Below are positions 1 through 64,000 of a stretch of 64,000 nucleotides of DNA, piece after piece (position 1 is the stretch's first letter; the number at the start of each line of letters is the position of its first letter). Under the pieces are notes generated by a model, which saw only the letters and a list, made by a program, of their open reading frames with translations, did not search any database and had not been told where the DNA came from. The stretch is taken from NCBI GenBank assembly GCA_963764275.1, contig CAVXRV010000002.1, forward strand, positions 158,799 to 222,798, in the 5' to 3' direction. The stretch comes from an uncultured Solirubrobacterales bacterium. GTDB taxonomy: Bacteria > Actinomycetota > Thermoleophilia > Solirubrobacterales > 70-9. The position numbers and the translations under genes are program-made.

Positions 1-1
1 G

Positions 2-601
2 CTGCTTCCCACCTACGACGTCTCCGACGCCGTCGCCGTCACCGTCGAAGCGGATGCGGCGACGACCTGGGGGGCACTTCTCGAGGCCGACCTGATCGAG
101 GTTGGCCGGCGCAAGCCGCTCGTCGGCGCGCTCGGCGCCGTGCGGATCCTGCCGCAGCTGCTCGCGGACGGCGTTCGCGGCCGCGGCCTGCCGACCACGC
201 CCAAGAGCCTGCGCCTCGGTGAGCTCGCGGGCGAGAGCAGCGCCGAGGGGGACTGGATCCTGCTCGGCGAGCGGTCCGGGAGCGAGCTCGCGCTCGGGCT
301 GGTCGGAAAGTTCTGGCGACCGGTGATCGCATACGCCGACGTCACCGCCGACGGCTTCCGCGATTTCGATGAGCCGGGGTGGGCGAAGACCGTCTACGAC
401 CTGCGCGTCGCGGCGCTCGACGACGCGCGCTCGCTGGTCACCGGCACGATGCGGACGGCGACCACGGACGCCGCCGCCCGCCGCTGGTTCCGCCGCTACT
501 GGACGCTCGGCGTCGGACCCGGCGCCCACATTCTCGTCGCCGGCCTGCTCGACGTCGTCGCCGAGGACGCGGCGAAGGCCGCCGCCGCGACAACCGGCTG
601 A
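2..601 (+). CDS. SRPBCC-fold (START/polyketide-cyclase-like) domain protein, 5' end runs off the window
   Basis: The frame is open from the window edge to the stop at 599-601, so the track Met at 140 is internal. Residues LVGKFWRPVIAYADV and RRWFRRYWTLGVGPGAHIL recall SRPBCC-type proteins. Family assignment is from memory only. Confidence 0.45.
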   Translation: MLPTYDVSDAVAVTVEADAATTWGALLEADLIEVGRRKPLVGALGAVRILPQLLADGVRGRGLPTTPKSLRLGELAGESSAEGDWILLGERSGSELALGLVGKFWRPVIAYADVTADGFRDFDEPGWAKTVYDLRVAALDDARSLVTGTMRTATTDAAARRWFRRYWTLGVGPGAHILVAGLLDVVAEDAAKAAAATTG

Positions 602-686
602 GGCCGCCCTCCCTTCCGGCGTTGACCCCCTCGACCGGCTCGCATACGCTGCGCCGGCGAGAGCACGCGACCCCGGAGGAGGGGAG

Positions 687-2243
687 ATGACGATCAGCGA
701 GCACCCCACGGCGGCGACGACAGCGACCGCGCCGGGCGGCGCCGAGCGCCGGCTCGAGACGGCGGCCGAGCGCTGGGCGCGGATGCCGGTGATCGAGACC
801 GGCGAGGACTACCTGCGCTCGCTGCGCGGGCGCGGCACCCGCCTCTACATGTTCGGGGAGCTGATCGATGAGCCCGCGGACCACCCGATCGTCCAGCCCT
901 CGATCAACTCCCTGAAGATGACCTACGACCTGGCGACCTGTGAGCCGGACGTGGCAACGGTCCACTCGCCGCTGATCGACGCGACGATCAACCGGTTCCT
1001 GCACGTCGCGACCTCGCCGCAGGATCTGATCGACAAGCACGCGATGCAGCGCCGGCTCGGCCAGCTCACCGGCACCTGCTTTCAGCGCTGCACCGGCCTC
1101 GACACGATCAGCGTCCTGCACTCGGTCACCTTCGACATCGACCGCGATCGCGACACCGGCTACCACGAGCGCTACCTCGACTTCCTCAGGCTCGCCCAGC
1201 GGCACAACATCCTGATCGCCGCCGGGATGACCGACCCCAAGGGCGATCGCTCGAAGGCCCCGCACGAGCAGGCCGACCCCGACGTGTTCCTGCACGTCAG
1301 CGGCCGCAACGAGCGCGGCGTCTTCCTGCGCGGTGCCAAGGCGCACATGACCGGCGGCTGGAACCAGCACTGGATCTGCGTGCTGCCGACGATGAACCTG
1401 CGCGAGGCCGATCGCGATTTCGCGATCGTCGCCATGGTCCCCGGCGACGCGGAGGGCATCACCTACGTCTACGGGCGGCAGGCCTCGGACACCCGCGCCC
1501 TGGAGCCGGGCAGGATCGACAAGGGCAATCCGCAGTTCGGCGGCCAGGAGGTGCTCGTCCACTTCGACGACGTCTTCGTCCCCTACGAGCACGTGATGCT
1601 CGACGGCGAGTACGAATACGCGCAGCGCCTCGTCTCGCGCTTCACCGCCTACCACCGCGCGAGCTACGTCTGCAAGACCGGGCTCGGCGACGTGATCACC
1701 GGCGCCGCCGCCGAGGTCGCCGACAACAACGGCGTCGCCACCGCCTCCCACGTCAAGGACAAGCTCGTCGAGATGGTGCACCTGAACGAGACGATCTACT
1801 CGAGCTCGATCGCCTCCGCGGCGAAGGCGCAGCCGCTGGAGTCCGGCATCTGGATGAACGACGAGATGCTCGCCAACGTCTGCAAGCACAACGTCACCCG
1901 CTTCCCGTACGAGATCTCGCGCCTCGCCCAGGACATCGCCGGCGGCATCGTCGCGACGATGCCCTCGGAGGCCGATCTGCGTTCCGCCGACGTCGGCCCG
2001 ATCCTCGAGCGGATGCTGGCCGGGCGCGAGGACGTGCCCACGGAGGACCGGATGCGGATCCTGCGCCTGATCGAGAACATGACCCTCGGTCGCAACGCGG
2101 TCGGCTACCTGACCGAGTCCCTGCACGGCGCCGGCTCGCCGCAGAGCCAGCGGATCCAGATCCTCCGTGGCATGGACGTGGAGGGGAAGCGGGCCCTCGC
2201 CCGCAAGCTGGCTGAGGTGGAGGGGGAGGGCGAGGGCACCTAG
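687..2243 (+). CDS. abfD: 4-hydroxybutyryl-CoA dehydratase / vinylacetyl-CoA delta-isomerase family protein
   Basis: ATG 687 is preceded by GGAGGAGGGG. The upstream part of track ORF 369..2243 is Arg/Pro-rich read-through. The protein is colinear with clostridial AbfD as I recall it: YLRSLRGRGTRLYMFGE, MTDPKGDRS, GAKAHMTGG, YGRQASDTR, FGGQEVLV, KDKLVEMVHLNET, LANVCKHNVTRFPYE, HGAGSPQSQRI. Confidence 0.85.
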   Translation: MTISEHPTAATTATAPGGAERRLETAAERWARMPVIETGEDYLRSLRGRGTRLYMFGELIDEPADHPIVQPSINSLKMTYDLATCEPDVATVHSPLIDATINRFLHVATSPQDLIDKHAMQRRLGQLTGTCFQRCTGLDTISVLHSVTFDIDRDRDTGYHERYLDFLRLAQRHNILIAAGMTDPKGDRSKAPHEQADPDVFLHVSGRNERGVFLRGAKAHMTGGWNQHWICVLPTMNLREADRDFAIVAMVPGDAEGITYVYGRQASDTRALEPGRIDKGNPQFGGQEVLVHFDDVFVPYEHVMLDGEYEYAQRLVSRFTAYHRASYVCKTGLGDVITGAAAEVADNNGVATASHVKDKLVEMVHLNETIYSSSIASAAKAQPLESGIWMNDEMLANVCKHNVTRFPYEISRLAQDIAGGIVATMPSEADLRSADVGPILERMLAGREDVPTEDRMRILRLIENMTLGRNAVGYLTESLHGAGSPQSQRIQILRGMDVEGKRALARKLAEVEGEGEGT

Positions 2244-3052
2244 CCCGGCTGCGGAACCGAGCTCTCGAGGAAGCCCGTCAGCTCGCCCAGCACCTCGTCG
2301 GCGTTCGTCTCGTTGAAGATCTCGTGCCGGGCGCCCGCGAAGACGCGCTCGGTGCGCAGCGGCGCGATCGCCTCGACCGTCTCGCGGGCGCCGTCGATCG
2401 GCACGATCGGATCGTCGCCGCCGTGCATCCACAGGACCGGCATGCCCTCGAGGCTGCGGTCGTCGCCGACGGCGCCGATCGAGTCGATCAGCGCCTGCAG
2501 GGTGGTCCGCTTGAAGGGCCCGTGCCACACGAGCGGGTCCGCGGCGTAGGCGGCCCCGACCTCGGGATCGCGCGAGAGGTCCTCCGGGTTGATCGGAACC
2601 TCGGGCATCGGGTCCATCCCGGCCAGTGCCTCGAAGGCTGGGTTGGCGCCGATCGCGGGTGCCGAGAGCACCAGCGCGGCGACCTCGTCCGGGTAGAGCT
2701 GGGCGAAGCGCGTCGCGATCAGGCCGCCGAGCGAGTGCCCGACGACCGCCAGCGGCAGGCCGGGATGGCGCTCGCGCGCGAGCTCGGCGACGAGGTGGAG
2801 GTCGCGGGCGAGGTCGTCGACGTCCTCGATCAGCACGCGCTCGCCCGCGGAGCGGCCGTGGCCGACGTGGTCGGGGCCGTAGACGGCGGCGCCGATCCCG
2901 ACGAGGGCGTCGGCGACGTGCCCGTAGCGGCCCATGTGCTCGCCGTAGCCGTGCACGAGCAAGACGACGAGGCTCGGCGAGGCGGCCTCCCAGTGGTGCA
3001 CGACCAGCTCGCCGCCGCCACCGTCCAGCTTCAACTCGCTCGCGTCTGCCAT
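2240..3052 (-). CDS. alpha/beta hydrolase (lysophospholipase / monoacylglycerol-lipase-like)
   Basis: Intact 270-aa ORF with HGYGEH near the N-terminus, nucleophile elbow GHSLGG and a C-terminal ARHEIFNE histidine region. Convergent with abfD, with a 4-nt tail overlap. Confidence 0.85.
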   Translation of the reverse strand: MADASELKLDGGGGELVVHHWEAASPSLVVLLVHGYGEHMGRYGHVADALVGIGAAVYGPDHVGHGRSAGERVLIEDVDDLARDLHLVAELARERHPGLPLAVVGHSLGGLIATRFAQLYPDEVAALVLSAPAIGANPAFEALAGMDPMPEVPINPEDLSRDPEVGAAYAADPLVWHGPFKRTTLQALIDSIGAVGDDRSLEGMPVLWMHGGDDPIVPIDGARETVEAIAPLRTERVFAGARHEIFNETNADEVLGELTGFLESSVPQPG

Positions 3053-3135
3053 CTCGCCTCTCCCGGGTCGCCTGCCGTCGGCTTCGAGAGTAGTTGCCCG
3101 GCCGTGGCGGCGGAGGAGCGGGCTATAGTCGGCGC

Positions 3136-3543
3136 ATGGACACGGGGGCTAGGCCGAACCCGACCACGCGACTGCTCCTCGCCCTGGCGCTGATCGCGTT
3201 CGCGACCTCGCTGCAGCTCGTGCTCAGCGACGTCGACGAGATCTGGACGCCGGGGATGATCTGGGGCGCGGCGATCGCGTGCCTCGGCTGCGCTGTCCTG
3301 CTGCTGCGGACGACGCTGCTCGCCTGGGCGGCCGCCGTTGGCGGCGGGGTGCTCGCGGTCGCCGTCGCCTACTGGACGCACGGGGGCGCCGTCAAGTCCG
3401 GCCCCGACTTCGTCGCCTTCCGCTGGCAGGACGGCTCCTTCAGCTGGTCGAGCGAGCTCGCGGTCCTGCTCGCCACCGGGCTCGTCCTCGTCGCCGCGGT
3501 GCGCGCCTGGCGCCGCCGCGACACCCGCCGGGCGCTCTCCTGA
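3136..3543 (+). CDS. hypothetical small membrane protein
   Basis: ATG 3136 lies inside track ORF 3094..3543. There are about four hydrophobic helices (LLLALALIAFATSLQLVL, IWGAAIACLGCAVLLL, LLAWAAAVGGGVLAVAVAYW, LAVLLATGLVLVAAV). No family recognised. Confidence 0.45.
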   Translation: MDTGARPNPTTRLLLALALIAFATSLQLVLSDVDEIWTPGMIWGAAIACLGCAVLLLRTTLLAWAAAVGGGVLAVAVAYWTHGGAVKSGPDFVAFRWQDGSFSWSSELAVLLATGLVLVAAVRAWRRRDTRRALS

Positions 3544-3561
3544 GCGAGCCCGCTGACGCCG

Positions 3562-5204
3562 CTACTGCCCGGAGGGGGGTGGATGCTTGGTCAGCGCCGG
3601 CGTCCGGCCGACGTTGGAGAGGATCCACCGCGAGCGACGCCCGAAGACGCGTCCGCGCTTGACCCGGTCCTCCTGCCGGACGAGCACCGCCGCCATCGTC
3701 GCGCCCGCCAGAGCAAGGCAGGCGGAGACGACGAAAGCGAGCTGGAAGCCGTCGACGTGGGTGTCGACGATGTCCTGGATCACGCCGTGAAAGCCGGGCG
3801 GCGCCTGGATGTGGGCGATCCCGTGCTGCTCCGCCTTCAGCACGAGGTCCTTGCCCTGTTCGAGCTGCTGGTCGGAGGGGTGGATTCCCTGGGCGGCCAG
3901 CGTCTCGAAGAGGCGGTGCTTGTAGAACGTGAGCTCGACCATCACCAGGATCGCGATCCCGAGCGCGCCCCCGAGCTGCTCGCTCGTGTTGATCATCCCC
4001 GCGGCGGTCCCCTGGTCCTTCTCGGAGACGGCGTTGAGCCCGACGGGATCGTTGACCGTCAGCACCGTGCCCAGGCCGATCCCCTGTAGCACCAGTCCCG
4101 GGATCAGGGCCAGCACCGACTTCGACGGCGCCCCGAGCGCCAGCGCCGCTCCCGAGGCGGCGAGCAGCAGGAACCCGATCACCAACGGGAGCCGCCCGCC
4201 GGCGCGATCGAAGGCGCGGCCGGCGAGCGGGCCGGCGAGGATGATCGGGATCGTCGCCGGGATCAGCGCGATGCCCGCGATCTCCGGATCGACGCCGATC
4301 ACCAGCAGCAGGTAGAACGGCAGCAGGTACCCGAGCCCGAGCTCGATCATGCCGGCGACCACCTGGCTCAGGTTCGAGGCGAGGAAGTTGAGGTGTCTGA
4401 ACAGGCGCAGATCCAGCAGCGGATCCGCGCGGCTGAGCTCGATCCGAACGAAGGCCGCGAAGACGAGCGCGGCGATCGCGAGCGGCAGCCACGAGATCGG
4501 GTCGCCGATCCCCTCCTGCTGGATCTGCGTGAGGCCGAACAGCAGCGCGACCGAGGCGACCGCCAGCGTCACGACGCCGCCGTAGTCGAGCTCCCGGACC
4601 GAGGTGCCGGCGGCGGTGCCCGGGAGCGCGTCGACCGAGCGCAGCGTGAGCAGGATCGCGAGCGCCGCGAGCGGCACGTTGATGACGAAGACGAGCCGCC
4701 AGTCGATGGCCGTGAGCAACCCGCCCATCACCGGTCCCGCCGCCGCGAACGCGGCCGAGCCGCCGGCGAGGACCCCGAGCGCCATTCCGCGCCGAGCGAG
4801 CGGGAAGGTGACGCTTACGATCGCCACGGCCGTCGGCATCATCAGCGCCGCGCCGGTCCCCTGCAGCGCGCGGGCGATCAGCATCCACGGCATCGTCTGC
4901 GCGCCGCCCGCGAGCGCCGTCGAGAGCATGAAGATCGTCGCTCCGACGAGGAATACGCGGCGCAGGCCGAAGAGGTCGCCGAGCCGGCCGCCCAGCACCA
5001 TGAAGGCCGCGAGCGGGAGGATGTTCGCCGTCAGGATCCAGGTGCCGAGATCCAGCGAGCTGTGCAGGTCGGCGACGGCGTCGGGGGTGGCCAGCGGCAC
5101 AGCGGTCTGATCGACGAGGATCAGGCTGCTGGAGAGCGTCATCGCGACGAGCGCGACCCAGGCGCGCCTCGAGATCGATCCCCCGTCGGCGCTCTGCTCC
5201 GGTG
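3562..5204 (-). CDS. MFS transporter, DHA2 (EmrB/QacA-like) family
   Basis: Track ORF 3562..5553; its first ~115 aa are Arg/Ala-rich read-through. GTG at 5204 precedes the first TM (VALVAMTLSSSLILVDQTAVPLATP). Many TM segments are present, plus the MFS motif-A-like LGGRLGDLFGLRRVF. Confidence 0.85.
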
Positions 5205-5207
5205 AGC

Positions 5208-7046
5208 TCACCAGCGCGAGCCTATCCGTGCCCCTGGGCCGCCGCTCAGCCGCAGATCTTGTACCGGTGGTGGACGGTGCGGATGCGCCCGTCGATGAGC
5301 TCGCCGTCGGCCGCGACCTCGACCCGCTGGCCCGCCGCGCAGCAGCCGCGGGCGCAGCCTGAGCTTGAACGGCGCCCGATCGTCGACGCCGGCCTCGCGT
5401 CCGTCGACCCTGAAGGTCGCCTGCGTCATCTCCGTCTGCCGCTTGCCGCGCGGGATTCGGGCCACGAAGCGGTGCGCCTGCAGGCAGTTGTGGGCGTCGC
5501 CTCCGCGTCGCTTGGCCTTGACGTCGAGCCGCATCGCGGGCAGGCGCCGACACCCGGAGCCGGCGCAGTCGCCGAGATGGGTGAGCTGTCTGTGCAGCGC
5601 CCGGACGACGTCGGCGAACTTTTCCTTGGCGACGCGGTTCTTGAGCTCGTAGGGGTCCGTCCGGAGGTCGTAGAGCTCCTTCTCCCCGGTCGCGTTCTCG
5701 ACGTACTTGTAGCGCTGGGTGCGCACCGCCTTGTAGACCCCCGTGTCGGGCTCGCCCGCCTCCCCGAGGCCCGAATACTGCTCGAGCAGGATCTCGCGGC
5801 CCCGGTAGCGGTCGGCGTGAGCGGCGAGCGGCATCAGCGAGCGCCCGTCGACCTTGACGAGCGGCTCGGCCCCGGTGACGTCCGCGATCGTCGGCGCCAG
5901 GTCGATGTTGGCGGCCATCGACTTGACGTCCACTCCGCGTGGGATGCCCGGTCCGCGCATCAGCAGCGGCACCCGAACCGCCTCCTCGTAGACGCGGTTC
6001 TTGCCGGCGACGATCCGGTGCTCGCCGTGGAAGAAGCCGTTGTCGGAGGTGAAGATCACGATCGTGTTGTCGAGCTCGCCGGTGTCGCGGAGGGCGTTGA
6101 TGATGTGCTTGACGCCGCGGTCGAGGTCGAACAGGGCGCCGGCTCGACAGCGGTAGTTGCGGGTGGCCCGCGCGATCGCCTTCGTTCCCATCCGCGGCAG
6201 ATCCTGGATCTCCTGGGGCTTGTCGCTGACGTTCTTCTCGTTGTAGCTCGGGGGCTCGTAGGGCGGGAGCGCGACCGCGTCCAGCAGATCGCGGCGCGCC
6301 GGCTTGGCGGAGCTCACGCAGGGACCGGGCACGCTGTTCGGACCGCCCCCGTGCGGCGCCAGATAGCCGACCGACAGGAAGAACGGCTGGTCGGAGGGCG
6401 CCCGCTGGTCGATGATCCTGATCGCCTTGTCGGTGTAGACGTCGGTCGAGTAGCTCGACGGATCAGCCGGCGCGTTCGGGTTCTCCTGCTTGTCGCCGTA
6501 CTGGACCCATTGGCCGTCCTCGAGCAGCTCGTAGCCGTAGTAGCGGTAGGTGTCCTTGGAGCCGTGCCACTCCGACCAGCCCGGCGGCACCCCGATCGGG
6601 CTCTCCTCGTAGCCGTTCAGGAACTTGCCGATATGGGCTGTGTAGTAGCCGGCGTTCGAGAGCCACACGGGCAGGGCGGTCTCGTTGTGGAAGCGCGGGA
6701 AGCCTCCGTAGGGCGCGCCCTTGTTGCCGAGGACGCCATGGTTATGCGGGTACTGGCCCGTGAACAGGGTTGCGCGCGAGGGGCAGCACAGCGGCCAGAC
6801 CGCGAGGTTGAGCCCGAAGGTGGCGCCGCGATCACCGATCAAGTGCGCGGTCTTGGGCAGGAAGCGCATCTCCTCCTGCGTCTGGTCGTCGCTCTCGATC
6901 AGGACCACGTTCGGGCTCTCCTGGACCGCGGCGGCGGCGGGCGACGGGCCGGCCCCCGCAAGCGTTGCCGCCAGCGCGGCGGTGATCGTCACGAGGGCGA
7001 TCGAGGCCGCTACCGCGGCCCGCCGTCCCGCTGTGGCAGATCCCAT
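5208..7046 (-). CDS. secreted sulfatase (arylsulfatase / N-acetylglucosamine-6-sulfatase-like) with basic Cys-containing C-terminal extension
   Basis: ATG 7046 with GAGGAGGAAGGG upstream, and a signal peptide (AVAASIALVTITAALAATLAGA). The formylglycine motif CCPSRATLFTG and the DNGF.GEH region are present. Around 5325-5340 a more protein-like continuation (AGQRVEVAADGELIDGRIRTVHHRYKICG, stop 5246-5248) sits in another frame, so the 3' end probably carries an indel. Confidence 0.85.
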   Translation of the reverse strand: MGSATAGRRAAVAASIALVTITAALAATLAGAGPSPAAAAVQESPNVVLIESDDQTQEEMRFLPKTAHLIGDRGATFGLNLAVWPLCCPSRATLFTGQYPHNHGVLGNKGAPYGGFPRFHNETALPVWLSNAGYYTAHIGKFLNGYEESPIGVPPGWSEWHGSKDTYRYYGYELLEDGQWVQYGDKQENPNAPADPSSYSTDVYTDKAIRIIDQRAPSDQPFFLSVGYLAPHGGGPNSVPGPCVSSAKPARRDLLDAVALPPYEPPSYNEKNVSDKPQEIQDLPRMGTKAIARATRNYRCRAGALFDLDRGVKHIINALRDTGELDNTIVIFTSDNGFFHGEHRIVAGKNRVYEEAVRVPLLMRGPGIPRGVDVKSMAANIDLAPTIADVTGAEPLVKVDGRSLMPLAAHADRYRGREILLEQYSGLGEAGEPDTGVYKAVRTQRYKYVENATGEKELYDLRTDPYELKNRVAKEKFADVVRALHRQLTHLGDCAGSGCRRLPAMRLDVKAKRRGGDAHNCLQAHRFVARIPRGKRQTEMTQATFRVDGREAGVDDRAPFKLRLRPRLLRGGPAGRGRGRRRAHRRAHPHRPPPVQDLRLSGGPGARIGSRW

Positions 7047-7155
7047 CCCTTCCTCCTCGGTGCGCTCCCGGGAGCGAAAAGGATAGGCTGCGAGCAGGAG
7101 GTCCCGCAGCTGCCGCCGCGGGAGATGGGTAAAGGGAATCCCTGGAGGTTCAGGC

Positions 7156-8735
7156 ATGCGCAAGGTTCGTCCGCTGTTGATCCTGTCCGTTGTCGCTGCG
7201 CTGGCGCTCGTCGTCACCGCTTGCGGCAGCTCGTCGTCGTCGTCGGGTTCCGGCGGGACGATCATCCGCGGTACGACCGACCAGCCGATCTCCTACGACC
7301 CGGCCGGCGCCTACGACCTGCCCTCCTACGACGGCATCTACTCGATCTACCAGAACCTCCTCACCGTGCCCCCGGGCGGCAACAAGGCCGTGCCCGAGGC
7401 GGCGCAGAGTTGCGACTTCACCGACAAGTCGGACAACCAGCCTACGAGTGCAAGATGCGATCGGGCCTGAAGTTCTCCGACGGCTCGCCGCTGACCGCCC
7501 AGGACGTCGTCTTCTCCTTCCAGCGCAACGTCAAGATCGCCGATCCGAACGGCGCCTCCTCGCTGCTCGCGAACATGAAGAGCATCGAGGCGCCCGACGA
7601 CAGCACCGTCGTCTTCCACCTCAAGGAGCCGGACGCGACCTGGCCGCTGCTGCTGACGACGGGCTCGTTCGCGATCGTGCCCTCCGACGTCTACCCGGCG
7701 AACAAGCTGCAGGACTCGATCGAAGGTGATCGGCTCGGGCCGCTACACGCTCGCCTCCTACGAGCCCGGCCAGCAGACCGTGCTCGAGAAGAACCCTGAC
7801 TACCAGGGCGACTCGCCGGCCAAGAACGACCGCGTGATCATCAAGTACTTCAAGAAGGCCGCGCCGCTGAAGCTCGCGGTCGAGAACGGCGACGTCGACA
7901 TCGCCTACCGGAGCCTGAGCCCGACCGACATCGAGGACCTCGAGGGCGCCGACGGCCTCAGCGTCGTCTCCGGCAACGGCACCGAGATCCGCTACATGGT
8001 CTTCAACACGAAGCTGCAGCCGGGCGACAGCGACGCGCAGAAGCTCGCGATCCGCCAGGCCGTCGCGCAGACGATCGATCGCCAGTCGATCGCCGACAAC
8101 GTCTACAACGGCACGGTGCAGCCGCTGTACTCGATGGTCCCGCAGGGTCTGCAGTACGCGACCGACGCCTTCGCCAAGGAGTACGGCGAGGGGCCGGACG
8201 TCGAACGCCGCCAAGCAGACGCTCGCCGACGCCGGCGTCGAAGACGCCGGTGCCGCTCACGATCTGGTGGACCCCGACCCACTACGGCACGGCCTCCGGC
8301 GACGAGTACGCCGAGATCAAGCGCCAGCTCGACGACAGCGGACTCTTCGACGTGACGCTGAAGTCGACGGAGTGGGACCAGTACTCGACCGCGGCGTTCA
8401 CGGACGAGTACCCGGTCTACCAGCTCGGCTGGTTCCCGGACTATCCGGACCCGGACGACTACACGTCGCCCTTCTATCTGCCGGACTCGTTCCTGAACAT
8501 CCACTTCAACGATCCGCAGATGAACAAGCTGATCGCTGACGAGAAGGGAACGGCCGACGACGCCCAGCGCAGCAAGGACTTCGAGGAGATCCAGAAGCTC
8601 GCCGCCCAGCAGACGCCGGTGATCCCGATCTGGCAGGGCGAGCAGGTGGCCGCGGTCCGGGACGGGATCAAGGGCGTCGAGGAGACGTTCGATCCGTCCT
8701 TCATCTTCCGCTACTGGCTGATCTCGAAGGGCTGA
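7156..8735 (+). pseudogene. ABC transporter substrate-binding protein, family 5 (peptide/nickel), interrupted by three frame changes as written
   Basis: Lipoprotein signal (LALVVTACGSSSSSSG). The homologous sequence continues across four track ORFs in alternating frames: 7156-~7440, ~7441-~7725 (tail of ORF 5202..7799), 7726-~8215 and 8250-8735. Junction examples are TDKSDNQ|YECKMRSGLKFSDG and LQDSIE|VIGSGRYTLASYEPG. Confidence 0.8.
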
Positions 8736-8772
8736 TAAGGGGCCGGCCCGCGGCGAGCGGGAAGGCGACGAA

Positions 8773-9804
8773 TTGAGCGGATCCTCCGGCTCGGGCAGCC
8801 TTCGGACGTATGTCCTCACCCGGATAGCCCTGGCGCTGCCCACGGTGCTGATCCTGCTCACCGTGGTCTTCCTGCTGATGCGGGTCGCGCCCGGCGACCC
8901 GATCTCAGCCGCGCTGGGCGCGAAGCTCCCGCCCCAGGAGCTCGAGAAGCGGAAGGAGGCGGCCGGCTACAACAAGCCGATCGTCGTCCAGTACGGCGAG
9001 TACCTGAAGCAGGTGGCGACGCTCAAGCTCGGCCACTCGGTCACCGACAACCGCTCCGTCGGCTCGATCCTCGTCGAGAACGGCAGCGCGACCTTGGAGC
9101 TGACGATCGCGGCGTTCATGATCACGCTCCTGGTCGGGATCCCGATCGGCCTGATGGCCGGGCGCTTCCGCGACGGGCCGTGGGACGTGGGCGGGCGCCT
9201 GTTCGGGATCGTGATCTACGCCTTCCCGGTCTTCTTCCTCGGCTTCCTCTTCCAGCTGCTCGCTTCGAAGGTGGGCTGGCCGACCTCCGGCCGGGCGAGC
9301 CCGATCGTCGACTACGACCTGAACAAGGTCACCCACTTCTATTTGATCGACACGCTGATCCAGGGCGACTGGAACGCCTTCTGGGATGTGCTGCAGCACC
9401 TCGCTCTGCCCGCCTTCGTGCTCGGCATCACGATCAGCGGTGTGCTCATCCGCCTCGTCCGCGTCAACCTTCTGCAGACGATGCAGGGCGACTACGTCGA
9501 GGCGGCCCGCGCCCGCGGCGTCGGCGAGCGCCGCGTCGTGATCAGCCACGCCTTTCGCAACGCGCTCGTTCCCGTCGTCACCGTCGCCGGGCTCCAGTTC
9601 GCCATCCTGCTCGGCGGCGCCGTGCTGACCGAGGAGACCTTCAACTGGCCGGGGATCGGATCGGAGCTCGTCCGCTACCTGAACCAGCGCGACTACATCG
9701 CCGTGCAGGGGATCGTCACGGTCTTCGCGCTCGCAGTCGTCGTCGTGTCGGTGCTGATCGACATCGTCAACGCGTTCATCGACCCGCGGGTGAGGTACCG
9801 ATGA
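8773..9804 (+). CDS. ABC transporter permease (DppB/OppB-like)
   Basis: Intact 343-aa ORF with a TTG start. N-terminal LRTYVLTRIALALPTVLILLTVVFLLMRVAPGDP is typical of OppB-type permeases, and an EAA-like loop (YVEAARARGVGERRV) is present. Its stop overlaps the next start (ATGA at 9801). Confidence 0.9.
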   Translation: MSGSSGSGSLRTYVLTRIALALPTVLILLTVVFLLMRVAPGDPISAALGAKLPPQELEKRKEAAGYNKPIVVQYGEYLKQVATLKLGHSVTDNRSVGSILVENGSATLELTIAAFMITLLVGIPIGLMAGRFRDGPWDVGGRLFGIVIYAFPVFFLGFLFQLLASKVGWPTSGRASPIVDYDLNKVTHFYLIDTLIQGDWNAFWDVLQHLALPAFVLGITISGVLIRLVRVNLLQTMQGDYVEAARARGVGERRVVISHAFRNALVPVVTVAGLQFAILLGGAVLTEETFNWPGIGSELVRYLNQRDYIAVQGIVTVFALAVVVVSVLIDIVNAFIDPRVRYR

Positions 9805-10775
9805 GGCGGCCCGGACTGCCCCGCTGGCTCGCCCCCGTCGGGGAGTCGCGCGGCGTCTCCCGCTGGCTCTTTTGGACCGGCGTGGGGATCGTCGCGTTCT
9901 TCGTCGTGCTCGCGATCTTCGCGCCGCTGATCGCGCCGTTCGGCTTCGACCAGGTCAGCGACGCGGCGGGCCGGTTCCCGAAGCAGGCCCATCCCGACTC
10001 CACGCACCCGTTCGGGACCACGGTCGGGAGCTACGACGTGCTGTCGCGGGTGATCTGGGGATCCCGCACGGCGATCGAGGTCGTCGTCCTCGCCGTCGTC
10101 TTCTCGCTCGTGATCGGCGTCCCGCTCGGGCTCATCTCGGGCTACATCGGCGGCCGGCTGGACCGCTTCCTCGTCCTCGTCATGGACGCGATGTTCGCCT
10201 TCCCCTACATCCTGCTGGCGATCGTCATCGCCTTCCTGCTCTCGGACACGTTCGGCCAGGGGGTCTTCACGGCGGCCGTCGCGATCACTGCCGTCTACGT
10301 CCCACAGTACTTCCGCGTGGTCAGAAATCACGTGATCAGCGTCCGCGAGGAGTCCTACGTGGAGGCAGCGCGGGCGCTGGGCGCGCCGCGGCGGACGATC
10401 ATCACGCGCTACATCCTCCAGAACGTCGTCCAGAACGTGCCGCCGCTGGCGACGCTGAACGCCGCGGACGCGATCCTGACGCTGGCAGCCCTCGGCTTCC
10501 TCGGCTACGGCATCCAGCCGACCGATGCCGCGGAGTGGGGCTACGACCTGCAGCGCGCGATCGACGACGCCGGGGCCGGGATCTGGTGGACGGGCCTGTG
10601 GCCGGGGCTGGCAATCGTCCTGCTCGTCACCGGCTTCACCCTGCTGGGCGAAGGCCTCAACGACGTCATCAACCCGCTGATCCGCACCCGGCGGACGACG
10701 GTGCCGGACATCCCGAGCCGCGACGAGGGTCCCGCCGGCCCCGGTCTTGCCGGGGAGGAGGGTGAGCAGCTGTGA
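9801..10775 (+). CDS. ABC transporter permease (DppC/OppC-like)
   Basis: ATG 9801 lies within track ORF 9180..10775. Motifs [30 protein letters not shown] and [24 protein letters not shown] are characteristic of OppC-type permeases. Confidence 0.9.
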
Positions 10776-11813
10776 GCGCCGCGCCGGGCGAACGAGCCGA
10801 TCCTGACCGTCGAAGATCTGCGCGTCTGGTACGGCACGGGCGATCGCCCCGTGCGCGCGGTGGACGGCGTCTCGTTCCAGATCGGAGCGGGGGAGACGCT
10901 CGGCCTCGTCGGCGAGTCGGGCTGCGGCAAGTCGACGCTCGGCCGCGGCGTCCTCGGCCTGCTGCCCGCCATGGCCGCGGTCCGCGGCTCGGTCCACTAC
11001 GGCGGCAACGAGCTCGTCGGCCGCAGCCAGGCGGAGATGCGCGACATGCGCGGGCCGGAGCTGGGCCTGATCTTCCAGGAGCCGATGACGCGACTCGACC
11101 CGCTGCAGACGATCGAGTCGCACTTCCGCGAGGCGCTGCGCACGCACGCGCCGGAGATGGACAAGGACGAGGTCCGCCGGCGCTCGCTCGAAGCGCTGGC
11201 CGGCATGGGCATCCCCCGGACCCGCTTCACGCAGTACCCGCACGAGTTCAGCGGCGGCATGCGGCAGCGGATCATGATCGCGCTGGCGCTCGTGCTCGAG
11301 CCCAAGGTCCTGATCGCCGACGAGCCGACGACCGCCCTCGACGTGATCGTCGAGGCGCAGATCCTCGGCATCCTCGCCGACCTGCGGCGCAATTTCGACA
11401 CGGCGGTGCTGCTGATCACGCACAACCTGGGGATCGTCGCCGAGGCCTGCGACCGCGTCGCGGTCATGTACGCGGGGCGGATCGTCGAGGAGGGCGACGC
11501 GCGCCAGGTCTTCTCCGAGCCCGCGCATCCGTACACGCGCGAGCTCCTGCGCGCGACGATCTCGCTCGAGACGACCGGCCTCAACTACATCCCCGGCGCC
11601 CCGCCGAGCCTCAAGGACCCGCCGGCGGGCTGCCGCTTCCACCCCCGCTGCCCGGACGCGATGCAGGTTTGCGCCGAGCGCTTCCCGATCGAGGTCCGCG
11701 CGGCCGGTGGCCAGCGGACGGAGTGCTGGCTGCATGGGCCCGATGCCGAGCTCGGGGAGGCCGACCGCAAGCCGCTCGAGCGCGGCGAGATCCTCGAGGC
11801 GGAGGAAGCGTGA
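10772..11813 (+). CDS. ABC transporter ATP-binding protein (DppD/OppD-like), probable indel just after the start
   Basis: Walker [10 protein letters not shown], signature FSGGMRQR, Walker [12 protein letters not shown] and the oligopeptide C-terminal CRFHPRCP motif are all present. The conserved N-terminus [13 protein letters not shown] has no in-frame start. GTG 10772 (GTGA overlap with the permease stop) is one frame off, implying an indel near 10790-10800. Confidence 0.85.
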
Positions 11814-13162
11814 GCGAGGCGGTCACAGACGGTCCGGGCGCCGTGCCGGCCCCGGTCGTGCTCGAGGTCCGGGATCTGTGCACGACCTACTCGGTGCGGG
11901 GCTCGTTCTGGGATCGGATCCGCGACCGCGAGGCGGGGGCGGTGCGCGCGGTCGACGGCGTCTCGCTCGATCTCCACAAGGGCGAGGTGCTCGGCGTCGT
12001 CGGCGAGTCGGGCTCGGGGAAGACGACGCTCGGGCGGACCCTGCTCGGCCTCGTCGAGGCGAGCTCCGGATCGATCAAGCTCGAGGGGCGGGAGATCTCG
12101 AGTCACTCCGAGTCGGAGCTGCGGACGCTGCGCCGTCGCCTGCAGATCGTCTTCCAGGACCCGCACGCCTCCCTGAACCCGGCGATGACGGTCGGGGCGC
12201 TCGTCGCCGATCCGCTCCGGTTCCACAAGCTCGCATCGGGCCGCGAGGAGCTGCGCCGCCGCGCGGCGGCGGCGCTCGAGCGCGTCGGGCTGACGCCGGC
12301 GGAGGAGTTCCTCGACAAGTACCCGGCCGACCTCTCCGGCGGGCAGAAGCAGCGGGCCGTGATCGCCCGGGCGATCATCCTCGAGCCCGACGTGCTGGTC
12401 GCCGATGAGCCGGTCTCCATGCTGGACATGAGCGTCCGGGCGAAGATCCTCGAGTTGATGCTGGAGCTCAAGGAAGAGCTCGATCTCACCTACGTCTACA
12501 TCACCCACGACCTCGCGACGGCGAAGTTCTTCTGCGACCGGATCGCGATCATGTACCTGGGCCGGATCGTCGAGATCGGCCCCGCCGAGCAGATCTACGC
12601 GAGTCCCGCCCACCCGTACACGGCGGCGCTCCTGCGCGCGATCCCCGAGCCGGATCCACGGCGCGCGGTGCCACGGGATCTGCCGCGCGGCGAGGTGCCG
12701 GACGCGGTCGTGCCACCGCTCGGCTGCTCGTTCCATCCCCGCTGCCCGCGCGCCTTCGGCTCCTGCGGGTGGGAGGGCCGCGACCTGCGCATGCTGCTCG
12801 AGACGCGCTGGAACGAGCTCGACGAGACGGCCTACGAGTCCGAGCGCGCGGTCGTCGGCGACCTCGCGGTCCTCGACGTGCCGGAGACGGAGGTGCTGGT
12901 GCCGGCGGCCGAGGGCGCGCGCGGGGAGGGGGTCGCCGGGATCCTGGAGAAGCTGCGCGCGGCCGAGCCCGACGACCCGTTCTGGAGCGGGGTGGAGGCC
13001 ACCGAGGTGGAGGCGGACGGCGTCCGTGTGCGCTTCCGCGAGCCGATCGTCCCCCGCGAGCTCGAGGTTGGACCCTCGCGCGTGCGCTGCCACCTGCACG
13101 ATGCCGAGGTTCCCGGCTCGCCCGCGGCGGAAGGCGGCGGGGGCGGCCCGCCGCGGGGTTGA
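11810..13162 (+). CDS. ABC transporter ATP-binding protein (DppF/OppF-like) with ~130-aa C-terminal extension
   Basis: GTG 11810 overlaps the upstream stop. Walker A GESGSGKTT, signature LSGGQKQR, Walker B LVADEPVSMLD and CSFHPRCP are present. These are followed by an extra acidic region (12760-13162) that I do not recognise. Confidence 0.9.
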   Translation: MSEAVTDGPGAVPAPVVLEVRDLCTTYSVRGSFWDRIRDREAGAVRAVDGVSLDLHKGEVLGVVGESGSGKTTLGRTLLGLVEASSGSIKLEGREISSHSESELRTLRRRLQIVFQDPHASLNPAMTVGALVADPLRFHKLASGREELRRRAAAALERVGLTPAEEFLDKYPADLSGGQKQRAVIARAIILEPDVLVADEPVSMLDMSVRAKILELMLELKEELDLTYVYITHDLATAKFFCDRIAIMYLGRIVEIGPAEQIYASPAHPYTAALLRAIPEPDPRRAVPRDLPRGEVPDAVVPPLGCSFHPRCPRAFGSCGWEGRDLRMLLETRWNELDETAYESERAVVGDLAVLDVPETEVLVPAAEGARGEGVAGILEKLRAAEPDDPFWSGVEATEVEADGVRVRFREPIVPRELEVGPSRVRCHLHDAEVPGSPAAEGGGGGPPRG

Positions 13163-13252
13163 GACGGGCCGGCGGCTCGCTCGCGACAGCGTGGGGGACC
13201 CTCGAGCTCATCACCGCTGCCACCGGCGTGGAGTTCGCATAGGCTCAGCCGC

Positions 13253-14443
13253 ATGAGCGCCACCGAGCAGCGAGCCGAGCCCGTCATCCCCCTCGTCCCC
13301 TCCGATGAGGAGCGGTTGCTGCGCGAGGCCGTGAGCGGCATCGCGGCCGGCTACGGGCCGAAGTACATGGTCGAGCGGGCCGACGCCGGCGAGCCGCCGA
13401 CCGAGCTCTGGGACGCGCTCGCCGAAAAGGGCTACTGCGGCGTCAACCTGCCCGAGGAGTTCGGCGGCGGCGGGCTCGGGATGACCGGGCTGGCAGCCGT
13501 GCAGGAGGAGCTGGCGCTGCAGGGGTGCACGCAGCTGTTGCTGGTCGTCTCCCCGGCGATCGCCGGCTCGATCCTCGTCGCGCGCGGCACGCGGGAGCAG
13601 CAGGAGGAGTGGCTGCCCGGGCTGGCGCGCGGCACGACGCGGATCTCGTTCGCCGTGACCGAGCCGGACGCCGGGACCAACACTCACAACCTGAAGACGC
13701 GGGCGCGCCGCGGCGCCGACGGCAAGTGGGTGCTGAAGGGCCAGAAGACCTACATCTCCGGCGTCGAGCACGCGACGCACATCCTGATCGTCGCCCGCGA
13801 GGAGCTCGAGGGCGGCGACCTCGGGCTGCCGCTGCTGTTCATCGTCGACGTCGACGCCGAGGGTCTGACGCGGGAGGCGATCCCGATGGCCCTGCGGCTG
13901 CCCGACAAGCAGTGGACGCTCTACATCGACGGGATCGAATGCGGCGAGGAGCGCATGCTCGGCGGCACCACAGGCGGCCTCGGGGCGCTCTTCGACGGCC
14001 TCAACCCGGAGCGGATCATGGCCGCCGCGGGGGCTGTCGGTGCCGGCGATCGCGCGCTCCGTCTGGGCGCCGCCTACGCCCGCGAGCGCGAGGTCTGGGG
14101 CAAGCCGATCGGCACCCATCAGGGCCTCAGCCACCCGCTCGCCGAGTGCAAGGTCGAGCTCGAGCTGGCGCGGCTGATGACCCGCAAGGCCTGCGCGCTG
14201 TACGACGCCGGCTTCAAGGGCGCGGGGGAGAGCTCGAACATGGCCAAGTACGCGGCTGCCGAGGCGGGGGCCCGGTGCGTCGACCAGGCGATCCAGACCC
14301 ACGGCGGCAACGGGGTCGCGCTCGAGTACGGGCTCACCGACATGTGGTGGGGAGCGCGGCTGAACAAGATCGCTCCCGTCAGCCGGGAGATGATCCTCAA
14401 CTACGTCGCCGAGCACTCGCTCGGCTTGCCGAAGAGCTACTGA
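13253..14443 (+). CDS. acyl-CoA dehydrogenase family protein
   Basis: Intact 396-aa ORF with typical ACAD segments: FAVTEPDAGTN, KGQKTYISG, YAREREVWGKPIGTHQGLSHPLAE, QTHGGNG, EMILNYV. Confidence 0.9.
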   Translation: MSATEQRAEPVIPLVPSDEERLLREAVSGIAAGYGPKYMVERADAGEPPTELWDALAEKGYCGVNLPEEFGGGGLGMTGLAAVQEELALQGCTQLLLVVSPAIAGSILVARGTREQQEEWLPGLARGTTRISFAVTEPDAGTNTHNLKTRARRGADGKWVLKGQKTYISGVEHATHILIVAREELEGGDLGLPLLFIVDVDAEGLTREAIPMALRLPDKQWTLYIDGIECGEERMLGGTTGGLGALFDGLNPERIMAAAGAVGAGDRALRLGAAYAREREVWGKPIGTHQGLSHPLAECKVELELARLMTRKACALYDAGFKGAGESSNMAKYAAAEAGARCVDQAIQTHGGNGVALEYGLTDMWWGARLNKIAPVSREMILNYVAEHSLGLPKSY

Positions 14444-14501
14444 GCGGCGGCGCCCCGGCTCCGCAGCCGGCTCGCCCTCGCCCCGAACGCGGCCCCGCGG
14501 C

Positions 14502-17295
14502 TCAGCGGTGGCCGCGGAGCTCGATGATCTGGTGGTAGGTGCCGCGGTTCTGCCACGGGAAGGCGGGCGTCTCGACGGCGCCGGCGTGTTAGCGGCTGGA
14601 TGTCGTCGCAGCCGCTGTCGCAGATCGCCTGCACCTGCCACTTCGCCGGGTCGGCGCAGCCCTGCTCGGCGGAGACCTTCCGGGAGGCCTGCCGCAGGGT
14701 CGTGAGCAGCACCTCGCGGCACGCCCCGGCGCACCTGCCGCCGCGCGCGGCGGCCGTGGCGGCTCGTGGCGCGGGCCCGCCGCAGTAGATCTCCGAGCAT
14801 GCGGCCGTCGCGAATCGGCGCCGCCCTTGCCGAGCACGTTGCGCAGGTCCTTCTGCACCGCGCTCGCCCAGTCCCAGCCGAAGTCGCCATTGAGCGAGAG
14901 CACGTGGTCGCGTGACGCTGCCGAAGAGATCGGTGCCGAGCGCCGGCTCGAACTCGGCGTTGACGAAGCTCGGCCACCAGGCGTCCATCAGCGCCACCGC
15001 CGTCGGAGTGCTCGTAGACGTTGTCGCCGTTGCGGTCGAGGCGGTTCGAACCCCGAGCTGGTGCCACGCACTGCAGGATGCCCACGAGCTGCTTGGTCGC
15101 CGGCCGTCGCGCTCGGCCGATCACGCGCCGCATCCACGGGAAGACGTCCTCGCCGCGCAGGTCGGTGGTCGCCGCGAGGTTGACCGCGCGCGTCAGCGCC
15201 GGTGAGGTCGACCTTGTTCCCGTGGCGGCGCGGCCTGGTCGAAGAGGCGGCGCTGGAGGATCAGCGCGCGGTGGACGGGGCCGTTTGTCCACTCGCTCGG
15301 ACCCTTGCGCCAGCCCGTGCGCCTCCTTGTTGTTCCAGGAGATGATGTAGCCGTCCTTGGGGTCGATCGCCCGCGGGCGGTGCGAGGCGGGACCTGCGCG
15401 GAACGTGTAGGTGTCGGGGTCGAAGCGCTGCCAGTCGCGCGCTGCCGTCGCCCCAGTAGGGAAGGTCGACGTCGGTGCCGGCGTGCGTGCCGCGGGTAGC
15501 GGCCCGACTGGATGAAGGCGACGTGGCGGTCGTCGACGTAGAACCAGTTCTCGGTCCCCGGGAACTGACCCATGATCCGCATGAACGAATGCTCGCCCCG
15601 GTCGGCCTTGTTCTCGGCCAGCTGCATGAACGGGATCACCGCGTCGAGCTCGTGGAAGTCGACCCCCTTCGCCTTCGTCAGCGCCACGGGCCGGCCGTGC
15701 ACGGTCGCGAACTTGAAGACCGGGCCGTGGACGGAGCGCATCGTCCGGTAGGTGATCGTCTGCGGGGGCGAGGGGTCGAGTGGCGAGACCGGCGTGGTCA
15801 CGCTCTGATCGCGCAGATGAACGGGATGCAGTGGCCGTTGTACATGTAGTGGGTGCTGTCGAAGCTGGGCTTCGAGCCGTCGCGCTCGCAGAGCTTCTCG
15901 ACGAAGGTGTCCTCGTTGTCGCCGTTCGCCGACGTGCCGCTCCAGGCGAAGTCGATCCCGTGTCCAATCAACGGAAACGGGCTCGCGCCGGGAAAGCTCA
16001 CGCCCTCGACGTTGATGCCGCCGCCGTGCAGCTCGTACTCGCTGAAGATCTGGGGCGAGTAGTAGCTCACCTGCGGGCCCATCGCCGCCAGCGCGTGCGC
16101 GGCCTGCGGCGAGCTTGCGCGTGACCATCACCGCGTTCGACTCGACCGGGGCAGCGAGGCGCTTGAGGCCGATCAGCGACTGCCCCAGTCGGGCAGCCGC
16201 GAGGCGTCGGCGCGCTGCTGGGAGGCCGAGGGCCCTGCGACGATCGCGTTCGCGATCGACGAGCGAGTCCGGGTCGATCTGCGCGTTGAGCCCGGTTGCG
16301 CGGCTGCCCGGGGCGGTCGGAGAGGAACGGGCCGCTTGGCGACCACGAACGCCTCGGGGTCCTCGGCCTCGCGCAAGTCGTGGTAGGGCGGTGCCAGCGC
16401 TTGCCGAACCGCTGCTTGAAGCCCTGCTGGAGGACCGAGTTGACCTCCTCGGAGCCGTTGGAGACCGTGAACTGGGTCACGAGCAGGACCGCCATCGCCG
16501 CCGTGTCGGAGACGTCCCACTTGCGCGGCGTCGTGCCCAGCGCCGCGTACTCGGCGGGCATCTTGGTCGGGTTCGGTCTTCGCCTCGTCGATATAGGCGT
16601 TGATCCCGGCGATGTAGTCGAGGAGGTCGGCGTGCGCCTGCTCGCCCTCGGCGCCGAAGCGCTTCGGCGAGCGCGTTGAACTGCCGCCGTCAGCTCGTGG
16701 TCGGAGAAGTCCTGGTCGGTGAGCTGGTGCGGCGTCGTCGCCGGCGGCGCTCGGCGCCGAGCAGCCCGGCGAGCGTGCCCTTGGCCGTGCGGCGCAGCGC
16801 GTCCATCAGGAAGAGCCGCTCCTCGGCCGTCGCGTAGCCGGCGCCGAACATGACGTCGTCGCGGTTGTCGCCGTAGATGTGGGCCATGCTCGAAGCGTGC
16901 CGTCGCGGTAGATGCGGACGCCCGGCTGCGGCGCTCGTGAGGCCGCCGACGCCGCCGGGCATCGAGCCGAAGTTCGTGTCCTTGTAGTAGGTGTCGAGGT
17001 GCCTGGGGTCGAGCCGGGCGCGGCCTGCGGCATGATCCCGACGTAGAGCGGCTGCTGGTCGACGAAGCTGGCCGGCGGGATTGCCGGTTGCCTCGTAGGC
17101 GGCGAGGTCGGCGGCGTTGACGGTCTGCCCCTCGCCGTCCGCGAGGACGGAGCGGAAGTCGCCGAACAGGGGGCCGTGGTAGGTGGGCGGCGCCTGGGCG
17201 CTGGCCGTGGCAGCGTCGACGGCGCCGAGCAGCAGGAGGGCGGCGATGACCGCTCCCGCCCGCCGCAGGGATCGCTTGCCGCTGAGAAGCTCCAT
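14502..17295 (-). pseudogene. penicillin acylase (S45 Ntn-hydrolase) family gene, many frame changes as written
   Basis: The signal peptide and N-terminal domain are in ORF 16690..17295 (MAHIYGDNRDDVMFGAGYATAEERLFLMD). Further family-typical pieces are scattered over ORFs 16067..17311, 15798..16082 (YYSPQIFSEYELHGGGINVEGVSFPGASPFPLIGHG), 15193..16131, 13211..15967 and 14437..14997. The last frame ends AFPWQNRGTYHQIIELRGHR with a stop at 14502. Confidence 0.8.
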
Positions 17296-17367
17296 GCCTC
17301 GTTACGAACATAACGAGGCGCGGGGCCGCAGGCGACGGTTCTCGGCCGGGAGGAATAGCCTCGCCGC

Positions 17368-17898
17368 GTGAGCCTGCTCGACCACATCAACGAGATCCCG
17401 GACTGGCCCGCGCCGGGGATCCTGTTCCGCGACATGAACCCGATCTACCGGGATCCGGCGCTCATGGAAGAGGCCGCGGACGCGGTCGCATCCGTCGCGC
17501 GAACGCTCGGGGGCGGCGGCTTCGACCTCGTCGTCGCCCCCGAGGCGCGCGGGTTCATCCTCGGCCCGATGCTCGCGCTCGAGCTCGGCGCCGGCTTCGT
17601 CCCGGTTCGCAAGCCGCAGAAGCTGCCACCGCCGGTGCACAGCCACGAGTACGAGCTCGAGTACGGTCTCGACAGCCTCGAGATCCAGGCGCATCCATTC
17701 GCCGGCGCCGGCCGCGTGCTGATCTACGACGACCTGCTCGCCACGGGGGGCACGGCGACGGCGACGGCGCGACTCGTGGAGGCGCTCGACGGCGTCCCCT
17801 CGGCCTTCGCCTTCCTCGTCGAGCTCGAGGGCGTCGGCGGCCGCGAGCGGCTTGCGAGCGAGACCGGCCTGCCGGTCGGCGCGGCGCTTCAGACCTGA
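17368..17898 (+). CDS. apt: adenine phosphoribosyltransferase
   Basis: Intact 176-aa ORF. It carries GILFRDMNPIYRDP, EARGFILGP and the PRPP-binding loop VLIYDDLLATGGTA. Confidence 0.9.
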   Translation: MSLLDHINEIPDWPAPGILFRDMNPIYRDPALMEEAADAVASVARTLGGGGFDLVVAPEARGFILGPMLALELGAGFVPVRKPQKLPPPVHSHEYELEYGLDSLEIQAHPFAGAGRVLIYDDLLATGGTATATARLVEALDGVPSAFAFLVELEGVGGRERLASETGLPVGAALQT

Positions 17899-17974
17899 GG
17901 GGCGCACGCGCGCGCCGAGCACGGCCGCCGGCCCTGACGATCCCTTTCGGGTCCCGGCGAATACGATCCGAGCC

Positions 17975-18889
17975 GTGATCAGCCCCGAAGAGGCGATCGA
18001 GCGGATCTCAGCGCGCTTCGGCGTGCACAGCGGTCGCCGGGCCCTGCACGCGCGCGGCATCATCTGCGCCGGAACGTTCGTCGCCACTCCCGAAGCCGCT
18101 GCGATGACCTCGGCGCCGCACATGCAGGGGGAGCGGGTCGGCGTGATCGTCCGCTTCTCGAACGGCAGTGGCAACCCCGACGAGCCCGACAGGGCTCCCG
18201 ACGTCCGCGGCCTCGCCGTCCGCTTCGAGCTTCCCGGCGGTGGCCGCACCGACCTGCTCGCGCAGAACGCGCCGCGCTTCCCGGTCTCGACGCCCGACGC
18301 CTTCATCGCGCTGCTCGGCGCGACGGAGCGGGGGCTGGGGATGATCCGCAAGCTGCCGCTCTTCCTGCTCCGGAACCCGTCCGTCGCCGCCGCCCTGCGC
18401 GCGAACGCGAGCGCGCTGCGACCGCCCCGCAGCTACGCGGATCCGAGCTACTTCGCCGTCCACGCCTACCGCTGGCGCTCGGACGATGGCGGTGCTCGCT
18501 GGGTCCGCTACTCGTTCGTGCCGCTGACGGCGGGAGCGGCCCTCGAGCAGGACCGCGCGGCGCCCGAGTATCTGAGCGACGAGCTGCGCGCGCGCCTGCA
18601 GGGAGGGGGAACCATCGCCTTCGACCTCGAGCTCGCGGTCGCCGGTCCCGGGGACGATCCTCATGACCCGAGCGCGGTCTGGAAGCAGCCGCAGCGGGTG
18701 ATCGCCGGCAGACTGCAGATCGAATCGGTGCTCGAGGGACGCGAGGCGACGATCTTCGACCCGATGCGGCTCTGCGACGGGATCGATGCTTCCGAGGACC
18801 CGGTTCTACATTTCCGGCCGCGCGCCTACGCGCTCAGCTACGCCCGGCGCAGCGGCGACGAGACGGCGCCACCGCCGTGGGCGCGCTGA
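17975..18889 (+). CDS. catalase-related haem protein (SrpA-like catalase family)
   Basis: GTG 17975 lies within track ORF 17852..18889. RALHARGIICAGTFVATPEAA, VRFSNGSGNPDEPDRAPDVRGLAVRF and the distal FDPMRL region match the short catalase-related family. Confidence 0.75.
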   Translation: MISPEEAIERISARFGVHSGRRALHARGIICAGTFVATPEAAAMTSAPHMQGERVGVIVRFSNGSGNPDEPDRAPDVRGLAVRFELPGGGRTDLLAQNAPRFPVSTPDAFIALLGATERGLGMIRKLPLFLLRNPSVAAALRANASALRPPRSYADPSYFAVHAYRWRSDDGGARWVRYSFVPLTAGAALEQDRAAPEYLSDELRARLQGGGTIAFDLELAVAGPGDDPHDPSAVWKQPQRVIAGRLQIESVLEGREATIFDPMRLCDGIDASEDPVLHFRPRAYALSYARRSGDETAPPPWAR

Positions 18890-18964
18890 GCGTGGCAGCG
18901 CGTCGCGTCCAGGTGCACGCGCCGTTCGCGCGCGCGACCGAGCCTCCCCTGACGATGTAGCCCC

Positions 18965-20263
18965 ATGGCCGGGGTGCAGACGGCATCGGAGGCCATCGAT
19001 CGATCCGCGTCGGCGGGGACGGCGGACGTCGCTGCGATGCGGGTGGTCTGGCGCGCCTTCTGGGGCTCGCGGGCGCTCGTCTGGCTCGCCGGCCTCGCGG
19101 CGCTGGCACTGTTCGGCGTCGCTCCGCACTCGTCCCTGCACCTGGATCCGCTCGGGCTCACCGAGCCGTTCGGCTCGCACGCCCTCGACACGCTGCTGGC
19201 GCCGGCGCTGCGTTGGGACGCGGCTCACTACCTGCGGATCGCGGCCTACGGCTACACAAGCGGCCCCGAGACCGCGTTCTTCCCGCTCTATCCCCTGCTG
19301 ATGGCCTCCGGAGGGCCGGGCGTCGGGAGCCTCGCCTTCGGGCTCGGGCTGTCGCTCGGGGCGGCGCTCGGTGGCCTGCTCCTCCTGCACCGTCTCGTCC
19401 GCATCGACTTCGGGCCGCGGGTGGCCGCGGCGACGATCTCGATCGTCGCCTGGTTCCCGGGCTCGCTTGCCCTCTCCGGCGTCTACACGGAGTCGCTCTT
19501 CCTGCTCCTGTCGGTCGGCTCGGTCTACTTCGCCCGCTCGGGCGGCTGGGCGCGCGCCGGGATGCTCGGGGCACTGGCCGCGGCGACGCGGAGCGCCGGG
19601 ATCCTGCTCGTCGTGCCGCTGCTGCTGGTCTACGGATGGGGCCCCCGGGCGGATCGGGAGGAGGGGAGCCCGGATGCAGTAGCGCGACGGTCCGGGCGTC
19701 GCTACCGGCTCGATCGGTCGGTGCTGTGGATCGCGCTCGTCCCGCTCGGCCTGATCGCCTACTCGCTGTACCTCAACCACATCCGCGGCGAGCCGCTCGG
19801 CTTCGTCGGCGCGCAGGGCGGCTGGGACAGGGTCGTGGCTCCGCTCGCCGGCATCCCGATGGCCGCCTGGAAGGCTCTTCAAGGCCTGACGGGGTTTCTG
19901 CCCGGCGTCGGTCCCGACAGCCCGCTGGCGCCGAGCGGTCCCCTCGTGGGTCTTCGCAACACCGCCCTGCTCGGCTTCCTCCTGCTCGCGCTGTGGCTGC
20001 TGCGCGAGTCATGGCGGCGGCTGCCCGCCGCCTACACGGCCTATGCCGCCGTCGCTCTGGCGCTGCCGCTCTCGGCGCCGGCGGCCGACGAGCCCCTCGA
20101 GTCGCTGCCGCGGTTCATGGTCGTGATCTTCCCGCTCTGGATCGCGCTCGCCCTGTGGGCCCTGGAGCGGGAGCGCAGCCGGATGCGCTGGATCCTGGGT
20201 GGCTTCGCCGTCCTGCTCGCCGGCTTCGCCGGGCTGTTCACGACCTGGGCGCAGGCGCCCTGA
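18965..20263 (+). CDS. polytopic membrane glycosyltransferase, PIG-V-like mannosyltransferase family
   Basis: Intact 432-aa ORF with many TM helices. LRWDAAHYLRIAAYGYTSGPETAFFPLYPLL is the signature region I associate with PIG-V / GT-C mannosyltransferases. Confidence 0.6.
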   Translation: MAGVQTASEAIDRSASAGTADVAAMRVVWRAFWGSRALVWLAGLAALALFGVAPHSSLHLDPLGLTEPFGSHALDTLLAPALRWDAAHYLRIAAYGYTSGPETAFFPLYPLLMASGGPGVGSLAFGLGLSLGAALGGLLLLHRLVRIDFGPRVAAATISIVAWFPGSLALSGVYTESLFLLLSVGSVYFARSGGWARAGMLGALAAATRSAGILLVVPLLLVYGWGPRADREEGSPDAVARRSGRRYRLDRSVLWIALVPLGLIAYSLYLNHIRGEPLGFVGAQGGWDRVVAPLAGIPMAAWKALQGLTGFLPGVGPDSPLAPSGPLVGLRNTALLGFLLLALWLLRESWRRLPAAYTAYAAVALALPLSAPAADEPLESLPRFMVVIFPLWIALALWALERERSRMRWILGGFAVLLAGFAGLFTTWAQAP

Positions 20264-20351
20264 CGCGGCCGGGGCCCGCGCCCCGCCGCGGGTGGGCGGT
20301 CCTCCCGGATACGGTTCGTCTCCGGACCCCTACCCCGGAGGAGCACCACAG

Positions 20352-21188
20352 ATGCCAGCAGACGGAGTCGGACTCGCCGGCAGGACGATCCTCATGTCCG
20401 GCGGCAGCCGCGGCATCGGCCTCGCGATCGCCGTCCGCGCCGCGCGCGACGGCGCCAACGTGGCGCTGATGGCGAAGACCGATCAGCCGCACCGGAGGCT
20501 GCCCGGCACGATCCACACTGCCGTCGCAGAGATCGAGGCGGCCGGCGGCAAGGGACTGGCGATCGTCGGCGACGTCCGCGAGGACGATGCGATCGACGAG
20601 GCCGTCTCGCGCACGGTCGAGACGTTCGGCGGGATCGACATCTGCGTCAACAACGCCTCCGCGATCAACATCGCGAAGACCCCGGACCTCGATCCCAAGC
20701 GCTATGACCTGATGCAGGACATCAACACCCGCGGGACGTTCATGCTCAGCCGCGCCTGCATCCCGCACCTGGCCGAGAGCGACAACGCCCACATCCTCAC
20801 GCTGAGCCCGCCGCTCAACCTCGATCCGAAGTGGGCGGGCGGTCAGCTCGGCTACACGATCGCCAAGTACGGGATGAGCCTCTGCACGCTCGGGCTGGCC
20901 GAGGAGCTCCGCGACCGCGGGATCGCCGCCAACTCGCTGTGGCCGCGGACCCTGATCGCGACCGCCGCCGTCCAGAACCTGCTCGGCGGCGAGGAGGCCA
21001 TGAACCGCTCGCGGACGCCGGAGATCGTCGCCGACGCCGCGCACGCGATCCTGACCCGGCCGGCGCGCGAGTGCAGCGGCAACTTCTTCATCGACGACGA
21101 GGTCCTGGCGGAGGAGGGCATCACCGACCTCGATCGCTACCGGGCGGGCAGCGGCGAGCCGGTCGTCGACCTCTTCCTCGACGGCTGA
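20352..21188 (+). CDS. SDR family NAD(P)-dependent oxidoreductase (HSDL2-like)
   Basis: ATG 20352 follows CCGGAGGAGC. The cofactor motif SGGSRGIGLAIA, NNASA and the YTIAKYG catalytic Tyr-x3-Lys are present. Confidence 0.9.
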   Translation: MPADGVGLAGRTILMSGGSRGIGLAIAVRAARDGANVALMAKTDQPHRRLPGTIHTAVAEIEAAGGKGLAIVGDVREDDAIDEAVSRTVETFGGIDICVNNASAINIAKTPDLDPKRYDLMQDINTRGTFMLSRACIPHLAESDNAHILTLSPPLNLDPKWAGGQLGYTIAKYGMSLCTLGLAEELRDRGIAANSLWPRTLIATAAVQNLLGGEEAMNRSRTPEIVADAAHAILTRPARECSGNFFIDDEVLAEEGITDLDRYRAGSGEPVVDLFLDG

Positions 21189-21280
21189 GGGCCGGCGCGG
21201 CGGGCCGCGCGAGCCCGGCCCGCTGGACGGCCCTGGTAGCTTTTTCCGCACTTCACGGGGAAGTCGAACGAGGAGGAGAG

Positions 21281-23352
21281 ATGCCGAAAGGGGACCGGCG
21301 GGCCGCTGCCCGGCGCCTGAACATCAGCCTGGGCGCGATCGTCGCCGTCACCGCCGCGTTGGCGCTGGCGCAGCCCGCCGCCGCGCCGCGCCGCCGACGA
21401 GCGTCTTCGGCGGCAAGGTCCCCTGCACGCAGAAGCTCGACGGCGTCACCTACTGCAACGCCGAGCCGCGCAGCACGGTTCCCGCCTGGGACGGCGTCCC
21501 GATCGACGTCGACGCGGCCTTCCCCTCGCAGGCGAAGTTCGGTCCCGGCCCCTACCCGCTGATCATGATGTTCCACGGCTACGGCGGCCACAAGATCGGA
21601 CCTCGGCAGGACATGCAGCCGCTGGCTCGACCGCGGCTTCGCGACCTTCTCGATGACCGACCGCGGCTTCCACGAGTCGTGCGGCTCGGCCGCCTCCCGG
21701 GCGGCCGCCGGCTCCGCCTGCGACGACGGCTACATCCGCCTGATCGACAACCGCTACGAGGTTCGCGACGCGCAGGAGTTCGCCGGGCAGCTCGCCGACG
21801 AGGGCCTGGTCGAGCCGCAGAAGATCGGCGCCGTCGGCGGCTCCTACGGGGGCGGCATGTCGATGGCGCTGGGCGCCCTCCGCGATCGCATGGTCATGCC
21901 CGACTACAGCCTCGTCCCCTGGAAGAGCCCGGACGGCAAGCCGATGCGGATCGCCGCCGCGGCGCCGGACATCCCCTGGACCGACCTCTCGTACTCGCTC
22001 GTCCCGAACGGCGAGCACGCTCGACTACGTCGCCGACGCCCCCTACACCGGGCCGCGTCGGGGTCGAGAAGCAGTCGCTGGTCACCGGCCTCTACTACAC
22101 GGGCTCGGACCGCGCCGGGCATCTACGCGCCGCTCGGCAGCGACCCGACCGCCGACATCATCGGCTGGCACGACCGGCTCGAGCGCGGGTGAGCCGTACG
22201 GCGCCGACGCGCAGGCGATCGTCGACGAGATCAGCCAGCACCACTCCTCGTACGCGATCGATCACTCCGAGCCGCCGGCGCCGATGCTGATGTCGAGCGG
22301 TTTCACCGATGACCTGTTCCCGGCCGACGAGACGATCCGCTACTACAACCGGACCAAGACCCAGTACCCGGACGACTCGCACCTGGCGCTCTTCTACGGC
22401 GACTTCGGCCACCCGCGGGCCCAGAACAAGGACGACGTGGTCGACCGCGCTCGACGCCGCTCCGAGAACAAGTGGATGGACTACTGCGCTGCAGGGCAAG
22501 GGCGATCCGCCGCCGCGAGGGCGTGACCGCGTTCACCGAGACGTGTCCGAAGGACGCGCCCTCCGGCGGGCCCTACCGGCCCCCACCTGGGCGAAGATGG
22601 CGAAGGGCGAGATCCGCTACGGCTCCGCCGGCGCGCAGACGATCGCGGCCGACGGCGGCGATCAGAGCGTCGCCGCCGCCTTCAACCCGGTTCGCGGCGA
22701 CGCCTGCGCGACCGCGTCCGGCGCCGACGAGCCCGGCACCGCCAACTACCGGCTCGATGCGGCCCCCGACGGCGGCTACACGCTGATGGGCTCGGCGACG
22801 GTGATCGCGAAGTTCAGCTTCGACGGCGATACCTCGCAGGTCGCCGCGCGGCTGCTCGACGTCGGCCCCGACGGCAAGGAGACGCTCGTCTCCCGCGGCC
22901 TGTGGCGGCCGCAGGCGGACGGTCTCGAAGCAGGTCTTCCAGCTGCATCCGAACGGCTGGCACTTCGACGCCGGCCACGTCGCGAAGCTCGAGCTGCTGC
23001 CCGTCCGACTACGACAACGGCGATCGCCGGCGGCTACGGCCGGCCCTCGAACGGCCAGCAGGCGGTCACGGTCTCGAAGACCTCGAGCTGCGGCTGCCGG
23101 TGCGTCGAGAAGCCGGGCGCGCTCGACGGCCTGGTCGGCGCGGCGGCAGCGCCCGTTCGTGCCGGAGGGCTACGAGCTCGCGGCCGACGTCGCGGCGCTC
23201 AAGAACCGCTGCCCGCGCCTCGTGACCCGCAAGGTCAAGCGCGCCGGGCACAAGAAGCTGCTGGTCAAGGTCAAGTGCCCGAATGCGTTCGAATCCTGCC
23301 ACGGGATCGAGGTCGACGGCTACAAGGCCGGCACAAGATCGCCAAGGGCTAG
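21281..23352 (+). pseudogene. secreted CocE/NonD-type (S15-like) alpha/beta hydrolase, several frame changes as written
   Basis: ATG 21281 follows AGGAGGAGAG, and a signal peptide is present. Segments are spread over track ORFs 20831..21562, 21653..22192 (nucleophile elbow VGGSYGGGMS), 22284..22526, 22309..23352 and 23159..23389. The basic C-terminal tail (KLKLKLNRRGRKVL) may continue to about 23528. Confidence 0.65.
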
Positions 23353-23560
23353 CTCGGCGAGCTCGCCGGCGGCGGCTCCCAGAAGCTGAAGTTGAAGCTG
23401 AACCGCCGCGGGCGCAAGGTCCTGCACCAGCGCAAGCGGCCGAAGCTGAAGCTGAAGATCTGCTCGAGATGGCGAGACCAGCGCAGGCCGGGCAAGCAAG
23501 AACCGCACGCACGTCCGGCAAGAAGTGAACTGAGCGCGGGGACGCGGGCGGCGGCGGCGC

Positions 23561-25441
23561 CTACCACGCGCCGCCGCCTCCGCCGCCGGAGAAGCCGCCA
23601 CCGCCGCCGGAGAAGCCGCCACCGCCGCTGCTCGAGCTCGACTCCGGCGCGACCTGGCTGGAGAAGCCGGAGGAGAACGAGTTGAAGCTCGCGTTCCAGG
23701 CGCCGCCGTAGAGGGCGAAGGCGGTCCAGCTGCCGGTGTTCGTCGCCTCCTGACCGACCGGCGCCGGGATCCGGCCCGACTTCGCGACCTTCTCGGCGGT
23801 GCCGAACGCCACCGCGTAGACGAGGATCTGCCGCCACAGCTTCAGGGTCGCCGGTGGATCGTCGTCGAGGCGGGGGAAGTCGTCCGTCCAGCGCCGGAAC
23901 GAGGCCCAGCGGGCGCCGCGCTCGCGGTCGTCGGCGCTGAGCCGCTTGTAGACGGTCCCCGGCAGCAGGAAGATGAACAGCATCCCGGCACCGTCGCGGC
24001 GGCGGGGATCGCGGGCCAGTCGGTGCGGGCGAAGTAGAGGAGACCGAGCAGCGACGTAGCCGGCGAGCGCGATCAGCGCGATCAGCAGGCGCCAGTCTGG
24101 TGAGGTCGCGGTCCCAGCCGATCTTGCCCTCGTCGGCCTGATCGAGCTCGTTCCGGAGGCCCTGCCAGCGGGTGCGCCAGGTCGACGAGTGCTCGGGGAT
24201 CTCGTCCTTGAGCTTGCCGAGGGCGACCGTCTTGCCGCCGAGCAGGTCGTCGAAGAACTTCATCGCGGTCTGCTCGTAGTCCTCGAGCGCCGCCGGTCGT
24301 CAGGCCGGTCCGCCGGCACCGACAGCTCCAGGTCGAGGTCGTCGTCCTGGGTCGCGCTTGGCCTCGTAGAAGCCGCGGTCGACGAGGCTGAGCAGCGTCG
24401 CGAGCACGACCCGGTCGTCGTACTCGCCCTCGGTCGCTAGGGCGTAGGCGAGCGCCGGCGGCACGTCCTCGGGCGGCTCGGTCAGGTACCGGGGGACGGA
24501 GGTCGGGCGCTCGCGGGCGGGAGCGCCAGGAGCAGCGAGAGCCCGACGACGAGCAGCGGTCCAGAGCCCGAAGATCGCCAGCGTGGTCGAAGACCACGTT
24601 CTGCCCGTTCGTCCAGGCGCTCGTGTCGTCGAGACCTCTGCTCCTGCGCGTCGACCTTGTCGGCGCCGTTGCCGCTTGCCGGCCCGCGCGCCGCGGCGAG
24701 CTGCGCATCGCGCGCGGGGCACCAGCGCCCGGAAGACGACGTTCGTGTCCCTCCTCCACCCGCCGGGCGGAGAAGGACGCTTGCCCGCCGTCGATCTCGG
24801 GGTCGGCGCCGAGCGCGCGGGTCCCGTCGTCGCAGTGCTGATTGCGCAGAAGGCTCGAGACCCAGGCCTCGGTCGGGTCGGTTCCGTCGGGCGTCGTGAT
24901 CTGGCGCCGAGAGGTCGTCGAGCCAGAACTTCCACTGATCGCCCCAGACCGTCCAGCCGACGTCGAGCACGTCGGCGTAGGCGGTGACCGCGTCCGTGAC
25001 GTCGTAGCTGAGCCGGTAGGTGGTCGCCGCATCGGTCGGCGCGTAGTGCCAGACGATGCGCTCGAACTGCGGATGCTGCTCGACCCCGAAGGAGTCCGGG
25101 CCGGTCGGAGGACCCGAGTGCGGTGTTGCCGCCCGGGCTGTAGTCCCGGCCGCCCTGCGAGACCGGGACGTCGGCTGATCCGCGCCCCCTCGTTGAGCGG
25201 GATGTCGCGGTAAGCGCCGGTGAACGTGCCGCCGTGGTAGACGAAGTCGAGGCTCTCGGTGACCCGCAGGCTCGAGTCGGGCTGCAGCTCCACGCGGGTG
25301 TTCGCCTCGGTGATGTCGAAGTCCTTGTTCGTGCCCTCGCTCGGGATCCACAGCGTGGGGAGGACCAGCGAGCACGCCGAGCACGATGGCGACGACCGCC
25401 AGCCGCCAGAGGACCTTCCAGATCAACGAGCCGATGCTCAC
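23561..25441 (-). pseudogene. DUF2207 domain membrane protein (LemA partner), several frame changes as written
   Basis: GTG 25441 forms a GTGA junction with the apparent LemA stop. The N-terminal TM is followed by LRVTESLDFVYHGGTFTGAYRDIPL (DUF2207-like). The C-terminal piece (ORF 23561..23983) ends in the typical Gly-rich tail GGGGFSGGGGGFSGGGGGGAW. Confidence 0.7.
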
Positions 25442-26017
25442 GTCGCGGCCGCCGGCGGCGCCGATGCAGACCGTCGGTGCGATCTGGGAGCCGGCGCCGG
25501 CCTCGAAGAACTCACGTCGCTGGAAGCGGAAACCATCGGCGACCAGGTTCGAGGGGAAGACCTGGATCTTCGTGTTGTAGGTCTGGACCGTGTCGTTGTA
25601 GACGCGGCGCGTGATCGAGATCTTCTCCTCGACGGAGGAGAGCTCGGTCTGCAGGCGCTGGAAGTTCTCCGTCGCCCGCAGCTGCGGGTAGTCCTCGGCG
25701 ACCGCGAGCATGCGGCCGATGCCGCCGCCGAATCGCGCCTCGGCGGTGCCGCGCTCGGCGGGGCCGGCCTCGTCGGCGCCGACCGCCTCGGTCCGCAGCT
25801 CGGTCACCTGGCTCAGGGTCTCGCGCTCGTGCTCGGCGTAGCCGCTCACGGCCGAGACCAGCTTCGGGATCAGATCGTGGCGCAGCTTCAGCGCCACGTC
25901 GATCTGCGACCACGAGTTCTCGCAGGCCAGCCGGAGCGCCACGAGCCGGTTGTAGGTGAGCCAGACGAAGGCGCCGGCGGCGACGATCAGGACGACGATG
26001 ACGATGAGGACGATCAC
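25438..26017 (-). CDS. lemA: LemA family protein (3' end off by one indel)
   Basis: GTG 26017, an N-terminal TM (IVLIVIVVLIVAAGAFVWL) and the motifs YNRLVALR, WSQIDVALKLRHDLIPKLV, ISITRRVYNDTVQTYN. As written there is no in-frame stop and the ORF runs on to 24482. A TGA at 25438-25440 in the +1 frame overlaps the GTG of the next gene. Confidence 0.85.
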
Positions 26018-26158
26018 GGTTGCGGAGCGGTCTCTTACCGGAAGCGATCCGCCGGTGTGAGCCTATCGTGCGTGAGGGCGCCCACACAGCGCGGCGAGCT
26101 GCCCAAAGACGCGTCCTTTTCGGGTAGGTTCCCAACGTCTCAACCCGAGGAGTGCGCA

Positions 26159-26545
26159 TTGGATTCCAGTCAGCTCAAGAGGTTCTCGCTGTTCGAGGGT
26201 GTCCCCGAGGAAAGCCTCGCGAAGATCGCCCCGTTCACGCAGCTCGTCGAGTTCCCCGAGGGCAAGGTGATCATCCAGGAGGGCGGGTTCGCAAACGACT
26301 TCTTCTGCATCGACGAGGGGACGGTCAAGGTCGAAAGGGCGGGCGAGGAGCTCGCCACGCTCGGGCCGGGCGACGTCTTCGGCGAGCAGGGCCTGCTCGA
26401 GAAGCAGGAGCGCTCTGCCTCGGTGATCGCGACCTCGGTCGTGCGCGCCCTGAAGATCGAGCACTGGGAGCTCTCGCGCATGCGCAAGGCGATGCCCGAG
26501 GTCGTCGACAAGCTCGTCAAGACGGTCGAGGAGCGCACGAGCTGA
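26159..26545 (+). CDS. cyclic-nucleotide-binding (cNMP/CAP effector) single-domain protein
   Basis: TTG 26159 lies 7 nt after CGAGGAG. FSLFEGVPEESL, FPEGKVIIQEGGFANDFFCIDEGTVKV, GPGDVFGEQGLL and RSASVIA are typical of the cNMP-binding fold. Confidence 0.8.
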   Translation: MDSSQLKRFSLFEGVPEESLAKIAPFTQLVEFPEGKVIIQEGGFANDFFCIDEGTVKVERAGEELATLGPGDVFGEQGLLEKQERSASVIATSVVRALKIEHWELSRMRKAMPEVVDKLVKTVEERTS

Positions 26546-26595
26546 GTCGTCCTCCGGTGCGGCCCGCGGCGGCCGCGATCTGAACTAGACTGGCC

Positions 26596-26780
26596 GCGTC
26601 CATAACGGTCGGTGTTCAGGGAAGTCCGGTGTGAAGCCGGCGCGGTCCCGCCACTGTGACCGGGTGAGTTCGCTGCACGCGTAGCCGCCTCCGCCGTGAG
26701 AGCGGCCGCAGCCACTGGGAGCCCGACGGGCCCCGGGAAGGCGCGGCGGAAATACCCGTAAGCCAGGAGACCCGGCGTCG
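26596..26780 (+). promoter_or_regulatory. cobalamin (B12) riboswitch
   Basis: The conserved core reads AGGGAAGTCCGGTGTGAAGCCGGCGCGGTCCCGCCACTGT (26618-26657). It is followed by GCCACTGGGAG...CCGGGAAGGC and the B12 box AGCCAGGAGACCCGGC (26761-26776). It ends about 35 nt before ATG 26815, whose GGAAAGGG Shine-Dalgarno follows. Confidence 0.85.
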
Positions 26781-26814
26781 GCCCAGCTGAAAACCCTCGA
26801 GGAAAGGGTGGCTC

Positions 26815-27810
26815 ATGTCCACACACTCCCCGCGGCTGCGCCGGCTTCTGCCGTGCCTCGCAGCAGCGCTCCTGACGATGATGGCCGCGGCGTCGGCCGA
26901 GGCCTCCGAACACCGCGTCGGCGCCGACCTTCGCGTCGTCGACTCGCACGGCAAGACCCTCGTCGACCAGCGGCAATACACCGGCACGGCCCGGATCAAG
27001 ACCTCCCGCAAGGCGGACTGCTTCGGGCAGGGCACCGGCGGCTCCGGTGCCAGGGTCAAGGTGCCGGGGCCGACCGCGCTCGGCATCGTCGCCGATGCCT
27101 CCACCTACCAGCGGAAGCTGCGCCCCCTGCGGATCACCGATTCGTTCGACTTCGGGCTCGGCGTCTGCGGCTTCGGCCACGCCGTCGCGCCGTCGACGGG
27201 CTACTGGTACCTGAAGCAGAACCACGTCGGCTCGCAGACGGGCGGCGATCAGACGAAGGTGCATCGCGGCGATCAGATCCTCTGGTACCTGATCACCGAC
27301 TACAACGACCCCACGCCCGACGAGCTCGAGATCCGCGCGCCCGCGAAGGTCAAGCGCGGGCAGCGGATCCCCGTCAAGGTGACCGCCTACGACGACAGCG
27401 GCAAGCGGACCCCGGCTGCCGGCGCGAAGATCGCCGGCACGAACATCGTCACCGGCGCCGACGGCAAGGCCAGCGTGCCGATCCGGGGCGCCGAGACGCG
27501 CCTGCACGCCGTCCGTGACGGGGCCATTCCCTCGCCCGTCGTCAAGGTCTGCGAGAAGGGGGTCGGCGGAAGGTGCCCGAAGGGTCACGAGCTCAAGGTC
27601 CGGGGAACGGACGGCCGCGACCACATCCGCAGCAGCAAGCGACCGACCGTGATCGACGCCTTCCGCGGTCGCGACGTGATCAACGTCAAGCCCTCGCGGA
27701 GCTCGGCGCCCCCGATCGTCAAGTGCGGCCCGGGCAAGGACGTCGTCAAGGCCCGGCGCCACCAGAAGGTCGTCGCCCGCCGCAGCTGCGAGCGGATCAA
27801 GCGGCACTGA
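26815..27810 (+). CDS. secreted DUF4430-domain protein with Ig-like middle and basic Cys-containing C-terminal region
   Basis: Signal peptide LLPCLAAALLTMMAAASAEA. DUF4430-like segment GYWYLKQNHVGSQTGGDQTKVHRGDQILWYL. First ORF after the riboswitch. Confidence 0.7.
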   Translation: MSTHSPRLRRLLPCLAAALLTMMAAASAEASEHRVGADLRVVDSHGKTLVDQRQYTGTARIKTSRKADCFGQGTGGSGARVKVPGPTALGIVADASTYQRKLRPLRITDSFDFGLGVCGFGHAVAPSTGYWYLKQNHVGSQTGGDQTKVHRGDQILWYLITDYNDPTPDELEIRAPAKVKRGQRIPVKVTAYDDSGKRTPAAGAKIAGTNIVTGADGKASVPIRGAETRLHAVRDGAIPSPVVKVCEKGVGGRCPKGHELKVRGTDGRDHIRSSKRPTVIDAFRGRDVINVKPSRSSAPPIVKCGPGKDVVKARRHQKVVARRSCERIKRH

Positions 27811-27811
27811 C

Positions 27812-28213
27812 GTGACCGGCGCCCGCACACTCGCGGTCGCGGCGGCGGGCATGCTCGCCGCCGTGATCGCGGGTTGCGGGTTCGGCGCCGGGCCCAGCAG
27901 CGAGGGGACGGCGACCCTGCGCGTGACGCGCGACTTCGGCGACAAGCTTCTGGCCGAGGCCACCGACACCGACCCGCCCGCCTCCGAGACCGTGGCCCGG
28001 TTCCTCGACCGCGAGGCTGACATCAAGACGAGCTACGGCGGCAACTTCATCGACTCGATCGACGGGGTCGCGGGCAACGCGATCGTCTCCGGCCGCAGCT
28101 ACGACTGGTTCTTCTACGTGAACGGCTACTGGTCGCCGATCGGCGCCGGAGAGGCCCAAGTCCATCCCGGCGATGCGATCTGGTGGGACTACCGCGACTG
28201 GAGCAGCGCCTAG
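27812..28213 (+). CDS. DUF4430 lipoprotein (transcobalamin beta-domain-like fold)
   Basis: GTG 27812 is 1 nt after the upstream TGA. The lipobox is AAVIAGC. The canonical DUF4430 ending is DWFFYVNGYWSPIGAGEAQVHPGDAIWWDY. It terminates at an in-frame TAG (28211-28213). Confidence 0.8.
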   Translation: MTGARTLAVAAAGMLAAVIAGCGFGAGPSSEGTATLRVTRDFGDKLLAEATDTDPPASETVARFLDREADIKTSYGGNFIDSIDGVAGNAIVSGRSYDWFFYVNGYWSPIGAGEAQVHPGDAIWWDYRDWSSA

Positions 28214-28216
28214 CGC

Positions 28217-28798
28217 GTGCCGGCGGTGGTCGGCTCCTGGCCGGAGCCGTTCCGCAGCGGCTACGACGGCAAGCGCCGCCCGACCGAGCTCACCTGCATG
28301 AGCGGTCGCGACGACGCCTGCGCGGAAACGGAGAAAGCCCTGCGTGACGCGGGGGCCGATCTCTCGGTCGCCAAGGGCACGGTCCCGCGGGCCGATCCCG
28401 GCTCGGAGCTGCGCGTGCTGGTCGGCAGCTGGGCCGATGTCCGCTCCGATCGCACCGCGCGCGAGCTCGAGCAGGGGCCGGGGACGAGCGGCGTCTACGC
28501 CAAGCCGCGCGAATGCGACGGAGGCTGGGGGCTGGAGCTGCTCGGCGCCGACGGCGGCACCGAGGGCGAGGCCGCAGTCGCGGGTTGGGTTGCCGCGACG
28601 CAGCGCGGCGACGAGCAGCCCACATGGGTGGTCTCCGGCACGGACGCCGCCGAGGCGGCGGATGCGGCCGCGCTGCTCGGCGGGGACGGGCTGCGCGACC
28701 ACTACGCGGTGGCGACGGCCGCGGGCGCGGCGACCCCGCTGCCGGCCCAGGGACCCGTCGCGGGCGCATCCGCGGGATCCTGCGGGGGGAACGGATGA
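28217..28798 (+). CDS. hypothetical protein, same frame as the preceding DUF4430 ORF
   Basis: GTG 28217 is only one codon after TAG 28211-28213 and in the same frame. The 193-aa product has no recognisable family. Its stop overlaps the next start (ATGA 28795). Confidence 0.45.
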   Translation: MPAVVGSWPEPFRSGYDGKRRPTELTCMSGRDDACAETEKALRDAGADLSVAKGTVPRADPGSELRVLVGSWADVRSDRTARELEQGPGTSGVYAKPRECDGGWGLELLGADGGTEGEAAVAGWVAATQRGDEQPTWVVSGTDAAEAADAAALLGGDGLRDHYAVATAAGAATPLPAQGPVAGASAGSCGGNG

Positions 28799-29709
28799 GG
28801 GCGGCGCTCGCATACTCGCCGCGACCGGGACCGCTCGGCCGCGCCCGCCCGCTCGTCGCCGCCGTCTACCTGATGCCGCTGGCGGCGATCGCGTTCAGCT
28901 TCTCGAGCCCGCTCGTGCTGCTCGCCGCCGGTGCCGCGGCGCTGCTTGCAGCCGCCGCCTCGGGTGCCCTCCGGCCGGCGCTGGCGCCGCTCCGCTACGG
29001 GGTCGTGTTGGCCGCGACGGTCATCGCCGTCAACGCGCTGGTCACCGACCGCGGCGAGACGATCCTCTTCCGCGGTGGGCAGGTGCCGCTGCTCGGCCGC
29101 GTGGACGTCACGCTCGAGGCGCTCGCCGAGGGCGGGATCCTCGCCCTGAGGATCCTGGTCGCGCTCGCGATCTTCGCGGTCTGGTCGGCCTGCGTGGACC
29201 CCGATCGGATCCTGAAGGCGGTGCGCCCGTTCGCCGCCCGCTCGGCGATCACCGCGACGCTGATCTCGCGCCTGGTGCCGCTCGCGGCGGCGGACTCGAT
29301 GCGCCTGCAGGAGGCCGCCTCGCTGCGCGGGCCCGCGGCCGCGCCGGTCTCGCGCGGAGCCCTGGCGCGCCGGCTCGTCGCCGGCTCGCTCGACCGCTCG
29401 GTCGACGTCGCGGCGACGCTCGAGCTGCGCGGCTTCGGGCTGCCCGGCCGCCCGGCACGGGTCCGCTACCGACGCGTTCCGGGCGAGCTGACGATGGCGT
29501 TGGTCGGGGCCGCAACGGCCGCGGCGGCGATCGCGGCGGGGGGCGCGGGCGTGGGCGCGATCGACGTCTACCCGACGATCTCCGGCGGCCTCGAGCCGGG
29601 CACGGTGGCCTTCGCGGCCGCGCTGCCGCTGCTCGCGGCGCTGCCGTTCTGCTCGCGGCGCGAGCTGCGCCGGCTGCGGGCGGAGCGCGAGCGGGGGAGG
29701 GCGCGATGA
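28795..29709 (+). CDS. ecfT: energy-coupling factor transporter transmembrane (T) component, CbiQ/EcfT family
   Basis: ATG 28795 lies within track ORF 28513..29709. It is a multi-TM protein with the C-terminal coupling-helix region ARRLVAGSLDRSVDVAATLELRGF, typical of EcfT. Confidence 0.85.
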   Translation: MRAALAYSPRPGPLGRARPLVAAVYLMPLAAIAFSFSSPLVLLAAGAAALLAAAASGALRPALAPLRYGVVLAATVIAVNALVTDRGETILFRGGQVPLLGRVDVTLEALAEGGILALRILVALAIFAVWSACVDPDRILKAVRPFAARSAITATLISRLVPLAAADSMRLQEAASLRGPAAAPVSRGALARRLVAGSLDRSVDVAATLELRGFGLPGRPARVRYRRVPGELTMALVGAATAAAAIAAGGAGVGAIDVYPTISGGLEPGTVAFAAALPLLAALPFCSRRELRRLRAERERGRAR

Positions 29710-31340
29710 GGCCCCCGGTGCTGAGCTGCCGCGGGCTCGCCTACCGCTATCCGGGCGCCGCGGCGACCGCGCTCGGGCCGCTCGATTTGGAGCTGCCCGA
29801 GGGCGAGTTCGTCGTCCTCGCCGGTCGCTCGGGCTCGGGCAAGTCGACGCTGCTGCGCGCCGCCTGCGGGCTCGTGCCCCACTTCCACGGCGGCCGCTTC
29901 GAGGGCGAGGTCATCGTCGACGGCCGCAGCACCCGCGATGCGGGCCCCGCCGAGCTCGCCGTGAACGTCGGCTTCGTCGCGCAGGAGCCGGAGTCGCAGG
30001 TGGTGTCGACGACGGTCCGGGCCGAGCTCGAGCTGCCGCTCGAGCTGCGTGGCCGCGGGCCGGACGAGACCGCCCGGGCGGTCGAGGAGGTGGCGCTCGC
30101 GCTCGGCGTCGAGGGGCTGCTCGACCGCACCACGGACACGCTCTCCGGCGGCGAGCTGCAGCGGGTCGCGATCGGCGCCGCGCTCGTCACCCGGCCGCCG
30201 TTGCTGCTGCTCGACGAGCCGACATCGCAGCTCGACCCCGTCGCGGGCGATGAGCTGATCGGTCTGCTGCGGCGCCTCAACGAGGAGTGGGGGGTGACGA
30301 TCGTGCTCGGCGAGCACCGGCTCGAGCGCTGCCTGCCGGCGGCCGACCGGGTGATCGCGCTCGAGCGCGGCCTGATCGCCTACGACGGCGAACGAGCCGG
30401 CTTCGGAGCCTTCGCCACCGGCTCTGCGCCCTGGCTGGCAACGCCCGGGATGCAGCTGTTCGAGCTCGCCGGTCTCGCCGAGCGGCCGACCTCGGTCAAG
30501 CAGGCGCGGGCGTTGCTCGCGGGGCGTGAGGGGTCGGCCACGGCCGACCGTCCCCGGGGCGGCGGAGGCCGGCGGCACCCCCACGGAGGCCCCCGCGGCG
30601 CTGCTCACGCGCGATCTGCGCGTCGAGCTCGACGCGGGGACCGGGCCGCGCGAGGTCCTCGCCGGCGTCGAGATGCGCCTCGGGGCGGGAGAGGTCGTGG
30701 CCCTCGTCGGGCCCAACGGCGCCGGCAAGAGCACGTTGCTGCGTACCGCCGCGGGGCTGCTCGAGCCCGCGGGCGGCACGATCGAGGTGCCGCGCGGGTG
30801 CGCTCTCGTCGGCCAGCGTCCCGACGATTACTTCGTTCGCGAGCGGATCGACGAGGAGCTGCCCGGGCCCGAGGGTGCCCTGGCCCTCGCAGCCGTCGGC
30901 CTCGACGTGGCCCGGGAGCGAGACCCGCGGGACCTCTCCGGCGGCGAGCGCCAGCGGCTCGCCCTCGCGATCGCGATGGCCGGTCGCGGCGCCGGCGGGG
31001 AGCCACCCGGCCTCGTCTGCTTCGACGAGCCGACGCGGGGTCTGGATCGGGAGCGCAAGGCGAAGCTCGTCGCGTGGCTGCAGGGGCTGGCCGCGGCCGG
31101 CGCCGCGGTGCTCGTCGCCACGCACGACGTCGAGTTCGCCGCCGCGTTGAGCGAACGGGTGGTGCTGCTCGGCCGCGGCCGGGTGCTCGCCGACGGGCCC
31201 ACGGGGCGGATGCTCGCCGGGGGCTGGTACTTCGCGACCGAGGTGGCCCGGATCACCGGCGGGCGGGCGATCACGCCCGCTCGGGAGCCGCCCTCTTCGC
31301 CGGGCGCGAGCCGGCAGCAGAGGCCGGAGGCCGGCGATGA
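29706..31340 (+). CDS. ecfA: ECF transporter ATPase, two tandem ABC domains (EcfA/EcfA'), frame changes near 30530 and 31270
   Basis: Domain 1 (frame of ATG 29706) has GRSGSGKST, LSGGELQR and LLLLDEPTSQLD. Domain 2 (frame of ORF 30526..33273) has GPNGAGKST, LSGGERQR and VCFDEPTRGLD. A GTGA at 30526-30529 could alternatively separate two genes. The terminal TGA 31338-31340 overlaps the next ATG. Confidence 0.85.
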   Translation: MRPPVLSCRGLAYRYPGAAATALGPLDLELPEGEFVVLAGRSGSGKSTLLRAACGLVPHFHGGRFEGEVIVDGRSTRDAGPAELAVNVGFVAQEPESQVVSTTVRAELELPLELRGRGPDETARAVEEVALALGVEGLLDRTTDTLSGGELQRVAIGAALVTRPPLLLLDEPTSQLDPVAGDELIGLLRRLNEEWGVTIVLGEHRLERCLPAADRVIALERGLIAYDGERAGFGAFATGSAPWLATPGMQLFELAGLAERPTSVKQARALLAGREGSATADRPRGGGGRRHPHGGPRGAAHARSARRARRGDRAARGPRRRRDAPRGGRGRGPRRAQRRRQEHVAAYRRGAARARGRHDRGAARVRSRRPASRRLLRSRADRRGAARARGCPGPRSRRPRRGPGARPAGPLRRRAPAARPRDRDGRSRRRRGATRPRLLRRADAGSGSGAQGEARRVAAGAGRGRRRGARRHARRRVRRRVERTGGAARPRPGARRRAHGADARRGLVLRDRGGPDHRRAGDHARSGAALFAGREPAAEAGGRR

Positions 31341-33370
31341 GCTGGCAGCTCTCGATCTTCGCCTGCCTCGCGCTGGTTCTGCTCGCGGGCGGCGTCTGGT
31401 TCGAGCGCTCCCGTCCCTCGGCCCGGGTCGTCGCCGCCGTGGCCGCGCTGGCCGCGCTCGGCGTCGCCGGCCGGCTCGTGCTGGCCCCGATCCCGAACGT
31501 CGTCGCGACCACCGACGTGGTCCTCATCGCCGGCTACGCCCTCGGCGGTCCGCCCGGCTTCGCGGTCGGGGCGCTCTCGGCGCTGATCTCGAACTTCTGG
31601 CTCGGCCAGGGGCCGTGGACGCCGTGGCAGATGGCCGGCTGGGGGCTGGTCGGGATCGGGGGCGCCCTGCTCGCGTCTGTGAGCGGCCGGCGGCTCGGGC
31701 GGATGGGCCTGGCCGTCGCCGCCGCGATCGCGGGGCTTGCCTACGGCGCCCTGCTCGACCTCTCGACGATGGTCAGCTTCGGTGGCGAGCAGTCGCTGGA
31801 GCGGTATCTGGCGCTCTCGGCGCGCGGGATCCCGTTCAACGTCGCCCACGCGGTCGGCAACGCCGCGATCATGCTCGCCGCCGGCCCGGCGCTGGTCCGG
31901 ATCGTCGACCGCTACCGCGAGCGCTTCGACGTGGAGTGGGTGCCGCTCGCCGGCGGCACGGACGCCGCTCCCGCGCGTCCCGCCGCCGGCGGCGGGCTGG
32001 CGGTCGCGTTGATCGCGCTCGGCCTGGCGTTGCCCCTGTTCGGAGGCGCCCTCGGCGCCGGCCGCGCCGCGGCGGCGGACGCCGAGGCCTCGGCGAGCGG
32101 CGCCGCCGCCTGGCTGCGCTCGGCCCAGGGCTCGGACGGCGGTTGGGGCACCGGACCGGGCTACAGCACGAACCCGGGCATGACGGGCTGGGCGATGCTC
32201 GGGCTCGAGGCGGCCGGCGTCAACCCGCGCGACGTCTCCAGCGGCGGCAAGAACCCGGTCGACTTCCTGCGCGCGAACGCCGGCAAGCTGCGCTCCACCG
32301 GCGATCTCGAGCGCACGATCCTGGCCCTGCACGGAGCCGGAGTGAGGGCCGACCGCTTCGCCGGCCACGACCTGCCGGCGCAGTTGCGGAAGCGGCAGTC
32401 CCACAACGGCTCCTACGAGAAGCAGGTCAACCTCACCGCCTTCGCGATCCTCGCCCGCGTCGCTGCAGGGGAGAGTCACGGCGCGCTCGAGCGTCCGGCT
32501 CGCTGGCTCCGCGACGTGCAGCGCTCCGACGGCGGCTGGGCCTCGACCGCGGGCGGCGCGAGCGAGCCCGACAGCACGGGCGCGGCGCTGCAGGCGCTCG
32601 CCCTGCTCGGCGCCGATGGGCCCGTCGCCGACGGCGTCCACTGGCTGCGGCGGAGCCAGAACCGGGACGGCGGCTGGGCGCTGGTCAAAGGGTCGGGCTC
32701 GAACGCGCAGTCGACCGCGTGGGCGGTCCAGGGGCTGATCGCCGCCGGGGTCGATCCCGATCGAGTCGCGACCCACGGACACAGCGGGCTCGACTACCTG
32801 CGGGCGCGCAAGCGCGGCGACGGCCACTACGCCTACTCGAAGAGCAGCGACCAGACCCCCGTCTGGGTAACCGCGCAGGCGCTTACGGCGATCGCCCGCA
32901 AGCCGTTCCCGATCGCCGCGGTCCCGCGCAAGCGGGGCGGTGGCGGGAACCACGGGGGCGGCGGCGGCGGTGGCCACGGAAGTGGCTCGGGCGGGTCCGG
33001 CTCGGGGTCGGGCTCGAGCGGGAGCGGAACGAGCGCCTCCGGACCGAGCTCGAGCGCGAACGCCAGCCCTGCCTCCAGCGGCACGGGCGGCGGCGGGGGC
33101 AACGGAAAGCAATCCTCGCGGGCCTCGCACCGCGCCCACGGTGGGTCGCACCCGGACCGCGCCACCGGCGCGAGCAAGCGCAGGGCGAACGCCGTCAAGG
33201 CGAAGCCGGGCGCGCTCGCGGCCTACGTCCCGGCTGCGGCGCCGGACGGCGCCGGGGGCAGCGCGGGCGGTGACTCCCTGCCCGCGACCGCCGTCTGGCT
33301 CGCGGGGCTCGGCGTGCTTGCCGGGCTGCTCGCGGGCGGCTTCCTTCTGTATCGACGCCGGCTCCCTTGA
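31337..33370 (+). CDS. fusion protein: ECF S-component-like 6-TM domain + extracytoplasmic prenyltransferase/squalene-cyclase-like alpha/alpha-toroid + Gly/Ser-rich linker + C-terminal anchor
   Basis: Intact 677-aa ORF. The N-terminal ~195 aa are polytopic (GPWTPWQMAGWGLVGIG). The middle carries repeated toroid motifs QGSDGGWG, QRSDGGWA, QNRDGGWA, KRGDGHY. This is followed by GGGNHGGGGGGGHGSGSGGSGSGSGSSGSG and the tail LPATAVWLAGLGVLAGLLAGGFLLYRRRLP. Confidence 0.75.
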   Translation: MSWQLSIFACLALVLLAGGVWFERSRPSARVVAAVAALAALGVAGRLVLAPIPNVVATTDVVLIAGYALGGPPGFAVGALSALISNFWLGQGPWTPWQMAGWGLVGIGGALLASVSGRRLGRMGLAVAAAIAGLAYGALLDLSTMVSFGGEQSLERYLALSARGIPFNVAHAVGNAAIMLAAGPALVRIVDRYRERFDVEWVPLAGGTDAAPARPAAGGGLAVALIALGLALPLFGGALGAGRAAAADAEASASGAAAWLRSAQGSDGGWGTGPGYSTNPGMTGWAMLGLEAAGVNPRDVSSGGKNPVDFLRANAGKLRSTGDLERTILALHGAGVRADRFAGHDLPAQLRKRQSHNGSYEKQVNLTAFAILARVAAGESHGALERPARWLRDVQRSDGGWASTAGGASEPDSTGAALQALALLGADGPVADGVHWLRRSQNRDGGWALVKGSGSNAQSTAWAVQGLIAAGVDPDRVATHGHSGLDYLRARKRGDGHYAYSKSSDQTPVWVTAQALTAIARKPFPIAAVPRKRGGGGNHGGGGGGGHGSGSGGSGSGSGSSGSGTSASGPSSSANASPASSGTGGGGGNGKQSSRASHRAHGGSHPDRATGASKRRANAVKAKPGALAAYVPAAAPDGAGGSAGGDSLPATAVWLAGLGVLAGLLAGGFLLYRRRLP

Positions 33371-33407
33371 GCCGCCGCGGGCGCGTTCGTCTGCGAACCT
33401 GGGCGCG

Positions 33408-33920
33408 ATGGACGTCGAGGAAGCGATCCGCACCCGCCGCACGCACAAGGCATACCGGCCCGAGCCCGTGCCGGCCGAGACCGTCGCCGAGCTGCTCGAG
33501 CTGGCCCGGTGGGCGCCGAACCATCACCTGACCAACCCGTGGCGCTTCCGGGTCGTCGGGCCCGCCGCGCTCGCGCGACTGAAGGAGGCGGCGGGGCCGG
33601 AGGCGGCACCGAAGCTCGACCGCGCGCCGACGCTCATCGCCGCCTCCGCGCTCGCCGACCCCGATGATCCCGTCGCCGCGACCGAGGATCTGCACGCCTC
33701 CGCCTGCGCCGTCTACGCGGTCCTGCTCGCCGCCCACGGGCGCGGTCTCGCCGCTTACTGGCGCACCCCGGGGGTGCTTCGGGAAGCGGCCGGCCGCGAG
33801 GCGCTCGGCATCGGCGCGGGGGAGACGGTGCTCGGGCTGATCTATCTCGGCGAGCCGGTGCAGGAGCAGCGCCGGCCCGAGCGCGCGGATCCATCGGACT
33901 ACGTGACGTGGCTCGACTGA
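33408..33920 (+). CDS. nitroreductase family protein
   Basis: ATG 33408 lies within track ORF 32940..33920. The 170-aa product has RRTHKAYRPEPVP, LELARWAPNHHLTNPWRF and GLAAYWRT, typical of the nitroreductase fold. Confidence 0.8.
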   Translation: MDVEEAIRTRRTHKAYRPEPVPAETVAELLELARWAPNHHLTNPWRFRVVGPAALARLKEAAGPEAAPKLDRAPTLIAASALADPDDPVAATEDLHASACAVYAVLLAAHGRGLAAYWRTPGVLREAAGREALGIGAGETVLGLIYLGEPVQEQRRPERADPSDYVTWLD

Positions 33921-33968
33921 CGGAGCCGATAGCGTCCGCCGGGTGAGCCGACCCGTCCCCGCGAGCCG

Positions 33969-35666
33969 ATGATCGAGCGCGCCCGTGCCCTCGACGAGCT
34001 GACCGCGGAGCCCTTCGACGTCGTCGTCGTCGGCGGCGGCGTGACCGGGGCCGGCGTCGCCCTCGACGCCGCCTCCCGCGGCTACTCGACCGCGATCGTC
34101 GAGCGCAACGACTGGGCCTTCGGCACCTCGAGCCGGAGCTCGAAGATGGTCCACGGCGGGCTCCGCTACCTGCAGAACTTCGATCTCGGGCTGGTGCGCG
34201 AGGCGCTGCTCGAGCGCCAGTTGATGGTCCACCTCGCCCCGCATCTCGTCTACCCGACGCCCTATCTGGTGCCGACGCTCGGCGACGACCGCCGCGACGT
34301 CAAGATCGGGATCGGGCTCAACATGTACGACGTGATGGCGACGACGCGCGTCGGGCAGGGGCGCCGGCAGCGCCCGCGGGGGGAGGCGGAGGGCGAGGGG
34401 GATGCCGCCTGGTCGCCCGACCGCCACCGCACGATCTCGGCCGAGGAGACGCTCGACTACGTGCCGGCGCTGGAGTCGCGCGAGCCGAAGGGCGCCTACC
34501 TCTTCTACGACTGCCAGACCGACGACGTGCGCCTGGTGCTGACGATCCTCGGCGAGGCCGAGCGCTTCGGGGCGGTGATGGCGAATCGGGTCGAGGTCTC
34601 CTCGCTGCTCGAGGACGGCGGCAGGGCGCGCGGGGTCGTCGCCGTCGACCGCGAGGGCGGCGGGCGACTCGAGATCCGGGCCGAGAACGTGATCAACGCG
34701 ACCGGCGTGTGGGCTGACCGCATCAAGCCGGGCGAGATCCTCGACGAGACCGAGGTGCCGCGCATCGCCCCCAGCCGGGGCACCCACATCACCCTGCCGC
34801 TCGAGCGGCTGCCGCTGAACCACGCGGCCTGCATCGTCCCCGCCGGCGCCGGCCGCACGATCTTCGTCCTTCCCTGGTACGGCCGCGCCCTGGTCGGGAC
34901 GACCGACAACGACTACGACGGCGACATCGACGAGGTCCGCCCGGGCAGCGACGACATCGACTACCTGCTCGACGCCGTCAACGGCTACTTCGGGGTCGAG
35001 TTCGACCGCGACGACCTCACCGGCGCCTACGCGGGCGTGCGACCGCTGATCTCGACCGGCGACCCGAAGAAGTCGGTCGACATCTCGCGCAAGGCCGAGC
35101 TGTACGAGACCTCGTCGGGGATGCTGACGATCACCGGCGGCAAGCTGACGACCTGGCGGCGGATGGCGAAGCAGATCGTCGACCGGATCGCCGAGCGCGA
35201 GGGGCGGGACCTGCCCTGCCGCACGGCCGACATCCCGCTCGGGATGGAGGCCTCGCCGGAGGATCTGACGCCGCCGGCACCGCTCGAGCCCGGCCAGCTC
35301 CCGGACGAGGCGGCCGCGCAGCTCGGCTTCCGCTACGGGCATCAGGCGCGCGCCGTGCTCGCGCTCGCCGCCGAGCGCCCGGAGCTGGCGCGCCCGATCG
35401 TTCCCGGGCACCCCGACCTGCTCGCCGAGGTCGTGCTCGCGGCGCGCTCCGAGCAGGCGCGAACGGTCGGCGACGTCCTGCTGCGGCGCACGCGGCTGGG
35501 GCTCGTCGCCGCGCCGCAGCTGCGCACCGCCGACTCGGTGAGGGCCGTCGCCGAGACGCTCGGCGCCGAGCTCGGCTGGGACCGGCGGCGGATCGGCGAC
35601 GAGGCCGAGGCGTGGGTGAGCGAGCTCGCGACCGAGGGCTGCGACCCGGCCGGTGCGGCGGCCTGA
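33969..35666 (+). CDS. glpD: FAD-dependent glycerol-3-phosphate dehydrogenase
   Basis: Intact 565-aa ORF with the dinucleotide fold DVVVVGGGVTGAGVALDAASRG. SSRSSKMVHGGLRYL, PSRGTHI, GGKLTTWR and the C-terminal helical domain are also present. Confidence 0.9.
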   Translation: MIERARALDELTAEPFDVVVVGGGVTGAGVALDAASRGYSTAIVERNDWAFGTSSRSSKMVHGGLRYLQNFDLGLVREALLERQLMVHLAPHLVYPTPYLVPTLGDDRRDVKIGIGLNMYDVMATTRVGQGRRQRPRGEAEGEGDAAWSPDRHRTISAEETLDYVPALESREPKGAYLFYDCQTDDVRLVLTILGEAERFGAVMANRVEVSSLLEDGGRARGVVAVDREGGGRLEIRAENVINATGVWADRIKPGEILDETEVPRIAPSRGTHITLPLERLPLNHAACIVPAGAGRTIFVLPWYGRALVGTTDNDYDGDIDEVRPGSDDIDYLLDAVNGYFGVEFDRDDLTGAYAGVRPLISTGDPKKSVDISRKAELYETSSGMLTITGGKLTTWRRMAKQIVDRIAEREGRDLPCRTADIPLGMEASPEDLTPPAPLEPGQLPDEAAAQLGFRYGHQARAVLALAAERPELARPIVPGHPDLLAEVVLAARSEQARTVGDVLLRRTRLGLVAAPQLRTADSVRAVAETLGAELGWDRRRIGDEAEAWVSELATEGCDPAGAAA

Positions 35667-35701
35667 GCGAGGCGTCGGGACGCTCTCTATCCTGCCGCGG
35701 G

Positions 35702-36994
35702 ATGCCGACTTCACTAAAGAGCAAGCACCTCGCCGACCTCCACGAGCTCGCGCGGGAGCGGGGAATCGATCGCTACCGGATGCTGAGCCGCGACGAGCTG
35801 ATCGACGCGCTCGGGGATTCCGACGATTCCGCCGACGACGGCCCCGTGGCCGAGCGCGACGAATCCGCGTCGGGTAAGAGCTCTCGCCGCCGGCGCGGCG
35901 GCAGGGGCCGCGATCGCTCCCGTCGCGACGACGACAAGGGCTCCGACGACGAGAGGGGCTCCGACGAGGACGAGCAGGAGGAGGAGGGCGCGCCGGTCAC
36001 CGGCGTGCTCGAGATCACCTCGCGCGGCCACGGCTTCGTCCGTCGCGAGGAGGACCCGGACGACGAGGGGGACGTCTACGTCTCGCCCTCGCAGATCCGC
36101 CGCTGCGAGCTCAACGACGGGGACCTGATCAGCGGACCGGCCCGCAAGCCGCGCCGTGGTGAGCGCCATCCGGCCCTGATCCACATCGATACGGTCAACG
36201 GTGCCGAGCCGGGTGCGCCGCGCTCGCGTTTCGAGGAGCTCGAGGCCAGGCACCCGCACCGCCGGCTCGAGCTCAGCGGCGAGGGGCTCGAGGGCAACGA
36301 GCGGACCCTGATCCGCTCCCTCGACCTGCTCGTGCCGCTCGCCCGCGGCCAGCGCGTGCTCGTCGAGGCCGCCCGCGGTTCCGGCCGGACGACGCTGCTG
36401 CGCGCCCTCGCCCGCGAGCTGAGCGGCAAGGAGGGGCTCGGCGTCGTCGTCGTGCTGATCGACGAGCGGCCCGAGGAGGCGCCGGCCTGGCGCGAGGCGC
36501 TGCCGGATGCCGAGCTGGCGATCGCGACCGCCGACATGCGGCCCAAGGAGCAGCTGCGGCTCGTCGAGCTCGCGATTGCGCAGGCGAAGCGCCGCGTCGA
36601 GGCCGGGGAGGACGTGGTCGTCCTGATCGACTCGCTCTCCCGCCTCGCGGTCGCCGCCGACGATCCCGGGGCCGTGAAGCCGATCTTCGCCGCCGGCCGT
36701 GAGACCGCCTCAGAAGAGGCGGGGTCGCTGACCGTGATCGCGACCGTGCTGACTGACGGCGGCGAGGGCGTCGCCGAGGCCCTGCGCACGACCGAGAACG
36801 TCACCGTGGCCCTCAGCGGCGAGCTCGCGGAGGCCGGCATCTACCCGGCCCTCGACGCGACCGTCGCGCGCGTCGTCGGCGAGGAGGAGCTGCGCGAGGA
36901 CCCGGAGCTCGAGGCCGCGCGCGAGCTGCGCGCCCAGCTCGCCCGGCTCGACGCCCGCGAAGCGGCGGAGCGCCTCGCCGCCGAGGCGAAGTAG
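35702..36994 (+). CDS. rho: transcription termination factor Rho homologue with divergent ATPase motifs
   Basis: ATG 35702. The Rho_N helix-hairpin is LKSKHLADLHELARERGIDRYRMLSRDELIDAL, followed by an acidic/basic insertion. The OB RNA-binding domain is GVLEITSRGHGFVRR...VYVSPSQIRRCEL. LIDERPEE and Walker B VVVLIDSLSRLA are present. Walker A reads AARGSGRTT (Arg codon CGG at 36386-36388 where Lys is expected). Confidence 0.8.
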   Translation: MPTSLKSKHLADLHELARERGIDRYRMLSRDELIDALGDSDDSADDGPVAERDESASGKSSRRRRGGRGRDRSRRDDDKGSDDERGSDEDEQEEEGAPVTGVLEITSRGHGFVRREEDPDDEGDVYVSPSQIRRCELNDGDLISGPARKPRRGERHPALIHIDTVNGAEPGAPRSRFEELEARHPHRRLELSGEGLEGNERTLIRSLDLLVPLARGQRVLVEAARGSGRTTLLRALARELSGKEGLGVVVVLIDERPEEAPAWREALPDAELAIATADMRPKEQLRLVELAIAQAKRRVEAGEDVVVLIDSLSRLAVAADDPGAVKPIFAAGRETASEEAGSLTVIATVLTDGGEGVAEALRTTENVTVALSGELAEAGIYPALDATVARVVGEEELREDPELEAARELRAQLARLDAREAAERLAAEAK

Positions 36995-37261
36995 CGCCGA
37001 CGCATCCGGGCCCCGAAGCCGCGCGGGTCTGCGCCTACGGGCGGAAGGGCGCGACGGTGCGGGCGACGAGGGAGAGGATCGGGAGGCGCGTCTCGCTGCC
37101 CGGCGTTCTACGTCGAGTTTGTACGCATATTTCGTCCGAAGTCCACGTAGAACCGACGCGGGCCGTCCGGGCGACGACGGCGCGCTCCGCTCGGTGCCAA
37201 GGGCCAACGACGCGAGCGCCGGTGCGCCGGTCCGGCCGGGGCGGTGCGAGACGGTTCTGAC

Positions 37262-37726
37262 CTACGACTGGTAGGCGAGCGCGGCCCAGGAGGGCTCGCG
37301 CGAGAGCTCGATCGGCTCCGAGTCGCGGTCGGGCTGGATGTAGCCGAAGGTGTTCGTGTCGGGGTCGAAGACGATGTCGAGCTCGCCTTCCTTGACGCGC
37401 TGATCGAGCCAGGCGCCGCGGAAGACGAGGCGGCGGATCCAGTGCACGAGGCTGCGGTTGGAGCCGTCGACGAGCTCGCCCCAGTTCTCGTTCACGTGCT
37501 CGCCGAGGGCTGAGGCGGACTCGCGGATCTCGCCGTTGACGGCGAGCTCGACGAGATCGTGGAGCTCGTCGTGGGCGAGACCGGGCTTGATGAAGTTGAG
37601 CTTCACGGCCGCCTGCTCGACGCGCTGCGCGAAGTCGTTCTCGTTGAAGGAGAAGCGGAGCTCTCCGTATTCGAGAACGTAGTCGGAGCCCGACTCGTAG
37701 TTGCCTCTGCGTGTTGCCTTTTCCAA
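37262..37726 (-). CDS. hypothetical cytoplasmic protein
   Basis: TTG 37726 lies 9 nt after GGGAGG, inside track ORF 37262..37789. Codon usage looks coding and less GC-skewed than the neighbours. No family recognised (YVLEYGELRFSFNENDF, LVHWIRRLVFRGAWLDQR). Confidence 0.55.
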   Translation of the reverse strand: MEKATRRGNYESGSDYVLEYGELRFSFNENDFAQRVEQAAVKLNFIKPGLAHDELHDLVELAVNGEIRESASALGEHVNENWGELVDGSNRSLVHWIRRLVFRGAWLDQRVKEGELDIVFDPDTNTFGYIQPDRDSEPIELSREPSWAALAYQS

Positions 37727-38025
37727 GAGTTGTGACCTCCCGACGCGGGCCTCCCCCGCCGCGGGAGCCGGATGTTTTCGAACGCTCACGATCAGGGTCG
37801 CTGCACGGCGTCGCCTGAACGCAGGCTTGCACCCAGCCGCCGTAGGAGGAGTGCGGGAGCGGGTGGCGACGGTTACCGCGCGCGGGGCGCTCGGGGCCCC
37901 AGGCAGGGATCAGCAATCCCTTACCGGCTCCTAACCCTGGGTTTGCCGGCCGTTGGCCTGCCGCCGGGCACACTCGTTCTCGATCGAAGCCGCTCACACC
38001 CGGGCGGCTCGGAAAGGAGTCAAAG

Positions 38026-38262
38026 ATGTTCATCACCCGAAGCAAGCTCGCCGCCCTGGCGGCCGCCGGCACCCTCGCGCTCGGCGGCGCCGGCGCTACC
38101 GCCGCCATGGCTGCGCCGGCCAGTCAGGCCAGCAAGCAGGACCATCACGGCCAAAAGCACGACAGCAAGGGCCACAAGCACGACGGTAAGGGCAAGGGCC
38201 ACAAGCACGACGGCAAGGGCAAGGGCCACAAGCACGACGGCAAGGGCGGCAAGAAGCGCTAG
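38026..38262 (+). CDS. small secreted His/Lys/Gly-rich repeat protein
   Basis: ATG 38026 lies 7 nt after GGAAAGGAG. The signal peptide is LAALAAAGTLALGGAGATAAMA. The mature part is QDHHGQKHDSKGHKHDGKGKGHKHDGKGKGHKHDGKGGKKR. A hairpin terminator follows. Confidence 0.55.
   Translation: MFITRSKLAALAAAGTLALGGAGATAAMAAPASQASKQDHHGQKHDSKGHKHDGKGKGHKHDGKGKGHKHDGKGGKKR
38167..38247 (+). repeat. 27-bp tandem repeat x3 inside the His-rich ORF
   Basis: AAGGGCCACAAGCACGACGGYAAGGGC occurs at 38167, 38194 and 38221, with one T/C difference. It encodes KGHKHDGKG three times. Confidence 0.9.
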
Positions 38263-38275
38263 GAGGATCTCCGCC

Positions 38276-38316
38276 ACGGGGCCCGTCGCCTGCCCGGCGG
38301 CGGGCCCCGTCTGTGT
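38276..38316 (+). terminator. candidate intrinsic terminator
   Basis: A 10-bp perfect stem ACGGGGCCCG (38276-38285) / CGGGCCCCGT (38301-38310) with a 15-nt loop, followed by CTGTGTG. It lies 14 nt after the stop of the His-rich ORF. The T-tract is weak. Confidence 0.4.
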
Positions 38317-38366
38317 GCGCCGGCCGGCGGCGGGGGCATGCCGCCGCCCGCTGGGCTTGGGTGGGC

Positions 38367-38696
38367 ATGCCGTCGCGCTCGCATCCGCCGGCCAGGATCC
38401 CCCGCCGCTTCCGGCGGCTGCCCGACTCCGACGTCCTCGGGTGGCGCGTGCCCGTCGCTGCCACTCATCTGAGCCGGCTTCTCGGCCTCGCGCTGCTCTC
38501 CCGTGAGCGGGCGCCGGCCGGCCTGCTGCTCGAGCGCTGCCGCTCGATCCACACCTTCGGGATGCGCTTCCCGCTCGACGTCCACTTCCTCGACGCAGCG
38601 GGCGAGCCGATCCGCACCGAGCTCGGCGTCGCACCCGGCCGGATGCTCTGCGAGCGGCGGGCGGTCGCCGTGCTCGAGCTGCCGGCGACCGGATGA
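38367..38696 (+). CDS. DUF192 domain protein
   Basis: CRSIHTFGMRFPLDVHFLDAAGEPI matches the DUF192 core. The start is placed at Met 38367 because the track start 38313 lies within the upstream terminator hairpin. Confidence 0.6.
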   Translation: MPSRSHPPARIPRRFRRLPDSDVLGWRVPVAATHLSRLLGLALLSRERAPAGLLLERCRSIHTFGMRFPLDVHFLDAAGEPIRTELGVAPGRMLCERRAVAVLELPATG

Positions 38697-38716
38697 GCGC
38701 CGGCGACTCGGTGGGC

Positions 38717-40129
38717 TCAGAGCGGTGCGAACTTCCCGGGCCTGTGCGTCACGGTGACGACCGTATGCTCGGTGTCGCTGTCGTCGCCGCTCACGAAGGA
38801 CCGGTTCCAGGTCCGGGTCGCGATGGTGGCATTGCTACCGGGGTTGAGTGAGAGCAAATACGTGTTCGGGAACGTTCCATCGATCTCTCCCCGGTGGACC
38901 ATTCCGAACAGCCCGGCCCAGATCGGCGCGGGGCCCGGTGGGCTGCTGTCGGGGCAGTCGCCCGTGCTGTAGCCGTGGTAGGTCTCCGTCGGGAAGCCGA
39001 CCTCGAGCTCGAGCTGGGGCGGCGGCCCGTTGATCCGATTCGAGGGCCCGTTGAACTCCCCGACCGAGACGGGGGCAGGGGTGGCGCCAACCTCGTCGAG
39101 GTGCGGGGTCTCCGTCCCTTGGACGTCGGTGCAGTCCTGGGGATCGCCCACTGTGTTGCCGGTCGCCTGGGCGTAGCTGCCCGTCGCTCGGCCCGTGAGC
39201 GGGTATCCCGCCTGCTGGAAGCTCCGCTTGATCGAGATCGCACCCGTGTACTCGTTCGTGTTCGTACCGTGCCAGGAGCCGCCGTGGACCTCGGTCATGG
39301 TCGAATCGAAGCTGACCTTGAAGCGCACGCAGGCGAACAGCTTGTCGAGCGGCACGTTTTCGGGATGCCCGGCGAGGACCATCGTCCGGTACGCGTCCAG
39401 CGCGATGTCCACTTGCGAGAGGTCGTGTTGCTGTGCGCATCTCGTCTGGGCGCGGTTGTAGATGCCTGCGAGCAGCTTGTTGACGAGGGAGAAGATGCTG
39501 AAGTCCTGGTCGAACCCCAGGAGTTGCCTTTGCTGCTCCTCTGCGAGGAGGTCGTGGATCGCCTGCTCGGCGGCGGCGTCGTCCTTCGCTCCCGGCTCGA
39601 CCTCGTTGCTGATGATGTCGGCCTTGTACTCGTCGAGGATCGATCGCGCCGAGGACAGGAAGTCGTCGTCCGAGAGGTTGCCGGCGCTCCAGTCCTGCAC
39701 CGTGCCCGACAGCAGCTGGGCGTAGAACCGGCCGTAGCCGGCCTCCCCGAGACCGTCGCCCGGGGCCCGGCGCTCGGTAGCCACTGCAGCCTTGCCGCTG
39801 CCGTGATCGAGGATCGCCACGCTCTCCAGCCCGCTGAAGCCCACGACGAGCTGTCCGTGCGACACCAGCACCGGCACCTCTTGCATGCCGCTCCCGTCTT
39901 TGGCGAAAGTGACTGCGCGCAGCCGACCGGCGGCGACCGCGTGAGCCGGCGTGATCGTCAGTGTCGCCCCGCGCACTGCGGCCATGTCCGGTGAGATCTG
40001 CACCCCCTCGATGAAGGACCCAAGCGACGAGACCTCGGCGAGGCCGGTGAGCGGCGTCATCGTCACGGTCTCTCCGCCGAACGACGTCGTGGTCCCTACC
40101 ACGAGGTTTCGGTGCCGCCGCGCGGCCAA
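38717..40129 (-). CDS. hypothetical 470-aa protein, no recognisable family
   Basis: Intact ORF. TTG 40129 lies 6 nt after GAGGGAG, which overlaps the cupin stop, so it is co-transcribed with the cupin gene. There is no signal peptide, and composition is visibly less GC-rich than the surroundings. Confidence 0.6.
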   Translation of the reverse strand: MAARRHRNLVVGTTTSFGGETVTMTPLTGLAEVSSLGSFIEGVQISPDMAAVRGATLTITPAHAVAAGRLRAVTFAKDGSGMQEVPVLVSHGQLVVGFSGLESVAILDHGSGKAAVATERRAPGDGLGEAGYGRFYAQLLSGTVQDWSAGNLSDDDFLSSARSILDEYKADIISNEVEPGAKDDAAAEQAIHDLLAEEQQRQLLGFDQDFSIFSLVNKLLAGIYNRAQTRCAQQHDLSQVDIALDAYRTMVLAGHPENVPLDKLFACVRFKVSFDSTMTEVHGGSWHGTNTNEYTGAISIKRSFQQAGYPLTGRATGSYAQATGNTVGDPQDCTDVQGTETPHLDEVGATPAPVSVGEFNGPSNRINGPPPQLELEVGFPTETYHGYSTGDCPDSSPPGPAPIWAGLFGMVHRGEIDGTFPNTYLLSLNPGSNATIATRTWNRSFVSGDDSDTEHTVVTVTHRPGKFAPL

Positions 40130-40143
40130 GGAGGGCTCCCTCG

Positions 40144-40638
40144 CTACGCGTGCTCCGGGAAGCTGTGCGGAGTGAGGCCATGCTTGGCGAAAGCGCCCAG
40201 CAGCCGGTCACGATCGAACGAGCGCGCCTCGCTCGGAAGCGTCGGCTCCTCGATCGACTCGCCGGCGTCGGCGAAGAACGCGTCGATTCCGGCCACGTTG
40301 CCGATGATCAGATAGCGCGCGGGCCCGGACCCGCTGACGCTGAACGCGTGGGCGATGCCTGCCGGAATCGAGACCGCGTCGCCCGGGCCGGCGACCTCGG
40401 TGCCGAGCTCGCCGTCCCGCTCGAAACGAAACGTGAGCTCGCCCTCGAGCACGTAGAAGCTCTCGCGCCATGGATCCACGTGGGGGCCGGGGCCGCTGCC
40501 GGGCAGCCCCTGGAGCTCCACCAGCGACAGCTCCCCCTCCGTCTCGGCGCCACCGAGCAGCTTGCTCACGGTGACGCTCCCGATCACCAGCTGGTGCGGG
40601 CCGCTTCCCGCGGGGGTGTGGGTGAGTTGACTCGACAT
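40144..40638 (-). CDS. cupin domain protein
   Basis: Intact 164-aa ORF. The cupin motifs are GPGPHVDPWRESFYVLEGEL and GDAVSIPAGIAHAF. Confidence 0.8.
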   Translation of the reverse strand: MSSQLTHTPAGSGPHQLVIGSVTVSKLLGGAETEGELSLVELQGLPGSGPGPHVDPWRESFYVLEGELTFRFERDGELGTEVAGPGDAVSIPAGIAHAFSVSGSGPARYLIIGNVAGIDAFFADAGESIEEPTLPSEARSFDRDRLLGAFAKHGLTPHSFPEHA

Positions 40639-40668
40639 GGCTGGCCTCCTGCTACCTGGTAAAGAATC

Positions 40669-40727
40669 TTGACTTACGTGAGGACTGTATAAAAATTTGA
40701 CCAGATGTCAAGTAAACTGATTTGACG
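40669..40727. promoter_or_regulatory. AT-rich divergent promoter region with TTGAC half-sites and a perfect palindrome (candidate MarR operator)
   Basis: This is the only strongly AT-rich stretch I saw in the window. TTGAC occurs at 40669, 40697 and 40722. TTGACcagatGTCAA (40697-40711) is a perfect 5-5-5 palindrome between the divergent cupin operon and marR. Confidence 0.5.
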
Positions 40728-41210
40728 AGAATGGCCGCGCGCAGATCACCGAGCAAACGCCCCTACCCGGGCGTGACCGAACCGCTGACGCCGGCGCTCA
40801 TGCGCGAGAACTACGAGTGGGCGCTCGATCGGATCTTCGAGCGCCTTCACGCAGCCGGCTTCACCGACGTGCGACCCAGTCACGCCCCCGTGATCGGCTT
40901 CCCAGGTCCCCACAAGGCCCGGCCGAGCGATCTCGTCGCGCGCACCGGGCGCTCCAAGCAGCACATCAACATCCTGCTCGGAGAGCTCGAGGGCGCCGGC
41001 TATCTCGTGCGCCGAGCCGAGGGCGAGGACCAGCGAGGCAAGGTCATCTACCTCACCGATCGGGGAATGAAGCTGGCGGCAGCGGTGAAGGAAGCCGTCG
41101 AGCAGGTCGAGTCCGACTGGCGAGAGGTGCTGGGAGCGAAGCGGTTCGCCGCGCTCAAGCGCAGCCTCGAGGAACTGCGGGCGGCGGCGAGCGGGCCACG
41201 GGACTCGTAG
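40722..41210 (+). CDS. MarR family transcriptional regulator
   Basis: The winged-helix region is PSDLVARTGRSKQHINILLGELEGAGYLVRRAEGEDQRGKVIYLTDRG. The start is TTG 40722 or ATG 40731. Confidence 0.85.
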   Translation: MTRMAARRSPSKRPYPGVTEPLTPALMRENYEWALDRIFERLHAAGFTDVRPSHAPVIGFPGPHKARPSDLVARTGRSKQHINILLGELEGAGYLVRRAEGEDQRGKVIYLTDRGMKLAAAVKEAVEQVESDWREVLGAKRFAALKRSLEELRAAASGPRDS

Positions 41211-41310
41211 GACCTATCCCTGCCCGGCGGGCGCCGGCGTCCGCGGGGGCGCGCGCCTGCGACCCGGGGTTTGCCGGGATGTGAACGCCGCGCTACCGAA
41301 GGAGACAGAG

Positions 41311-42027
41311 ATGCTGCCCGAGATCGAGGGGTTGGGGACGATCGTCGTCTGCGAGGACGACGAGCCGACGCGCGAGCTGCTCGTCGACAACCTCGAGGCG
41401 GACCGCTACCACGCCCTCGCCGCCCCGACCGCCGCCGACGCCCTCCGCTTCTGCCGCTACAGCCAGCCCGACGCGCTGCTGTTGGACCTCGCCCTCCCCG
41501 ACGCGGCCGGGCTCGACGTGCTGCGCCGGATCCGGGCCTCCGACGGGCCCGCGGCCGAGTTCGACCGCGGCCTGCCGGTGGTCGTGATCAGCGGTCGCAG
41601 CGGCGCCGAGGACCGGGTCCGCGGCCTGAGCGAGGGCGCCGACGACTACCTGATCAAGCCCTTCCACTATCCGGAGCTGCTGGTGCGCCTGCAGCGCCTG
41701 CTCGCCGACCGGGGGCGGGAGCGCAGCGGGCCGATCCGCGTCGGTCCGCTGACGATCGACGCGGCCACCCGGGAGGTCCGGGTTGCGGGTCGGGAGGTGC
41801 GGCTCGCCAACAAGGAGTTCGAGCTGCTGCGGGCGCTGGCGGCCGAGCCCGCGAAGGTGTTCACCAAGCACGAGCTGCTCCGCGACGTGTGGGGCTTTCG
41901 CACGACCGGGAGGACCCGGACGCTCGACTCGCACGCGAGCCGGCTGCGGCGCAAGCTCGATCCGGATCGCGGCCGCTTCGTCGTCAACTGCTGGGGCGTC
42001 GGCTATCGGCTTGTCGAGGCGGCGTGA
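41311..42027 (+). CDS. OmpR/PhoB-family response regulator
   Basis: ATG 41311 follows GAAGGAGACAGAG. The receiver is VVCEDDEPTRELL...DALLLDLALPD...DDYLIKPF. The winged-helix output is LTIDAATREVRVAGREVRLANKEFELLRALA...VGYRL. Confidence 0.9.
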   Translation: MLPEIEGLGTIVVCEDDEPTRELLVDNLEADRYHALAAPTAADALRFCRYSQPDALLLDLALPDAAGLDVLRRIRASDGPAAEFDRGLPVVVISGRSGAEDRVRGLSEGADDYLIKPFHYPELLVRLQRLLADRGRERSGPIRVGPLTIDAATREVRVAGREVRLANKEFELLRALAAEPAKVFTKHELLRDVWGFRTTGRTRTLDSHASRLRRKLDPDRGRFVVNCWGVGYRLVEAA

Positions 42028-42030
42028 GCG

Positions 42031-42708
42031 ATGGCTGCGCTGACCCTCGCCGCCTGGCTACTCGCGGCTGGAGTGCTGGTCGCCTGCCGCGCACGCGAGC
42101 GGCGCCGGATCCGCTCGCTGCGCGAGGCGGTGCACGAGCTCCGGCGCCCGCTGCAGGCACTCGCGCTCGGAGCCGAGCGGACCGATGAGGATCCGCTGGT
42201 CGCGCAGCTGCGCACAGCGCTCGCCGATCTCGATGACGCCGTGGCGGGCCGCCGCCCGTGCGCGCGGCGCGAATCCTTCTCGCTCGCCGAGCTGCTCGAG
42301 GACGCACGCCGGCGCTGGGTCGCCCGCGATGGGTCGGTCCGGGTCGAGGGAGCGGCGGAGGCGGTCCGGCTCGAGGCCGATCGCGTGCACCTCGGGATGG
42401 CGGTCGACAACCTGATCGCGAACGGGCTCGAGCACGGCCGTGGGCCGGTCGAGCTCGGCGCGCGCGTCAGTGACGGCTCGCTCCTGCTCGAGGTGCGCAA
42501 CGGGCGCCGCCGCGGCCGGCGGCCGCCCAAAGGCAAGGGCGAGGGGCCGCGCGGGCTCGCCGATCCGCGCCGCGGCCACGGCCTACGCATCGCCGGCCGC
42601 GTCGCCGCCGCGCAGGCGGGAGCCCTCATAGCTCCCCGCCCGGATTCCGACGGCCGGATCGTCGCGGGCGTCGAGCTGCCGCGGAGCGACGGCTCCGGCG
42701 GGCGCTGA
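42031..42708 (+). CDS. minimal sensor histidine kinase (one TM, no obvious sensor domain)
   Basis: 225 aa. The TM is AALTLAAWLLAAGVLVA, the H-box VHELRRPLQAL, the N-box DNLIANGLEHG and the G2-like box GHGLRIA. It starts 4 nt after the regulator stop. Confidence 0.75.
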   Translation: MAALTLAAWLLAAGVLVACRARERRRIRSLREAVHELRRPLQALALGAERTDEDPLVAQLRTALADLDDAVAGRRPCARRESFSLAELLEDARRRWVARDGSVRVEGAAEAVRLEADRVHLGMAVDNLIANGLEHGRGPVELGARVSDGSLLLEVRNGRRRGRRPPKGKGEGPRGLADPRRGHGLRIAGRVAAAQAGALIAPRPDSDGRIVAGVELPRSDGSGGR

Positions 42709-43409
42709 TGGCCGCCGGCGAACGCCCCCGGCGCTCGCCCGTCCGCGTGCGCCGTCGCGCCGTCGCTCTGGGGCTGTTGGCGCTCGCGTGCGCCGGGCTC
42801 TCCGCCGGGGCAGCTGCCCGGGGCGGCGACGGCGGGGAGCGGTTCGGAGCGCTGCGCACGGTCGTCGTCGCCGAGCGTGGGCTCGCGCGCGGGAGCCGGA
42901 TCGAGGCAGGTAGCGCACGCCGCACTCTGACCACGCGCCGAATCCCGTCGGCCTTCGCGCCCCCGGACGTCCTCGCGGGCCCCGAGGCGGCGATCGGATC
43001 GCGGGTGGCCGTGCGCATCCCGGCCGGCTCGTATCTGACGGCGTCCCTGCTCCGGCGCCGGGCTCCCCATGCCACGGGTCCGGCGCACCGGCTGCCCGCG
43101 GGCCTGCGCCCGGTCGAGGTCGAGGTCAGCGCGCCGCCGGGGTCGCCGGCGGCCGCGGGCTCCGCCCCCGGTTCGCGCGTCGACGTCCTTGCGGCCGACG
43201 AGCCCGGTTCGACGACCAATCCCCGCGTCCACGTCCTCGCCCGCGACGTGCGGCTGCTCGCGCTCGAGCCCAACCGCGGCGGTTCCGGTGCCGACGGCAG
43301 CAGCGGCGCCGGCGGCTGGCTGGCGACGCTCGCCCTCGACCACAGTCAGGCGCTGGCGGTGATCGAGGCCGACAACTACGCGCGCGAGGTCAGGTTGCTC
43401 GCCCGATGA
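42708..43409 (+). CDS. cpaB: Flp pilus assembly protein CpaB-like (SAF domain)
   Basis: The ATG overlaps the kinase stop (TGATG). An N-terminal TM is followed by the SAF-like VVVAERGLARGSRI and the RIPAGSYL pattern seen in CpaB/RcpC proteins. Confidence 0.7.
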   Translation: MAAGERPRRSPVRVRRRAVALGLLALACAGLSAGAAARGGDGGERFGALRTVVVAERGLARGSRIEAGSARRTLTTRRIPSAFAPPDVLAGPEAAIGSRVAVRIPAGSYLTASLLRRRAPHATGPAHRLPAGLRPVEVEVSAPPGSPAAAGSAPGSRVDVLAADEPGSTTNPRVHVLARDVRLLALEPNRGGSGADGSSGAGGWLATLALDHSQALAVIEADNYAREVRLLAR

Positions 43410-44671
43410 GCGACCGGCGCGCCGCCGACCCACGCCGGCTGCTCGACGAGCGGCTGCAGGCACTCGCGGACGAGCTGCGCGGGCGCCTGATCGATCGCCA
43501 TCGCGCGGCGGCGATCGCGGCCGGGGGAGGGGACGCTCCCGCGGTCGCCGAGCAGCTCGAAGCGCTGCTCGGCGAGGAGACGCCGCTGCTGTCGGAGCCG
43601 AGCCGGGCGCGGTTGCGCGCGCAGCTGCTTCGCGAGACGGTCGGTCTCGGCCCGCTCGAGGAGCTGCTCGCGGATCCCGAGGTCGAGGAGGTGCTCGTCA
43701 ACGGCCACCGCGAGGTCTGGGTCGAGCGCGGCGGGCGGCTCGAGCGCCTGCCGTCGGCCTTCGACAGTGAGGCGCAGCTCCACGACGTCGTCGAGCGCGT
43801 GCTCGGTCCGCTCGGAAGGCGGGTCGACGAGCTCAGCCCGATCGCCGACGGTCGCCTCGCCGACGGCTCGCGCGTGAACGTGATCATCCCGCCGCTGGCG
43901 GTGGACGGCGTCACGATCTCGATCCGCCGGTTCGCCGGGCTGCGCCCGGGACCGCAGGAGCTGATCGAGCGCGGCTCGGTCCCGGCAGAGCTCATGGAGC
44001 TGCTGAGGGCGGACGTCGAGGCGCGCCGCAGCATCCTGATCAGCGGCGGCACCGGATCCGGGAAGACGACCCTGCTCAACGCCCTCTCGGCGTTCATCGA
44101 CCCCGGCGAGCGGGTGATCACGATCGAGGACGCGGCCGAGCTGCGACTGGTGCAGCCGCACGTCGTCCGCCTCGAGAGCCGGCCGCCGGGGCTCGACGGG
44201 CGGGGTGCGGTCACGATCCGCGACCTGGTCCGCAACGCGCTGCGCATGCGTCCCGACCGGCTCATCATCGGCGAGGTCCGGGGCCCCGAGGCGATGGACC
44301 TCGTCGTGGCGCTCAACACCGGTCACGCGGGCGCGCTCTCCACCGTGCACGCCAACGGTCCGGCCGAGGCGCTGCGCCGGGTCGAGATGCTGGCGCTGAT
44401 GTCTGATTTGCGGATCGCCCCGGAGGTGCTGCGCGAGCAGCTCACCGGCGCGCTCGACCGCGTCGTGCACGTCAGCCGCCTGCCGGGGGGCTGTCGGGCG
44501 GCGGTCTCCTACGCGGAGATCCGCGGCACGGGCGCGGGCGTGGAGCTGCAGGAGCGCTGGGCCCGGACGGCGCCGGCCCGTCGGGGACGGGGGCTGACGT
44601 GGGGATCGGCCTGCCGACGCTCGTCGCCGGCGCGGGGGGCGCCGCGCTCGCGCTCGCCGCCGCCGAGCTGA
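43406..44671 (+). CDS. cpaF: CpaF/TadA-family secretion ATPase (3' end uncertain)
   Basis: ATGA overlap with cpaB. Motifs: VNVIIPPLAVDGVTISIRRF, Walker A GGTGSGKTT, ITIEDAAEL, IIGEVRGPEA, NTGHAGALSTVHAN. A TGA at 44595-44597, one frame off and 1 nt before the GTG of tadB, suggests the true stop is there. Confidence 0.9.
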   Translation: MSDRRAADPRRLLDERLQALADELRGRLIDRHRAAAIAAGGGDAPAVAEQLEALLGEETPLLSEPSRARLRAQLLRETVGLGPLEELLADPEVEEVLVNGHREVWVERGGRLERLPSAFDSEAQLHDVVERVLGPLGRRVDELSPIADGRLADGSRVNVIIPPLAVDGVTISIRRFAGLRPGPQELIERGSVPAELMELLRADVEARRSILISGGTGSGKTTLLNALSAFIDPGERVITIEDAAELRLVQPHVVRLESRPPGLDGRGAVTIRDLVRNALRMRPDRLIIGEVRGPEAMDLVVALNTGHAGALSTVHANGPAEALRRVEMLALMSDLRIAPEVLREQLTGALDRVVHVSRLPGGCRAAVSYAEIRGTGAGVELQERWARTAPARRGRGLTWGSACRRSSPARGAPRSRSPPPS

Positions 44672-45447
44672 TCTCGAGCCTGCCGAGCGTGCGCCGCTAC
44701 GTCGCCTCCGCGACGGCGGCCCTGATCAGGACCCGTCGCGAGGGGAGTCTGCCGAGCGTGATCGAGCGGCGCCGCCTCGGCGTGCTCAGCGGGGCTGCTC
44801 TCGCGTTGCTGACCATGATCGCCGCGGGCCCCGGCCCCGCGGTGGCGCTGGCCGCGCTGGGGCCGTGGGTGGCCGGCCGGCTGATCTCGCGCGGCGCTCG
44901 CCGTTACCGCCTGGCGCTCGCCGCGGCGGTTCCCGAGATCGCCCGCGGCCTCGCGGACGGGATCGGCTCCGGCGGTTCGATCCGCCGTGGGCTCCTCGAC
45001 CTCGCGCCGACCCTCGAGGGGCCCGCCGCGACGGAGCTCGGCCGGGTCTGCGCCGACCTCGAGCTCGGCGTGCCGCCCCGCCTCGCGCTCGGGGAGATGG
45101 CCGCCCGCTCCGGCTCCAACGAGGTGGGCGAGCTCGTCGCGGCGATCGCCTCGCAGGAGCGCTCGGGCGGCGACCTCGTCGGTCTGCTCGAGCGGCTCGC
45201 GGCTGCCGCCGAGGCGCGCGGGCGAGCACGCGACGAAGCGCGCTCGGCGACCGCGCAGGCGCGGCTGACGGGCGGCATGGTCGTGGCGATGCCCTTCGCG
45301 GTCGGCCTGTTGGTCGAGCTCGTCGCGCCGGGCTTCCTCGGCAGCCTGCTCGGCAACCCGCTCTCCGCGGTGCTGGTCGGCGTCGCCGTCGGGCTGCAGG
45401 TCTTCGCCTGGCTGGTCATCCAGCGGCTCGGGCGGGTGCGGACGTGA
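44599..45447 (+). CDS. tadB: type II secretion system F-domain protein, TadB-like
   Basis: 282-aa polytopic ORF with the T2SSF-like segment LPEIARGLADGIGSGGSIRRGL...ERSGGDL. It sits directly after cpaF. Confidence 0.7.
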   Translation: MGIGLPTLVAGAGGAALALAAAELISSLPSVRRYVASATAALIRTRREGSLPSVIERRRLGVLSGAALALLTMIAAGPGPAVALAALGPWVAGRLISRGARRYRLALAAAVPEIARGLADGIGSGGSIRRGLLDLAPTLEGPAATELGRVCADLELGVPPRLALGEMAARSGSNEVGELVAAIASQERSGGDLVGLLERLAAAAEARGRARDEARSATAQARLTGGMVVAMPFAVGLLVELVAPGFLGSLLGNPLSAVLVGVAVGLQVFAWLVIQRLGRVRT

Positions 45448-46283
45448 GCGCGCCCGCTGCGATCGCCGCGGCGCTGCTCGGCGCGGCGGCGCTCTACGAG
45501 CTCTGGGGCGCGTACGGCGAGGCCGCGGCCGTTGCGGTGCGGCGGCTGCTCGCCCGTGCCCGGGGCACCCCGACCGGCCGCCTGCTCCGGGCGTCGTCGA
45601 CGCCCGGGGTGGAGCGGCGGATCAGGGCCGCAGGGCTGGACGGCCGGGTCGGCGTGCGAGCCGTGCTCGCCGCCAGGCTCGTCTCGGCCTGCGCCTCGCT
45701 GCCGCTGGCCGTCTCGCTGGCCCCCGCGGCGCCCGGGCGCCTGCCGATCCTGGTCGGCTGCGCGATCCCGCTCTGCGCCGCAGCCGGGCCCGACTTCGTC
45801 CTCGAGCGCATCGCGCTGCGCCGCCGCCGGGCCATCGCCAGGGCCCTGCCTGCGGCCCTGGAGCTGATGGCCGTGCGGGCGGAGAGCGGCGCTGGACCAC
45901 CGCGGCTGCTCGCCGATGCCCGCACGGCTCTCGCCGATGGGCCGCTCCACGCGGAGCTCGCCGGCGCCTGGGCCGAGATCGAGTGCGGGACCCCGCAGTC
46001 CCACTCGCTGGCCCGGCTCGGCTCCGAGGGCGGCCCTGACCTCGCGCGGCTCGCGGTCCTGATCGAGCGCTCGCGCCGGCTGGGCTCACCGCTGGCCGCC
46101 GGCCTGCAGGCCCAAGCAGCGGCGCTCCGCACCGAGCAGGGCCGGGCGATCGGCGAGGACGCCGCCCGCGCCGCGCCCAAGATCCAGCTCGTGGTCGCGC
46201 TGCTGCTCGTCCCCTCGGTGCTGCTCCTCGTGGGCGCCGCCATCGCCGCCAACGCCGACGCGCTGCTCAGCGGGCTGGGGTAG
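45444..46283 (+). CDS. tadC: type II secretion system F-domain protein, TadC-like
   Basis: GTG 45444 overlaps the tadB stop (GTGA). The T2SSF-like segment is LPAALELMAVRAESGAGPPRLL...ERSRRLGSPL, with a C-terminal TM. Confidence 0.7.
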   Translation: MSAPAAIAAALLGAAALYELWGAYGEAAAVAVRRLLARARGTPTGRLLRASSTPGVERRIRAAGLDGRVGVRAVLAARLVSACASLPLAVSLAPAAPGRLPILVGCAIPLCAAAGPDFVLERIALRRRRAIARALPAALELMAVRAESGAGPPRLLADARTALADGPLHAELAGAWAEIECGTPQSHSLARLGSEGGPDLARLAVLIERSRRLGSPLAAGLQAQAAALRTEQGRAIGEDAARAAPKIQLVVALLLVPSVLLLVGAAIAANADALLSGLG

Positions 46284-46380
46284 GCTGATCGGGATCGAGG
46301 TGTGGAACCAACCCAGGCTCTACAAGGGCCGCCGCGGAGCTGCACGAAGTCCTTCCAGTCGCTCGATAGCGAGACTTCTG

Positions 46381-47601
46381 ATGTCCCTCGTGACCCTTTT
46401 CTCAGGACGACGACCGTCGGAGCCTCGAATCGACACCCCGCTTCGGGCTCCCGAGCAAGGCCAGCTTCAGCCCGTCGATCCGACCCTTGGTCGCAGGCGG
46501 TCCCGATGGCCCGCCCTCGAGCCAGCTAACGCCACGGTGGAGCCGGCGATGCCCGAGGATCTCTCCGACGGCATCGAGCTGCACGGCCTCGACGGAATCA
46601 CCGTGACCCCGGCGGGCGCCGATCAGGCCGACCCCCGACAGCTCGTCGGCCCCGACAAGCTCTTCTACGGCGGCGTCGGCCCCGACACCGACTTCATCGC
46701 CTCCTCGACTTCGACCGGCATGGAGGCCTTCTGGCAGCTGCGCTCCGCCGACAGCGCCGCCTCGCAGTCGCTTCATCTCGATCTGCCGCAGGGCGCCTCG
46801 ATCGAGGGCGACGGCGCCGGCGGCGCAACTATCTCCGAGGGGCAGGGTCCTATAGCCGAGGTGCCCGCTACCAACCGCACTCGACGCCGACGGCACTGCC
46901 GTGCCCGTTCACATGCGCGTCTCCGGCACCGACCTCGAGCTCGACGTCGGCCTCGACTCCGGCGACTACAGCTTCCCGATCCTCGTCGACCCGGTGATCG
47001 AGGACTACGACTGGGGCTCCGGGGCCAGCTGCCCGAGCCAGGGCACCCCGAGCGCCACCTACTGGCACTGGGAGACGTCGAACACGAGCAGCTGGGGGGC
47101 CGGCTGCAACTCCGCCACGACGAGTGGCCTTCTCAACCAGGCCCGCGCCAGCCAGCTCTTCCTCGCCAACGCCTACGCGCAGTGGGTCTGGCGCCCACCC
47201 GCCGGCACCTACATCTCCTCGGCCACCTATGACGGCGTCCGCCACGTCTCAGGTGGCGGAAGCTGCCTCGGCGCCATCCAGCTGCTGATGCCCAACAACG
47301 TCGTGACCACCGCCGCCGCCCAGGAGTGGGCTCCGCACGCGTCCTTCACCCTCGGCGACAGCCACGATCCGACGGTCACCTCGCATCCGACCCCGACCGG
47401 GACTGGGCCGGCGACGGCACCAAAGCCAATCCGGCGACCCTCAGACGTCAGCGGTCGATGCGCCGCGCATCGATGTTCATCGTTCACAGGCTCCAGGACG
47501 TGCCGCGGGCAGACGCGGCGCTGTTTGGAACGCTTGGCAAGCCGGCGGATGAGACACTCCGGCGGCTGGCCGCAAACCAAAAGACCCAATGCGGCGGATA
47601 G
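46381..47601 (+). pseudogene. hypothetical protein, read across at least two frames; boundaries tentative
   Basis: Protein-like text is split between ORF 46300..47232 (ELHGLDGITVTPAGADQADP...), ORF 46901..47668 (VHMRVSGTDLELDVGLDSGDYSFPILVDPVIEDYDWG...) and ORF 47326..47601. No family recognised. Confidence 0.3.
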
Positions 47602-49169
47602 TCCTAGTCCTGTTGGTCCTGGGACTCCTGGTCCTGCCGGCGCCCATGGCCGGGGCCCGCCCCGGTGACGCCGCCGCCGGGTTCGGGCGGTACGGCCAGG
47701 TCGCGCTGCCGATGATTGCGGCGGTGTCGGGCGTCGCAGAGTTGCCCGACGGCAGAGTCGCAGTTGCCGGGGCCGCTCCGAGCGGGACGCCAACGGTCGT
47801 GATGCTCGACGCGACCGGCCGCCCCGACAGTCGGTTCGGCAGCCACGGTGTGATCAGCGTCAAGGCGTTCGAGCGGCCAGGCTACGTCGCGTCGACGGCC
47901 GACGGCGATCTGTTGCTGGTTGGCCATTCGAAGGACTACTTCACGACCTATGTTGCCGCTATACGCAAGGATGGCCAGCTAGACCCCGCGTTCGGGGACG
48001 GTGACGGCGTTGCGCGAATCGGAGACTCGGTTCTGCTCGGGCACGTCGATGTCGATCATCAAGGACGTATCGTCCTGTTCGGGGGAAGCCCCGGAGCGGT
48101 CCGCCTGCTGCCGGATGGCCGACCTGATCCCAGCTGGAACGGGAACGGGCGAGCGCAGGTGCCTGCTGGCTTCGAGCCGCTCGATGGAGGCATTGGGCCT
48201 GGTGACCGAGTCTTTCTGACCGGCAATACCGACACCCAGCGAGGCGCTGTGTACCTAACAGGCGCCGGGGGTCCGGATACAACCTACGCAGATCATGGGT
48301 TCGCGCCCGTCGGAGGCCCTTACGAGGCCGGCGGTACGCGCGCTGTGGCAACGGCGGACGGAGGCCTATTCCTCGCTTGGAACGACTGCTCCAGGGTCAC
48401 TGGCAACTGTCGGCCGCGGGGTGCGCGGGTTGACGCGGGCGGAGCCCTGAATCCCGGTTTCGGCCCCGGCGGGACTCGGGTCGCGGGATCCTTCAGACCG
48501 CTTGCCAGGGGCAATGGCGCTGTCACGGCCGGAGGTCCAACGACTCCGTCACAGAGTGGTCGACACGGTTCCGGACCGGCGGCGACAGATGTCCTCGAGC
48601 TGATCAGGGGCTCCGGGGTGCCGAGCGACGTATTCGGATACCAGGGCTTCGCCTATGTCTACGCGGGAAGACGCGCCACATACATTGAGGACGTAGCGGC
48701 GGCTACCCGCGGTGATGTCCTGGTGACGGGGGAGGTCCTCCATGGTGGGGAGCCGACGCACGGTTTTGTGGCGCGCTTTGTGGGGAGGGGCGGGAGCAGC
48801 GGCGATGCTGATGCGGATGGCCGTCGAGACTCACGCGATCGGTGCCCGGTACTGGCTGGCGATCGGCATCGCGGTTGTCCCAAGCTTGCCCGGCGGAGAC
48901 TCAGCCTGACCGCCTCGCCGCGCGGACTGCGTGGCCGGCTTCGCTCGAAGAGCAGGGAGTGCGCGACTGGGGTTGCCCTCAGGGTTATTCGACGCCATCG
49001 CGGCAATCGGCGCGTTATTGCCCATCCGAAGGTCGATCGTCGTGGCGCGTGGGCCGTGAAGCGCAAGCTTCGTGCCGGGGCCTACAGAGCGCGCCTTGGC
49101 GGAACTTTCCCCAACGGCGCCGGGTACTGTGGTCCTGCTTCAAGCCGGACTCGGCGGCTCGGTTCATAA
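47589..49169 (+). CDS. secreted delta-60-repeat (beta-propeller-like) protein with TSP3-like Cys motif and basic C-terminal domain
   Basis: Signal peptide RRIVLVLLVLGLLVLPAPMAGA. Repeated D.xFG..G motifs at roughly 55-60-aa spacing: DSRFGSHGVISV, DPAFGDGDGVARI, DPSWNGNGRAQV, DTTYADHGFAPV, NPGFGPGGTRVA. The C-terminus carries DADADGRRDSRDRCPVLAGDRHRGCP. Confidence 0.65.
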   Translation: MRRIVLVLLVLGLLVLPAPMAGARPGDAAAGFGRYGQVALPMIAAVSGVAELPDGRVAVAGAAPSGTPTVVMLDATGRPDSRFGSHGVISVKAFERPGYVASTADGDLLLVGHSKDYFTTYVAAIRKDGQLDPAFGDGDGVARIGDSVLLGHVDVDHQGRIVLFGGSPGAVRLLPDGRPDPSWNGNGRAQVPAGFEPLDGGIGPGDRVFLTGNTDTQRGAVYLTGAGGPDTTYADHGFAPVGGPYEAGGTRAVATADGGLFLAWNDCSRVTGNCRPRGARVDAGGALNPGFGPGGTRVAGSFRPLARGNGAVTAGGPTTPSQSGRHGSGPAATDVLELIRGSGVPSDVFGYQGFAYVYAGRRATYIEDVAAATRGDVLVTGEVLHGGEPTHGFVARFVGRGGSSGDADADGRRDSRDRCPVLAGDRHRGCPKLARRRLSLTASPRGLRGRLRSKSRECATGVALRVIRRHRGNRRVIAHPKVDRRGAWAVKRKLRAGAYRARLGGTFPNGAGYCGPASSRTRRLGS

Positions 49170-49303
49170 TTCGAGTAGCTCTAGCACGCGTCACGATCAC
49201 GGCGGCTAGGCGCAAAGCGGCGCCGACACTGGGCAGTGAATGCAAACGGTCGTTTGATTCTGCTGGCGCTCGCGACGGCTCGGCTACGACCGCCGCCCCG
49301 CCC

Positions 49304-50227
49304 TCAAGCCGGAGCAGATCCCGTCTGCTCCGTCTCCTCGGCCAGCCGTCGCGCGATCTCGCCGGCGGCGTTGCACATCTCGTCGAGCTCGGGGGCGCTG
49401 TCGTCGTGGCCCTTGCGGTTGACGCAGAGGCTGCCCGCCGAGCACTCGAAGGCGACGCCCTTCGGGGCCTGCTCGCTGAGCCAGACGATGAAGGAGGGGC
49501 TGAACAGGCGCTTGAGCCAGATCTCGTCGTCGTCGGGGCCGTAGAAGATCTCGAAGCGCTTGTCGAGCTCGGTGCTCTCGAGCTCGAGCCGCTTCATCCG
49601 CCGGAAGACGTCCTCGGCCGAGTCCATCCAGCGGAAGCCGGAGCGGCGCTGGCAGAAGACGTTGCTGATCTTCTGCGCGACGCCGGGGAGGTCGTGCATG
49701 ACGACGGTGAAGCGGTAGTAGTCGACGTCCTCGTGGCCCTCGCTGTCGCGGGTGCGCTCCTCGTAGGTGTAGAGGGCGATGCGCTCCCGGCAGGCCGCTG
49801 GGCAGGGTCCCGTTCATGATCTGCTCGGCGTAGCGGCGGTCGCCCTTGCGCAGCAGCGGCGTGGTCGGGGGCAGCGAGCCCTTCGCCTGGCGGTTGAGGC
49901 CGCGGGCGGCGGCGTAGGTGCTGGAAGAAGTCCTCCTCGGCCCGGTTCGAGGCGATCACGAAGACGATCAGCAGCGCCAGGACGAGGATCGCGCCCGCGG
50001 CCCCGCCGCCGATCGCCGCGCCGCCGCCGGCGGTGCCGGCGATGAAGGCGATGATCAGGAAGGTGACCGTGAGGCTGATCACCCACGGGTTGCGGAGCAG
50101 CCCGCGCAGGTGAGCGCCGCGGGTGTCGTCGGTGTCGAGCGGCACCGCCGGGGTGGGTGGCGGCGCTCGTCTCGATCTCCTCCGGGGCGGCTCCGGGCGG
50201 GGCGCTGTCGTGGGGCTCGCCGGCCAT
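49304..50227 (-). pseudogene. hypothetical membrane protein (possibly DUF3137-like), three or more frames as written
   Basis: The N-terminus is in ORF 49814..50227. The TM pair is in ORF 49594..50265 (NPWVISLTVTFLIIAFIAGTAGG...LVLALLIVFVIASN). The C-terminal domain is in ORF 49304..49699 (RWMDSAEDVFRRMKRLELES...). The family guess is weak. Confidence 0.4.
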
Positions 50228-50414
50228 CGCCCGCGCAATCTATCGCCGCGTGCGCAAGGGCGCACTGCAAGTCCGGTTGCAGGGAGGAGTCATCTGGGCG
50301 ATGGCGTGGGCGCGTCTCCCACCGCTCGCAACCCCTTTGTCCAAGCCGTTTTCATCGTGGAAAGGCACCGGTAGCAGTTCCGTCCGACGGAGGTTGTGTA
50401 GTGCCTGACCAGAT

Positions 50415-50445
50415 TTGTGTGGCGTTGTGGCGAAAAGTGGGGTAC
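50415..50445 (+). promoter_or_regulatory. candidate MraZ operator (three GTGG direct repeats) upstream of mraZ
   Basis: tgtGTGGcgttGTGGcgaaaaGTGGggtactgtg has GTGG at 50419, 50427 and 50437. It lies about 135-155 nt upstream of the mraZ ATG, which fits the known self-regulation of dcw promoters by MraZ through short G-rich direct repeats. Confidence 0.35.
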
Positions 50446-50572
50446 TGTGTCGCGCCAGTTGTGATCACCAGGGCCGGGGTGTGGAGATTCCTCCCATCTC
50501 CTCACCTCGGCCCTTTCTCTTTCAGCACCGGCGGAATTCGCCGCACACGCAGCACAGACCTCCTCCAGCAAG

Positions 50573-51031
50573 ATGGCTTTCCGCGGACAGCACGAGCACA
50601 GCCTCGACGCAAAGGACCGGATCACGATTCCGGCCAATCAGCGCGCCGCCCTCGCCGACGGGGTCGTCGTGATGGAGGGCGTCGAGAAGTGCGTCGAGGT
50701 CTGGCCGAAGGCCGCCGCCGAGGCGATGGAGGAGGCCTGGATCACGCCGCTGAGCCCGATGGGCGCCGACACGCGCCGCATCCGCCGCCGCGTCTTCGGC
50801 AGCTCCGACGAGGTCGAGCTCGACTCGGCGGGCCGGATCCGCATCAACCGCAACCTGATCGAGCACGCCGGGCTCGCCGGCCCCTCCCTGATCGTCGGCG
50901 TCGGCGATCACCTCGAGATCTGGAGCGCCGACGCCTGGGGCGAGGAGAGCTCGGAGATCGGCGCGACCGCCGCGGAGCTGACCGAGCGGCTCGCCGCGCA
51001 GTCGCCGGCCGGTGGGGCGGGGCAGAGCTGA
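50573..51031 (+). CDS. mraZ: transcriptional regulator MraZ
   Basis: Intact 152-aa ORF. It has two SpoVT/AbrB-like halves with the duplicated DxxxR motif (LDAKDRITIP and LDSAGRIRIN). Confidence 0.9.
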   Translation: MAFRGQHEHSLDAKDRITIPANQRAALADGVVVMEGVEKCVEVWPKAAAEAMEEAWITPLSPMGADTRRIRRRVFGSSDEVELDSAGRIRINRNLIEHAGLAGPSLIVGVGDHLEIWSADAWGEESSEIGATAAELTERLAAQSPAGGAGQS

Positions 51032-51035
51032 GCGG

Positions 51036-51995
51036 ATGGCCACACTGACCTACATGCCCGCCGAGCACGTCCCAGTCCTCGCCGCCGAGCTCATCGGCCT
51101 CACCGATCCCCAGCCGGGCGACGTCGTCGTCGACTGCACCTTCGGGGCCGGCGGCCACGCGCGCCTGCTCGCCGAGCGGATCGGTCCCGAGGGGACGCTG
51201 ATCGCGATCGACCGCGACCCGGCGGCGATCGAGCGCTTCGAGGAGTTCGCGGCCGAGGCCGAGTGCGAGACGCGCCTGCTCTCCGCCCGCTTCGACGAGG
51301 CGCTCGCAGAGCTGCGCGCCGAGGGCGTCCGCGCCGACATCGTCATCTTCGACCTCGGCGTCTCCTCGATGCAGATCGACGCCTGGGAGCGCGGCTTCTC
51401 CTACTCCTTCGACGCGCCGCTCGACATGCGCATGGACCCGCGCCTGGACCTGAGCGCGGCGGAGGTCGTCAACGAGTGGCCGGAGGCGCGGCTGGCCGAG
51501 GTGATCCGCTCCTACGGCGACGAGCGCCGCGCCCGCTCGGTCGCCCGTGAGATCGTCGCCCGGCGCCCGATCGAGCGCACCTCCGAGCTCGTCGAGGCGG
51601 TCAAGGCGGCGCTGCCGCCGGCCGAGCGCTTCGGCCGCGGCAATCCCGCCAAGCGCACCTTCCAGGCGCTGCGGATCGCGGTCAACGACGAGCTGGGCGC
51701 GCTCGACGCGGCGTTGCCCGAGGCCTGGGAGCTGCTCGCGACAGGCGGGCGGCTGGCGGCGATCAGCTTCCACTCGCACGAGGACCGGCGCGTCAAGCGC
51801 TTCATCGCCGACCTCGCCCGCGGGTGCATCTGCCCGCCGGAGCTTCCCGTCTGCCGCTGCGGCCACGAGCCGGAGGCGGAGCCGCTCGCCCGGGGAGGCG
51901 TAACCCCCTCCGACGGCGAAGTATCCGACAACCCGAGGGCCTCCTCGGCCCGCCTGCGGGCGGCCGTGAAGCTCGAGCGAGGAGGGAATTCCTGA
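51036..51995 (+). CDS. rsmH: 16S rRNA (cytosine1402-N4)-methyltransferase RsmH
   Basis: ATG 51036. Motifs: HVPVL, VVDCTFGAGGHA, DLGVSSMQID, RGFSY, DAPLDMRMD, SFHSHEDRRVK. Confidence 0.9.
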   Translation: MATLTYMPAEHVPVLAAELIGLTDPQPGDVVVDCTFGAGGHARLLAERIGPEGTLIAIDRDPAAIERFEEFAAEAECETRLLSARFDEALAELRAEGVRADIVIFDLGVSSMQIDAWERGFSYSFDAPLDMRMDPRLDLSAAEVVNEWPEARLAEVIRSYGDERRARSVAREIVARRPIERTSELVEAVKAALPPAERFGRGNPAKRTFQALRIAVNDELGALDAALPEAWELLATGGRLAAISFHSHEDRRVKRFIADLARGCICPPELPVCRCGHEPEAEPLARGGVTPSDGEVSDNPRASSARLRAAVKLERGGNS

Positions 51996-52837
51996 TGGCA
52001 GCCACCGCAACGAGCGTCCGCACGACGGCCCGCGCGCCGACCGGCCCGCAGCGCCCCCGCACGGCGGGTGCAGACTCCCTCCAAGCGCGCCGCCACCACG
52101 CGCCGGGCTCCGGCCCGTAAGCCCGCTTCGCGCCCGCGCTCATCCGCCGCCGCTCCGGCCCGCCGCTCGCGGGTCACGCCGCCTGCGGGCGTGGTGCGCC
52201 TGCCCGTGCACGCGGTCGCCGGCACCGCCGGCGCCGTCAGCGGCCTCGCCGACTCCTCGCTGATCGTCTCGATGACCCGCAGCCGCGCCTGGATCGGCTT
52301 GCTCGCCGTGCCTGCTCGGCGGGATCGTCGCCGTCAACGTCTGGGGCCTGAGCATGAGCGCCTCGAGCAGCTCGATGGCCGAGAAGATCGACCGGCTCGA
52401 GCAGGACAACAGCGTCCTCGGCGCGACGATCGCGAAGCTCGGCTCGAGCGATCGGATCGCCAAGCTCGCCGGCAAGGAGGGCCTCGACACCGCCGACGCC
52501 GAAGGCGATCGCCTACCTGAAGTCGAAGCGCTCCGACATCGCCGCCGCCGCCAAGCGGCTCCACAGCGGCGACATCTCGAGCCTCTCCTCGCTGCCGAGC
52601 ACCTCGGCGACGGCGTCGGCAACGGTGATGCCGACAACCCCTGCGCCCGTCCCCGCGCCCACGAGCACCGACCCGACGGCGACTGCGACGGCGACGAGCA
52701 CCGACCCGACGGCTGCGGCGACAACCTCCACGCCGACCATCGCAGCGCCGACGGCGCCAACTACGGCCACGAGCACCCCTTCGAGCACGTCGACCTCCTC
52801 CACCACCGACCCGTCCCTCGGCGGCGTCACCCCCTGA
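51995..52837 (+). pseudogene. FtsL-like septation protein with Thr/Pro-rich tail, several frames as written
   Basis: ATG 51995 overlaps the rsmH stop (TGATG). The TM and coiled-coil text are split over ORFs 51824..52120, 52068..52520 (SRAWIGLLAV), 52354..52863 (MAEKIDRLEQDNSVLGATIAKL) and 52625..52837 (TPAPVPAPTSTDPTATATATS...). Position in the dcw order supports the call. Confidence 0.5.
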
Positions 52838-52859
52838 GCGGGATGAGGGAGCGGCGCGC

Positions 52860-54530
52860 GTGAAGCTGATCGAGCGCAGGGTCGGCCTCCTCTTCGCGCT
52901 CTTTGCGCTGGCCTTCGTCGGCGTGCTCGGGCGCGCCGCGTGGCTGCAGACGGTCAAGGGCGGCCAGTACAGCGCCGACGCGCACTCGCAGCAGACGGCG
53001 ACGGTGACCGTGCCCGGGACGCGCGGCAGCATCCTCGACCGCAGGGGCGAGGGGCTCGCGGTCTCCGAGGACGCGGCGACGATCTTCGCCACGCCGTATC
53101 AGGTCAAGAATCCGCCGCGCACGGCGGCGAAGCTGGCGAAGCTCATCAAGGGCAGCAAGGAGACGGACATCCTCAAGGCGCTGACCGCCAACTCCGGCTT
53201 CGAGTACGTCGCTCGGCAGGTGCCGCTCTCGGAGGCGAACAAGGTGGAGAAGCTCGGCCTCGCCGGGATCGGGACCCTGCCCGACTCGCGCCGCGTCTAT
53301 CCGCAGGGCGACATCGGCGGCCGCCTGATCGGCGCCGTCGGCACCGACGGTCAGGGGCTGTTCGGGATCGAGGGCTCCGAGAACGGCGTCCTGCAGGGCA
53401 CCGACGGCCAGGTCGCGGTGACGCGCGACGCGCTCGGGGACGAGATCCGCCGCAACACGATCAGCAACGCGCAGACGGGCGGCAACGTCGAGCTCACGAT
53501 CGACGGCAAGATCCAGGCGGAGACCGAGAGCGTCCTGAACGAGGTCGGCAAGACCTACGACCCGAACGGGGCGACCGCGATCGTGATGAACCCGCAGTCG
53601 GGCGACATCCTCGCGATGGCGAGCTGGCCCCCGGTCGATCCCGACGAAGCTCGACGACGCGAAGCCGGACCTGCTCTCGAACATGGCGACCTCGTTCACC
53701 TACGAGCCCGGCTCGACCTTCAAGGCCTTCACCGTCGCCGGCGCCGAGCAGGACGGGCTCGTCAAGCCGACGACGACCTTCGACCTGCCGCCGACGCTGC
53801 AGGTCGCCGACCGGCAGATCAGCGATGCCGAGGCGCGCGGCCCGGAGACGATGAGCGTCGCCGAGATCCTCAAGGTCTCCTCGAACGTCGGCGCGGACAC
53901 GATCGGCCTCAAGCTCAACCACGGCCAGTTCGGCTCGCGCTTCGACCACTGGGTGCGGCGGTTCGGCTTCGGCAAGCCGACCGGCATCGACTACCCGGGC
54001 GAGGAGCAGGGGATCGTCCCGCGGCCCAAGGACTACTCGGGCTCGACGATGGGCAACCTGCCGATCGGCCAGGGCCTCGCGGTGACGCCGCTGCAGATGA
54101 TCACCGCGTACGCGGCGATCGCCAACGGCGGCGTGCTGCGGACGCCGCGCCTGATCGAGTCGATCGACGGCGAAGAAGCAGCCCCGAAACAAGGCGGCAC
54201 CGGGTGATCAGCCGCAAGACGGCCCGCGATCTGCGGACGATGCTCGAGGGCGTGGTCGAGCCAGGCGGCACCGCCTCGGTCGCGGTCCCCGGCTACGTGC
54301 TCGCCGGCAAGACCGGCACCGCCCAGAAGGTCATCAACGGCACCTACTCGGACACCCAGTACATCGCCTCTTTCATCGGCTTCGCGCCGGCCGATCATCC
54401 GGAGCTGCTCGCCGCGGTCGTCGTCGACGACCCGAAGGGCGGCAACTACTACGGCGGCACGGTCGCCGCGCCGGCCTTCGGCAAGATCGCGTCGTTCGCG
54501 CTGCCTTACCTCGGGATCCCGCCCAACTGA
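52860..54530 (+). pseudogene. ftsI: penicillin-binding protein 2 / FtsI-type transpeptidase, two compensating frame changes as written
   Basis: The N-terminal TM and dimerisation domain, and the C-terminus (KTGTAQK, YIASFIGFAP), are in the frame of GTG 52860. The segment carrying the active-site STFK and SSN motifs lies in ORF 53683..54207, one frame off. Confidence 0.85.
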
Positions 54531-54717
54531 GGGGTTGGTGGCGGGGAGCGGGCGCGGGCGCGGCTCCGGCGACAGCAGCACCTCCGCCGCGCCCGCTCCC
54601 GCTGTGACGTCGCTGGTTGGCCGGTTCGTGGCCGGCCCCGCTCCTGGTGCGCGGGCGAGGGGGGCCGGGCAGGGTCGTGGGCTCAGCCGCCCCCTCCGAC
54701 CCTAGAATCGCCTGCCG

Positions 54718-56229
54718 ATGAGGCTCGGCGCGCTCTGTGGCGACATCGGGAAGCTCTCCGCCGCCGCAGCGGATGACCCCGAGATCACCGATCTGGTCTT
54801 CGACAGCCGCAAGGCCTCGGCCCGGGTGCCTGTTCTTCTGCGTCGTCGGGATGAGCTCCGACGGGCACGAGTTCGCTCCGGCCGCGGTCGAGGCGGGGGC
54901 CGCGGCGCTGGTCGTCGAGCGGCCGCTCGGGCTCGGGGTGCCCGAGGTCCTGGTCGACGACGCCCGCGCGGCGATGGCGCCGCTCGCGCAGCGCTTCTTC
55001 GGCGATCCGACCGCGACGCTGGCGCTCGCGGCCGTGACCGGCACGAACGGCAAGACGACGACGGCGTTCCTGGTGCGCTCGATCCTCGAGGCGGCGGGCA
55101 TGCGCTGCGGGCTGCTCGGCACGATCCGCCAGATCGTCGGCGGCGAGACCGTCGAGGCGGTGCGCACGACGCCGGAGGCGATCGACCTGCAGCGCACCTT
55201 CGCGGCGATGCTGGCCGCGGGCGACCGCGCCGCTGCGATCGAGATCTCCTCGCACGCGCTCGTGCTCGGGCGGGCCGACTGCGTGCACGTCGCCGGCGGC
55301 GGCGTTCACGAACCTGACCCAGGACCACCTCGACTTCCACGCCGACATGGAGGACTACTTCGAGGCCAAGCGGCTGCTGTTCACCGGCGTGACGGGCCGC
55401 CGCGAGCCGCCGCGGGTCTCGGCGATCAACGTCGACGACGCGTACGGGCAGCGGCTGCTCGCGGCGACCTGCGCGCGGCGGGACGGCGACGGAGATCGTC
55501 ACCTTCTCGGCCGCCGGGCGCCGAGGCCGACTGCAGCGCCACCGAGCGTCGAGTTCGACGCCGCCGGCGCGACGCTTCACGCTGCGCGCGTCGCGGCGCG
55601 CGAGCATGGCGTCGCGCTGCCGCTGCCCGGTCGCTTCAACGTCGAGAACGCGCTCGCCGCGCTCGCCCTCGCCGGCGGCCTCGGCGTCGCCGCTCGCGGA
55701 CGCGGTCGCGGCGCTGCGCGAGGCCGAGCCCGTGCCGGGCCGGATGGAGCCGATCCGCGAGGGGCAGGAGTTCGCCGTGCTCGTCGACTACGCGCACACG
55801 CCCGACTCGCTCGTCAACGTGCTCGCGGCGGCGCGCGAGCTGACCGGCGGGCCGGCTGATCAGCGTCGTCGGCTGCGGCGGCGACCGCGACCGCGCGAAG
55901 CGGCCGCTGATGGGCGCCGCGGCCGCCGACGGCCTCCGACGTCTGCTTCGTCACCTCCGACAACCCGCGCTCCGAGGACCCGGACGCGATCATCGCCGAG
56001 ATCCTCGACCGGGATCGACGATCGCGCGCAACGTCGTCGTCGAGGTCGACCGGCGCAAGGCGATCGCGATGGCGCTCGGCGCAGGCCCGCGCCGGGGACC
56101 TCGTCGTGATCGCCGGCAAGGGGCACGAGCAGGGACAGGAGTTCGAGGGCGGCCGCAAGGAGCCCGTTCGACGACCGCGAGGTCGCCGCGGGAGCGAGCT
56201 GCGCGGCGCTGGGGGTCGGGGCGGCGTGA
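54718..56229 (+). pseudogene. murE: UDP-N-acetylmuramoyl-tripeptide synthetase MurE, multiple frame changes as written
   Basis: Pieces lie in ORFs 54718, 54737 ([17 protein letters not shown]), 55347 ([12 protein letters not shown]; [11 protein letters not shown]), 55606 ([12 protein letters not shown]) and 56106 (IAGKGHEQGQEF). The probable stop is TGA 56227-56229. Confidence 0.8.
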
Positions 56230-57656
56230 TCGACCTGCCCGGCCGAGCGGCTCGCCGCCGAGGGCGGCGCCGAGATCGCCGTGCGCGGCGAGCGGGCGAG
56301 TTCCCCGAGCGCGCCGTCGTCGACTCGCGCGAGGTCGGGCCCGGCGATCTGTTCTTCGGCATCGCGGGCGAGCAACGTGGACGGTGGCCGCTTCGCCGCC
56401 GACGCGATCGCGGCCGGAGCCTGGGGCGTGGTCGTCGATCCCCGCCACGCCGCCGACCTGGAGCCCGATGGCGGCGACCGCGGTCGCGTCGGCGAGGGCC
56501 GTGCCTGGGTCCTCTCGACACCGGACCCGGAGCGCTGCCTGCAGGCGCATGGCGCGGCGGCTGGCGGCGCACGATCGGCTGCCCGCTGGTCGGGATCACC
56601 GGCTCGACCGGCAAGACCTCGGTCAAGGACATCACCCGGGCGCTGCTGCCCGGCGCGGTCGCACGCCAGCCCGGAGAACTTCAACACCGAGATCGGCATG
56701 CCGCTGGCGCTGCTCGTCGGCGCCGCGCGAGACCGAGATCCTCGTCATGGAGATGGCGATGCGCGGGCACGGGCCAGATCCGCCAGCTCTGCGAGATCGC
56801 CGAGCCGGACGTCGCCGCGATCACCAACGTCGGGCCCGGTCCACCTCGAGCTGCTCGGCACGCTCGAGGCGATCGCCGAGGCGAAGGCGGAGATCCTCGC
56901 CGGGCTCGAGCTCCGCGGCGACGAGGGCCGGGCCGTCGTGCCGGCGGACGCGGAGGCGCTCGAGCCGCACCTGCACGACGAGCTCATCGACCTTCACCTT
57001 CGGCCCCGGCGGCGACGTCTTCGCGCTCAGCGGCGACGCGCGCGGGCACCTCGATGCGGGCGCGGATCGGCACCCCGCACGGCGAGGCCGACTTCGAGTT
57101 CGGCTTCACCGAGGACGCACAACCTGCGCAACGCGCTCTGCGCGGTCGCGATCGGCGTCGCGCTCGACCTCGACCCGGCGGCGATGGCGCGCGAACGCGT
57201 CGCGGATACAGTTCTCGCGCCTTCGCGGCGAGCGGATCGCGCTGCGCGGGGGAATCCTGCTGCTCAACGACTGCTACAACGCCAACCCGATCTCGATGCG
57301 CGCCGCGCTCGAGCACCTCGCCTCCGAGCCGACGCCCGGAGGCGGCCGCCACGTGGCGGTCCTCGGCGGCATGGCCGAGCTCGGGCGCGACGGGCCCCGA
57401 GTATCCACGAGCGAGATCGCCGAGCTCGCCCGCGGGCTCGGGGTCGAGCCCGCTGATCGGCGTCGGCGACCTCGCCCGCGACTACGCGCCGGACGAGTGG
57501 GTCGCGACGCCGGCCGAGGCGGCGACGCTCGCCGCCGAGCACGCTCGGCGAGGGCGACGTCGCGCTGATCAAGGGTCGCGCTCGGTCGGCCTCGAGCTGG
57601 TCGCCGACACGCTCATGCGCCGAGCTCGGCGCAGGAGACGGAGGCGGAGCGAGTGA
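56226..57656 (+). pseudogene. murF: UDP-N-acetylmuramoyl-tripeptide--D-alanyl-D-alanine ligase MurF, multiple frame changes as written
   Basis: GTG 56226 forms a GTGA junction with murE. Fragments include VVDSREVGPGDLFFGIAGE, GITGSTGKTSVKD, NFNTEIGMPLALL, NVGPVHLE, LLNDCYNANP and ALIKGSRSVGLE, distributed over ORFs 56106..57656, 56281..57456 and 55910..57568. Confidence 0.8.
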
Positions 57657-57700
57657 CGCCGCATCGCTAGCGTCGCTCGGCGGCGACGTCGGCCTCGACG

Positions 57701-58680
57701 GTGATCGACCGCGGTCGAGATCCTGATCGGCGGCATGGCGGCGATGCTGATCACGATCTTCCTCGGGCCGAAGTTCATCGAGATCCTTCGCAACCGCGAG
57801 TTCGGCCAGCAGATCCGCGAGGAGGGCCCGCAGGGCCACCACGAGAAGGCCGGGACGCCGACGATGGGCGGGCTGATCATCTTCGCCGCGATCTCGATCC
57901 CCTACCTGGTGCTCAGCGACCGCGACACCGAGAGCCTCGCCGTCTTCCTCGTCGCGCTCGGCAGCGCCGGGCTCGGCTTCGCCGACGACTGGATCAAGAT
58001 CGTCAAGCGACGCTCGCTCGGCCTCTCGGCGCGCGTGGAAGCTGCTCGGCCAGATCGCGCTCGACGATGCTCCTCTGGTGGTTCGCCTTCCAGTCGGTCG
58101 GCCTCGACCCGAGGCTGCAGCTCCGCGTCTGGGATGTCGCACCTGTACCTCGGGCCGGCGGTCTACGTGATCCTCACCTTCTTCGTCCTCGCCGGCGCCA
58201 GCAACGGCGTCAACCTCACCGACGGCCTCGACGGGCTCGCGGCGGGATCGCTGCGCGATCGTCTTCCTCGCCTACATGGCGATCACGATGACCACCGGCC
58301 AGCAGGGCCTCGCGCTGCTCTCGGCCTGCCTGGTCGGCGCCTGCGTCGGCTTCCTGTGGTTCAACGCCCACCCGGCGACGATCTTCATGGGCGACACGGG
58401 CTCGCTCGGCCTCGGCGGCGCGATCGGCGCCCTGGCGATCATGACCCAGACCGAGGTCCTGCTGATCATCCTCGGCGGCATCTTCGTCATGGAGGCGCTC
58501 TCGGTCGCGATCCAGGTGTTCGCGTTCAAGACCTTCCGCCGCCGCGTCTTCCTGATGGCCCCGATCCACCACCACTTCGAGATGATGGCCTGGTCGGAGA
58601 CGAAGATCATGCTCCGCTTCTGGATCATCGCCGCCGTCTGCGCCGGCATCGGCTACACCCTCTTCCAGAACTCGATTTGA
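57701..58680 (+). pseudogene. mraY: phospho-N-acetylmuramoyl-pentapeptide transferase MraY, frame changes as written
   Basis: GPKFIEILRNREFGQQIREEGPQGHHEKAGTPTMGG and DDWIKI are in ORF 57735..58847. NGVNLTDGLDGLA lies in a shifted stretch. MGDTGSLGLGG and APIHHHFE are in ORF 58276..58680. The start is tentatively GTG 57701, with an early indel. Confidence 0.8.
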
Positions 58681-58690
58681 CGGCGGGCTG

Positions 58691-58788
58691 GAGCCCGCTG
58701 CTCGGCGTCCCGCTTCGCTCACGTGCGGAGAGGTCGGCGGCGGGCCGGGAGCCCGATGCTCGGCGTCCCGCTTCGCTCACGTGCGGAG
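58691..58788. repeat. 58-bp-period direct repeat x2 immediately after mraY
   Basis: The 40-nt core GAGCCCG(C/A)TGCTCGGCGTCCCGCTTCGCTCACGTGCGGAG occurs at 58691-58730 and 58749-58788, with one mismatch. Confidence 0.85.
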
Positions 58789-59060
58789 CACGCTCGCTCA
58801 GCGCTACCTTGACCCTCGACGCTCCCGGCCTCGCCGTGAGGGGTTGACGCCCGGCGGCGGCGAGCCGCGGTGTTGACGCCCGGGCGGGTCTCGGGCTTGG
58901 TCTCGGCCGGGTCCGGTCCCCTGGGGGAAAGAAGGTGGCGCCCGACGCCGGCGGGGGACGTCCGCTACGGCGTTGGCTTCTCTCCGGCTGAGGTTGACCG
59001 CCTTTTGGGCACCGAGGGAGGGAGGTGGAAGGGGAGGGGAGGGCCGTGTGCGCGGATGGA

Positions 59061-59750
59061 ACGCAAAAACGTCGGGGACGTCCGCTTGGGCCGTGAGGTC
59101 ACCAACGTTTATGCGTCCAGGCGGTAGAAACGTCGGAGACGTCGGCCGGGAGTAGACGTCCCCGACGTTCTTCGCCCACATCTGGTGTCCCGGGCCCCGT
59201 CAGGGGCCGGGGATCCCCCACCTGCCCACCTCCCTCACTGCCCTCGCACCGCCACGTCCACTCGCCGGCGGCGCGGCGGGCGCGGCGTCAACGCAAAAAC
59301 GTCGGGGACGTCCGCTTGGGTGGGGAGGTGTCCGACGTTTATGCGTCCAGGCGGTAGAAACGTCGGAGACGTCGGCCGGCCGTAGACGTCCCCGACGTTC
59401 TTCGCCCACATCTGGTGTCCCGGGCCCCGTCAGGGGCCGGGGATCCCCCACCTGCCCACCTCCCTCACTGCCCTCGCACCGCCACGCCCACTCGCCGGCG
59501 GCGCGGCGGGCGCGGCGTCAACGCAAAAACGTCGGGGACGTCCGCTTGGGTGGGGAGGTGTCCGACGTTTATGCGTCCAGGCGGTAGAAACGTCGGGAAC
59601 GTCGGCCGGCCGTAGACGTCCTCGACGTTCTTCGCCCACATCTGGTGTCTCGGGCCCCGTCAGGGGCCGGGGACTCCCACCTGCCCACCTCCCTCACTGC
59701 CCTCGCACTGCCACGGCCTTCGCCGGCGGCGCCGGCGGCGCGGCGGAGAC
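59061..59750. repeat. tandem array of three 230-bp units with nested palindromes, non-coding, between mraY and murD
   Basis: Units start at 59061, 59291 and 59521 (ACGCAAAAACGTCGGGGACGTCCGC...). I counted about nine differences by eye between units 1 and 2. Unit 3 decays after about 59700. Each unit holds the 15-nt inverted pair AACGTCGGGGACGTC / GACGTCCCCGACGTT, an inner pair, a GGCCCCgtcaGGGGCC hairpin and a C-rich tract. Confidence 0.9.
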
Positions 59751-59842
59751 CCCCGCCGGCGGGGCGGCGCGGCCCGTGGGGCCGCCGGGGCCGCACCGGA
59801 GCCGCCGCAGGGGCCCGCGCGCTGTTGGCGAACATCCGGGTT

Positions 59843-61209
59843 ATGGAAACCAGGCCTGCCGATTCCGCGCGGGGCCCTACCTGATCGTCGGCATGGCCCG
59901 CTCGGGCCAGGCGGCGGCGCGGCTGCTCGCGGAGGCGGGGGCGCGGGTCGTCGCCGTCGATTCGGGATCTCCTTCCGTGGATGCAGGATTGCGGGAGGCG
60001 GGCGTCGAAATTCACCTGGATGACGACGGCACGCAGCACCTCGGACGGGATCGGTCTCGTGATCAAGAGCCCGGGGGTGCCGCAGACGGCGCCGGTGATC
60101 GAGGTCGCGCGCGAGCGCGGCGTGCCGGTGATCGGCGAGCTCGAGCTCGCCTGGCGCTCGCTCCCGAACCCGTTCGTCGCCGTGACGGGCACGAACGGCA
60201 AGACGACCGTCGTCGAGTGGCTCGGCCACGTCTGGCGCGAGGCCGGGCATGCCGGTCGTCGTCGCCGGCAACGTCGGCCGCCCGCTCTCGGCGCTACCGG
60301 CGCGAGATCGACGAGTACGCGACGGTCGTCTGCGAGTGCTCCTCCTTCCAGCTCGAGGACAGCGCCGCCTTCGCCCCCGAGGTCGCGGTGCTGCTCAACG
60401 TCACGCCCGACCACCTCGACCGTCATGGCAGCTTCGAGGCCTACCGCGACGCGAAGCTGCGGATCTTCGCCGGCCAGGCGCAGACCGACTTCGCGATCTT
60501 CGACGCCGACCTCGTCCCGTTCGCCGCCTCCGAGCGGCCCGGGCCACGGCGCGACGATCGCCTACGGCGTCTCCGCCTGCGCCGAGGGCGGCTGCCTGGT
60601 GCGGCTGCGCGGCGAGCGCGATCGAGGTCGACGGCGCGGCGCTCATCCCGGTCGACGAGCTGGCCCTCGCCGGCGAGCACAACGTCCGCAACGCGATGGC
60701 GGTCGCGGCGGCGGCGCTCTGCGGCGGCGTTCCGCGCGAGGCGATCGGCGCGCGGGCTGCGCAGCTTCGCCGGCGTCCCGCACCGGCTCGAGCGGGTCGC
60801 CGAGATCGACGGCGTGCTCTTCGTCAACGACTCGAAGGCGACCAACGTCGCCGCGGCGCGAGGCGGCGCTGCGCTCCTTCGGCGAGCGGCCCGTCCACGC
60901 GATTCTCGGCGGCAGCCTCAAGGGCGGCGGCTTCGACGGGCTGCGCGCCCGCGGTCGCCGCGCGCTGCGCGGCCGTCTATCTGATCGGCGAGGCCGCGCG
61001 CCGCGCTCGAGGAGACGCTGGCGCCTGCCGGCGGTGCCGATGCGCGCGCTCGGGCACGCTCGAGGTCGGCCGTCGCCGAGGCGGCCGCGGCAGCCGAGCC
61101 CGGCGAGCGTCGTCCTGCTCGCGCCCGGCCTGCGCCAGCTTCGACGCCTTCCGCGACTACGAGGAGCGCGGCGAGCGCTTCCGCGAGCTCGTCCGGGAGC
61201 GCGCGGTGA
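59843..61209 (+). pseudogene. murD: UDP-N-acetylmuramoylalanine--D-glutamate ligase MurD, frame changes as written
   Basis: ATG 59843 is one frame off from the Rossmann start YLIVGMARSGQAAARLL. Fragments include [63 protein letters not shown] and FDAFRDYEERGERF. The likely stop is TGA 61207-61209. Confidence 0.8.
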
Positions 61210-62568
61210 GCGCGGCGATCGCGGCGCTGCGCAGCGGCTTCGGCTCGCGCCGCAAGGGCGGCGTCGAAGGCGAAGCGCACGGCAGCTCGCAGCCGATCGA
61301 GTACCAGCTCGTGATCACGGCGACGATGTGCCTGGTCGCCTTCGGCGCCGTCATGGTCTTCAGCGCGAGCTCGACCTCCTCGCTGCTCGGCTCCAACGGC
61401 GACGGCGCCTACTACCTGAAGCGCACGCTGATGTTCGGCGCCTTCGGCCTGCTCGCCCTGCACGTGCTCGCCCGCGTGCGCCTGCGACGATCCGCAGCCT
61501 GACGCCGATGCTGCTCGCCGGTCTGCTTCGGGCTGCTCGATCGTCGTGCTCGGGATCGGCACGATCGGTCAACGGCGCCAAGAGCTGGATCGTCTTCGGA
61601 CCGCTCCAGGTCCAGCCCTCGGAGATCATGAAGGTGGCGCTGCTGCTCTACGGCGCTCACCTGATCGCCGCCCGCCCGCAGATGACCGACGACCTGCGCT
61701 CGATGCGCCCCTACCTGGTCGTCGTCGCGCGGCGCCTTCGCGCTGATCCTGCTGCAGCCGGACTTCGGCACGACGATGGTCACCGCGCTCGGCGATCGGC
61801 GCCCTGCTGATCGCCGGCGGCGCCCGCATCCGCCATCTGGCGATGATCGCCGGCGGTGATCGGCTTCGTCGCGCTGGTCGCGGTGCTGATCGAGCCCTAC
61901 CGGATGGCGCGCCTGACGACCTTCCTGCACCCGGGCTCCGACCCCTCCGGCGCCGGCTTTCAGACGCGGCCAGGCGTCGATCGCGATGGGCTCGGGCGGC
62001 ATCTTCGGCGTCGGGCTCGGGCAGAGCGTCGCAGAAGGCCTTCTACCTGCCCGAGGCGCACACCGACATGATCTCCGCCGTGATCGGCGAGGAGATCGGC
62101 TTCGCCGGGATCACCGTCCTCGTCGGCCTCTACATGCTGTTCGGCTACGGCGGCTTCCGCACCGCGCAGCGCGCCAAGGACCGATACGGCAGGCTGCTCG
62201 CCGCCGCGCTGACCGCGATGATCCTGATCCAGGCGACCATCAACCTCTACGCAGCGATGGGGATGGCGCCGCTGACCGGGGTGACCCTGCCATTCGTCTC
62301 CTACGGAAACAGCAGCCTGATCGTGACCCTCGCCGCCGTCGGCCTGCTCCTCAACGTGGCCAACGGCGGCACCGCGGCGATGCGCCCGGGACGGCCGCGG
62401 CACGCGCGCGCGCCCGGCGCTCGGCGGCCTGTGGGTAATCGACGGCGAGCGCTCGCGGCCGAAGCCGAGCGCGGCGAGCGGCGACGCGCGACGCCGGCGC
62501 GCGCAGCTCCGGCGACGAAGCGGCGGCAGCGCCCGAGCCGCGTCGCACGACCAGCAGCGGAGGAACCC
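61206..62568 (+). pseudogene. ftsW: peptidoglycan polymerase / lipid II flippase FtsW (SEDS family), frame changes as written; 3' end undefined
   Basis: GTG 61206 (GTGA junction). Motifs: VITATMCLVAFGAVMVFSASS, GAKSWIVFGPLQVQPSEIMKV, LPEAHTDMISAVIGEEIGF, LTGVTLPFVSYGNSS. The Arg-rich tail runs into murG without an in-frame stop. Confidence 0.75.
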
Positions 62569-63658
62569 GTGCCGCACGTGGTGATCGCGGCCGGCGGGAC
62601 AGCCGGTCACGTGGTACCGGCGCTGGCCGTCGCCGACGCGCTCGCTGAGCGCGGCGCCACGCGTCAGCTTCATCGGCACGCGCGAGCGGGCCGAGGCCGA
62701 GCTGGTCCCGGCGGCCGGCTACGAGATCGACTTCCTCGCCGTCCGCGGGCTCGACCGCCGCAACCCGATCAAGGCGCGCCGCCGCGGCCGGGCCGGGCGG
62801 GGATCGCCGTCCGCGCGGCGCGCCGGCTGCTGCGCGAGCGCGGCGCCGACGCGGTCATGGGCGGCGGCGGCTACGTCGCCGGGCCGGCGGGGCTGGCCGC
62901 CGCCGGCGCTGCGGCCTGCCGCTGGTCCTGACCGAGGCCGACAGCCACCTCGGGATCACCAACCGGATGCTGGCCCGGCGCGCGCGGCGCGTCTGCCTCG
63001 CCTTCGAGATCCCCGGCCGCGAGGGCCCGCTGTACCTGCACACGGGCCGGCCCGTGCCGCGGGCGATCCTCGAGCGCGGACCGCGACGGCCGCTCGGCAG
63101 CGGTTCGGGATCGAGCCCGAGATCCCCTGCCTGCTGATCTTCGGCGGCAGCCTCGGCGCGCGGACGATCAACCAGGCGGCCGCCGACGGCCTTCGCCGGC
63201 GCCGGACGCCGGCGAGCGCGCCTTCCACGTCCTGCACGTCACCGGCACCCGCGACTACGAGCGAGATCCGGGCGCGAGTCGGCGACGCGCCCCGCTACAC
63301 GTTGCTCGAGTACCTGCCCGACCTCGGCGACGCGCTCGCGGCCTGCGATCTCGCCCTGGCCCGCTCCGGCGGCTCGGTCTTCGAGCTCACCGCCGCCGGC
63401 CGGCGGCGCGGTGCTGGTGCCCTACCCGTACGCGACCGGCAGCCCACCAGCACACGAACGCGAGCTGGATGGCGGACGCCGGCGCCGCGCATCGTCATCG
63501 AGGATGCCGAGCTGACCGCCGAGCTGCTGCGCGAGCGCGTCGCGCCGATGCTCGGCCGAGCCGCGAGCGGCTGGCGGCGATGGGCGAGGCCGCGCGCGGC
63601 GATCGCCAAGCCCGACGCCGCGGAGCGGATCGCGGCTGAGATCCTCAGCTTCGTATGA
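62569..63658 (+). pseudogene. murG: undecaprenyldiphospho-muramoylpentapeptide beta-N-acetylglucosaminyltransferase MurG, frame changes as written
   Basis: GTG 62569 lies 4 nt after GGAGGAA. Motifs: VVIAAGGTAGHVVPALAVADAL, GGGGYVAGPAGLAA, LLEYLPDLGDALAACDLALARSGGSVFELTAAG and the C-terminal AAERIAAEILSF. The stop is 63656-63658. Confidence 0.8.
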
Positions 63659-64000
63659 GCACTGGCCCGACGCAGCCGACGCCCGATAGGCGCTGGCGGC
63701 TTCGCCGGGCGCCGGCTGCACTTCATCGCGATCGGCGGCGCCGGGATGAGCGGCCTCGCGCTGCTCGCCACCGGCTCGGCGCCCAGGTGAGCGGCAGCGA
63801 CCGCGCCGACTCCACCTACCTGCGAGCGGCTGCGGGCCGCCGGCCTCGATCCACGCGTCGGCCACGACGCCGAGCTCGTCCCCGCCGACGCCGACGTCGT
63901 CGTCTCGACCGCGATCGGCGAGGACAACCCGGAGCTCGTGCGCGCCCGCGAGCGCGGCCAGCGCGTGATCCACCGCGGCGAGCTGCTCGCCGAGCTGACC
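63655..64000 (+). pseudogene. murC: UDP-N-acetylmuramate--L-alanine ligase MurC, 5' part only (runs off window), frame changes as written
   Basis: ATG 63655 overlaps the murG stop (ATGA). HFIAIGGAGMSGLALL, GAQVSGSD, VVVSTAIGEDNPEL and RGELLAEL are visible, but in different frames. Confidence 0.75.

Follow-up and report, generated by a model that had tools for sequence, protein, structure and literature searches.

The window analysed here, a stretch of 64,000 nucleotides from an uncultured Solirubrobacterales bacterium, contains a cobalamin riboswitch followed on the same strand by an operon of five genes (Table 1). Its genes follow a conserved order: first a variable gene for a secreted DUF4430 protein, then genes for a lipoprotein that combines a DUF4430 domain with a flavodoxin-like domain, EcfT, a fused EcfAA' ATPase, and a fusion of an S-component with an external toroid. 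The operon core keeps its gene order in 72 of 79 loci, among them that of the cultured Conexibacter arvalis DSM 23288.

Table 1. Features of the operon and its flanks (window coordinates)
Feature	Position	Strand	Evidence or remark
Cobalamin riboswitch aptamer (RF00174)	26577..26793	+	62.2 bits, E 8.7e-14, full model
ORF1, secreted accessory protein, 331 aa	26815..27810	+	signal peptide, DUF4430-like domain, presumed Ig-like middle, C-terminal extension
Lipoprotein, one ancestral gene (ORF2 27812-28213 + ORF3 28217-28798)	27812..28798	+	in-frame TAG 28211-28213
EcfT, transmembrane coupling subunit (ORF4)	28795..29709	+	two ...RG coupling-helix motifs, family profile
Fused EcfA-EcfA' ATPase gene, two compensating frameshifts	29706..31340	+	ABC_tran 4.1e-26 and 8.6e-19
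ORF6 residues 1-198, six-helix ECF S-component domain, CbrT/Lsa1836 lineage	31337..31930	+	6fnp_A, E 5.6e-21
ORF6 residues 218-242, seventh transmembrane helix	31988..32062	+	hydropathy; model helix 219-235, low confidence
ORF6 residues 248-530, extracytoplasmic (alpha/alpha)6 toroid, prenyltransferase/squalene-cyclase repeat type	32078..32926	+	Pfam, Foldseek
ORF6 residues 531-677, Gly/Ser-rich disordered linker, C-terminal transmembrane anchor (650-673), YRRRLP tail	32927..33370	+	model + hydropathy
Possible sixth gene, YdjA-like nitroreductase-family protein, 170 aa	33408..33920	+	37 nt after ORF6

Riboswitch, gene count and sequence lesions

The aptamer matches positions 1-189 of RF00174 (gathering score 31.5 bits) and is the sole Rfam match across the window. 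The preliminary description had called this riboswitch from its conserved core motifs, all of which we found where it had placed them; the distance from the end of the aptamer to the start codon ATG 26815 required correction, from about 35 nt to 22 nt. The Shine-Dalgarno sequence GAGGAAAGG lies inside these 22 nt. A search for an intrinsic terminator between the aptamer and the ORF1 start codon found none, and the local fold of the expression platform is no better than that of shuffled sequence (z 0.70). Same-strand RF00174-type elements precede the operon in all 8 related loci tested with Rfam, and a profile built from these eight matches detected such an element 5' of the operon in each of the 69 related Thermoleophilia loci with upstream DNA (E 1.5e-19 or better). 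The proposed association of a B12 riboswitch with a dedicated ECF operon that includes DUF4430 and toroid modules is thus conserved in all these loci.

The operon had initially been described as six ORFs, the third encoding a separate protein of 193 aa coupled to the second through a TAGcgcGTG junction. However, ORF2 and ORF3 are read in the same frame in 69 of the 71 related loci, the junctions of all 71 relatives inspected lack a stop codon, and the TAG aligns with a Tyr codon (TAC or TAT) of the closest relatives, so that the two ORFs represent a single gene. Database homologues of ORF3 are, moreover, the C-terminal halves of DUF4430 (PF14478) proteins of 305-330 aa. The remaining junctions could all be located in the sequence: TGAcGTG at 27808-27814 and three ATGA overlaps, at 28795, 29706 and 31337. 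A second revision concerns the ATPase gene, both ABC domains of which had been assigned to one ORF. Only the first is encoded there, in frame 0 up to about 30518-30547; the second follows in frame +1 (about 30547-31284), and the final ~18 codons and the stop are again in frame 0. Both domains retain the Walker A, signature, Walker B and H-loop motifs, and in 66 of 74 related loci they are encoded in one frame. The remainder of the original gene content, namely two DUF4430 proteins, the lipobox, EcfT, and the S-component with its toroid, was borne out.

One TAG and two frameshifts thus affect two genes within 3.1 kb, and we consider consensus errors of long-read assembly the most likely cause because unrelated genes elsewhere in the window also contain verified frameshifts, namely an SBP_bac_5 gene near 8221 and a penicillin-binding protein gene near 53647. 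If the lesions were real, the locus would be a decaying, non-functional copy with the C-terminal domain of the lipoprotein unexported and the second ATPase domain lost. The clustering of the lesions fits such decay, as does the TAG, a substitution being less typical of long reads than an indel. Nevertheless, apart from the frameshifts in unrelated genes, the gene calls are also fragmented in a syntenic relative (L080) whose assembly names its contigs in the same way. Furthermore, the two ATPase shifts compensate exactly and preserve the ATGA overlap, and both shifted segments still encode clean, conserved protein. Decay accordingly appears unlikely.

The unit may extend beyond ORF6, the YdjA-like gene being a possible additional member under riboswitch control. 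Among NCBIfam models, its product scores best against NAD(P)H nitroreductase PRK10828, at 54.8 bits still under the cut-off; the score against BluB is 40 bits, far below cut-off. In 42 related loci, a homologue on the same strand follows the S-toroid gene, in most of them within a few hundred bases.

Transporter core and extracytoplasmic modules

By sequence comparison, the S-component, EcfT and the ATPases have homologues among the corresponding parts of solved ECF transporters. ORF4 has no Pfam match, but its family profile matches EcfT chains alone in the PDB (5d3m_D, 4hzu_T and 4huq_T; best E 7.7e-7), in agreement with the original assignment. The ATPase shows weak matches to cbiO-type NCBIfam models. 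In ORF6, Pfam, PDB profile searches and a structure model agree on a membrane domain of the S-component type joined to an alpha/alpha toroid, as had been proposed. All 20 members of the S-domain family examined match ECF_trnsprt, and the only strong PDB match of the family profile is 6fnp_A (78 bits, 9-180 of 182), which we take to be CbrT because this chain is unique to the ECF-CbrT entry. At the sequence level, the membrane domain belongs to the CbrT/Lsa1836 family of S-components, and the earlier view of a device distinct from ECF-CbrT is to this extent not upheld.

Downstream of the S-component, an Arg-rich DRYRERF stretch precedes the predicted seventh helix, which would carry the polypeptide across the membrane from the S domain, at its cytoplasmic end, to the exterior. 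Hydropathy and the ORF6 model concur in placing the toroid outside the membrane, supporting the predicted extracytoplasmic location. The model is confident over the toroid (pLDDT averaged over 10-residue blocks is 90 or higher from 261 to 530), falls below pLDDT 50 over 541-649 and ends in a helix at 651-675; the C-terminus gives a weak GVDTG_CTERM match, under cut-off.

The lipoprotein comprises a lipobox (AGC) with a Cys that is invariant in the alignment of homologues, a DUF4430 domain (ORF2, 50.5 bits against Pfam) and a flavodoxin-like domain of ~190 aa with two invariant Cys. The model of the homologous lipoprotein P0123 (pTM 0.85) matches the beta domains of intrinsic factor (IF), transcobalamin (TC) and haptocorrin (HC) and, as a two-domain unit, BcsB-like structures. 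Its DUF4430 domain alone retrieved IF, TC and HC beta domains (2pmv, 5no0, 5np4, 4kki, 2bb6) together with 3u7z at Foldseek probabilities of 0.91-1.00, with TM-scores on the target of 0.62-0.63 for isolated domains. PF14478 is also found on mammalian TC2 proteins. DUF4430 is thus predicted, from the model of a close homologue, to have the transcobalamin/intrinsic-factor beta fold, as previously stated.

ORF1 is the variable first gene, with homologues upstream in 48 of 69 loci. Alone, it matches DUF4430 below the Pfam cut-off (E 0.004), and 8 of 13 family members match this domain (best 1.8e-6). HemolysinCabind (RTX repeats) was matched in the C-terminal extension of 2 of the 13, and the middle part, judged by eye from the sequence, we take to be Ig-like.

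The toroid had been interpreted as the counterpart of the transcobalamin alpha half. The alpha domain of TC, IF and HC is an alpha/alpha barrel; however, the resemblance does not extend beyond the fold class. None of the best 50 Foldseek matches of the toroid, and none of the best 60 of 93 PDB profile matches (E up to 10), is a TC, IF or HC chain. Pfam Cobalamin_bind matched 1 of 18 toroid family members (E 0.38), and alignment with TC2 by hhalign gave E 0.15. The toroid therefore shows no specific likeness to the transcobalamin alpha domain, and its nearest structural relatives are barrels of class II terpene cyclase type.

Relation to characterised systems

The preliminary description knew of no characterised system of this architecture. 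However, Lactobacillus sakei Lsa1836-1840 had already been reported as an ECF-like transporter with separate secreted transcobalamin alpha-like and beta-like proteins. Heme, the published substrate, was addressed by deletion and complementation, and the authors proposed that these extracellular proteins capture the ligand and feed the S-component (Verplaetse et al., bioRxiv 10.1101/864751). The operon described here shares with it a toroid protein, a DUF4430 protein, EcfT, a fused EcfAA' and an S-component in matching order, and homologues of the S, T, DUF4430 and toroid parts, arranged likewise, occur in what is apparently its L. curvatus counterpart. We drew the comparison with L. curvatus, L. 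plantarum, L. kefiri and Bacillus sp. N5-665; against lactobacillus operons, our family profiles scored 146 and 126 bits for S, 90 and 70 for T, 66 and 27 for the toroid, and 28 and 25 for DUF4430. In the L. sakei system, the toroid protein is separate, LPXTG-anchored or secreted, whereas here an additional transmembrane helix joins it to the S-component C-terminus in one polypeptide. The flavodoxin-like domain of the lipoprotein has no match in the lactobacillus operons. Furthermore, our operon is preceded by a cobalamin riboswitch, whereas the three Bacillota loci examined lack one.

ECF-CbrT of L. delbrueckii (6FNP), a proven importer of cobalamin and cobinamide (Santos et al., eLife 2018, PMC5997447), shares the ECF mechanism, a homologous EcfT and an S-component homologous over its whole length. 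Nevertheless, CbrT is a solitary S-component of 182 aa that uses a shared (group II) ECF module and has neither extracellular partners nor a described riboswitch, whereas the present module is dedicated, with fused ATPases and two or three added extracytoplasmic modules. Transcobalamin, intrinsic factor and haptocorrin, with beta domains that correspond to DUF4430, are soluble carriers for receptor-mediated endocytosis; here, the parts lie on different polypeptides, tethered to the membrane, in a primary active transporter. BtuCD-F and the Bacteroides BtuG/BtuH relay are functional analogues with unrelated folds: both are B12-riboswitch-controlled uptake systems in which high-affinity extracytoplasmic proteins pass corrinoid to a transporter (PMC6143338, PMC10404256), although that transporter is a type II ABC importer or TonB-dependent rather than of the ECF type.

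A predicted corrinoid importer

Taken together, we interpret the operon as probably encoding a dedicated (group I) ECF-type corrinoid importer, repressed through the cobalamin riboswitch and belonging to the family of ECF-CbrT and Lsa1836-1840. A role in B12 metabolism gains independent support because the transporter copy on L. plantarum plasmid pMF1298-5 adjoins genes for adenosylcobalamin use and the cobamide nucleotide loop: nrdJ (AdoCbl-dependent), a corrinoid adenosyltransferase gene, cobS and a histidine phosphatase family gene that we presume to be CobC-like. The sole experimentally studied relative has been assigned to heme, an observation that counts against the corrinoid reading, as do the lack of a cobalamin riboswitch in the three Bacillota loci and, for the capture role of the toroid, its missing likeness to the transcobalamin alpha domain and its universally conserved acidic residue at the cyclase catalytic position.

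Import of heme or another non-corrin tetrapyrrole would agree with the L. sakei results, in which deletion of lsa1836-1840 cut heme accumulation and complementation or overexpression increased it (10.1101/864751), and with the higher score of the S-domain profile against the L. curvatus S component (146 bits) than against CbrT. The same authors, however, did not assay cobalamin and left its role open. Considering also the riboswitch upstream of 69 of 69 related operons, the genomic setting of the L. plantarum copy, the B12-binding beta fold of DUF4430 and the failure of hemin to compete with B12 in ECF-CbrT (PMC5997447), we regard heme as a very improbable substrate. Transport of cobalt or nickel ions appears more improbable still: B12 riboswitches often govern cobalt ECF transporters such as C. 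difficile cbiMNQO (PMC11477304), and the cbiO-type matches of the ATPase point the same way, but the operon lacks both CbiM and CbiN, its S-domain resembles CbrT and generic vitamin S-component families, and the accessory DUF4430 has a corrinoid-binding fold.

A further alternative, with corrinoid import still possible, is that the toroid is an extracytoplasmic enzyme or processing module derived from a single-domain class II terpene cyclase, with its conserved Asp as the acid. The closest structures, single-domain SHC-like 8paj and 8pak, drimenyl diphosphate synthase, SHC and the type II terpene cyclase MstE, favour this possibility, and the family profile matches these cyclases with E down to 6.8e-29. 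Like them, the toroid has Q..DGGW repeats and an acid at the DxDD position, where its S-E-P-D412-S-T-G motif (D412 codon 32570-32572) aligns in the profile with the catalytic S-D-V-D303-D-T-C of SsDMS. The third motif position is acidic in all 196 members, 21 of which have an intact DxDD, and lactobacillus toroids likewise keep the acid. Conversely, the motif is degenerate in the window (ExDS) and in most members, and the toroid consists of one barrel, lacks the second domain of the cyclases and lies outside the membrane as part of a vitamin S-component fusion encoded behind a B12 riboswitch. We saw no isoprenoid genes within the operon, and the toroid-DUF4430 fusion of Bacillus sp. N5-665 suits a binding partnership better. 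An enzymatic toroid thus seems to us quite unlikely.

Under the corrinoid importer model, when corrinoid is scarce, the empty aptamer would leave the adjacent ribosome-binding site free and the operon would be translated. Outside the membrane, the DUF4430 modules may then capture corrinoid; in isolation, human TC-beta binds both cobalamin (CNCbl) and cobinamide (Cbi), whereas TC-alpha and TC-beta assemble only with Cbl (PMC5599065). The toroid, tied to the S-component by the seventh helix and long flexible linkers, would either shut over the ligand together with DUF4430 or dock the loaded lipoprotein, and would then hand the ligand to the CbrT-like pocket. Toppling of the S-domain against EcfT and ATP hydrolysis by EcfAA' would finish import. 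Fusions among the relatives connect these parts, the toroid being joined to the S-component here and to DUF4430 in the Bacillus strain, and separate in Lactobacillaceae. The architecture has a precedent, and what is new here is the fused, B12-riboswitch-linked form of the transporter of lactic acid bacteria.

Gene content and integrity of the operon

The preliminary description placed six ORFs (ORF1 to ORF6) behind a cobalamin riboswitch, and the riboswitch itself is borne out by RF00174, which covers the full aptamer (model positions 1-189) and is the only family matched in an Rfam scan of the whole 64 kb. The sequence motifs by which it was recognized are also present where they had been placed. 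The aptamer ends 22 nt from the ATG at 26815; no intrinsic terminator was found between the two, and a short local fold around the Shine-Dalgarno sequence and expression platform was not better than shuffled sequence, so that translational control is what we infer. A search of the surrounding sequence for a sigma-70-like promoter was negative. Because the gene upstream, which encodes a cyclic-nucleotide-binding domain protein, ends just 32 nt ahead of the aptamer, the promoter of the riboswitch is expected to lie inside or upstream of that gene.

The TGAcGTG junction and the three ATGA overlaps between the genes were confirmed, but ORF2 and ORF3, which had been taken as separate, are one gene. 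Of 71 related loci, 69 have the two in a shared frame, and all 71 junctions examined are free of stop codons. The TAG of the window aligns with tyrosine codons (TAC or TAT) in the closest relatives (L001, L002, L003, L005 and L042) and with Met or other residues in more distant ones; a syntenic locus that is 64% identical (L080) has TAC at this position. In addition, almost all database homologues of ORF3 are the C-terminal half of proteins of 305-330 aa, the N-terminal half of which is DUF4430 (PF14478). The ATPase gene had been credited with two ABC domains in one ORF. The first is indeed in frame (ABC_tran, 4.1e-26), whereas the second, which has Walker A, signature, Walker B and H-loop, lies in frame +1, and the last ~18 codons, with the stop overlapping the ATG at 31337, are back in the first frame. 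Both domains occupy a single frame in 66 of 74 related loci, and the gene in the window carries two compensating frameshifts. The operon therefore consists of five genes with three lesions, namely one nonsense codon and two compensating frameshifts.

The most economical explanation of these lesions is consensus error. Codon-position Viterbi segmentation, which took the place of a GC3 frame plot with thresholds that had given too much noise, yields roughly fifteen frame switches across the window without a stop codon in the old frame. Two of these candidates were verified with Pfam: a penicillin-binding protein, which has PBP_dimer and Transpeptidase in different frames and no stop in the old frame, and an SBP_bac_5 gene, the split of which is evidence of indel errors in the assembly. 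The LemA/DUF2207 genes just upstream of the operon look broken too, and in L080, from an assembly with the same contig naming, gene calls are fragmented likewise, with LemA and DUF2207_C divided among several called genes. Among the relatives, metagenome-assembled genomes that bear 'MFD' names and consist of long contigs predominate, and these we read as long-read assemblies. Real pseudogenisation would account for the same nonsense codon and frameshifts, and we consider it unlikely.

Features of the window (positions are those of the window)
Feature	Position	Strand	Remarks
SBP_bac_5 solute-binding gene	7726-8732	+	split near 8221; profile positions 115-263 and 297-364 in different frames
LemA/DUF2207 region	24082-26017	-	LemA intact-looking at 25450-26017, then Arg/Pro-rich nonsense translations
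Cyclic-nucleotide-binding domain protein	26102-26545	+	
Cobalamin riboswitch, RF00174	26577-26793	+	62.2 bits, gathering threshold 31.5, E 8.7e-14
C-terminal extension of ORF1	27600-27807		Gly/Asp-rich repeats
Junction TGAcGTG	27808-27814		
TAG within the ORF2+ORF3 gene	28211-28213		
ATGA overlaps	28795, 29706, 31337		
ORF of the fused ATPases	29706-31340		
Second ABC domain	about 30547-31284		frame +1; ABC_tran 8.6e-19
Codon of D412 in ORF6	32570-32572		class II terpene-cyclase general-acid position
End of ORF6	32927-33370		weak NCBIfam GVDTG_CTERM match, 19 bits, below cut-off
Hairpin, dismissed	33323-33342		inside ORF6
YdjA-like nitroreductase-family gene	33408-33920	+	37 nt after ORF6
Glycerol-3-phosphate-dehydrogenase-type DAO/DAO_C protein and other neighbours	within 33969-36994 and 43403-45435	+	also Rho with an acidic and basic N-terminal extension; T2SSE, T2SSF secretion or pilus genes
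Penicillin-binding protein	52860-54174	+	split near 53647; PBP_dimer frame 0, Transpeptidase frame +1

The ECF core and its extracytoplasmic modules

The operon encodes the S-component together with the T and A subunits, as is the rule for ECF transporters of the dedicated (group I) type. As a single sequence, ORF4 had no Pfam match; its family profile, searched against the PDB, recovered EcfT chains only (5d3m_D at 7.7e-7, 4hzu_T and 4huq_T), with an alignment that spans the coupling-helix ...RG motifs. The two ABC domains supply EcfA and EcfA', and the best NCBIfam matches of the ATPase gene are ECF_ATPase models, at scores below their cut-offs. In ORF6, the product of the last of these ATGA-overlapped genes, residues 1-198 form a six-helix S-domain, and Pfam ECF_trnsprt matched 20 of 20 family members. 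The sole strong PDB match of the S-domain profile is 6fnp_A (E 5.6e-21), which extends over residues 9-180 of 182, that is, over the full length of this kind of S-component. The crystal structure deposited as 6FNP is that of the L. delbrueckii B12 importer ECF-CbrT (PMC5997447), and chain A, being the only chain unique to that entry, is inferred to be CbrT.

The putative capture proteins are of the DUF4430 type. The merged product of ORF2 and ORF3 is a bacterial lipoprotein with a signal peptide and the lipobox ...AAVIAG-C-GFG, of which 37 homologues all keep G21, C22 and G23; its ORF2 part matches PF14478 at 50.5 bits against a gathering threshold of 23.8. The fold was assessed on a model of a homologue (P0123) that is 57% identical to the repaired window protein (pTM 0.85). 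This model has two domains, and the N-terminal one matches 2pmv_A, 3u7z (the R. gnavus DUF4430 structure), 5no0, 5np4, 4kki, 8ixt, 2bb6 and 2bb5 with probability 0.91-1.00; the lipoprotein DUF4430 domain thus has the beta-domain fold common to intrinsic factor (IF), transcobalamin (TC) and haptocorrin (HC). The equation of DUF4430 with the TC beta region is supported because some TC2 (transcobalamin) proteins, retrieved with a TC2 bait, carry PF14478 (see also PMC4350170). By sequence, the DUF4430 profile found nothing useful in the PDB, and hhalign against the TC2 alignment gave no signal, a weak result given the low diversity of the alignments. The C-terminal, flavodoxin-like domain has two invariant Cys, and an ORF3-domain profile found no sequence relatives of known structure in the PDB; as a pair, the two domains of P0123 resemble the BcsB carbohydrate-binding and flavodoxin-like unit. 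ORF1 is predicted to be a secreted protein with a DUF4430-like domain: alone it scores 18 bits, below the cut-off, and 8 of 13 members of its family match. Of 69 loci, 48 have an ORF1 homologue ahead of the lipoprotein gene. The repeats in the C-terminal extension of ORF1 were noted for the window and for L002, L003, L008, L010 and L020; two of 13 relatives show a match to calcium-binding repeats of the RTX type there, and shorter homologues have no such extension.

The second external module is part of ORF6. The S-domain is followed by an Arg-rich cytoplasmic stretch, a seventh hydrophobic helix (218-242) and an alpha/alpha toroid (residues 248-530; model pLDDT block means of 87 at 251-260 and >=90 across 261-530). 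Residues 541-649 form a Gly/Ser-rich linker of ~110 residues with pLDDT below 50 in the model, and a C-terminal transmembrane helix (650-673) with a YRRRLP tail completes the protein. By the positive-inside rule, the toroid is predicted to lie outside the membrane, tethered at both ends. The C-terminal end itself may serve simply as an anchor, or else in sorting.

The preliminary description likened the toroid to the alpha domain of TC, and we found no specific similarity beyond the general alpha/alpha-barrel fold. The best Foldseek matches are the single-domain squalene-hopene-cyclase-like structures 8paj and 8pak, together with drimenyl diphosphate synthase, SHC, MstE and prenyltransferase beta subunits, and no TC, IF or HC chain is among the best 50. 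Searched against the PDB, the toroid family profile recovers the same cyclase-type enzymes (E down to 6.8e-29), with no TC, IF or HC chain in the best 60 of 93 matches (E up to 10). PF01122 (Cobalamin_bind) matched only 1 of 18 toroid family members, at E 0.38. An alignment of TC2 proteins, fetched with a human TC2 sequence as bait, gave E 0.15 against the toroid alignment in hhalign; both alignments are shallow and of low diversity, and this is therefore a weak negative.

These matches bear on an enzymatic role for the toroid. In the alignment to drimenyl diphosphate synthase, S-E-P-D412-S-T-G falls on the catalytic S-D-V-D303-D-T-C of SsDMS, and the third position of the DxDD motif is acidic in all 196 toroid family members (191 Asp, 5 Glu); the acid is also kept in the lactobacillus toroids. 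The conserved acid keeps an enzymatic role alive as a rival to ligand binding. The full DxDD motif is retained in 21 of the 196 members, and the window has E-P-D-S (ExDS); the motif being degenerate, the toroid is thus not the catalytically intact cyclase that, by the preliminary description, would have refuted its interpretation. Because the modelled toroid is a single barrel and its matches include chains of 340-350 aa (8paj, 8pak and MstE, 6sbb, the last of which is known as a single-domain cyclase), the architecture by itself is compatible with cyclase activity.

Conservation, relatives and the substrate

A search at one genome per species gave 79 loci, nearly all from metagenome-assembled genomes of Solirubrobacterales or other Thermoleophilia. 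The lipoprotein, EcfT, EcfAA' and S-toroid genes are colinear in 72 of them, the remainder being truncated. The predicted linkage of orthologous operons to B12 riboswitches was upheld: RF00174 matched upstream on the same strand in all eight loci tested with Rfam, and a profile made from these hits found one copy in each of the 69 loci with upstream DNA, the ten loci without a hit being cut off upstream. The S-toroid family is large, with 6,468 proteins at E <=0.001 in a database search, the best 120 of which are all long fused proteins. A single-sequence search of representatives gave 2,208 cluster representatives, and the members of 207-244 aa among them may be standalone S-components or fragments.

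In 42 related loci, the S-toroid gene has a same-strand homologue of the nitroreductase gene behind it. This gene is a candidate sixth member of the unit, with corrinoid processing as one conceivable function. It is not BluB, for which it scores 40 bits where the cut-off is 150. Among the window neighbours examined, there was no B12-dependent enzyme or B12 biosynthesis gene.

It had been suggested that no characterised system has such an architecture; there is, however, a precedent in L. sakei (bioRxiv 10.1101/864751). Verplaetse et al. described lsa1836-1840 as an ECF-like transporter that comprises an S-component, a fused AA', a T subunit and two secreted proteins, of which Lsa1839 resembles the beta and Lsa1840 the alpha domain of transcobalamin (10.1101/864751). 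Deletion, complementation and overexpression of the operon altered heme accumulation, and the authors left cobalamin open as a substrate (10.1101/864751). A C. difficile riboswitch review contained nothing on this system, and a literature search on SCO2321 gave a single, unrelated paper.

A tblastn search of plasmid records with ORF6 turned up what appears to be the L. curvatus counterpart, as well as several copies on plasmids of Lactobacillaceae. The S-domain profile of the window family scores 146 and 126 bits against the S components of L. curvatus and L. plantarum (CbrT, 78 bits), the EcfT profile 90 and 70 bits against their T subunits, and the DUF4430 profile 28 and 25 bits against their DUF4430 proteins; the toroid profile matches residues 97-318 of an L. 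curvatus LPXTG protein (66 bits, E 1.5e-19) and an L. plantarum protein of 350 aa (27 bits). The window operon is therefore a relative of the lsa1836-1840 system, from which it differs in that the toroid is fused to the S-component. A different fusion occurs in Bacillus sp. N5-665 (NZ_CP093325.1; L084:2566-4374), where a single 603-aa ORF contains toroid and DUF4430 (DUF4430 56 bits, SQHop_cyclase_C 27 bits), so that both transcobalamin-type parts are present in one bacterial polypeptide. Behind this ORF come genes for a DUF4430 protein, T and S, with an AA' gene presumed between the latter two. The alternative fusions, toroid to S and toroid to DUF4430, argue that the toroid may work physically with both partners.

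The cobalamin riboswitch was found in none of the three Bacillota loci; the only riboswitch at the N5-665 locus is a SAM riboswitch (9718-9816 of that locus). On the L. plantarum plasmid pMF1298-5 (NZ_CP013155.2; L082 and L083), the transporter adjoins nrdJ, which is AdoCbl-dependent, and a corrinoid adenosyltransferase gene, together with cobS, another S-component and a histidine phosphatase family gene that we read as CobC-like. This set provides an independent link of the transporter family to cobamides, and the plasmid has the look of a portable island for the use and salvage of B12. The plasmid is mobilizable, 37 kb in size and derived from fermented sausage; its transporter cluster comprises T, AA', S, toroid-like and DUF4430 genes, the toroid-like protein being annotated as 'fucose-binding lectin II'.

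A possible corrinoid clamp and its implications

Taken together, these results confirm the preliminary description in part as to what was observed and lend partial support to its interpretation: the operon is a domain-fused, riboswitch-controlled variant of an already known kind of system. Two lines of published work are relevant to how it might function. ECF-CbrT takes up cobalamin and cobinamide at the expense of ATP, without competition from hemin (PMC5997447). On its own, TC-beta binds CNCbl and Cbi, and its assembly with TC-alpha requires Cbl (PMC5599065).

The riboswitch, the subunit identities, the topology and the conservation are established here, and the likely mechanism is as follows. 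At low corrinoid, the operon would be translated, and the DUF4430 modules would capture corrinoid on the outer side of the membrane. The toroid would then cap or dock the loaded DUF4430 module and hand the ligand to the CbrT-like pocket, and the long disordered linkers would give slack for toppling of the S-domain against EcfT. A bolder proposal, which we regard as possible, with considerable doubt, is that of a clamp in two pieces, the tethered toroid and the DUF4430 lipoprotein, which would close in the presence of corrinoid directly on a toppling S-component. Such a clamp would be a prokaryotic split counterpart, and possibly an evolutionary source, of the TC/IF design, with the conserved Asp as a ligand contact. 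In that case, cobamides would be the primary substrates of the whole Lsa1836-1840-type family, the L. sakei 'heme' system among them.

ECF transporters are defined by the lack of extracytoplasmic binding proteins and by toppling of the S-component in the membrane. This simple picture is contradicted by a large family whose S-component has an external barrel of 280 residues covalently attached and is partnered by putative DUF4430 capture proteins; that toppling is still allowed may be explained by the long disordered linkers. Evidence on the substrate of this transporter family comes for the first time from the invariant cobalamin riboswitch, which argues for a B12 retest of the sole studied member, assigned to heme. 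The hosts, Solirubrobacterales and other Thermoleophilia, are Actinomycetota of soil, a habitat in which corrinoids are a shared and limiting nutrient; nearly all of those met with here are metagenome-assembled genomes. The locus of Conexibacter arvalis DSM 23288, the cultured one among the 79, is free of the frame breaks seen in the window and makes the substrate question directly testable. The finding thus implies a challenge to the published heme assignment and offers a substrate clue for a large uncharacterised family.

Follow-up and report, generated by a model that had tools for sequence, protein, structure and literature searches.

In the window, i.e. the analysed stretch of 64,000 nucleotides, an operon on the plus strand starts with a cobalamin riboswitch and contains, as its last transporter gene, a fusion gene. 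The riboswitch aptamer (RF00174, 26577..26793) scored 62.2 bits over the full model (1-189; gathering score 31.5) and is the only one detected in the whole genome; a cobalamin riboswitch was likewise found upstream of the operon in seven of seven relatives tested. Besides the fusion, the operon encodes two DUF4430 proteins, EcfT and a fused EcfA-A' ATPase, and the order A, BC, T, AA', S-toroid was identical in 70 of 70 relatives. The first gene (A, 26815..27810), also present in all 70, encodes a 331-aa secreted protein with a signal-peptide-like N-terminus, as judged from the sequence, a degenerate DUF4430/SLBB-like part and a C-terminal region of GxxGxDxI-type repeats. Its match to DUF4430 is weak (E 0.0039), and hhalign against the profile of the BC lipoprotein gave E 4e-5 and a probability of 69% over the DUF4430 C-terminal motif. 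The N-terminal part of BC (27812..28213) is a DUF4430 (transcobalamin beta-like) lipoprotein (Pfam E 2.8e-13) with the predicted lipobox IAGC. Its C-terminal alpha/beta part (28217..28798) lies in one frame with it in relatives and is a separate ORF only in this window, with neither a signal peptide of its own nor a Pfam match. The fold of an intact BC orthologue was predicted with pLDDT 87, and Foldseek matched its N-terminal domain, with probability 1.00, to the beta domain found in transcobalamin, intrinsic factor and haptocorrin (5no0, 5np4, 2bb6, 2pmv and 4kki), with a TM score of about 0.65 to the isolated beta domain 5no0/5np4.

The next gene encodes an EcfT/CbiQ-type T component (28795..29709). 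The window's copy had no Pfam match; 32 of 34 orthologues matched CbiQ (PF02361, best E 3.4e-12), and the sole PDB match of the orthologue profile was EcfT 5d3m_D (E 0.14), whose sequence is identical to that in 6fnp. It is followed by the fused EcfA-EcfA' double ATPase (29706..31340), whose halves match ABC_tran with E 1e-26 and E 7e-19. A gene for a 170-aa nitroreductase-family protein (33408..33920; Pfam Nitroreductase E 2.7e-21) starts 38 nt downstream of the fusion and is its next neighbour on that side at 60 of 78 loci from relatives. Its nearest NCBIfam model is YdjA-like PRK10828, which like BluB stayed under the cut-off. The sole terminator-like site ahead of this gene (33323-33342) lies within coding sequence, and the gene is possibly the last one of the operon. 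At least four proteins of the genome carry B12-binding domains, and a search of the 74% complete assembly found no CbiC or CobS; hence, the organism probably depends on imported B12.

Two genes of the operon are broken in the window. A TAG codon (28211-28213) cuts the BC lipoprotein, which is one frame in 70 of 70 relatives with Tyr or Met at that position. In EcfA-A' the frame changes at approximately 30518-30547, where G/C runs occur, and at approximately 31270-31285, where one base appears to be missing. Three relatives have intact EcfA-A' ORFs of at least 549 aa, one of which the window matches in two frames. The TAG and both frameshifts are probably assembly errors; if they were real, the window's copy of the operon would be inactive.

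The fusion ORF itself (31337..33370, 677 aa) is intact, its ATG start overlaps the upstream stop as ATGA, and all motifs quoted in a preliminary description of this DNA were found in it, those of the S domain at residues 92-108 and 167-183. It encodes a predicted substrate-capture (S) subunit of an ECF importer that is fused to an outward-facing toroid domain. Residues 1-197 (31337..31927) comprise TM0 and a CbrT-family S-component core with homology to PDB 6FNP_A, the 182-aa S-component chain of Lactobacillus delbrueckii ECF-CbrT. The single sequence matched this chain with E 2.6e-11 (residues 33-196 versus 13-175 of 182) and the family profile with E 3.1e-15, and the generic Pfam S-component model reached only E 2.6e-4, under its cut-off. 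The earlier assignment to the ECF S-components is thereby upheld and narrowed to the B12-specific CbrT family. The count of about six N-terminal TM helices holds for the S-component core; it misses an extra N-terminal helix in the structure model (TM0, residues 2-24), which brings the total before the export helix to seven. Conservation within the protein is highest in this region (0.86 column identity). Stand-alone S-components have about 180-230 aa, and the present protein exceeds this with 677 aa, three further TM helices and a 280-aa outer domain.

Between the S domain and the toroid, a cytoplasmic linker and an export helix, TM7, occupy residues 198-243 (31928..32065). TM7 (approximately residues 219-243) is an eighth hydrophobic helix that was absent from the preliminary description. 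The sequence of this part is poorly conserved (0.33-0.40), and the helix is hydrophobic in all homologues: a 17-mer with a Kyte-Doolittle value of at least 1.86 occurs there in 79 of 79. It is the counterpart of the N-terminal signal anchor on the stand-alone toroid protein of the split lineage described below. About six K/R residues lie on the cytoplasmic side versus about two after TM7, and S-components have an N-in/C-in topology. From homology and charge, the N-terminus would be outside, TM0 would be followed by the six S-component helices ending in the cytoplasm, and the toroid would lie on the outer face, beside the mouth of the S domain, because TM7 crosses back out; TM8 would then return, leaving the RRR end inside. 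The predicted extracytoplasmic position of the toroid thus agrees with what had been suggested. The structure model leaves the relative placement of toroid and S domain uncertain (pTM 0.56, TM7 with low confidence).

The toroid (residues 249-530; 32081..32926) is an alpha/alpha barrel of 12 helices in the AF2 model (pLDDT above 95); its four repeats of the QxxDGG[W] type (residues 264, 395, 441 and 492) agree with the three or four noticed before. It is matched in Pfam by SQHop_cyclase_C/N and Prenyltrans. Transcobalamin was not among the 50 toroid matches listed by Foldseek, which were terpene cyclases and prenyltransferases, so that the analogy between toroid and transcobalamin draws on fold class and gene context only. 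A PDB profile search up to E 1 did not return transcobalamin either, and hhalign of the toroid against the human protein, whose sequence was checked against 7qbf_A, gave a probability of 0.3%. A disordered Gly/Ser/Ala-rich linker follows at residues 531-645 (32927..33271; pLDDT below 50, conservation 0.30); its low complexity, reported earlier, is evident from 34 G and 21 S in the 110 residues 531-640. The protein ends with a C-terminal anchor (33272..33370; pLDDT 83-91) that consists of LPATA, TM8, YRRRLP and the stop.

The architecture is common to more than 6000 database proteins of approximately 620-680 aa. Relatives are encoded at 532 genome loci, and the fusion occurs in more than 530 species, among them hundreds of soil actinobacteria. 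In this order it is the norm, and the type of system had already been predicted; the earlier description of the fusion as unusual therefore has to be qualified. As the preliminary description had suggested, fused and split genes were compared, and S-component and toroid were found as separate genes in related genomes. In family f70 of the same order, a stand-alone S-component ends the same riboswitch operon, and a toroid protein with a TM helix at either terminus is encoded in a second operon with its own cobalamin riboswitch. Other actinobacteria combine the riboswitch with a toroid, a TM-anchored DUF4430 protein, T and AA', and have S as a separate protein; in Streptomyces-like genomes S-component and toroid are separate genes behind B12 riboswitches. 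The Rosetta-stone pattern of family f70 is counted as support for the interpretation preferred below.

We regard it as rather probable that the fusion ORF is the S subunit of a dedicated ECF-type importer for corrinoids that is repressed by B12, and that its CbrT-like domain has been joined to a once-separate surface protein. The analysis shows the homologies, the folds, the conserved operon with its riboswitch and the distribution of fused and split genes; that the substrate is a corrinoid, that the toroid binds it and that it is handed off, we infer. The once-separate surface protein, anchored in the membrane, would have comprised a signal-anchor helix, the alpha/alpha toroid, a flexible stalk and the anchor at the C-terminus. 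Under B12 scarcity, the riboswitch would permit expression of the operon, and the toroid together with the DUF4430 lipoprotein and the secreted DUF4430 protein may catch corrinoids at the cell surface, similar to the two domains of transcobalamin that sandwich B12. The corrinoid would then move to the adjacent CbrT-like pocket, and EcfT and the fused EcfA-A' ATPase would power translocation as in ECF-CbrT. Substrate hand-off within one polypeptide, proposed in the preliminary description, is a reasonable inference. We consider it possible, but would not yet call it probable, that a 30-kDa extracytoplasmic binding domain is permanently tethered to the S-component of this importer, that this S-component neither leaves the complex nor topples freely, and that corrinoids are handed off intramolecularly from a sandwich with the DUF4430 lipoprotein. 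If this were true, the importer would be a natural 'binding-domain-fused' ECF system, and the family would lend itself to testing the toppling and dissociation models proposed for ECF transporters, as well as how bacteria attain transcobalamin-like affinity at their surface.

Some other explanations concern the nature of the protein. A spurious fusion, created by an assembly prone to indels, might be suspected from the stop and the frameshifts in neighbouring genes of the window, but it has practically no probability left: at 78 of 78 kept loci, a single tblastn match runs from residue 1 across the domain junction to residue 525 or beyond, and the same junction-spanning frame in these independent assemblies, as well as in thousands of database proteins, led us to reject it. 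The fusion is evolutionary, because its S-component and toroid are encoded separately in related genomes. An enzymatic role of the toroid, as a class II terpene cyclase or prenyltransferase acting on membrane isoprenoids, is scarcely conceivable. The toroid's top matches in Pfam, PDB and Foldseek are indeed domains of the squalene-hopene cyclase type (in Foldseek class II terpene cyclases with a single domain and beta subunits of prenyltransferases), but there is no DxDD motif anywhere in the protein and no Cys within the toroid as zinc ligand. Judged by catalytic residues, this assignment was rejected, and the extracytoplasmic site and the B12 riboswitch/ECF context also speak against it. The LPATA-TM-RRR tail had been taken to resemble a sortase signal, by which the outer part would be cleaved and linked to peptidoglycan. 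Its shape is that of a sorting signal, the GVDTG C-terminal sorting-domain model gave a weak, sub-threshold match (E 0.0011), and sortases occur in 43 of 61 genomes of the order. However, 120 homologues include just 1 LPxTG, 2 LAxTG and 28 LPxT tails, with Pro usually at position 5, among 32 genomes of the order with a sortase 26 are without PxT in the tail, and the NCBIfam LPXTG-anchor model did not match the protein. Moreover, TM8 (0.63) and the basic YRRRLP end (0.74) are better conserved than the LPATA 'motif' (0.33), TM8 is variable across the order, and one family (f2) has neither linker nor TM8. In the window's own genome (74% complete), neither a sortase nor a second clear substrate with the same tail was found, apart from one weak look-alike. 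The tail is a membrane anchor only and not a sortase signal; cleavage and peptidoglycan linkage of the outer part are highly improbable.

The remaining alternatives accept an importer and differ in the role of the toroid or in the substrate. In a corrinoid importer, the toroid could serve as a docking platform or spacer for the DUF4430 proteins, or as a holder in the envelope, and not bind the ligand. The long disordered stalk, the second anchor and the lack of a detected transcobalamin-alpha-specific similarity of the toroid are consistent with this, as is the finding that L. delbrueckii CbrT alone binds B12 with high affinity (PMC5997447). We nevertheless judge it unlikely: at 0.70 column identity the toroid is well conserved, and many of its polar and aromatic residues are invariant; the toroids of split lineages keep their own B12 riboswitch, and the transcobalamin toroid supplies half of the binding site (PMC1796856). 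The substrate could also be cobalt ions or another tetrapyrrole such as heme in place of a corrinoid. B12 riboswitches also regulate cobalt importers such as CbiMNQO, which is established knowledge, and deletion and complementation of the homologous operon lsa1836-1840 in L. sakei affected heme uptake (bioRxiv 10.1101/864751). Both substrates appear very unlikely here, as the S domain matches CbrT, Pfam and NCBIfam scans yielded no CbiM or NikM family, and every relative tested has the cobalamin riboswitch on the operon. Furthermore, cobalt would be of little use for B12 synthesis, because the genome appears to be without genes for corrin-ring and nucleotide-loop synthesis.

The preferred reading, a corrinoid importer with a fused S subunit, can be compared with several known systems. 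ECF-CbrT of L. delbrueckii transports cobalamin and cobinamide (Santos, Rempel et al. 2018, PMC5997447; PDB 6FNP). The S domain is homologous to nearly the whole CbrT chain, and both systems combine EcfT/CbiQ and two ABC ATPase domains in a B12-linked context. However, CbrT is a stand-alone protein of 182 aa that uses a general ECF module and has no extracytoplasmic partner domain, whereas the window's system adds TM0, a dedicated fused A-A', the riboswitch and a covalently bound toroid with two extra TM helices. A B12-scavenging role was predicted already in 2007 for bacterial transcobalamin-like SLBB and toroid proteins associated with CbiO/CbiQ (Burroughs, Balaji, Iyer, Aravind; PMC1796856), in organisms that lack B12 synthesis. 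The parts described there are the same: SLBB/DUF4430, often as two paralogues, toroid and ECF-type T/A genes. The toroid described there is fused to SLBB or stands alone, and the searched passages mention no fusion with an S-component, in contrast to the membrane S-component fusion described here. The combination of toroid, SLBB and ECF for B12 scavenging had thus been proposed in 2007, and only the covalent fusion is a novel variant.

L. sakei Lsa1836-1840 comprises S, a fused A-A', T, and transcobalamin-beta-like and toroid (alpha-like) proteins in one operon, for which extracellular capture and subsequent transfer to the S-component were proposed (bioRxiv 10.1101/864751). Unlike the fusion, it consists of separate proteins throughout, heme was reported as its substrate and the binding evidence is docking only; a term search of that paper gave no occurrence of CbrT. 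Animal transcobalamin, intrinsic factor and haptocorrin share the two-part design of an alpha6/alpha6 toroid and a beta-grasp domain. Here, the halves reside on different polypeptides, the toroid is membrane-tethered, and sequence-level similarity to transcobalamin was detected for neither half. A related toroid is found in the Streptomyces SCO2321 family (NCBIfam NF053823), whose gene comes first after a cobalamin riboswitch and shares the operon with A-A' and a CbrT-like S gene. In contrast to the fusion, the Streptomyces-like toroid is a separate protein at the operon start. The window protein scored 101.5 bits in partial matches only, against a cut-off of 300 bits, and true NF053823 members were detected in a single large-genome family only, in 8 of its 8 genomes. 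To our knowledge, ECF transporters are usually described as systems without extracytoplasmic binding proteins. Type I ABC importers such as GlnPQ and OpuA have a substrate-binding domain fused to the permease. The present protein resembles them in the covalent tethering of a putative extracytoplasmic binding domain to a translocating subunit, but belongs to another class with a different fold and mechanism.

The fusion ORF at 31337-33370 (+ strand) is intact, encodes 677 aa and begins with an ATG that overlaps the stop codon of the upstream gene. All features quoted for this protein in the preliminary description were found again, i.e. two motifs of the S-domain, four repeats, a linker rich in Gly, Ser and Ala, and a tail composed of LPATA, a hydrophobic helix and YRRRLP, which confirms the observation as such. 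The four QxxDGG-type repeats start at residues 264, 395, 441 and 492, and Pfam models SQHop_cyclase_C/N and Prenyltrans matched at residues ~250-500; the Pfam model of ECF S-components gave a sub-threshold match at residues 29-175. The AlphaFold2 model, built from 79 homologues (mean pLDDT 78), begins with a helix at residues 2-24, which is followed by the S-component core (27-197), a helix of low confidence between S-domain and toroid (219-235), a very confidently predicted 12-helix toroid (249-519; pLDDT >95), a disordered stretch (531-649) and a confidently predicted last helix (651-674).

When the S-domain alone was compared with the PDB, it matched one solved chain, 6FNP_A (182 aa; E 2.6e-11), with residues 33-196 of the fusion protein aligned to chain residues 13-175 and common blocks that include IPNV..TD, ISN..LG.G.WT and F..HA.GN; the family profile matched the same chain at E 3e-15. 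6FNP is the ECF-CbrT complex from Lactobacillus delbrueckii, for which transport of cobalamin and cobinamide has been demonstrated (PMC5997447). The ECF S-component supposed to form the N-terminus is thereby borne out and is of the CbrT type. The fusion protein is best read as the S subunit, of CbrT type, of an ECF importer for corrinoids under riboswitch control, joined to its surface toroid partner.

S-components have both their N- and C-terminus in the cytoplasm, as established from solved structures including 6FNP. Furthermore, a strongly hydrophobic 17-mer separates S-domain and toroid in 79/79 homologues, with approximately six Lys/Arg residues before and two after it, positive charges sit in the predicted cytoplasmic loops, and the fusion protein ends with RRR. 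Taken together, these features place the toroid and the linker outside, hence both are predicted to be extracytoplasmic, in support of the earlier proposal for the toroid. The toroid finds its nearest structures among class II terpene cyclases of the single-domain kind and beta subunits of prenyltransferases, which brings an enzymatic role into consideration. The inspected toroid sequence contains neither a DxDD motif nor a cysteine, which makes a catalytic role unlikely, and the reading as a terpene cyclase or prenyltransferase was dropped. The lack of cysteine likewise led us to give up a thioester (TED) domain, prompted by a weak Pfam match.

The tail had been taken as an LPXTG-type sortase signal. 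Sortases are indeed encoded in 43/61 genomes of the order. However, of 120 homologues only one has LPxTG and 28 have LPxT, with Pro as the usual residue at position 5, the tail lacks any PxT in 26 of the 32 sortase-bearing genomes with the fusion, and the suggested check for a sortase in the window's own genome (74% complete) detected none. Moreover, the last transmembrane helix (TM8) and the YRRRLP end are better conserved than the supposed sorting motif. On these grounds the sortase signal is excluded, so that the interpretation given in the preliminary description is supported only in part. A weakly similar tail was found in just one other protein of the genome, and several proteins of family f2 from the same order stop straight after the toroid, without linker and TM8. 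The tail fits a plain positive-inside membrane anchor that would be specific to a subclade.

Whether the two domains had been joined artificially was a concern from the beginning. The protein search with the fusion protein returned >6000 matches; the best 120 of them have 585-697 aa and toroid Pfam domains identical to those of the fusion protein, and many of these 120 come from Solirubrobacterales MAGs. The JGI annotation of the listed relatives is frequently 'ECF substrate-specific component'. A scan with one genome per species revealed 532 loci encoding a relative, and in 78/78 fetched loci one tblastn match runs from residue 1 to at least residue 525 and thus bridges the domain junction. 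The large number of protein matches together with these junction-spanning matches rules out an artefact; the fusion is genuine. An exhaustive search with only the S-domain, with a limit of E 1e-10, gave 1473 cluster representatives. In most of the closest ones the domain forms the N-terminal part of a 450-760-aa protein, and some are stand-alone proteins of ~200-260 aa.

The proposed comparison of fused and split versions found separate S and toroid genes in three settings. In family f70 of the same order, the S-domain is exclusively encoded by a stand-alone gene (11/11 genomes), which takes the final position in the same operon behind a riboswitch (order DUF4430 lipoprotein, T, A-A', S). The toroid, seen in one f70 genome, is a separate 513-aa protein that starts with a signal anchor, contains a long linker and closes with a TM helix, and belongs to a second operon with its own cobalamin riboswitch (locus L102:293-4145), which codes for a 527-aa secreted protein, the toroid protein and a MotA/ExbB-family protein. 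With the latter (Pfam E 1.9e-9), an actinobacterial operon for B12 capture includes a protein of the proton-channel type. Other actinobacteria show the order AdoCbl riboswitch, toroid (358 aa), TM-anchored DUF4430 protein (283 aa), T, A-A' and S, and in Streptomyces-like genomes a cobalamin riboswitch precedes a SCO2321-family toroid, after which come the ATPases, followed by a CbrT-like S gene. The helix before the toroid of the fusion protein (TM7) is therefore what used to be the signal anchor of a separate toroid protein. Hence, there is good gene-fusion evidence that toroid and S-component work together.

A full-length cobalamin riboswitch (RF00174; 26577-26793; 62 bits) is situated 21 nt ahead of the first operon gene; it is the sole one found in the 3.87-Mb genome, and a riboswitch is also present in 7/7 relatives tested. 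It is followed by the genes for a secreted protein of 331 aa, the DUF4430 part of which is degenerate (26815-27810), a DUF4430 lipoprotein ORF (27812-28213), an ORF without signal peptide (28217-28798), the T component (28795-29709) and, directly before the fusion gene, the double ATPase (fused EcfA-A'; 29706-31340). This gene order is the same in 70/70 relatives with enough upstream DNA. The first operon protein also carries several invariant cysteines, and towards its C-terminus GxxGxDxI-type repeats follow one another that recall the calcium-binding repeats of beta-rolls. The fusion gene is followed, at a distance of 38 nt and on the same strand, by a gene for a YdjA-like nitroreductase-family protein (170 aa; 33408-33920), which occupies the equivalent position in 60/78 relatives' loci and may belong to the operon. 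Its identification as BluB is unsupported (40 bits versus a cut-off of 150), and that it processes incoming corrinoids is only a guess.

The window's operon copy contains several lesions. An in-frame TAG (28211-28213; region 28205-28222) separates the DUF4430 lipoprotein ORF from the next ORF, and in 70/70 relatives the two form one continuous lipoprotein of ~320 aa. Programmed read-through was dropped because this site codes for Tyr or Met in every one of the 70 relatives; the TAG reflects either a nonsense mutation or an erroneous base, neither read-through nor a border between two genes. The ATPase gene, one intact ORF in three relatives (L008, L012, L021), changes frame at ~30518-30547, where G/C runs lie, and returns at ~31270-31285, apparently with one base missing. 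The assembly comprises 12 contigs with a marker completeness of 74%. The TAG and the frameshifts are more likely to stem from errors of assembly than to be real, and the ATPase frame changes are probably assembly indels. The T protein of the window gave no Pfam CbiQ match even at E up to 10, while 32/34 of its orthologues at 50-69% identity match CbiQ and the sole PDB match of the orthologue profile is EcfT; either the window's copy has diverged to an unusual degree or it, too, contains sequence errors. When the DUF4430 ORF and the T protein were each compared with the PDB as single sequences, no matches were obtained. An intact lipoprotein orthologue (predicted fold with pLDDT 87) has a DUF4430 domain whose structure matches the beta domains of transcobalamin, intrinsic factor and haptocorrin at a probability of 1.0, with a TM of ~0.65 to the isolated beta domain.

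B12-binding domains occur in at least four proteins of the genome, and neither CbiC nor CobS was detected at its marker completeness of only 74%. Together with the single cobalamin riboswitch, this suggests a B12 auxotroph with the importer as its only riboswitch-controlled locus; the organism probably has to import B12. The abundant Solirubrobacterales with the fusion appear to be B12 auxotrophs relying on producers.

The usual description of ECF transporters is that of importers with no need for an extracytoplasmic binding protein. In the fusion family, a B12-type S-component is covalently joined to a surface domain, and transcobalamin-beta-like partners are encoded alongside. This covalent join and the adjacent DUF4430 genes are strong gene-fusion evidence for a joint action of toroid, DUF4430 proteins and CbrT-like importers in scavenging B12, as predicted in 2007. 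This provides a likely function for many proteins of soil actinobacteria that are labelled 'prenyltransferase/squalene oxidase repeat' in databases. The S-toroid fusion was not found in the literature searched on DUF4430/ECF/cobalamin, SCO2321 or cobalamin-riboswitch ECF transporters with prenyltransferase. The gain is incremental, since databases already reveal this type of system, its link to CbrT and even the fusion.

Passages of Burroughs et al. 2007 (PMC1796856) describe bacterial transcobalamin-like SLBB (DUF4430) surface proteins, often fused to alpha/alpha toroids or encoded next to them, with CbiO and CbiQ in the operons, and predict B12 scavenging for hosts without B12 synthesis. The likeness of the DUF4430 partner to transcobalamin is shown structurally, with nothing significant at the sequence level (hhalign), whereas that of the toroid is one of fold class and gene context alone, given that hhalign against human transcobalamin (sequence identical to PDB 7qbf_A) yielded a probability of 0.3% and no specific link to the alpha domain. 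What is new is the architecture, an S-component fused to a toroid, within a previously predicted type of system. In the L. sakei system, for which heme uptake was reported (bioRxiv 10.1101/864751), the parts are split over five genes, whereas in the window S-component and toroid are combined in one chain.

Follow-up and report, generated by a model that had tools for sequence, protein, structure and literature searches.

A 230-bp tandem array between mraY and murD, probably an amplified MITE-like intergenic repeat of soil Solirubrobacterales

In the 64,000-nucleotide stretch of Solirubrobacterales DNA considered here (the window), the dcw cluster is interrupted between mraY and murD by non-coding DNA whose core is a threefold tandem repeat rich in nested palindromes. 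The question raised by this locus is whether the array is a component of the dcw cluster, such as a structured region of its mRNA, or a repeat of wider distribution that has been inserted and amplified there. The original prediction, made from the sequence alone, leaned weakly toward an RNA structure; the alternatives it mentioned were an array of protein-binding sites, a MITE/REP-like element and an expansion during assembly. As set out below, the array is probably a tandemly amplified copy of a MITE-like modular intergenic repeat family of soil Solirubrobacterales.

Tandem Repeats Finder recovered the array at 59060-59745 with a period of 230, 3.0 copies, 95% matches and a score of 1223, by far the strongest repeat in the whole window, and a second repeat search placed the copies 230 and 230 bases apart. 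The three units of approximately 230 bp (59061-59745, no strand assigned) start at 59061, 59291 and 59521. The head-to-tail arrangement originally described is therefore real, but the period is not exact, as unit 3 carries single-base indels. Comparison of unit 1 with unit 2 shows 9 differences, and that of unit 2 with unit 3 approximately 16, mostly in clustered substitutions. The internal features that had been noticed are all present, including an outer 15-nt inverted pair (59068-82 / 59155-69, arms 72 nt apart), an inner inverted pair (in unit 2, 59327-39 / 59357-69 with a 17-nt loop; in unit 1 the inner left arm is degenerate, CCAACGTT), the GGCCCCGTCAGGGGCC hairpin, a C-rich tract in all three units and two substitutions in unit 3; the hairpin GCCCCGTCAGGGGCC was likewise recovered by the repeat search. 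The predicted fourfold recurrence of an ACGTCGG-type motif in both orientations was also seen, each unit containing four AACGTCGG-type motifs in the order + - + -. With up to two mismatches allowed, AACGTCGGGGACGTC has nine occurrences within the array and a single one in the rest of the 64 kb, whereas shuffled sequences contain 0.32 on average and never more than 2.

The gap begins at the mraY stop codon (58678-58680, plus strand), which closes an ORF at 58276-58680 ending ...HHHFEMMAWSETKIMLRFW...FQNSI*; this ORF shows 100% identity to P0001 and matches Pfam PF00953. On the other side, an alignment of seven genomes points to a probable murD start ATG at 59844-59846 (plus strand), with MurD homology from 59872, the exact start being uncertain owing to frameshifts. 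The non-coding distance from the mraY stop to the likely murD ATG is 1163 nt, in agreement with the initial estimate of approximately 1.16 kb. However, the accompanying premise of normally adjacent mraY and murD genes fails in this clade. Six relatives, retrieved through MraY homologues 87-92% identical over the C-terminal fragment, have mraY-murD gaps of approximately 230, 261, 483, 524, 708 and 2198 nt, and the window's MraY relatives carry the label Solirubrobacterales. Neither the 230-bp unit nor its motif was detected in these six gaps by motif search or with the family profile described below. Other inserts occur in the relatives' gaps, including the remnant of a minus-strand SRPBCC/polyketide-cyclase-like gene in one genome (L004) and of a GNAT acetyltransferase gene in another (L128). 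The mraY-murD gap of this clade is a place that tolerates insertions. Just upstream of the murD start, the motif CGCAGGG ... GCGAA..T.TA.G is kept in all seven genomes, whatever sequence precedes it; because of this conservation, the motif may represent murD's own promoter, and we infer that the dcw cluster is split between mraY and murD across the whole clade.

The quality of the underlying sequence limits how finely the array can be read. The murD reading frame changes at least six times, ftsI, murE, murF and mraY are also broken, and genes of the closest relatives (ENA assemblies) are broken in the same manner, all of which suggests a long-read metagenome assembly as the source. Given such an error-prone assembly, arguments based on single bases within the array are weak.

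A scan for three motif cores at loose spacing, using the pattern AACGTCGG N20-40 CGACGTT N10-30 AACGTCGG, matched at least 120 loci on soil metagenome contigs. Among the matches listed, 31 elements on 29 loci have four cores in the order + - + - at a spacing of 33/27/33 (+/-1), and the corresponding spacing in the window is 34/27/33. This geometry was not imposed by the scan pattern; conservation of the 8-mer is partly a selection effect, since the pattern demanded three exact cores. When 19 metagenome elements, and no window sequence, were used to build an nhmmer profile, it matched all three window units at full length and on both strands (59297-59399, E 3.4e-10; 59527-59629, E 2.5e-9; 59068-59169, E 1.5e-7). 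The window units are homologous to this family. The profile had no match elsewhere in the 64-kb window, and no second family copy was found either in the window or in approximately 50 kb of the relatives' dcw loci.

Members of the family share a modular architecture. Each module of approximately 60 bp consists of two inverted half-sites, (GTC)AACGTCGGA ... TCCGACGTT(GAC), 33 bp apart, with a variable segment of fixed length between them. The consensus reads GCGTC-AACGTCGGA(A/C)G, approximately 19 variable nucleotides and C(G/T)TCCGACGTT-GAC, followed by a 13-nt linker (often CATAGATGCCG) and then GTC-AACGTCGGA ... TCCGACGTT-GACGC. Among the matches listed, modules measure 41-45 nt from half-site to half-site, have inverted arms of 9-12 nt and number two to five per cluster. 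Terminal boxes lie approximately 15-45 nt outside the modules, the right one being the reverse complement of the G-rich left one, and occur in two variants, GGCATTGAGGGAGG / CCTCCCTCAATGCC (14-bp core) and GGCTGGGTAGGGAGG / CCTCCCTACCCAGCC. The two ends of one element are inverted-similar over approximately 26-33 nt, to near GCCGCCGTTGACGT(T), and G-rich/C-rich boxes bracket module clusters in approximately 40 loci among the matches listed. Complete two-module elements are 167-190 bp long, and those with extra modules reach approximately 350 bp. In addition, the outer part of the TIR (GAACGGCGGCA) resembles a half-site, so that an element contains six half-site-like motifs when its TIRs are counted. 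Family elements are GC-rich and lie outside ORFs with high third-position GC, that is, they are intergenic and non-coding.

In an alignment against nine elements that are complete or almost so, the TIR-L of the window falls in register, as do its modules A and B, its TCCGGGCC box and its TIR-R. TIR-L (GGCACCGAGGGAGG, 59008-59021, plus strand) is present as a single copy upstream of unit 1, inside a G-rich tract at 59007-59045; it lines up with the left terminal repeats of complete elements, has two mismatches to the consensus GGCATTGAGGGAGG, and equals the reverse complement of the window TIR-R at 12 of 14 positions. The order within a unit is module A, linker, module B, box, hairpin insert, TIR-R and a GC-rich tail of approximately 45 nt. 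In unit 1, module A1 (59068-59109; regex match) comprises AACGTCGG, 26 nt and CCAACGTT, the right arm having one mismatch, and module B1 (59129-59169; regex and family profile match) comprises AACGTCGG, 25 nt and CCGACGTT; no strand is assigned to any of the modules. The post-module box TGTCCCGGGCC (59186-59196, plus strand; family consensus G.G.TCCGGGCC), recognized by alignment with complete elements from nine other loci, is seen again at +230 and, with one substitution, at +460. Overlapping its end, the GGCCCCGTCAGGGGCC (GGCCCC) hairpin, found by the repeat search at 59193-59208, 59423-59438 and 59653-59668 without strand assignment, forms part of an insert of approximately 31 nt that is peculiar to the window and faces a gap in the alignment of other family members. 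TIR-R1 (CCTCCCTCACTGCC, 59229-59242, plus strand) has two mismatches to the consensus CCTCCCTCAATGCC and shares CCCTCACTGCC with the TIR-R of L132, a metagenome locus discussed below. Modules A2 (59298-59339), B2 (59359-59399) and A3 (59528-59569) were identified by regex and family profile matches, and module B3 (59589-59629), with the arm variants GGGAAC and CCTCGACGTT, by a mismatch-tolerant motif search. TIR-R2 (59459-59472) and TIR-R3 (59688-59701), both on the plus strand, were located by consensus match, the latter being the right end of the amplified element. Agreement of the window's terminal boxes with the consensus is limited to 12 of 14 positions, and the outer portions of its TIRs are degenerate. 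The interval 59008-59242 corresponds to one complete element, from TIR-L to TIR-R1, followed by two more copies of its right-hand 230 bp.

The family is dispersed. Apart from two locus pairs, each representing the same site sampled twice, the neighbouring ORFs of element-bearing loci are unrelated, and at least 25 unrelated genomic contexts occur among the matches listed. Given these unrelated neighbours, the family does not represent the leader or operator of a single gene family. A census of neighbours for a recurrent gene, such as a transposase, found none among the loci examined. One contig (L091) contains two elements, and on another (L054) a three-module element lies 9 kb from a further element whose TIRs are the same but whose interior differs. 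The family is also polymorphic at orthologous sites. Downstream of moeA/glp, L131 has a spacer of 98 bp that lacks the element, L132 and L134 have one of approximately 245 bp that contains a single element, and L026 has one of approximately 520 bp with five modules (approximately 2.5 elements) and an extra internal TIR-L. The MoeA protein beside the L026 element is 80% identical to a protein from a Solirubrobacteraceae MAG, and on this similarity at least one element-bearing contig is assigned to Solirubrobacterales, the window's own order. TIR-bounded arrays of three to five modules with a period of approximately 61 bp were found at four further loci (L005, L022, L023 and L025), and tandem modules are also present in L026; such variation in module number indicates that modular expansion and local tandem duplication are habitual in the family, as in the window. 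Successive modules with alike inner segments are direct copies at this period of approximately 61 bp.

With respect to gene position, the elements lie mostly at gene 3' ends. Among the matches listed, the flanking genes are convergent at eight of the nine loci with genes called on both sides, and 30 of 34 flanking genes aim their 3' end at the element; the co-directional exceptions are the window itself (mraY then murD) and L026. No consistent direct repeat indicative of target-site duplication was found outside the TIRs, and the TA beside the L132 ends falls within the inverted similarity. A search for an autonomous element or transposase with matching ends revealed no TIR pair enclosing a gene in the loci examined.

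The nested palindromes might be conserved as stems or as half-sites. Each window unit folds equally well on the two strands, with -128.8 kcal/mol on the plus strand (z -4.6 against shuffles) and -133.9 kcal/mol on the minus strand (z -4.9). Across 62 distinct modules, paired cells of the in-register hairpin amount to 68.5%, compared with 69.8% after column-preserving shuffling, a value at least as high as the observed one arising in 472 of 500 shuffles; the covariation score, 0.110, likewise does not exceed the 0.121 of shuffles. With the linker used to orient the elements, mismatches of the G-T and A-C types are equally frequent (15 each). The first variable stem position is A/C on one arm and G/T on the other, uncorrelated, and the arms of one subfamily, AACGTCGGG and CACGACGTT, stay non-complementary. 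Selection on base pairing is undetectable. The symmetry of the module looks like a property of the consensus, consistent with two independently conserved half-sites in fixed phasing rather than with selected pairs. Self-complementarity of the variable 25-nt centre is only mild (mean z -0.87), somewhat above that of shuffles, and leaves some probability of a hairpin role for the inner segments. A central GATC is present in 16 of the 62 modules, versus 3.1 in shuffles.

These observations bear on the earlier RNA reading. The hint of a structure within the dcw mRNA is not borne out, as both strands fold alike, covariation and a G-T over A-C bias are both absent, and Rfam offers no match. The supporting argument from G-U wobble pairs in unit 3 is weak as well, because the sequence is error-prone and the two substitutions only shift a mismatch in the pairing of adjacent hairpins. 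Conversely, the MITE/REP-like alternative is the one supported, the core of the unit belonging to a dispersed, TIR-bounded intergenic family present at many unrelated loci. One of the outcomes named at the outset as refuting the original prediction was a common dispersed repeat lacking positional preference and conserved structure; the present findings come very close to this, the one departure being the family's preference for gene 3' ends.

Database searches and several other candidate explanations were also considered. At the gathering threshold, Rfam detected only a cobalamin riboswitch in the whole window, and a permissive search (E up to 10) of the gap and 15 family loci returned nothing meaningful. 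Searching GTDB species-representative genomes with a window-specific hairpin pattern, narrower than the family, yielded two chance coding matches (GACGTCGGCGACGTC encodes DVGDV), and two matches in viral contigs were both unrelated. Neither the window unit nor a family element was matched in a plasmid collection, and blastn of the gap against the remaining window and the relatives gave only GC-rich low-complexity matches. A CRISPR array was rejected, as the segments of approximately 19-25 nt are too short, enriched in GATC, repeated between window units and bounded by TIRs. A coding repeat, suggested by the 33/27/33 spacing (a multiple of 3), was rejected on the grounds that ORFs with high third-position GC do not include the elements and that the 230-bp period is no multiple of 3. 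As for a canonical intrinsic terminator (GC-rich hairpin plus T run), none was found in the array, and the sole match within 58400-60100, on the minus strand at 58949-58937, is at chance level. In the literature, no description was found of the motif or of REP/MITE-type repeats in Solirubrobacterales.

The explanation that probably accounts for the array combines insertion with amplification. A two-module element (59008-59242) would have been inserted into a mraY-murD gap that was already long and tolerant of insertions, and its right-hand 230 bp, comprising both modules, TIR-R and the GC-rich tail, would then have been duplicated twice in tandem, most likely via slippage or unequal recombination. 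The half-sites, which recur in degenerate form inside the TIRs, may be binding sites for a sequence-specific protein, for which the most economical candidate would be the element's transposase, possibly domesticated. At the mraY-murD junction, the element is presumably a tolerated passenger, acting at most as a strongly folding block or terminator between transcription units that are already separate. A host role, perhaps as a barrier or terminator between transcription units or as a protein-binding array, is possible.

Among readings that assign the array a function, a rather speculative and unlikely one envisages an order-wide Solirubrobacterales system in which a protein, perhaps a domesticated transposase, would read phased GTCAACGTCGGA half-sites (GTCAACGTCGGA-N-TCCGACGTTGAC), the elements having been co-opted as bidirectional barriers or terminators and the triple array serving as an insulator that enforces the dcw split. 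Another unlikely reading treats the family as REP/BIME-type. Its modules would be REP-like hairpins that a single-copy REP-associated tyrosine transposase disperses and the host retains as bidirectional terminators or stabilizers of mRNA 3' ends, and the triple array would attenuate read-through from mraY to murD. The modules are indeed clustered extragenic imperfect palindromes with conserved linkers, they strongly prefer gene 3' ends and convergent pairs, the predicted fold of the units greatly exceeds that of shuffles whichever strand is taken (z -4.6 and -4.9), attenuation by BIMEs within operons is known (PMC3049150), and REPIN doublets are on record (PMC3116915). However, separate TIRs able to carry unrelated cargo are not a feature of REPs or REPINs, neighbouring modules are direct copies rather than alternating, the stems show no covariation, and the array lacks a hairpin-plus-T-run terminator. 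The conserved half-sites, with their fixed 33/27-bp phasing and independently varying arms, fit with an array of operator-like sites for a host DNA-binding protein (nucleoid, insulator or regulatory), an array that would have been brought to gene ends and, at this locus, multiplied so as to control or insulate murD together with the division genes downstream; the enrichment of central GATC (16 of 62 modules versus 3.1) and the six half-site-like motifs per element, TIRs included, point the same way. This proposal is nonetheless quite improbable, as no neighbouring gene family recurs and the sites are mostly downstream of genes rather than at promoters, which argues against classical operators; moreover, it is compatible with, and hardly separable from, binding by a transposase.

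Two alternatives remain. A structured cis-acting RNA in the dcw mRNA, specific to the mraY-murD junction and involved in processing, stability or attenuation, could draw on the strong predicted fold of the units and on one unit-3 substitution that gives a plus-strand G-U pair in a nested pairing model. It is nevertheless very unlikely, given that the minus strand folds equally well or better, that neither covariation nor a G-U versus A-C bias is present, that Rfam has no match even at E up to 10, that the sequence is error-prone, and that the element occurs at unrelated loci, mostly between convergent genes, while the same junction in six relatives lacks it. Least credible is an assembly artefact in which the assembler expanded one unit to three. 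The many indel errors in the assembly would favour such an event, but the units differ by clustered substitutions (9 and approximately 16) that go beyond homopolymer indels, the 690-bp array is short relative to long reads, and tandem duplications of modules and TIRs are also found in independent short-read metagenome contigs of the family.

An amplified interspersed repeat probably accounts for the array, in place of a tempting false lead, a dcw-specific structured RNA. A seemingly undescribed modular repeat family, with its TIRs, module consensus and phasing, is defined for Solirubrobacterales, an abundant but poorly studied soil order. Its description should help to annotate genomes, to flag regions prone to misassembly, to type strains and to seek the enzyme or host factor that recognizes the half-sites. 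In addition, the regular interruption of this clade's otherwise tight dcw cluster between mraY and murD bears on the transcription of division and cell-wall genes.

Although the family appears to be undescribed, its kind is familiar. In modular layout, the closest known system is the pneumococcal/streptococcal BOX element, composed of boxA, a variable number of boxB and boxC (PMC3049150). Both have two partly complementary terminal modules around variable tandem internal modules, BOX elements ranging from 67 to 637 bp, and both are non-coding, strongly folding and over-represented between convergent genes, with an uncertain mobilizing enzyme (PMC3049150). However, the two share no sequence similarity and belong to different phyla, the window family being GC-rich and BOX AT-neutral. 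Unlike in BOX, each internal module of the window family is itself a pair of inverted repeats, the arms being held at a fixed spacing of 33 bp around a variable centre, and the block amplified in the window takes in the right terminal repeat, not the internal modules alone.

Similarities to MITEs such as the Neisseria Correia and cyanobacterial Nezha elements include TIRs of approximately 26 bp, a size of 100-250 bp without an ORF, many intergenic copies dispersed over unrelated metagenome loci and presence/absence differences between related genomes. Unlike Correia and Nezha, the window family is GC-rich, has internal half-sites that resemble its TIRs, and showed neither a consistent target-site duplication nor, in the loci examined, a parent IS; classical MITEs are described as AT-rich (PMC3049150). 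The bias toward convergent genes and 3' ends is the same as that of known MITE-like repeats (PMC3049150). With the REP/BIME elements of E. coli and the REPINs of Pseudomonas, the family shares clustered extragenic palindromes, conserved linkers and a location at gene 3' ends or in operons, where BIMEs may attenuate transcription or stabilize mRNA (PMC3049150; PMC3116915). In contrast to the window family, REPs and REPINs lack separate TIRs, alternate in orientation (PMC3116915) and depend on a RAYT, and the 5' GTAG hallmark of REPs is not evident in the window family. Finally, like the Rfam mraW motif and other dcw RNA motifs, the array is non-coding and located inside an actinobacterial dcw cluster, but the element differs from them in matching no Rfam family and in not being tied to dcw genes.

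The sequence between mraY and murD varies among the relatives, but a short motif at its murD end is kept. When the window was aligned with six related dcw loci recovered through MraY homologues (L003, L004 and L127-L130), a CGCAGGG ... GCGAA..T.TA.G motif (window 59810-59846) was found upstream of murD in all seven genomes, approximately 10-40 nt from the murD start and regardless of the gap content. This motif is a candidate murD promoter, from which a possibly leaderless transcript would arise. The gaps of two relatives carry different inserts: a remnant of an SRPBCC/polyketide-cyclase-like gene on the opposite (-) strand in L004 (6600-7017; PF03364, E 1e-5), and a GNAT acetyltransferase remnant on the (+) strand in L128 (6321-6551; PF13302, E 4e-14).

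The dcw cluster of the window (52860-63000) comprises ftsI, murE, murF, mraY, murD, ftsW and murG, each of which is broken by several frameshifts, with at least six in murD by itself. Given that every dcw gene in the window is affected and that related ENA contigs exhibit the same breakage in this cluster, the frameshifts point to a long-read assembly rich in indels and not to pseudogenes.

Immediately 3' of the mraY stop, a repeat search of the window detected two copies of a 46-nt direct repeat (58685-58730 and 58743-58788), which are 93% identical to each other and both open with a GCGGGCT..AGCCCGC hairpin. Downstream of them, GG(G/T)GTTGACGCCCGG occurs twice (58840 and 58869). Neither pair is related to the 230-bp unit, and these repeats could represent terminators or leftovers of a different repeat. 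Further along, GCCGGCGGGGGACGTCCGCTACG (58947-58969) resembles the start of module A, the first module of each unit, and shares 13 identical nucleotides with GGGGACGTCCGCT according to the repeat search and unit comparison. Since it lies 5' of the left terminal inverted repeat and is not in register with the array, it may be a piece of an older element copy.

Elsewhere in the window, a cobalamin riboswitch aptamer (RF00174) is located at 26577-26793 (+) with 62.2 bits and E 5.5e-13, being the only Rfam match in the whole window at the gathering threshold. Tandem Repeats Finder also reported about 3-4 copies of a 27-nt tandem repeat at 38149-38247 (up to 98% matches; unit GCAAGGGCCACAAGCACGACGGCAAGG), which may be a coding repeat, as its period is a multiple of three.

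Among metagenome contigs, L054 carries a second element (10700-10905) whose terminal inverted repeats are the same as those of a modular element 9 kb away on that contig, while its interior of approximately 130 nt lacks modules, unlike that neighbour. The terminal repeats of the family can thus carry varied cargo. The core itself also occurs in other repeats. In the very long satellite arrays of L020 (18-4830) and L093 (54-4180), a ~69-nt unit with a single AACGTCGG/CCGACGTT core is present in over 60 copies per array; these arrays are a distinct kind of repeat having the 8-mer in common with the family. Further tandem hairpin families, which may be kin of the family or may simply have converged on it, have the same AACGTCGG...CCGACGTT stem base and were present in L042, L060 and L009, and also in L056, L072, L075, L103, L116 and L124, with spacings that differ from those of the family, namely 41/31/41 in low-GC contigs and 34/37/34 where the inner stems are well paired.
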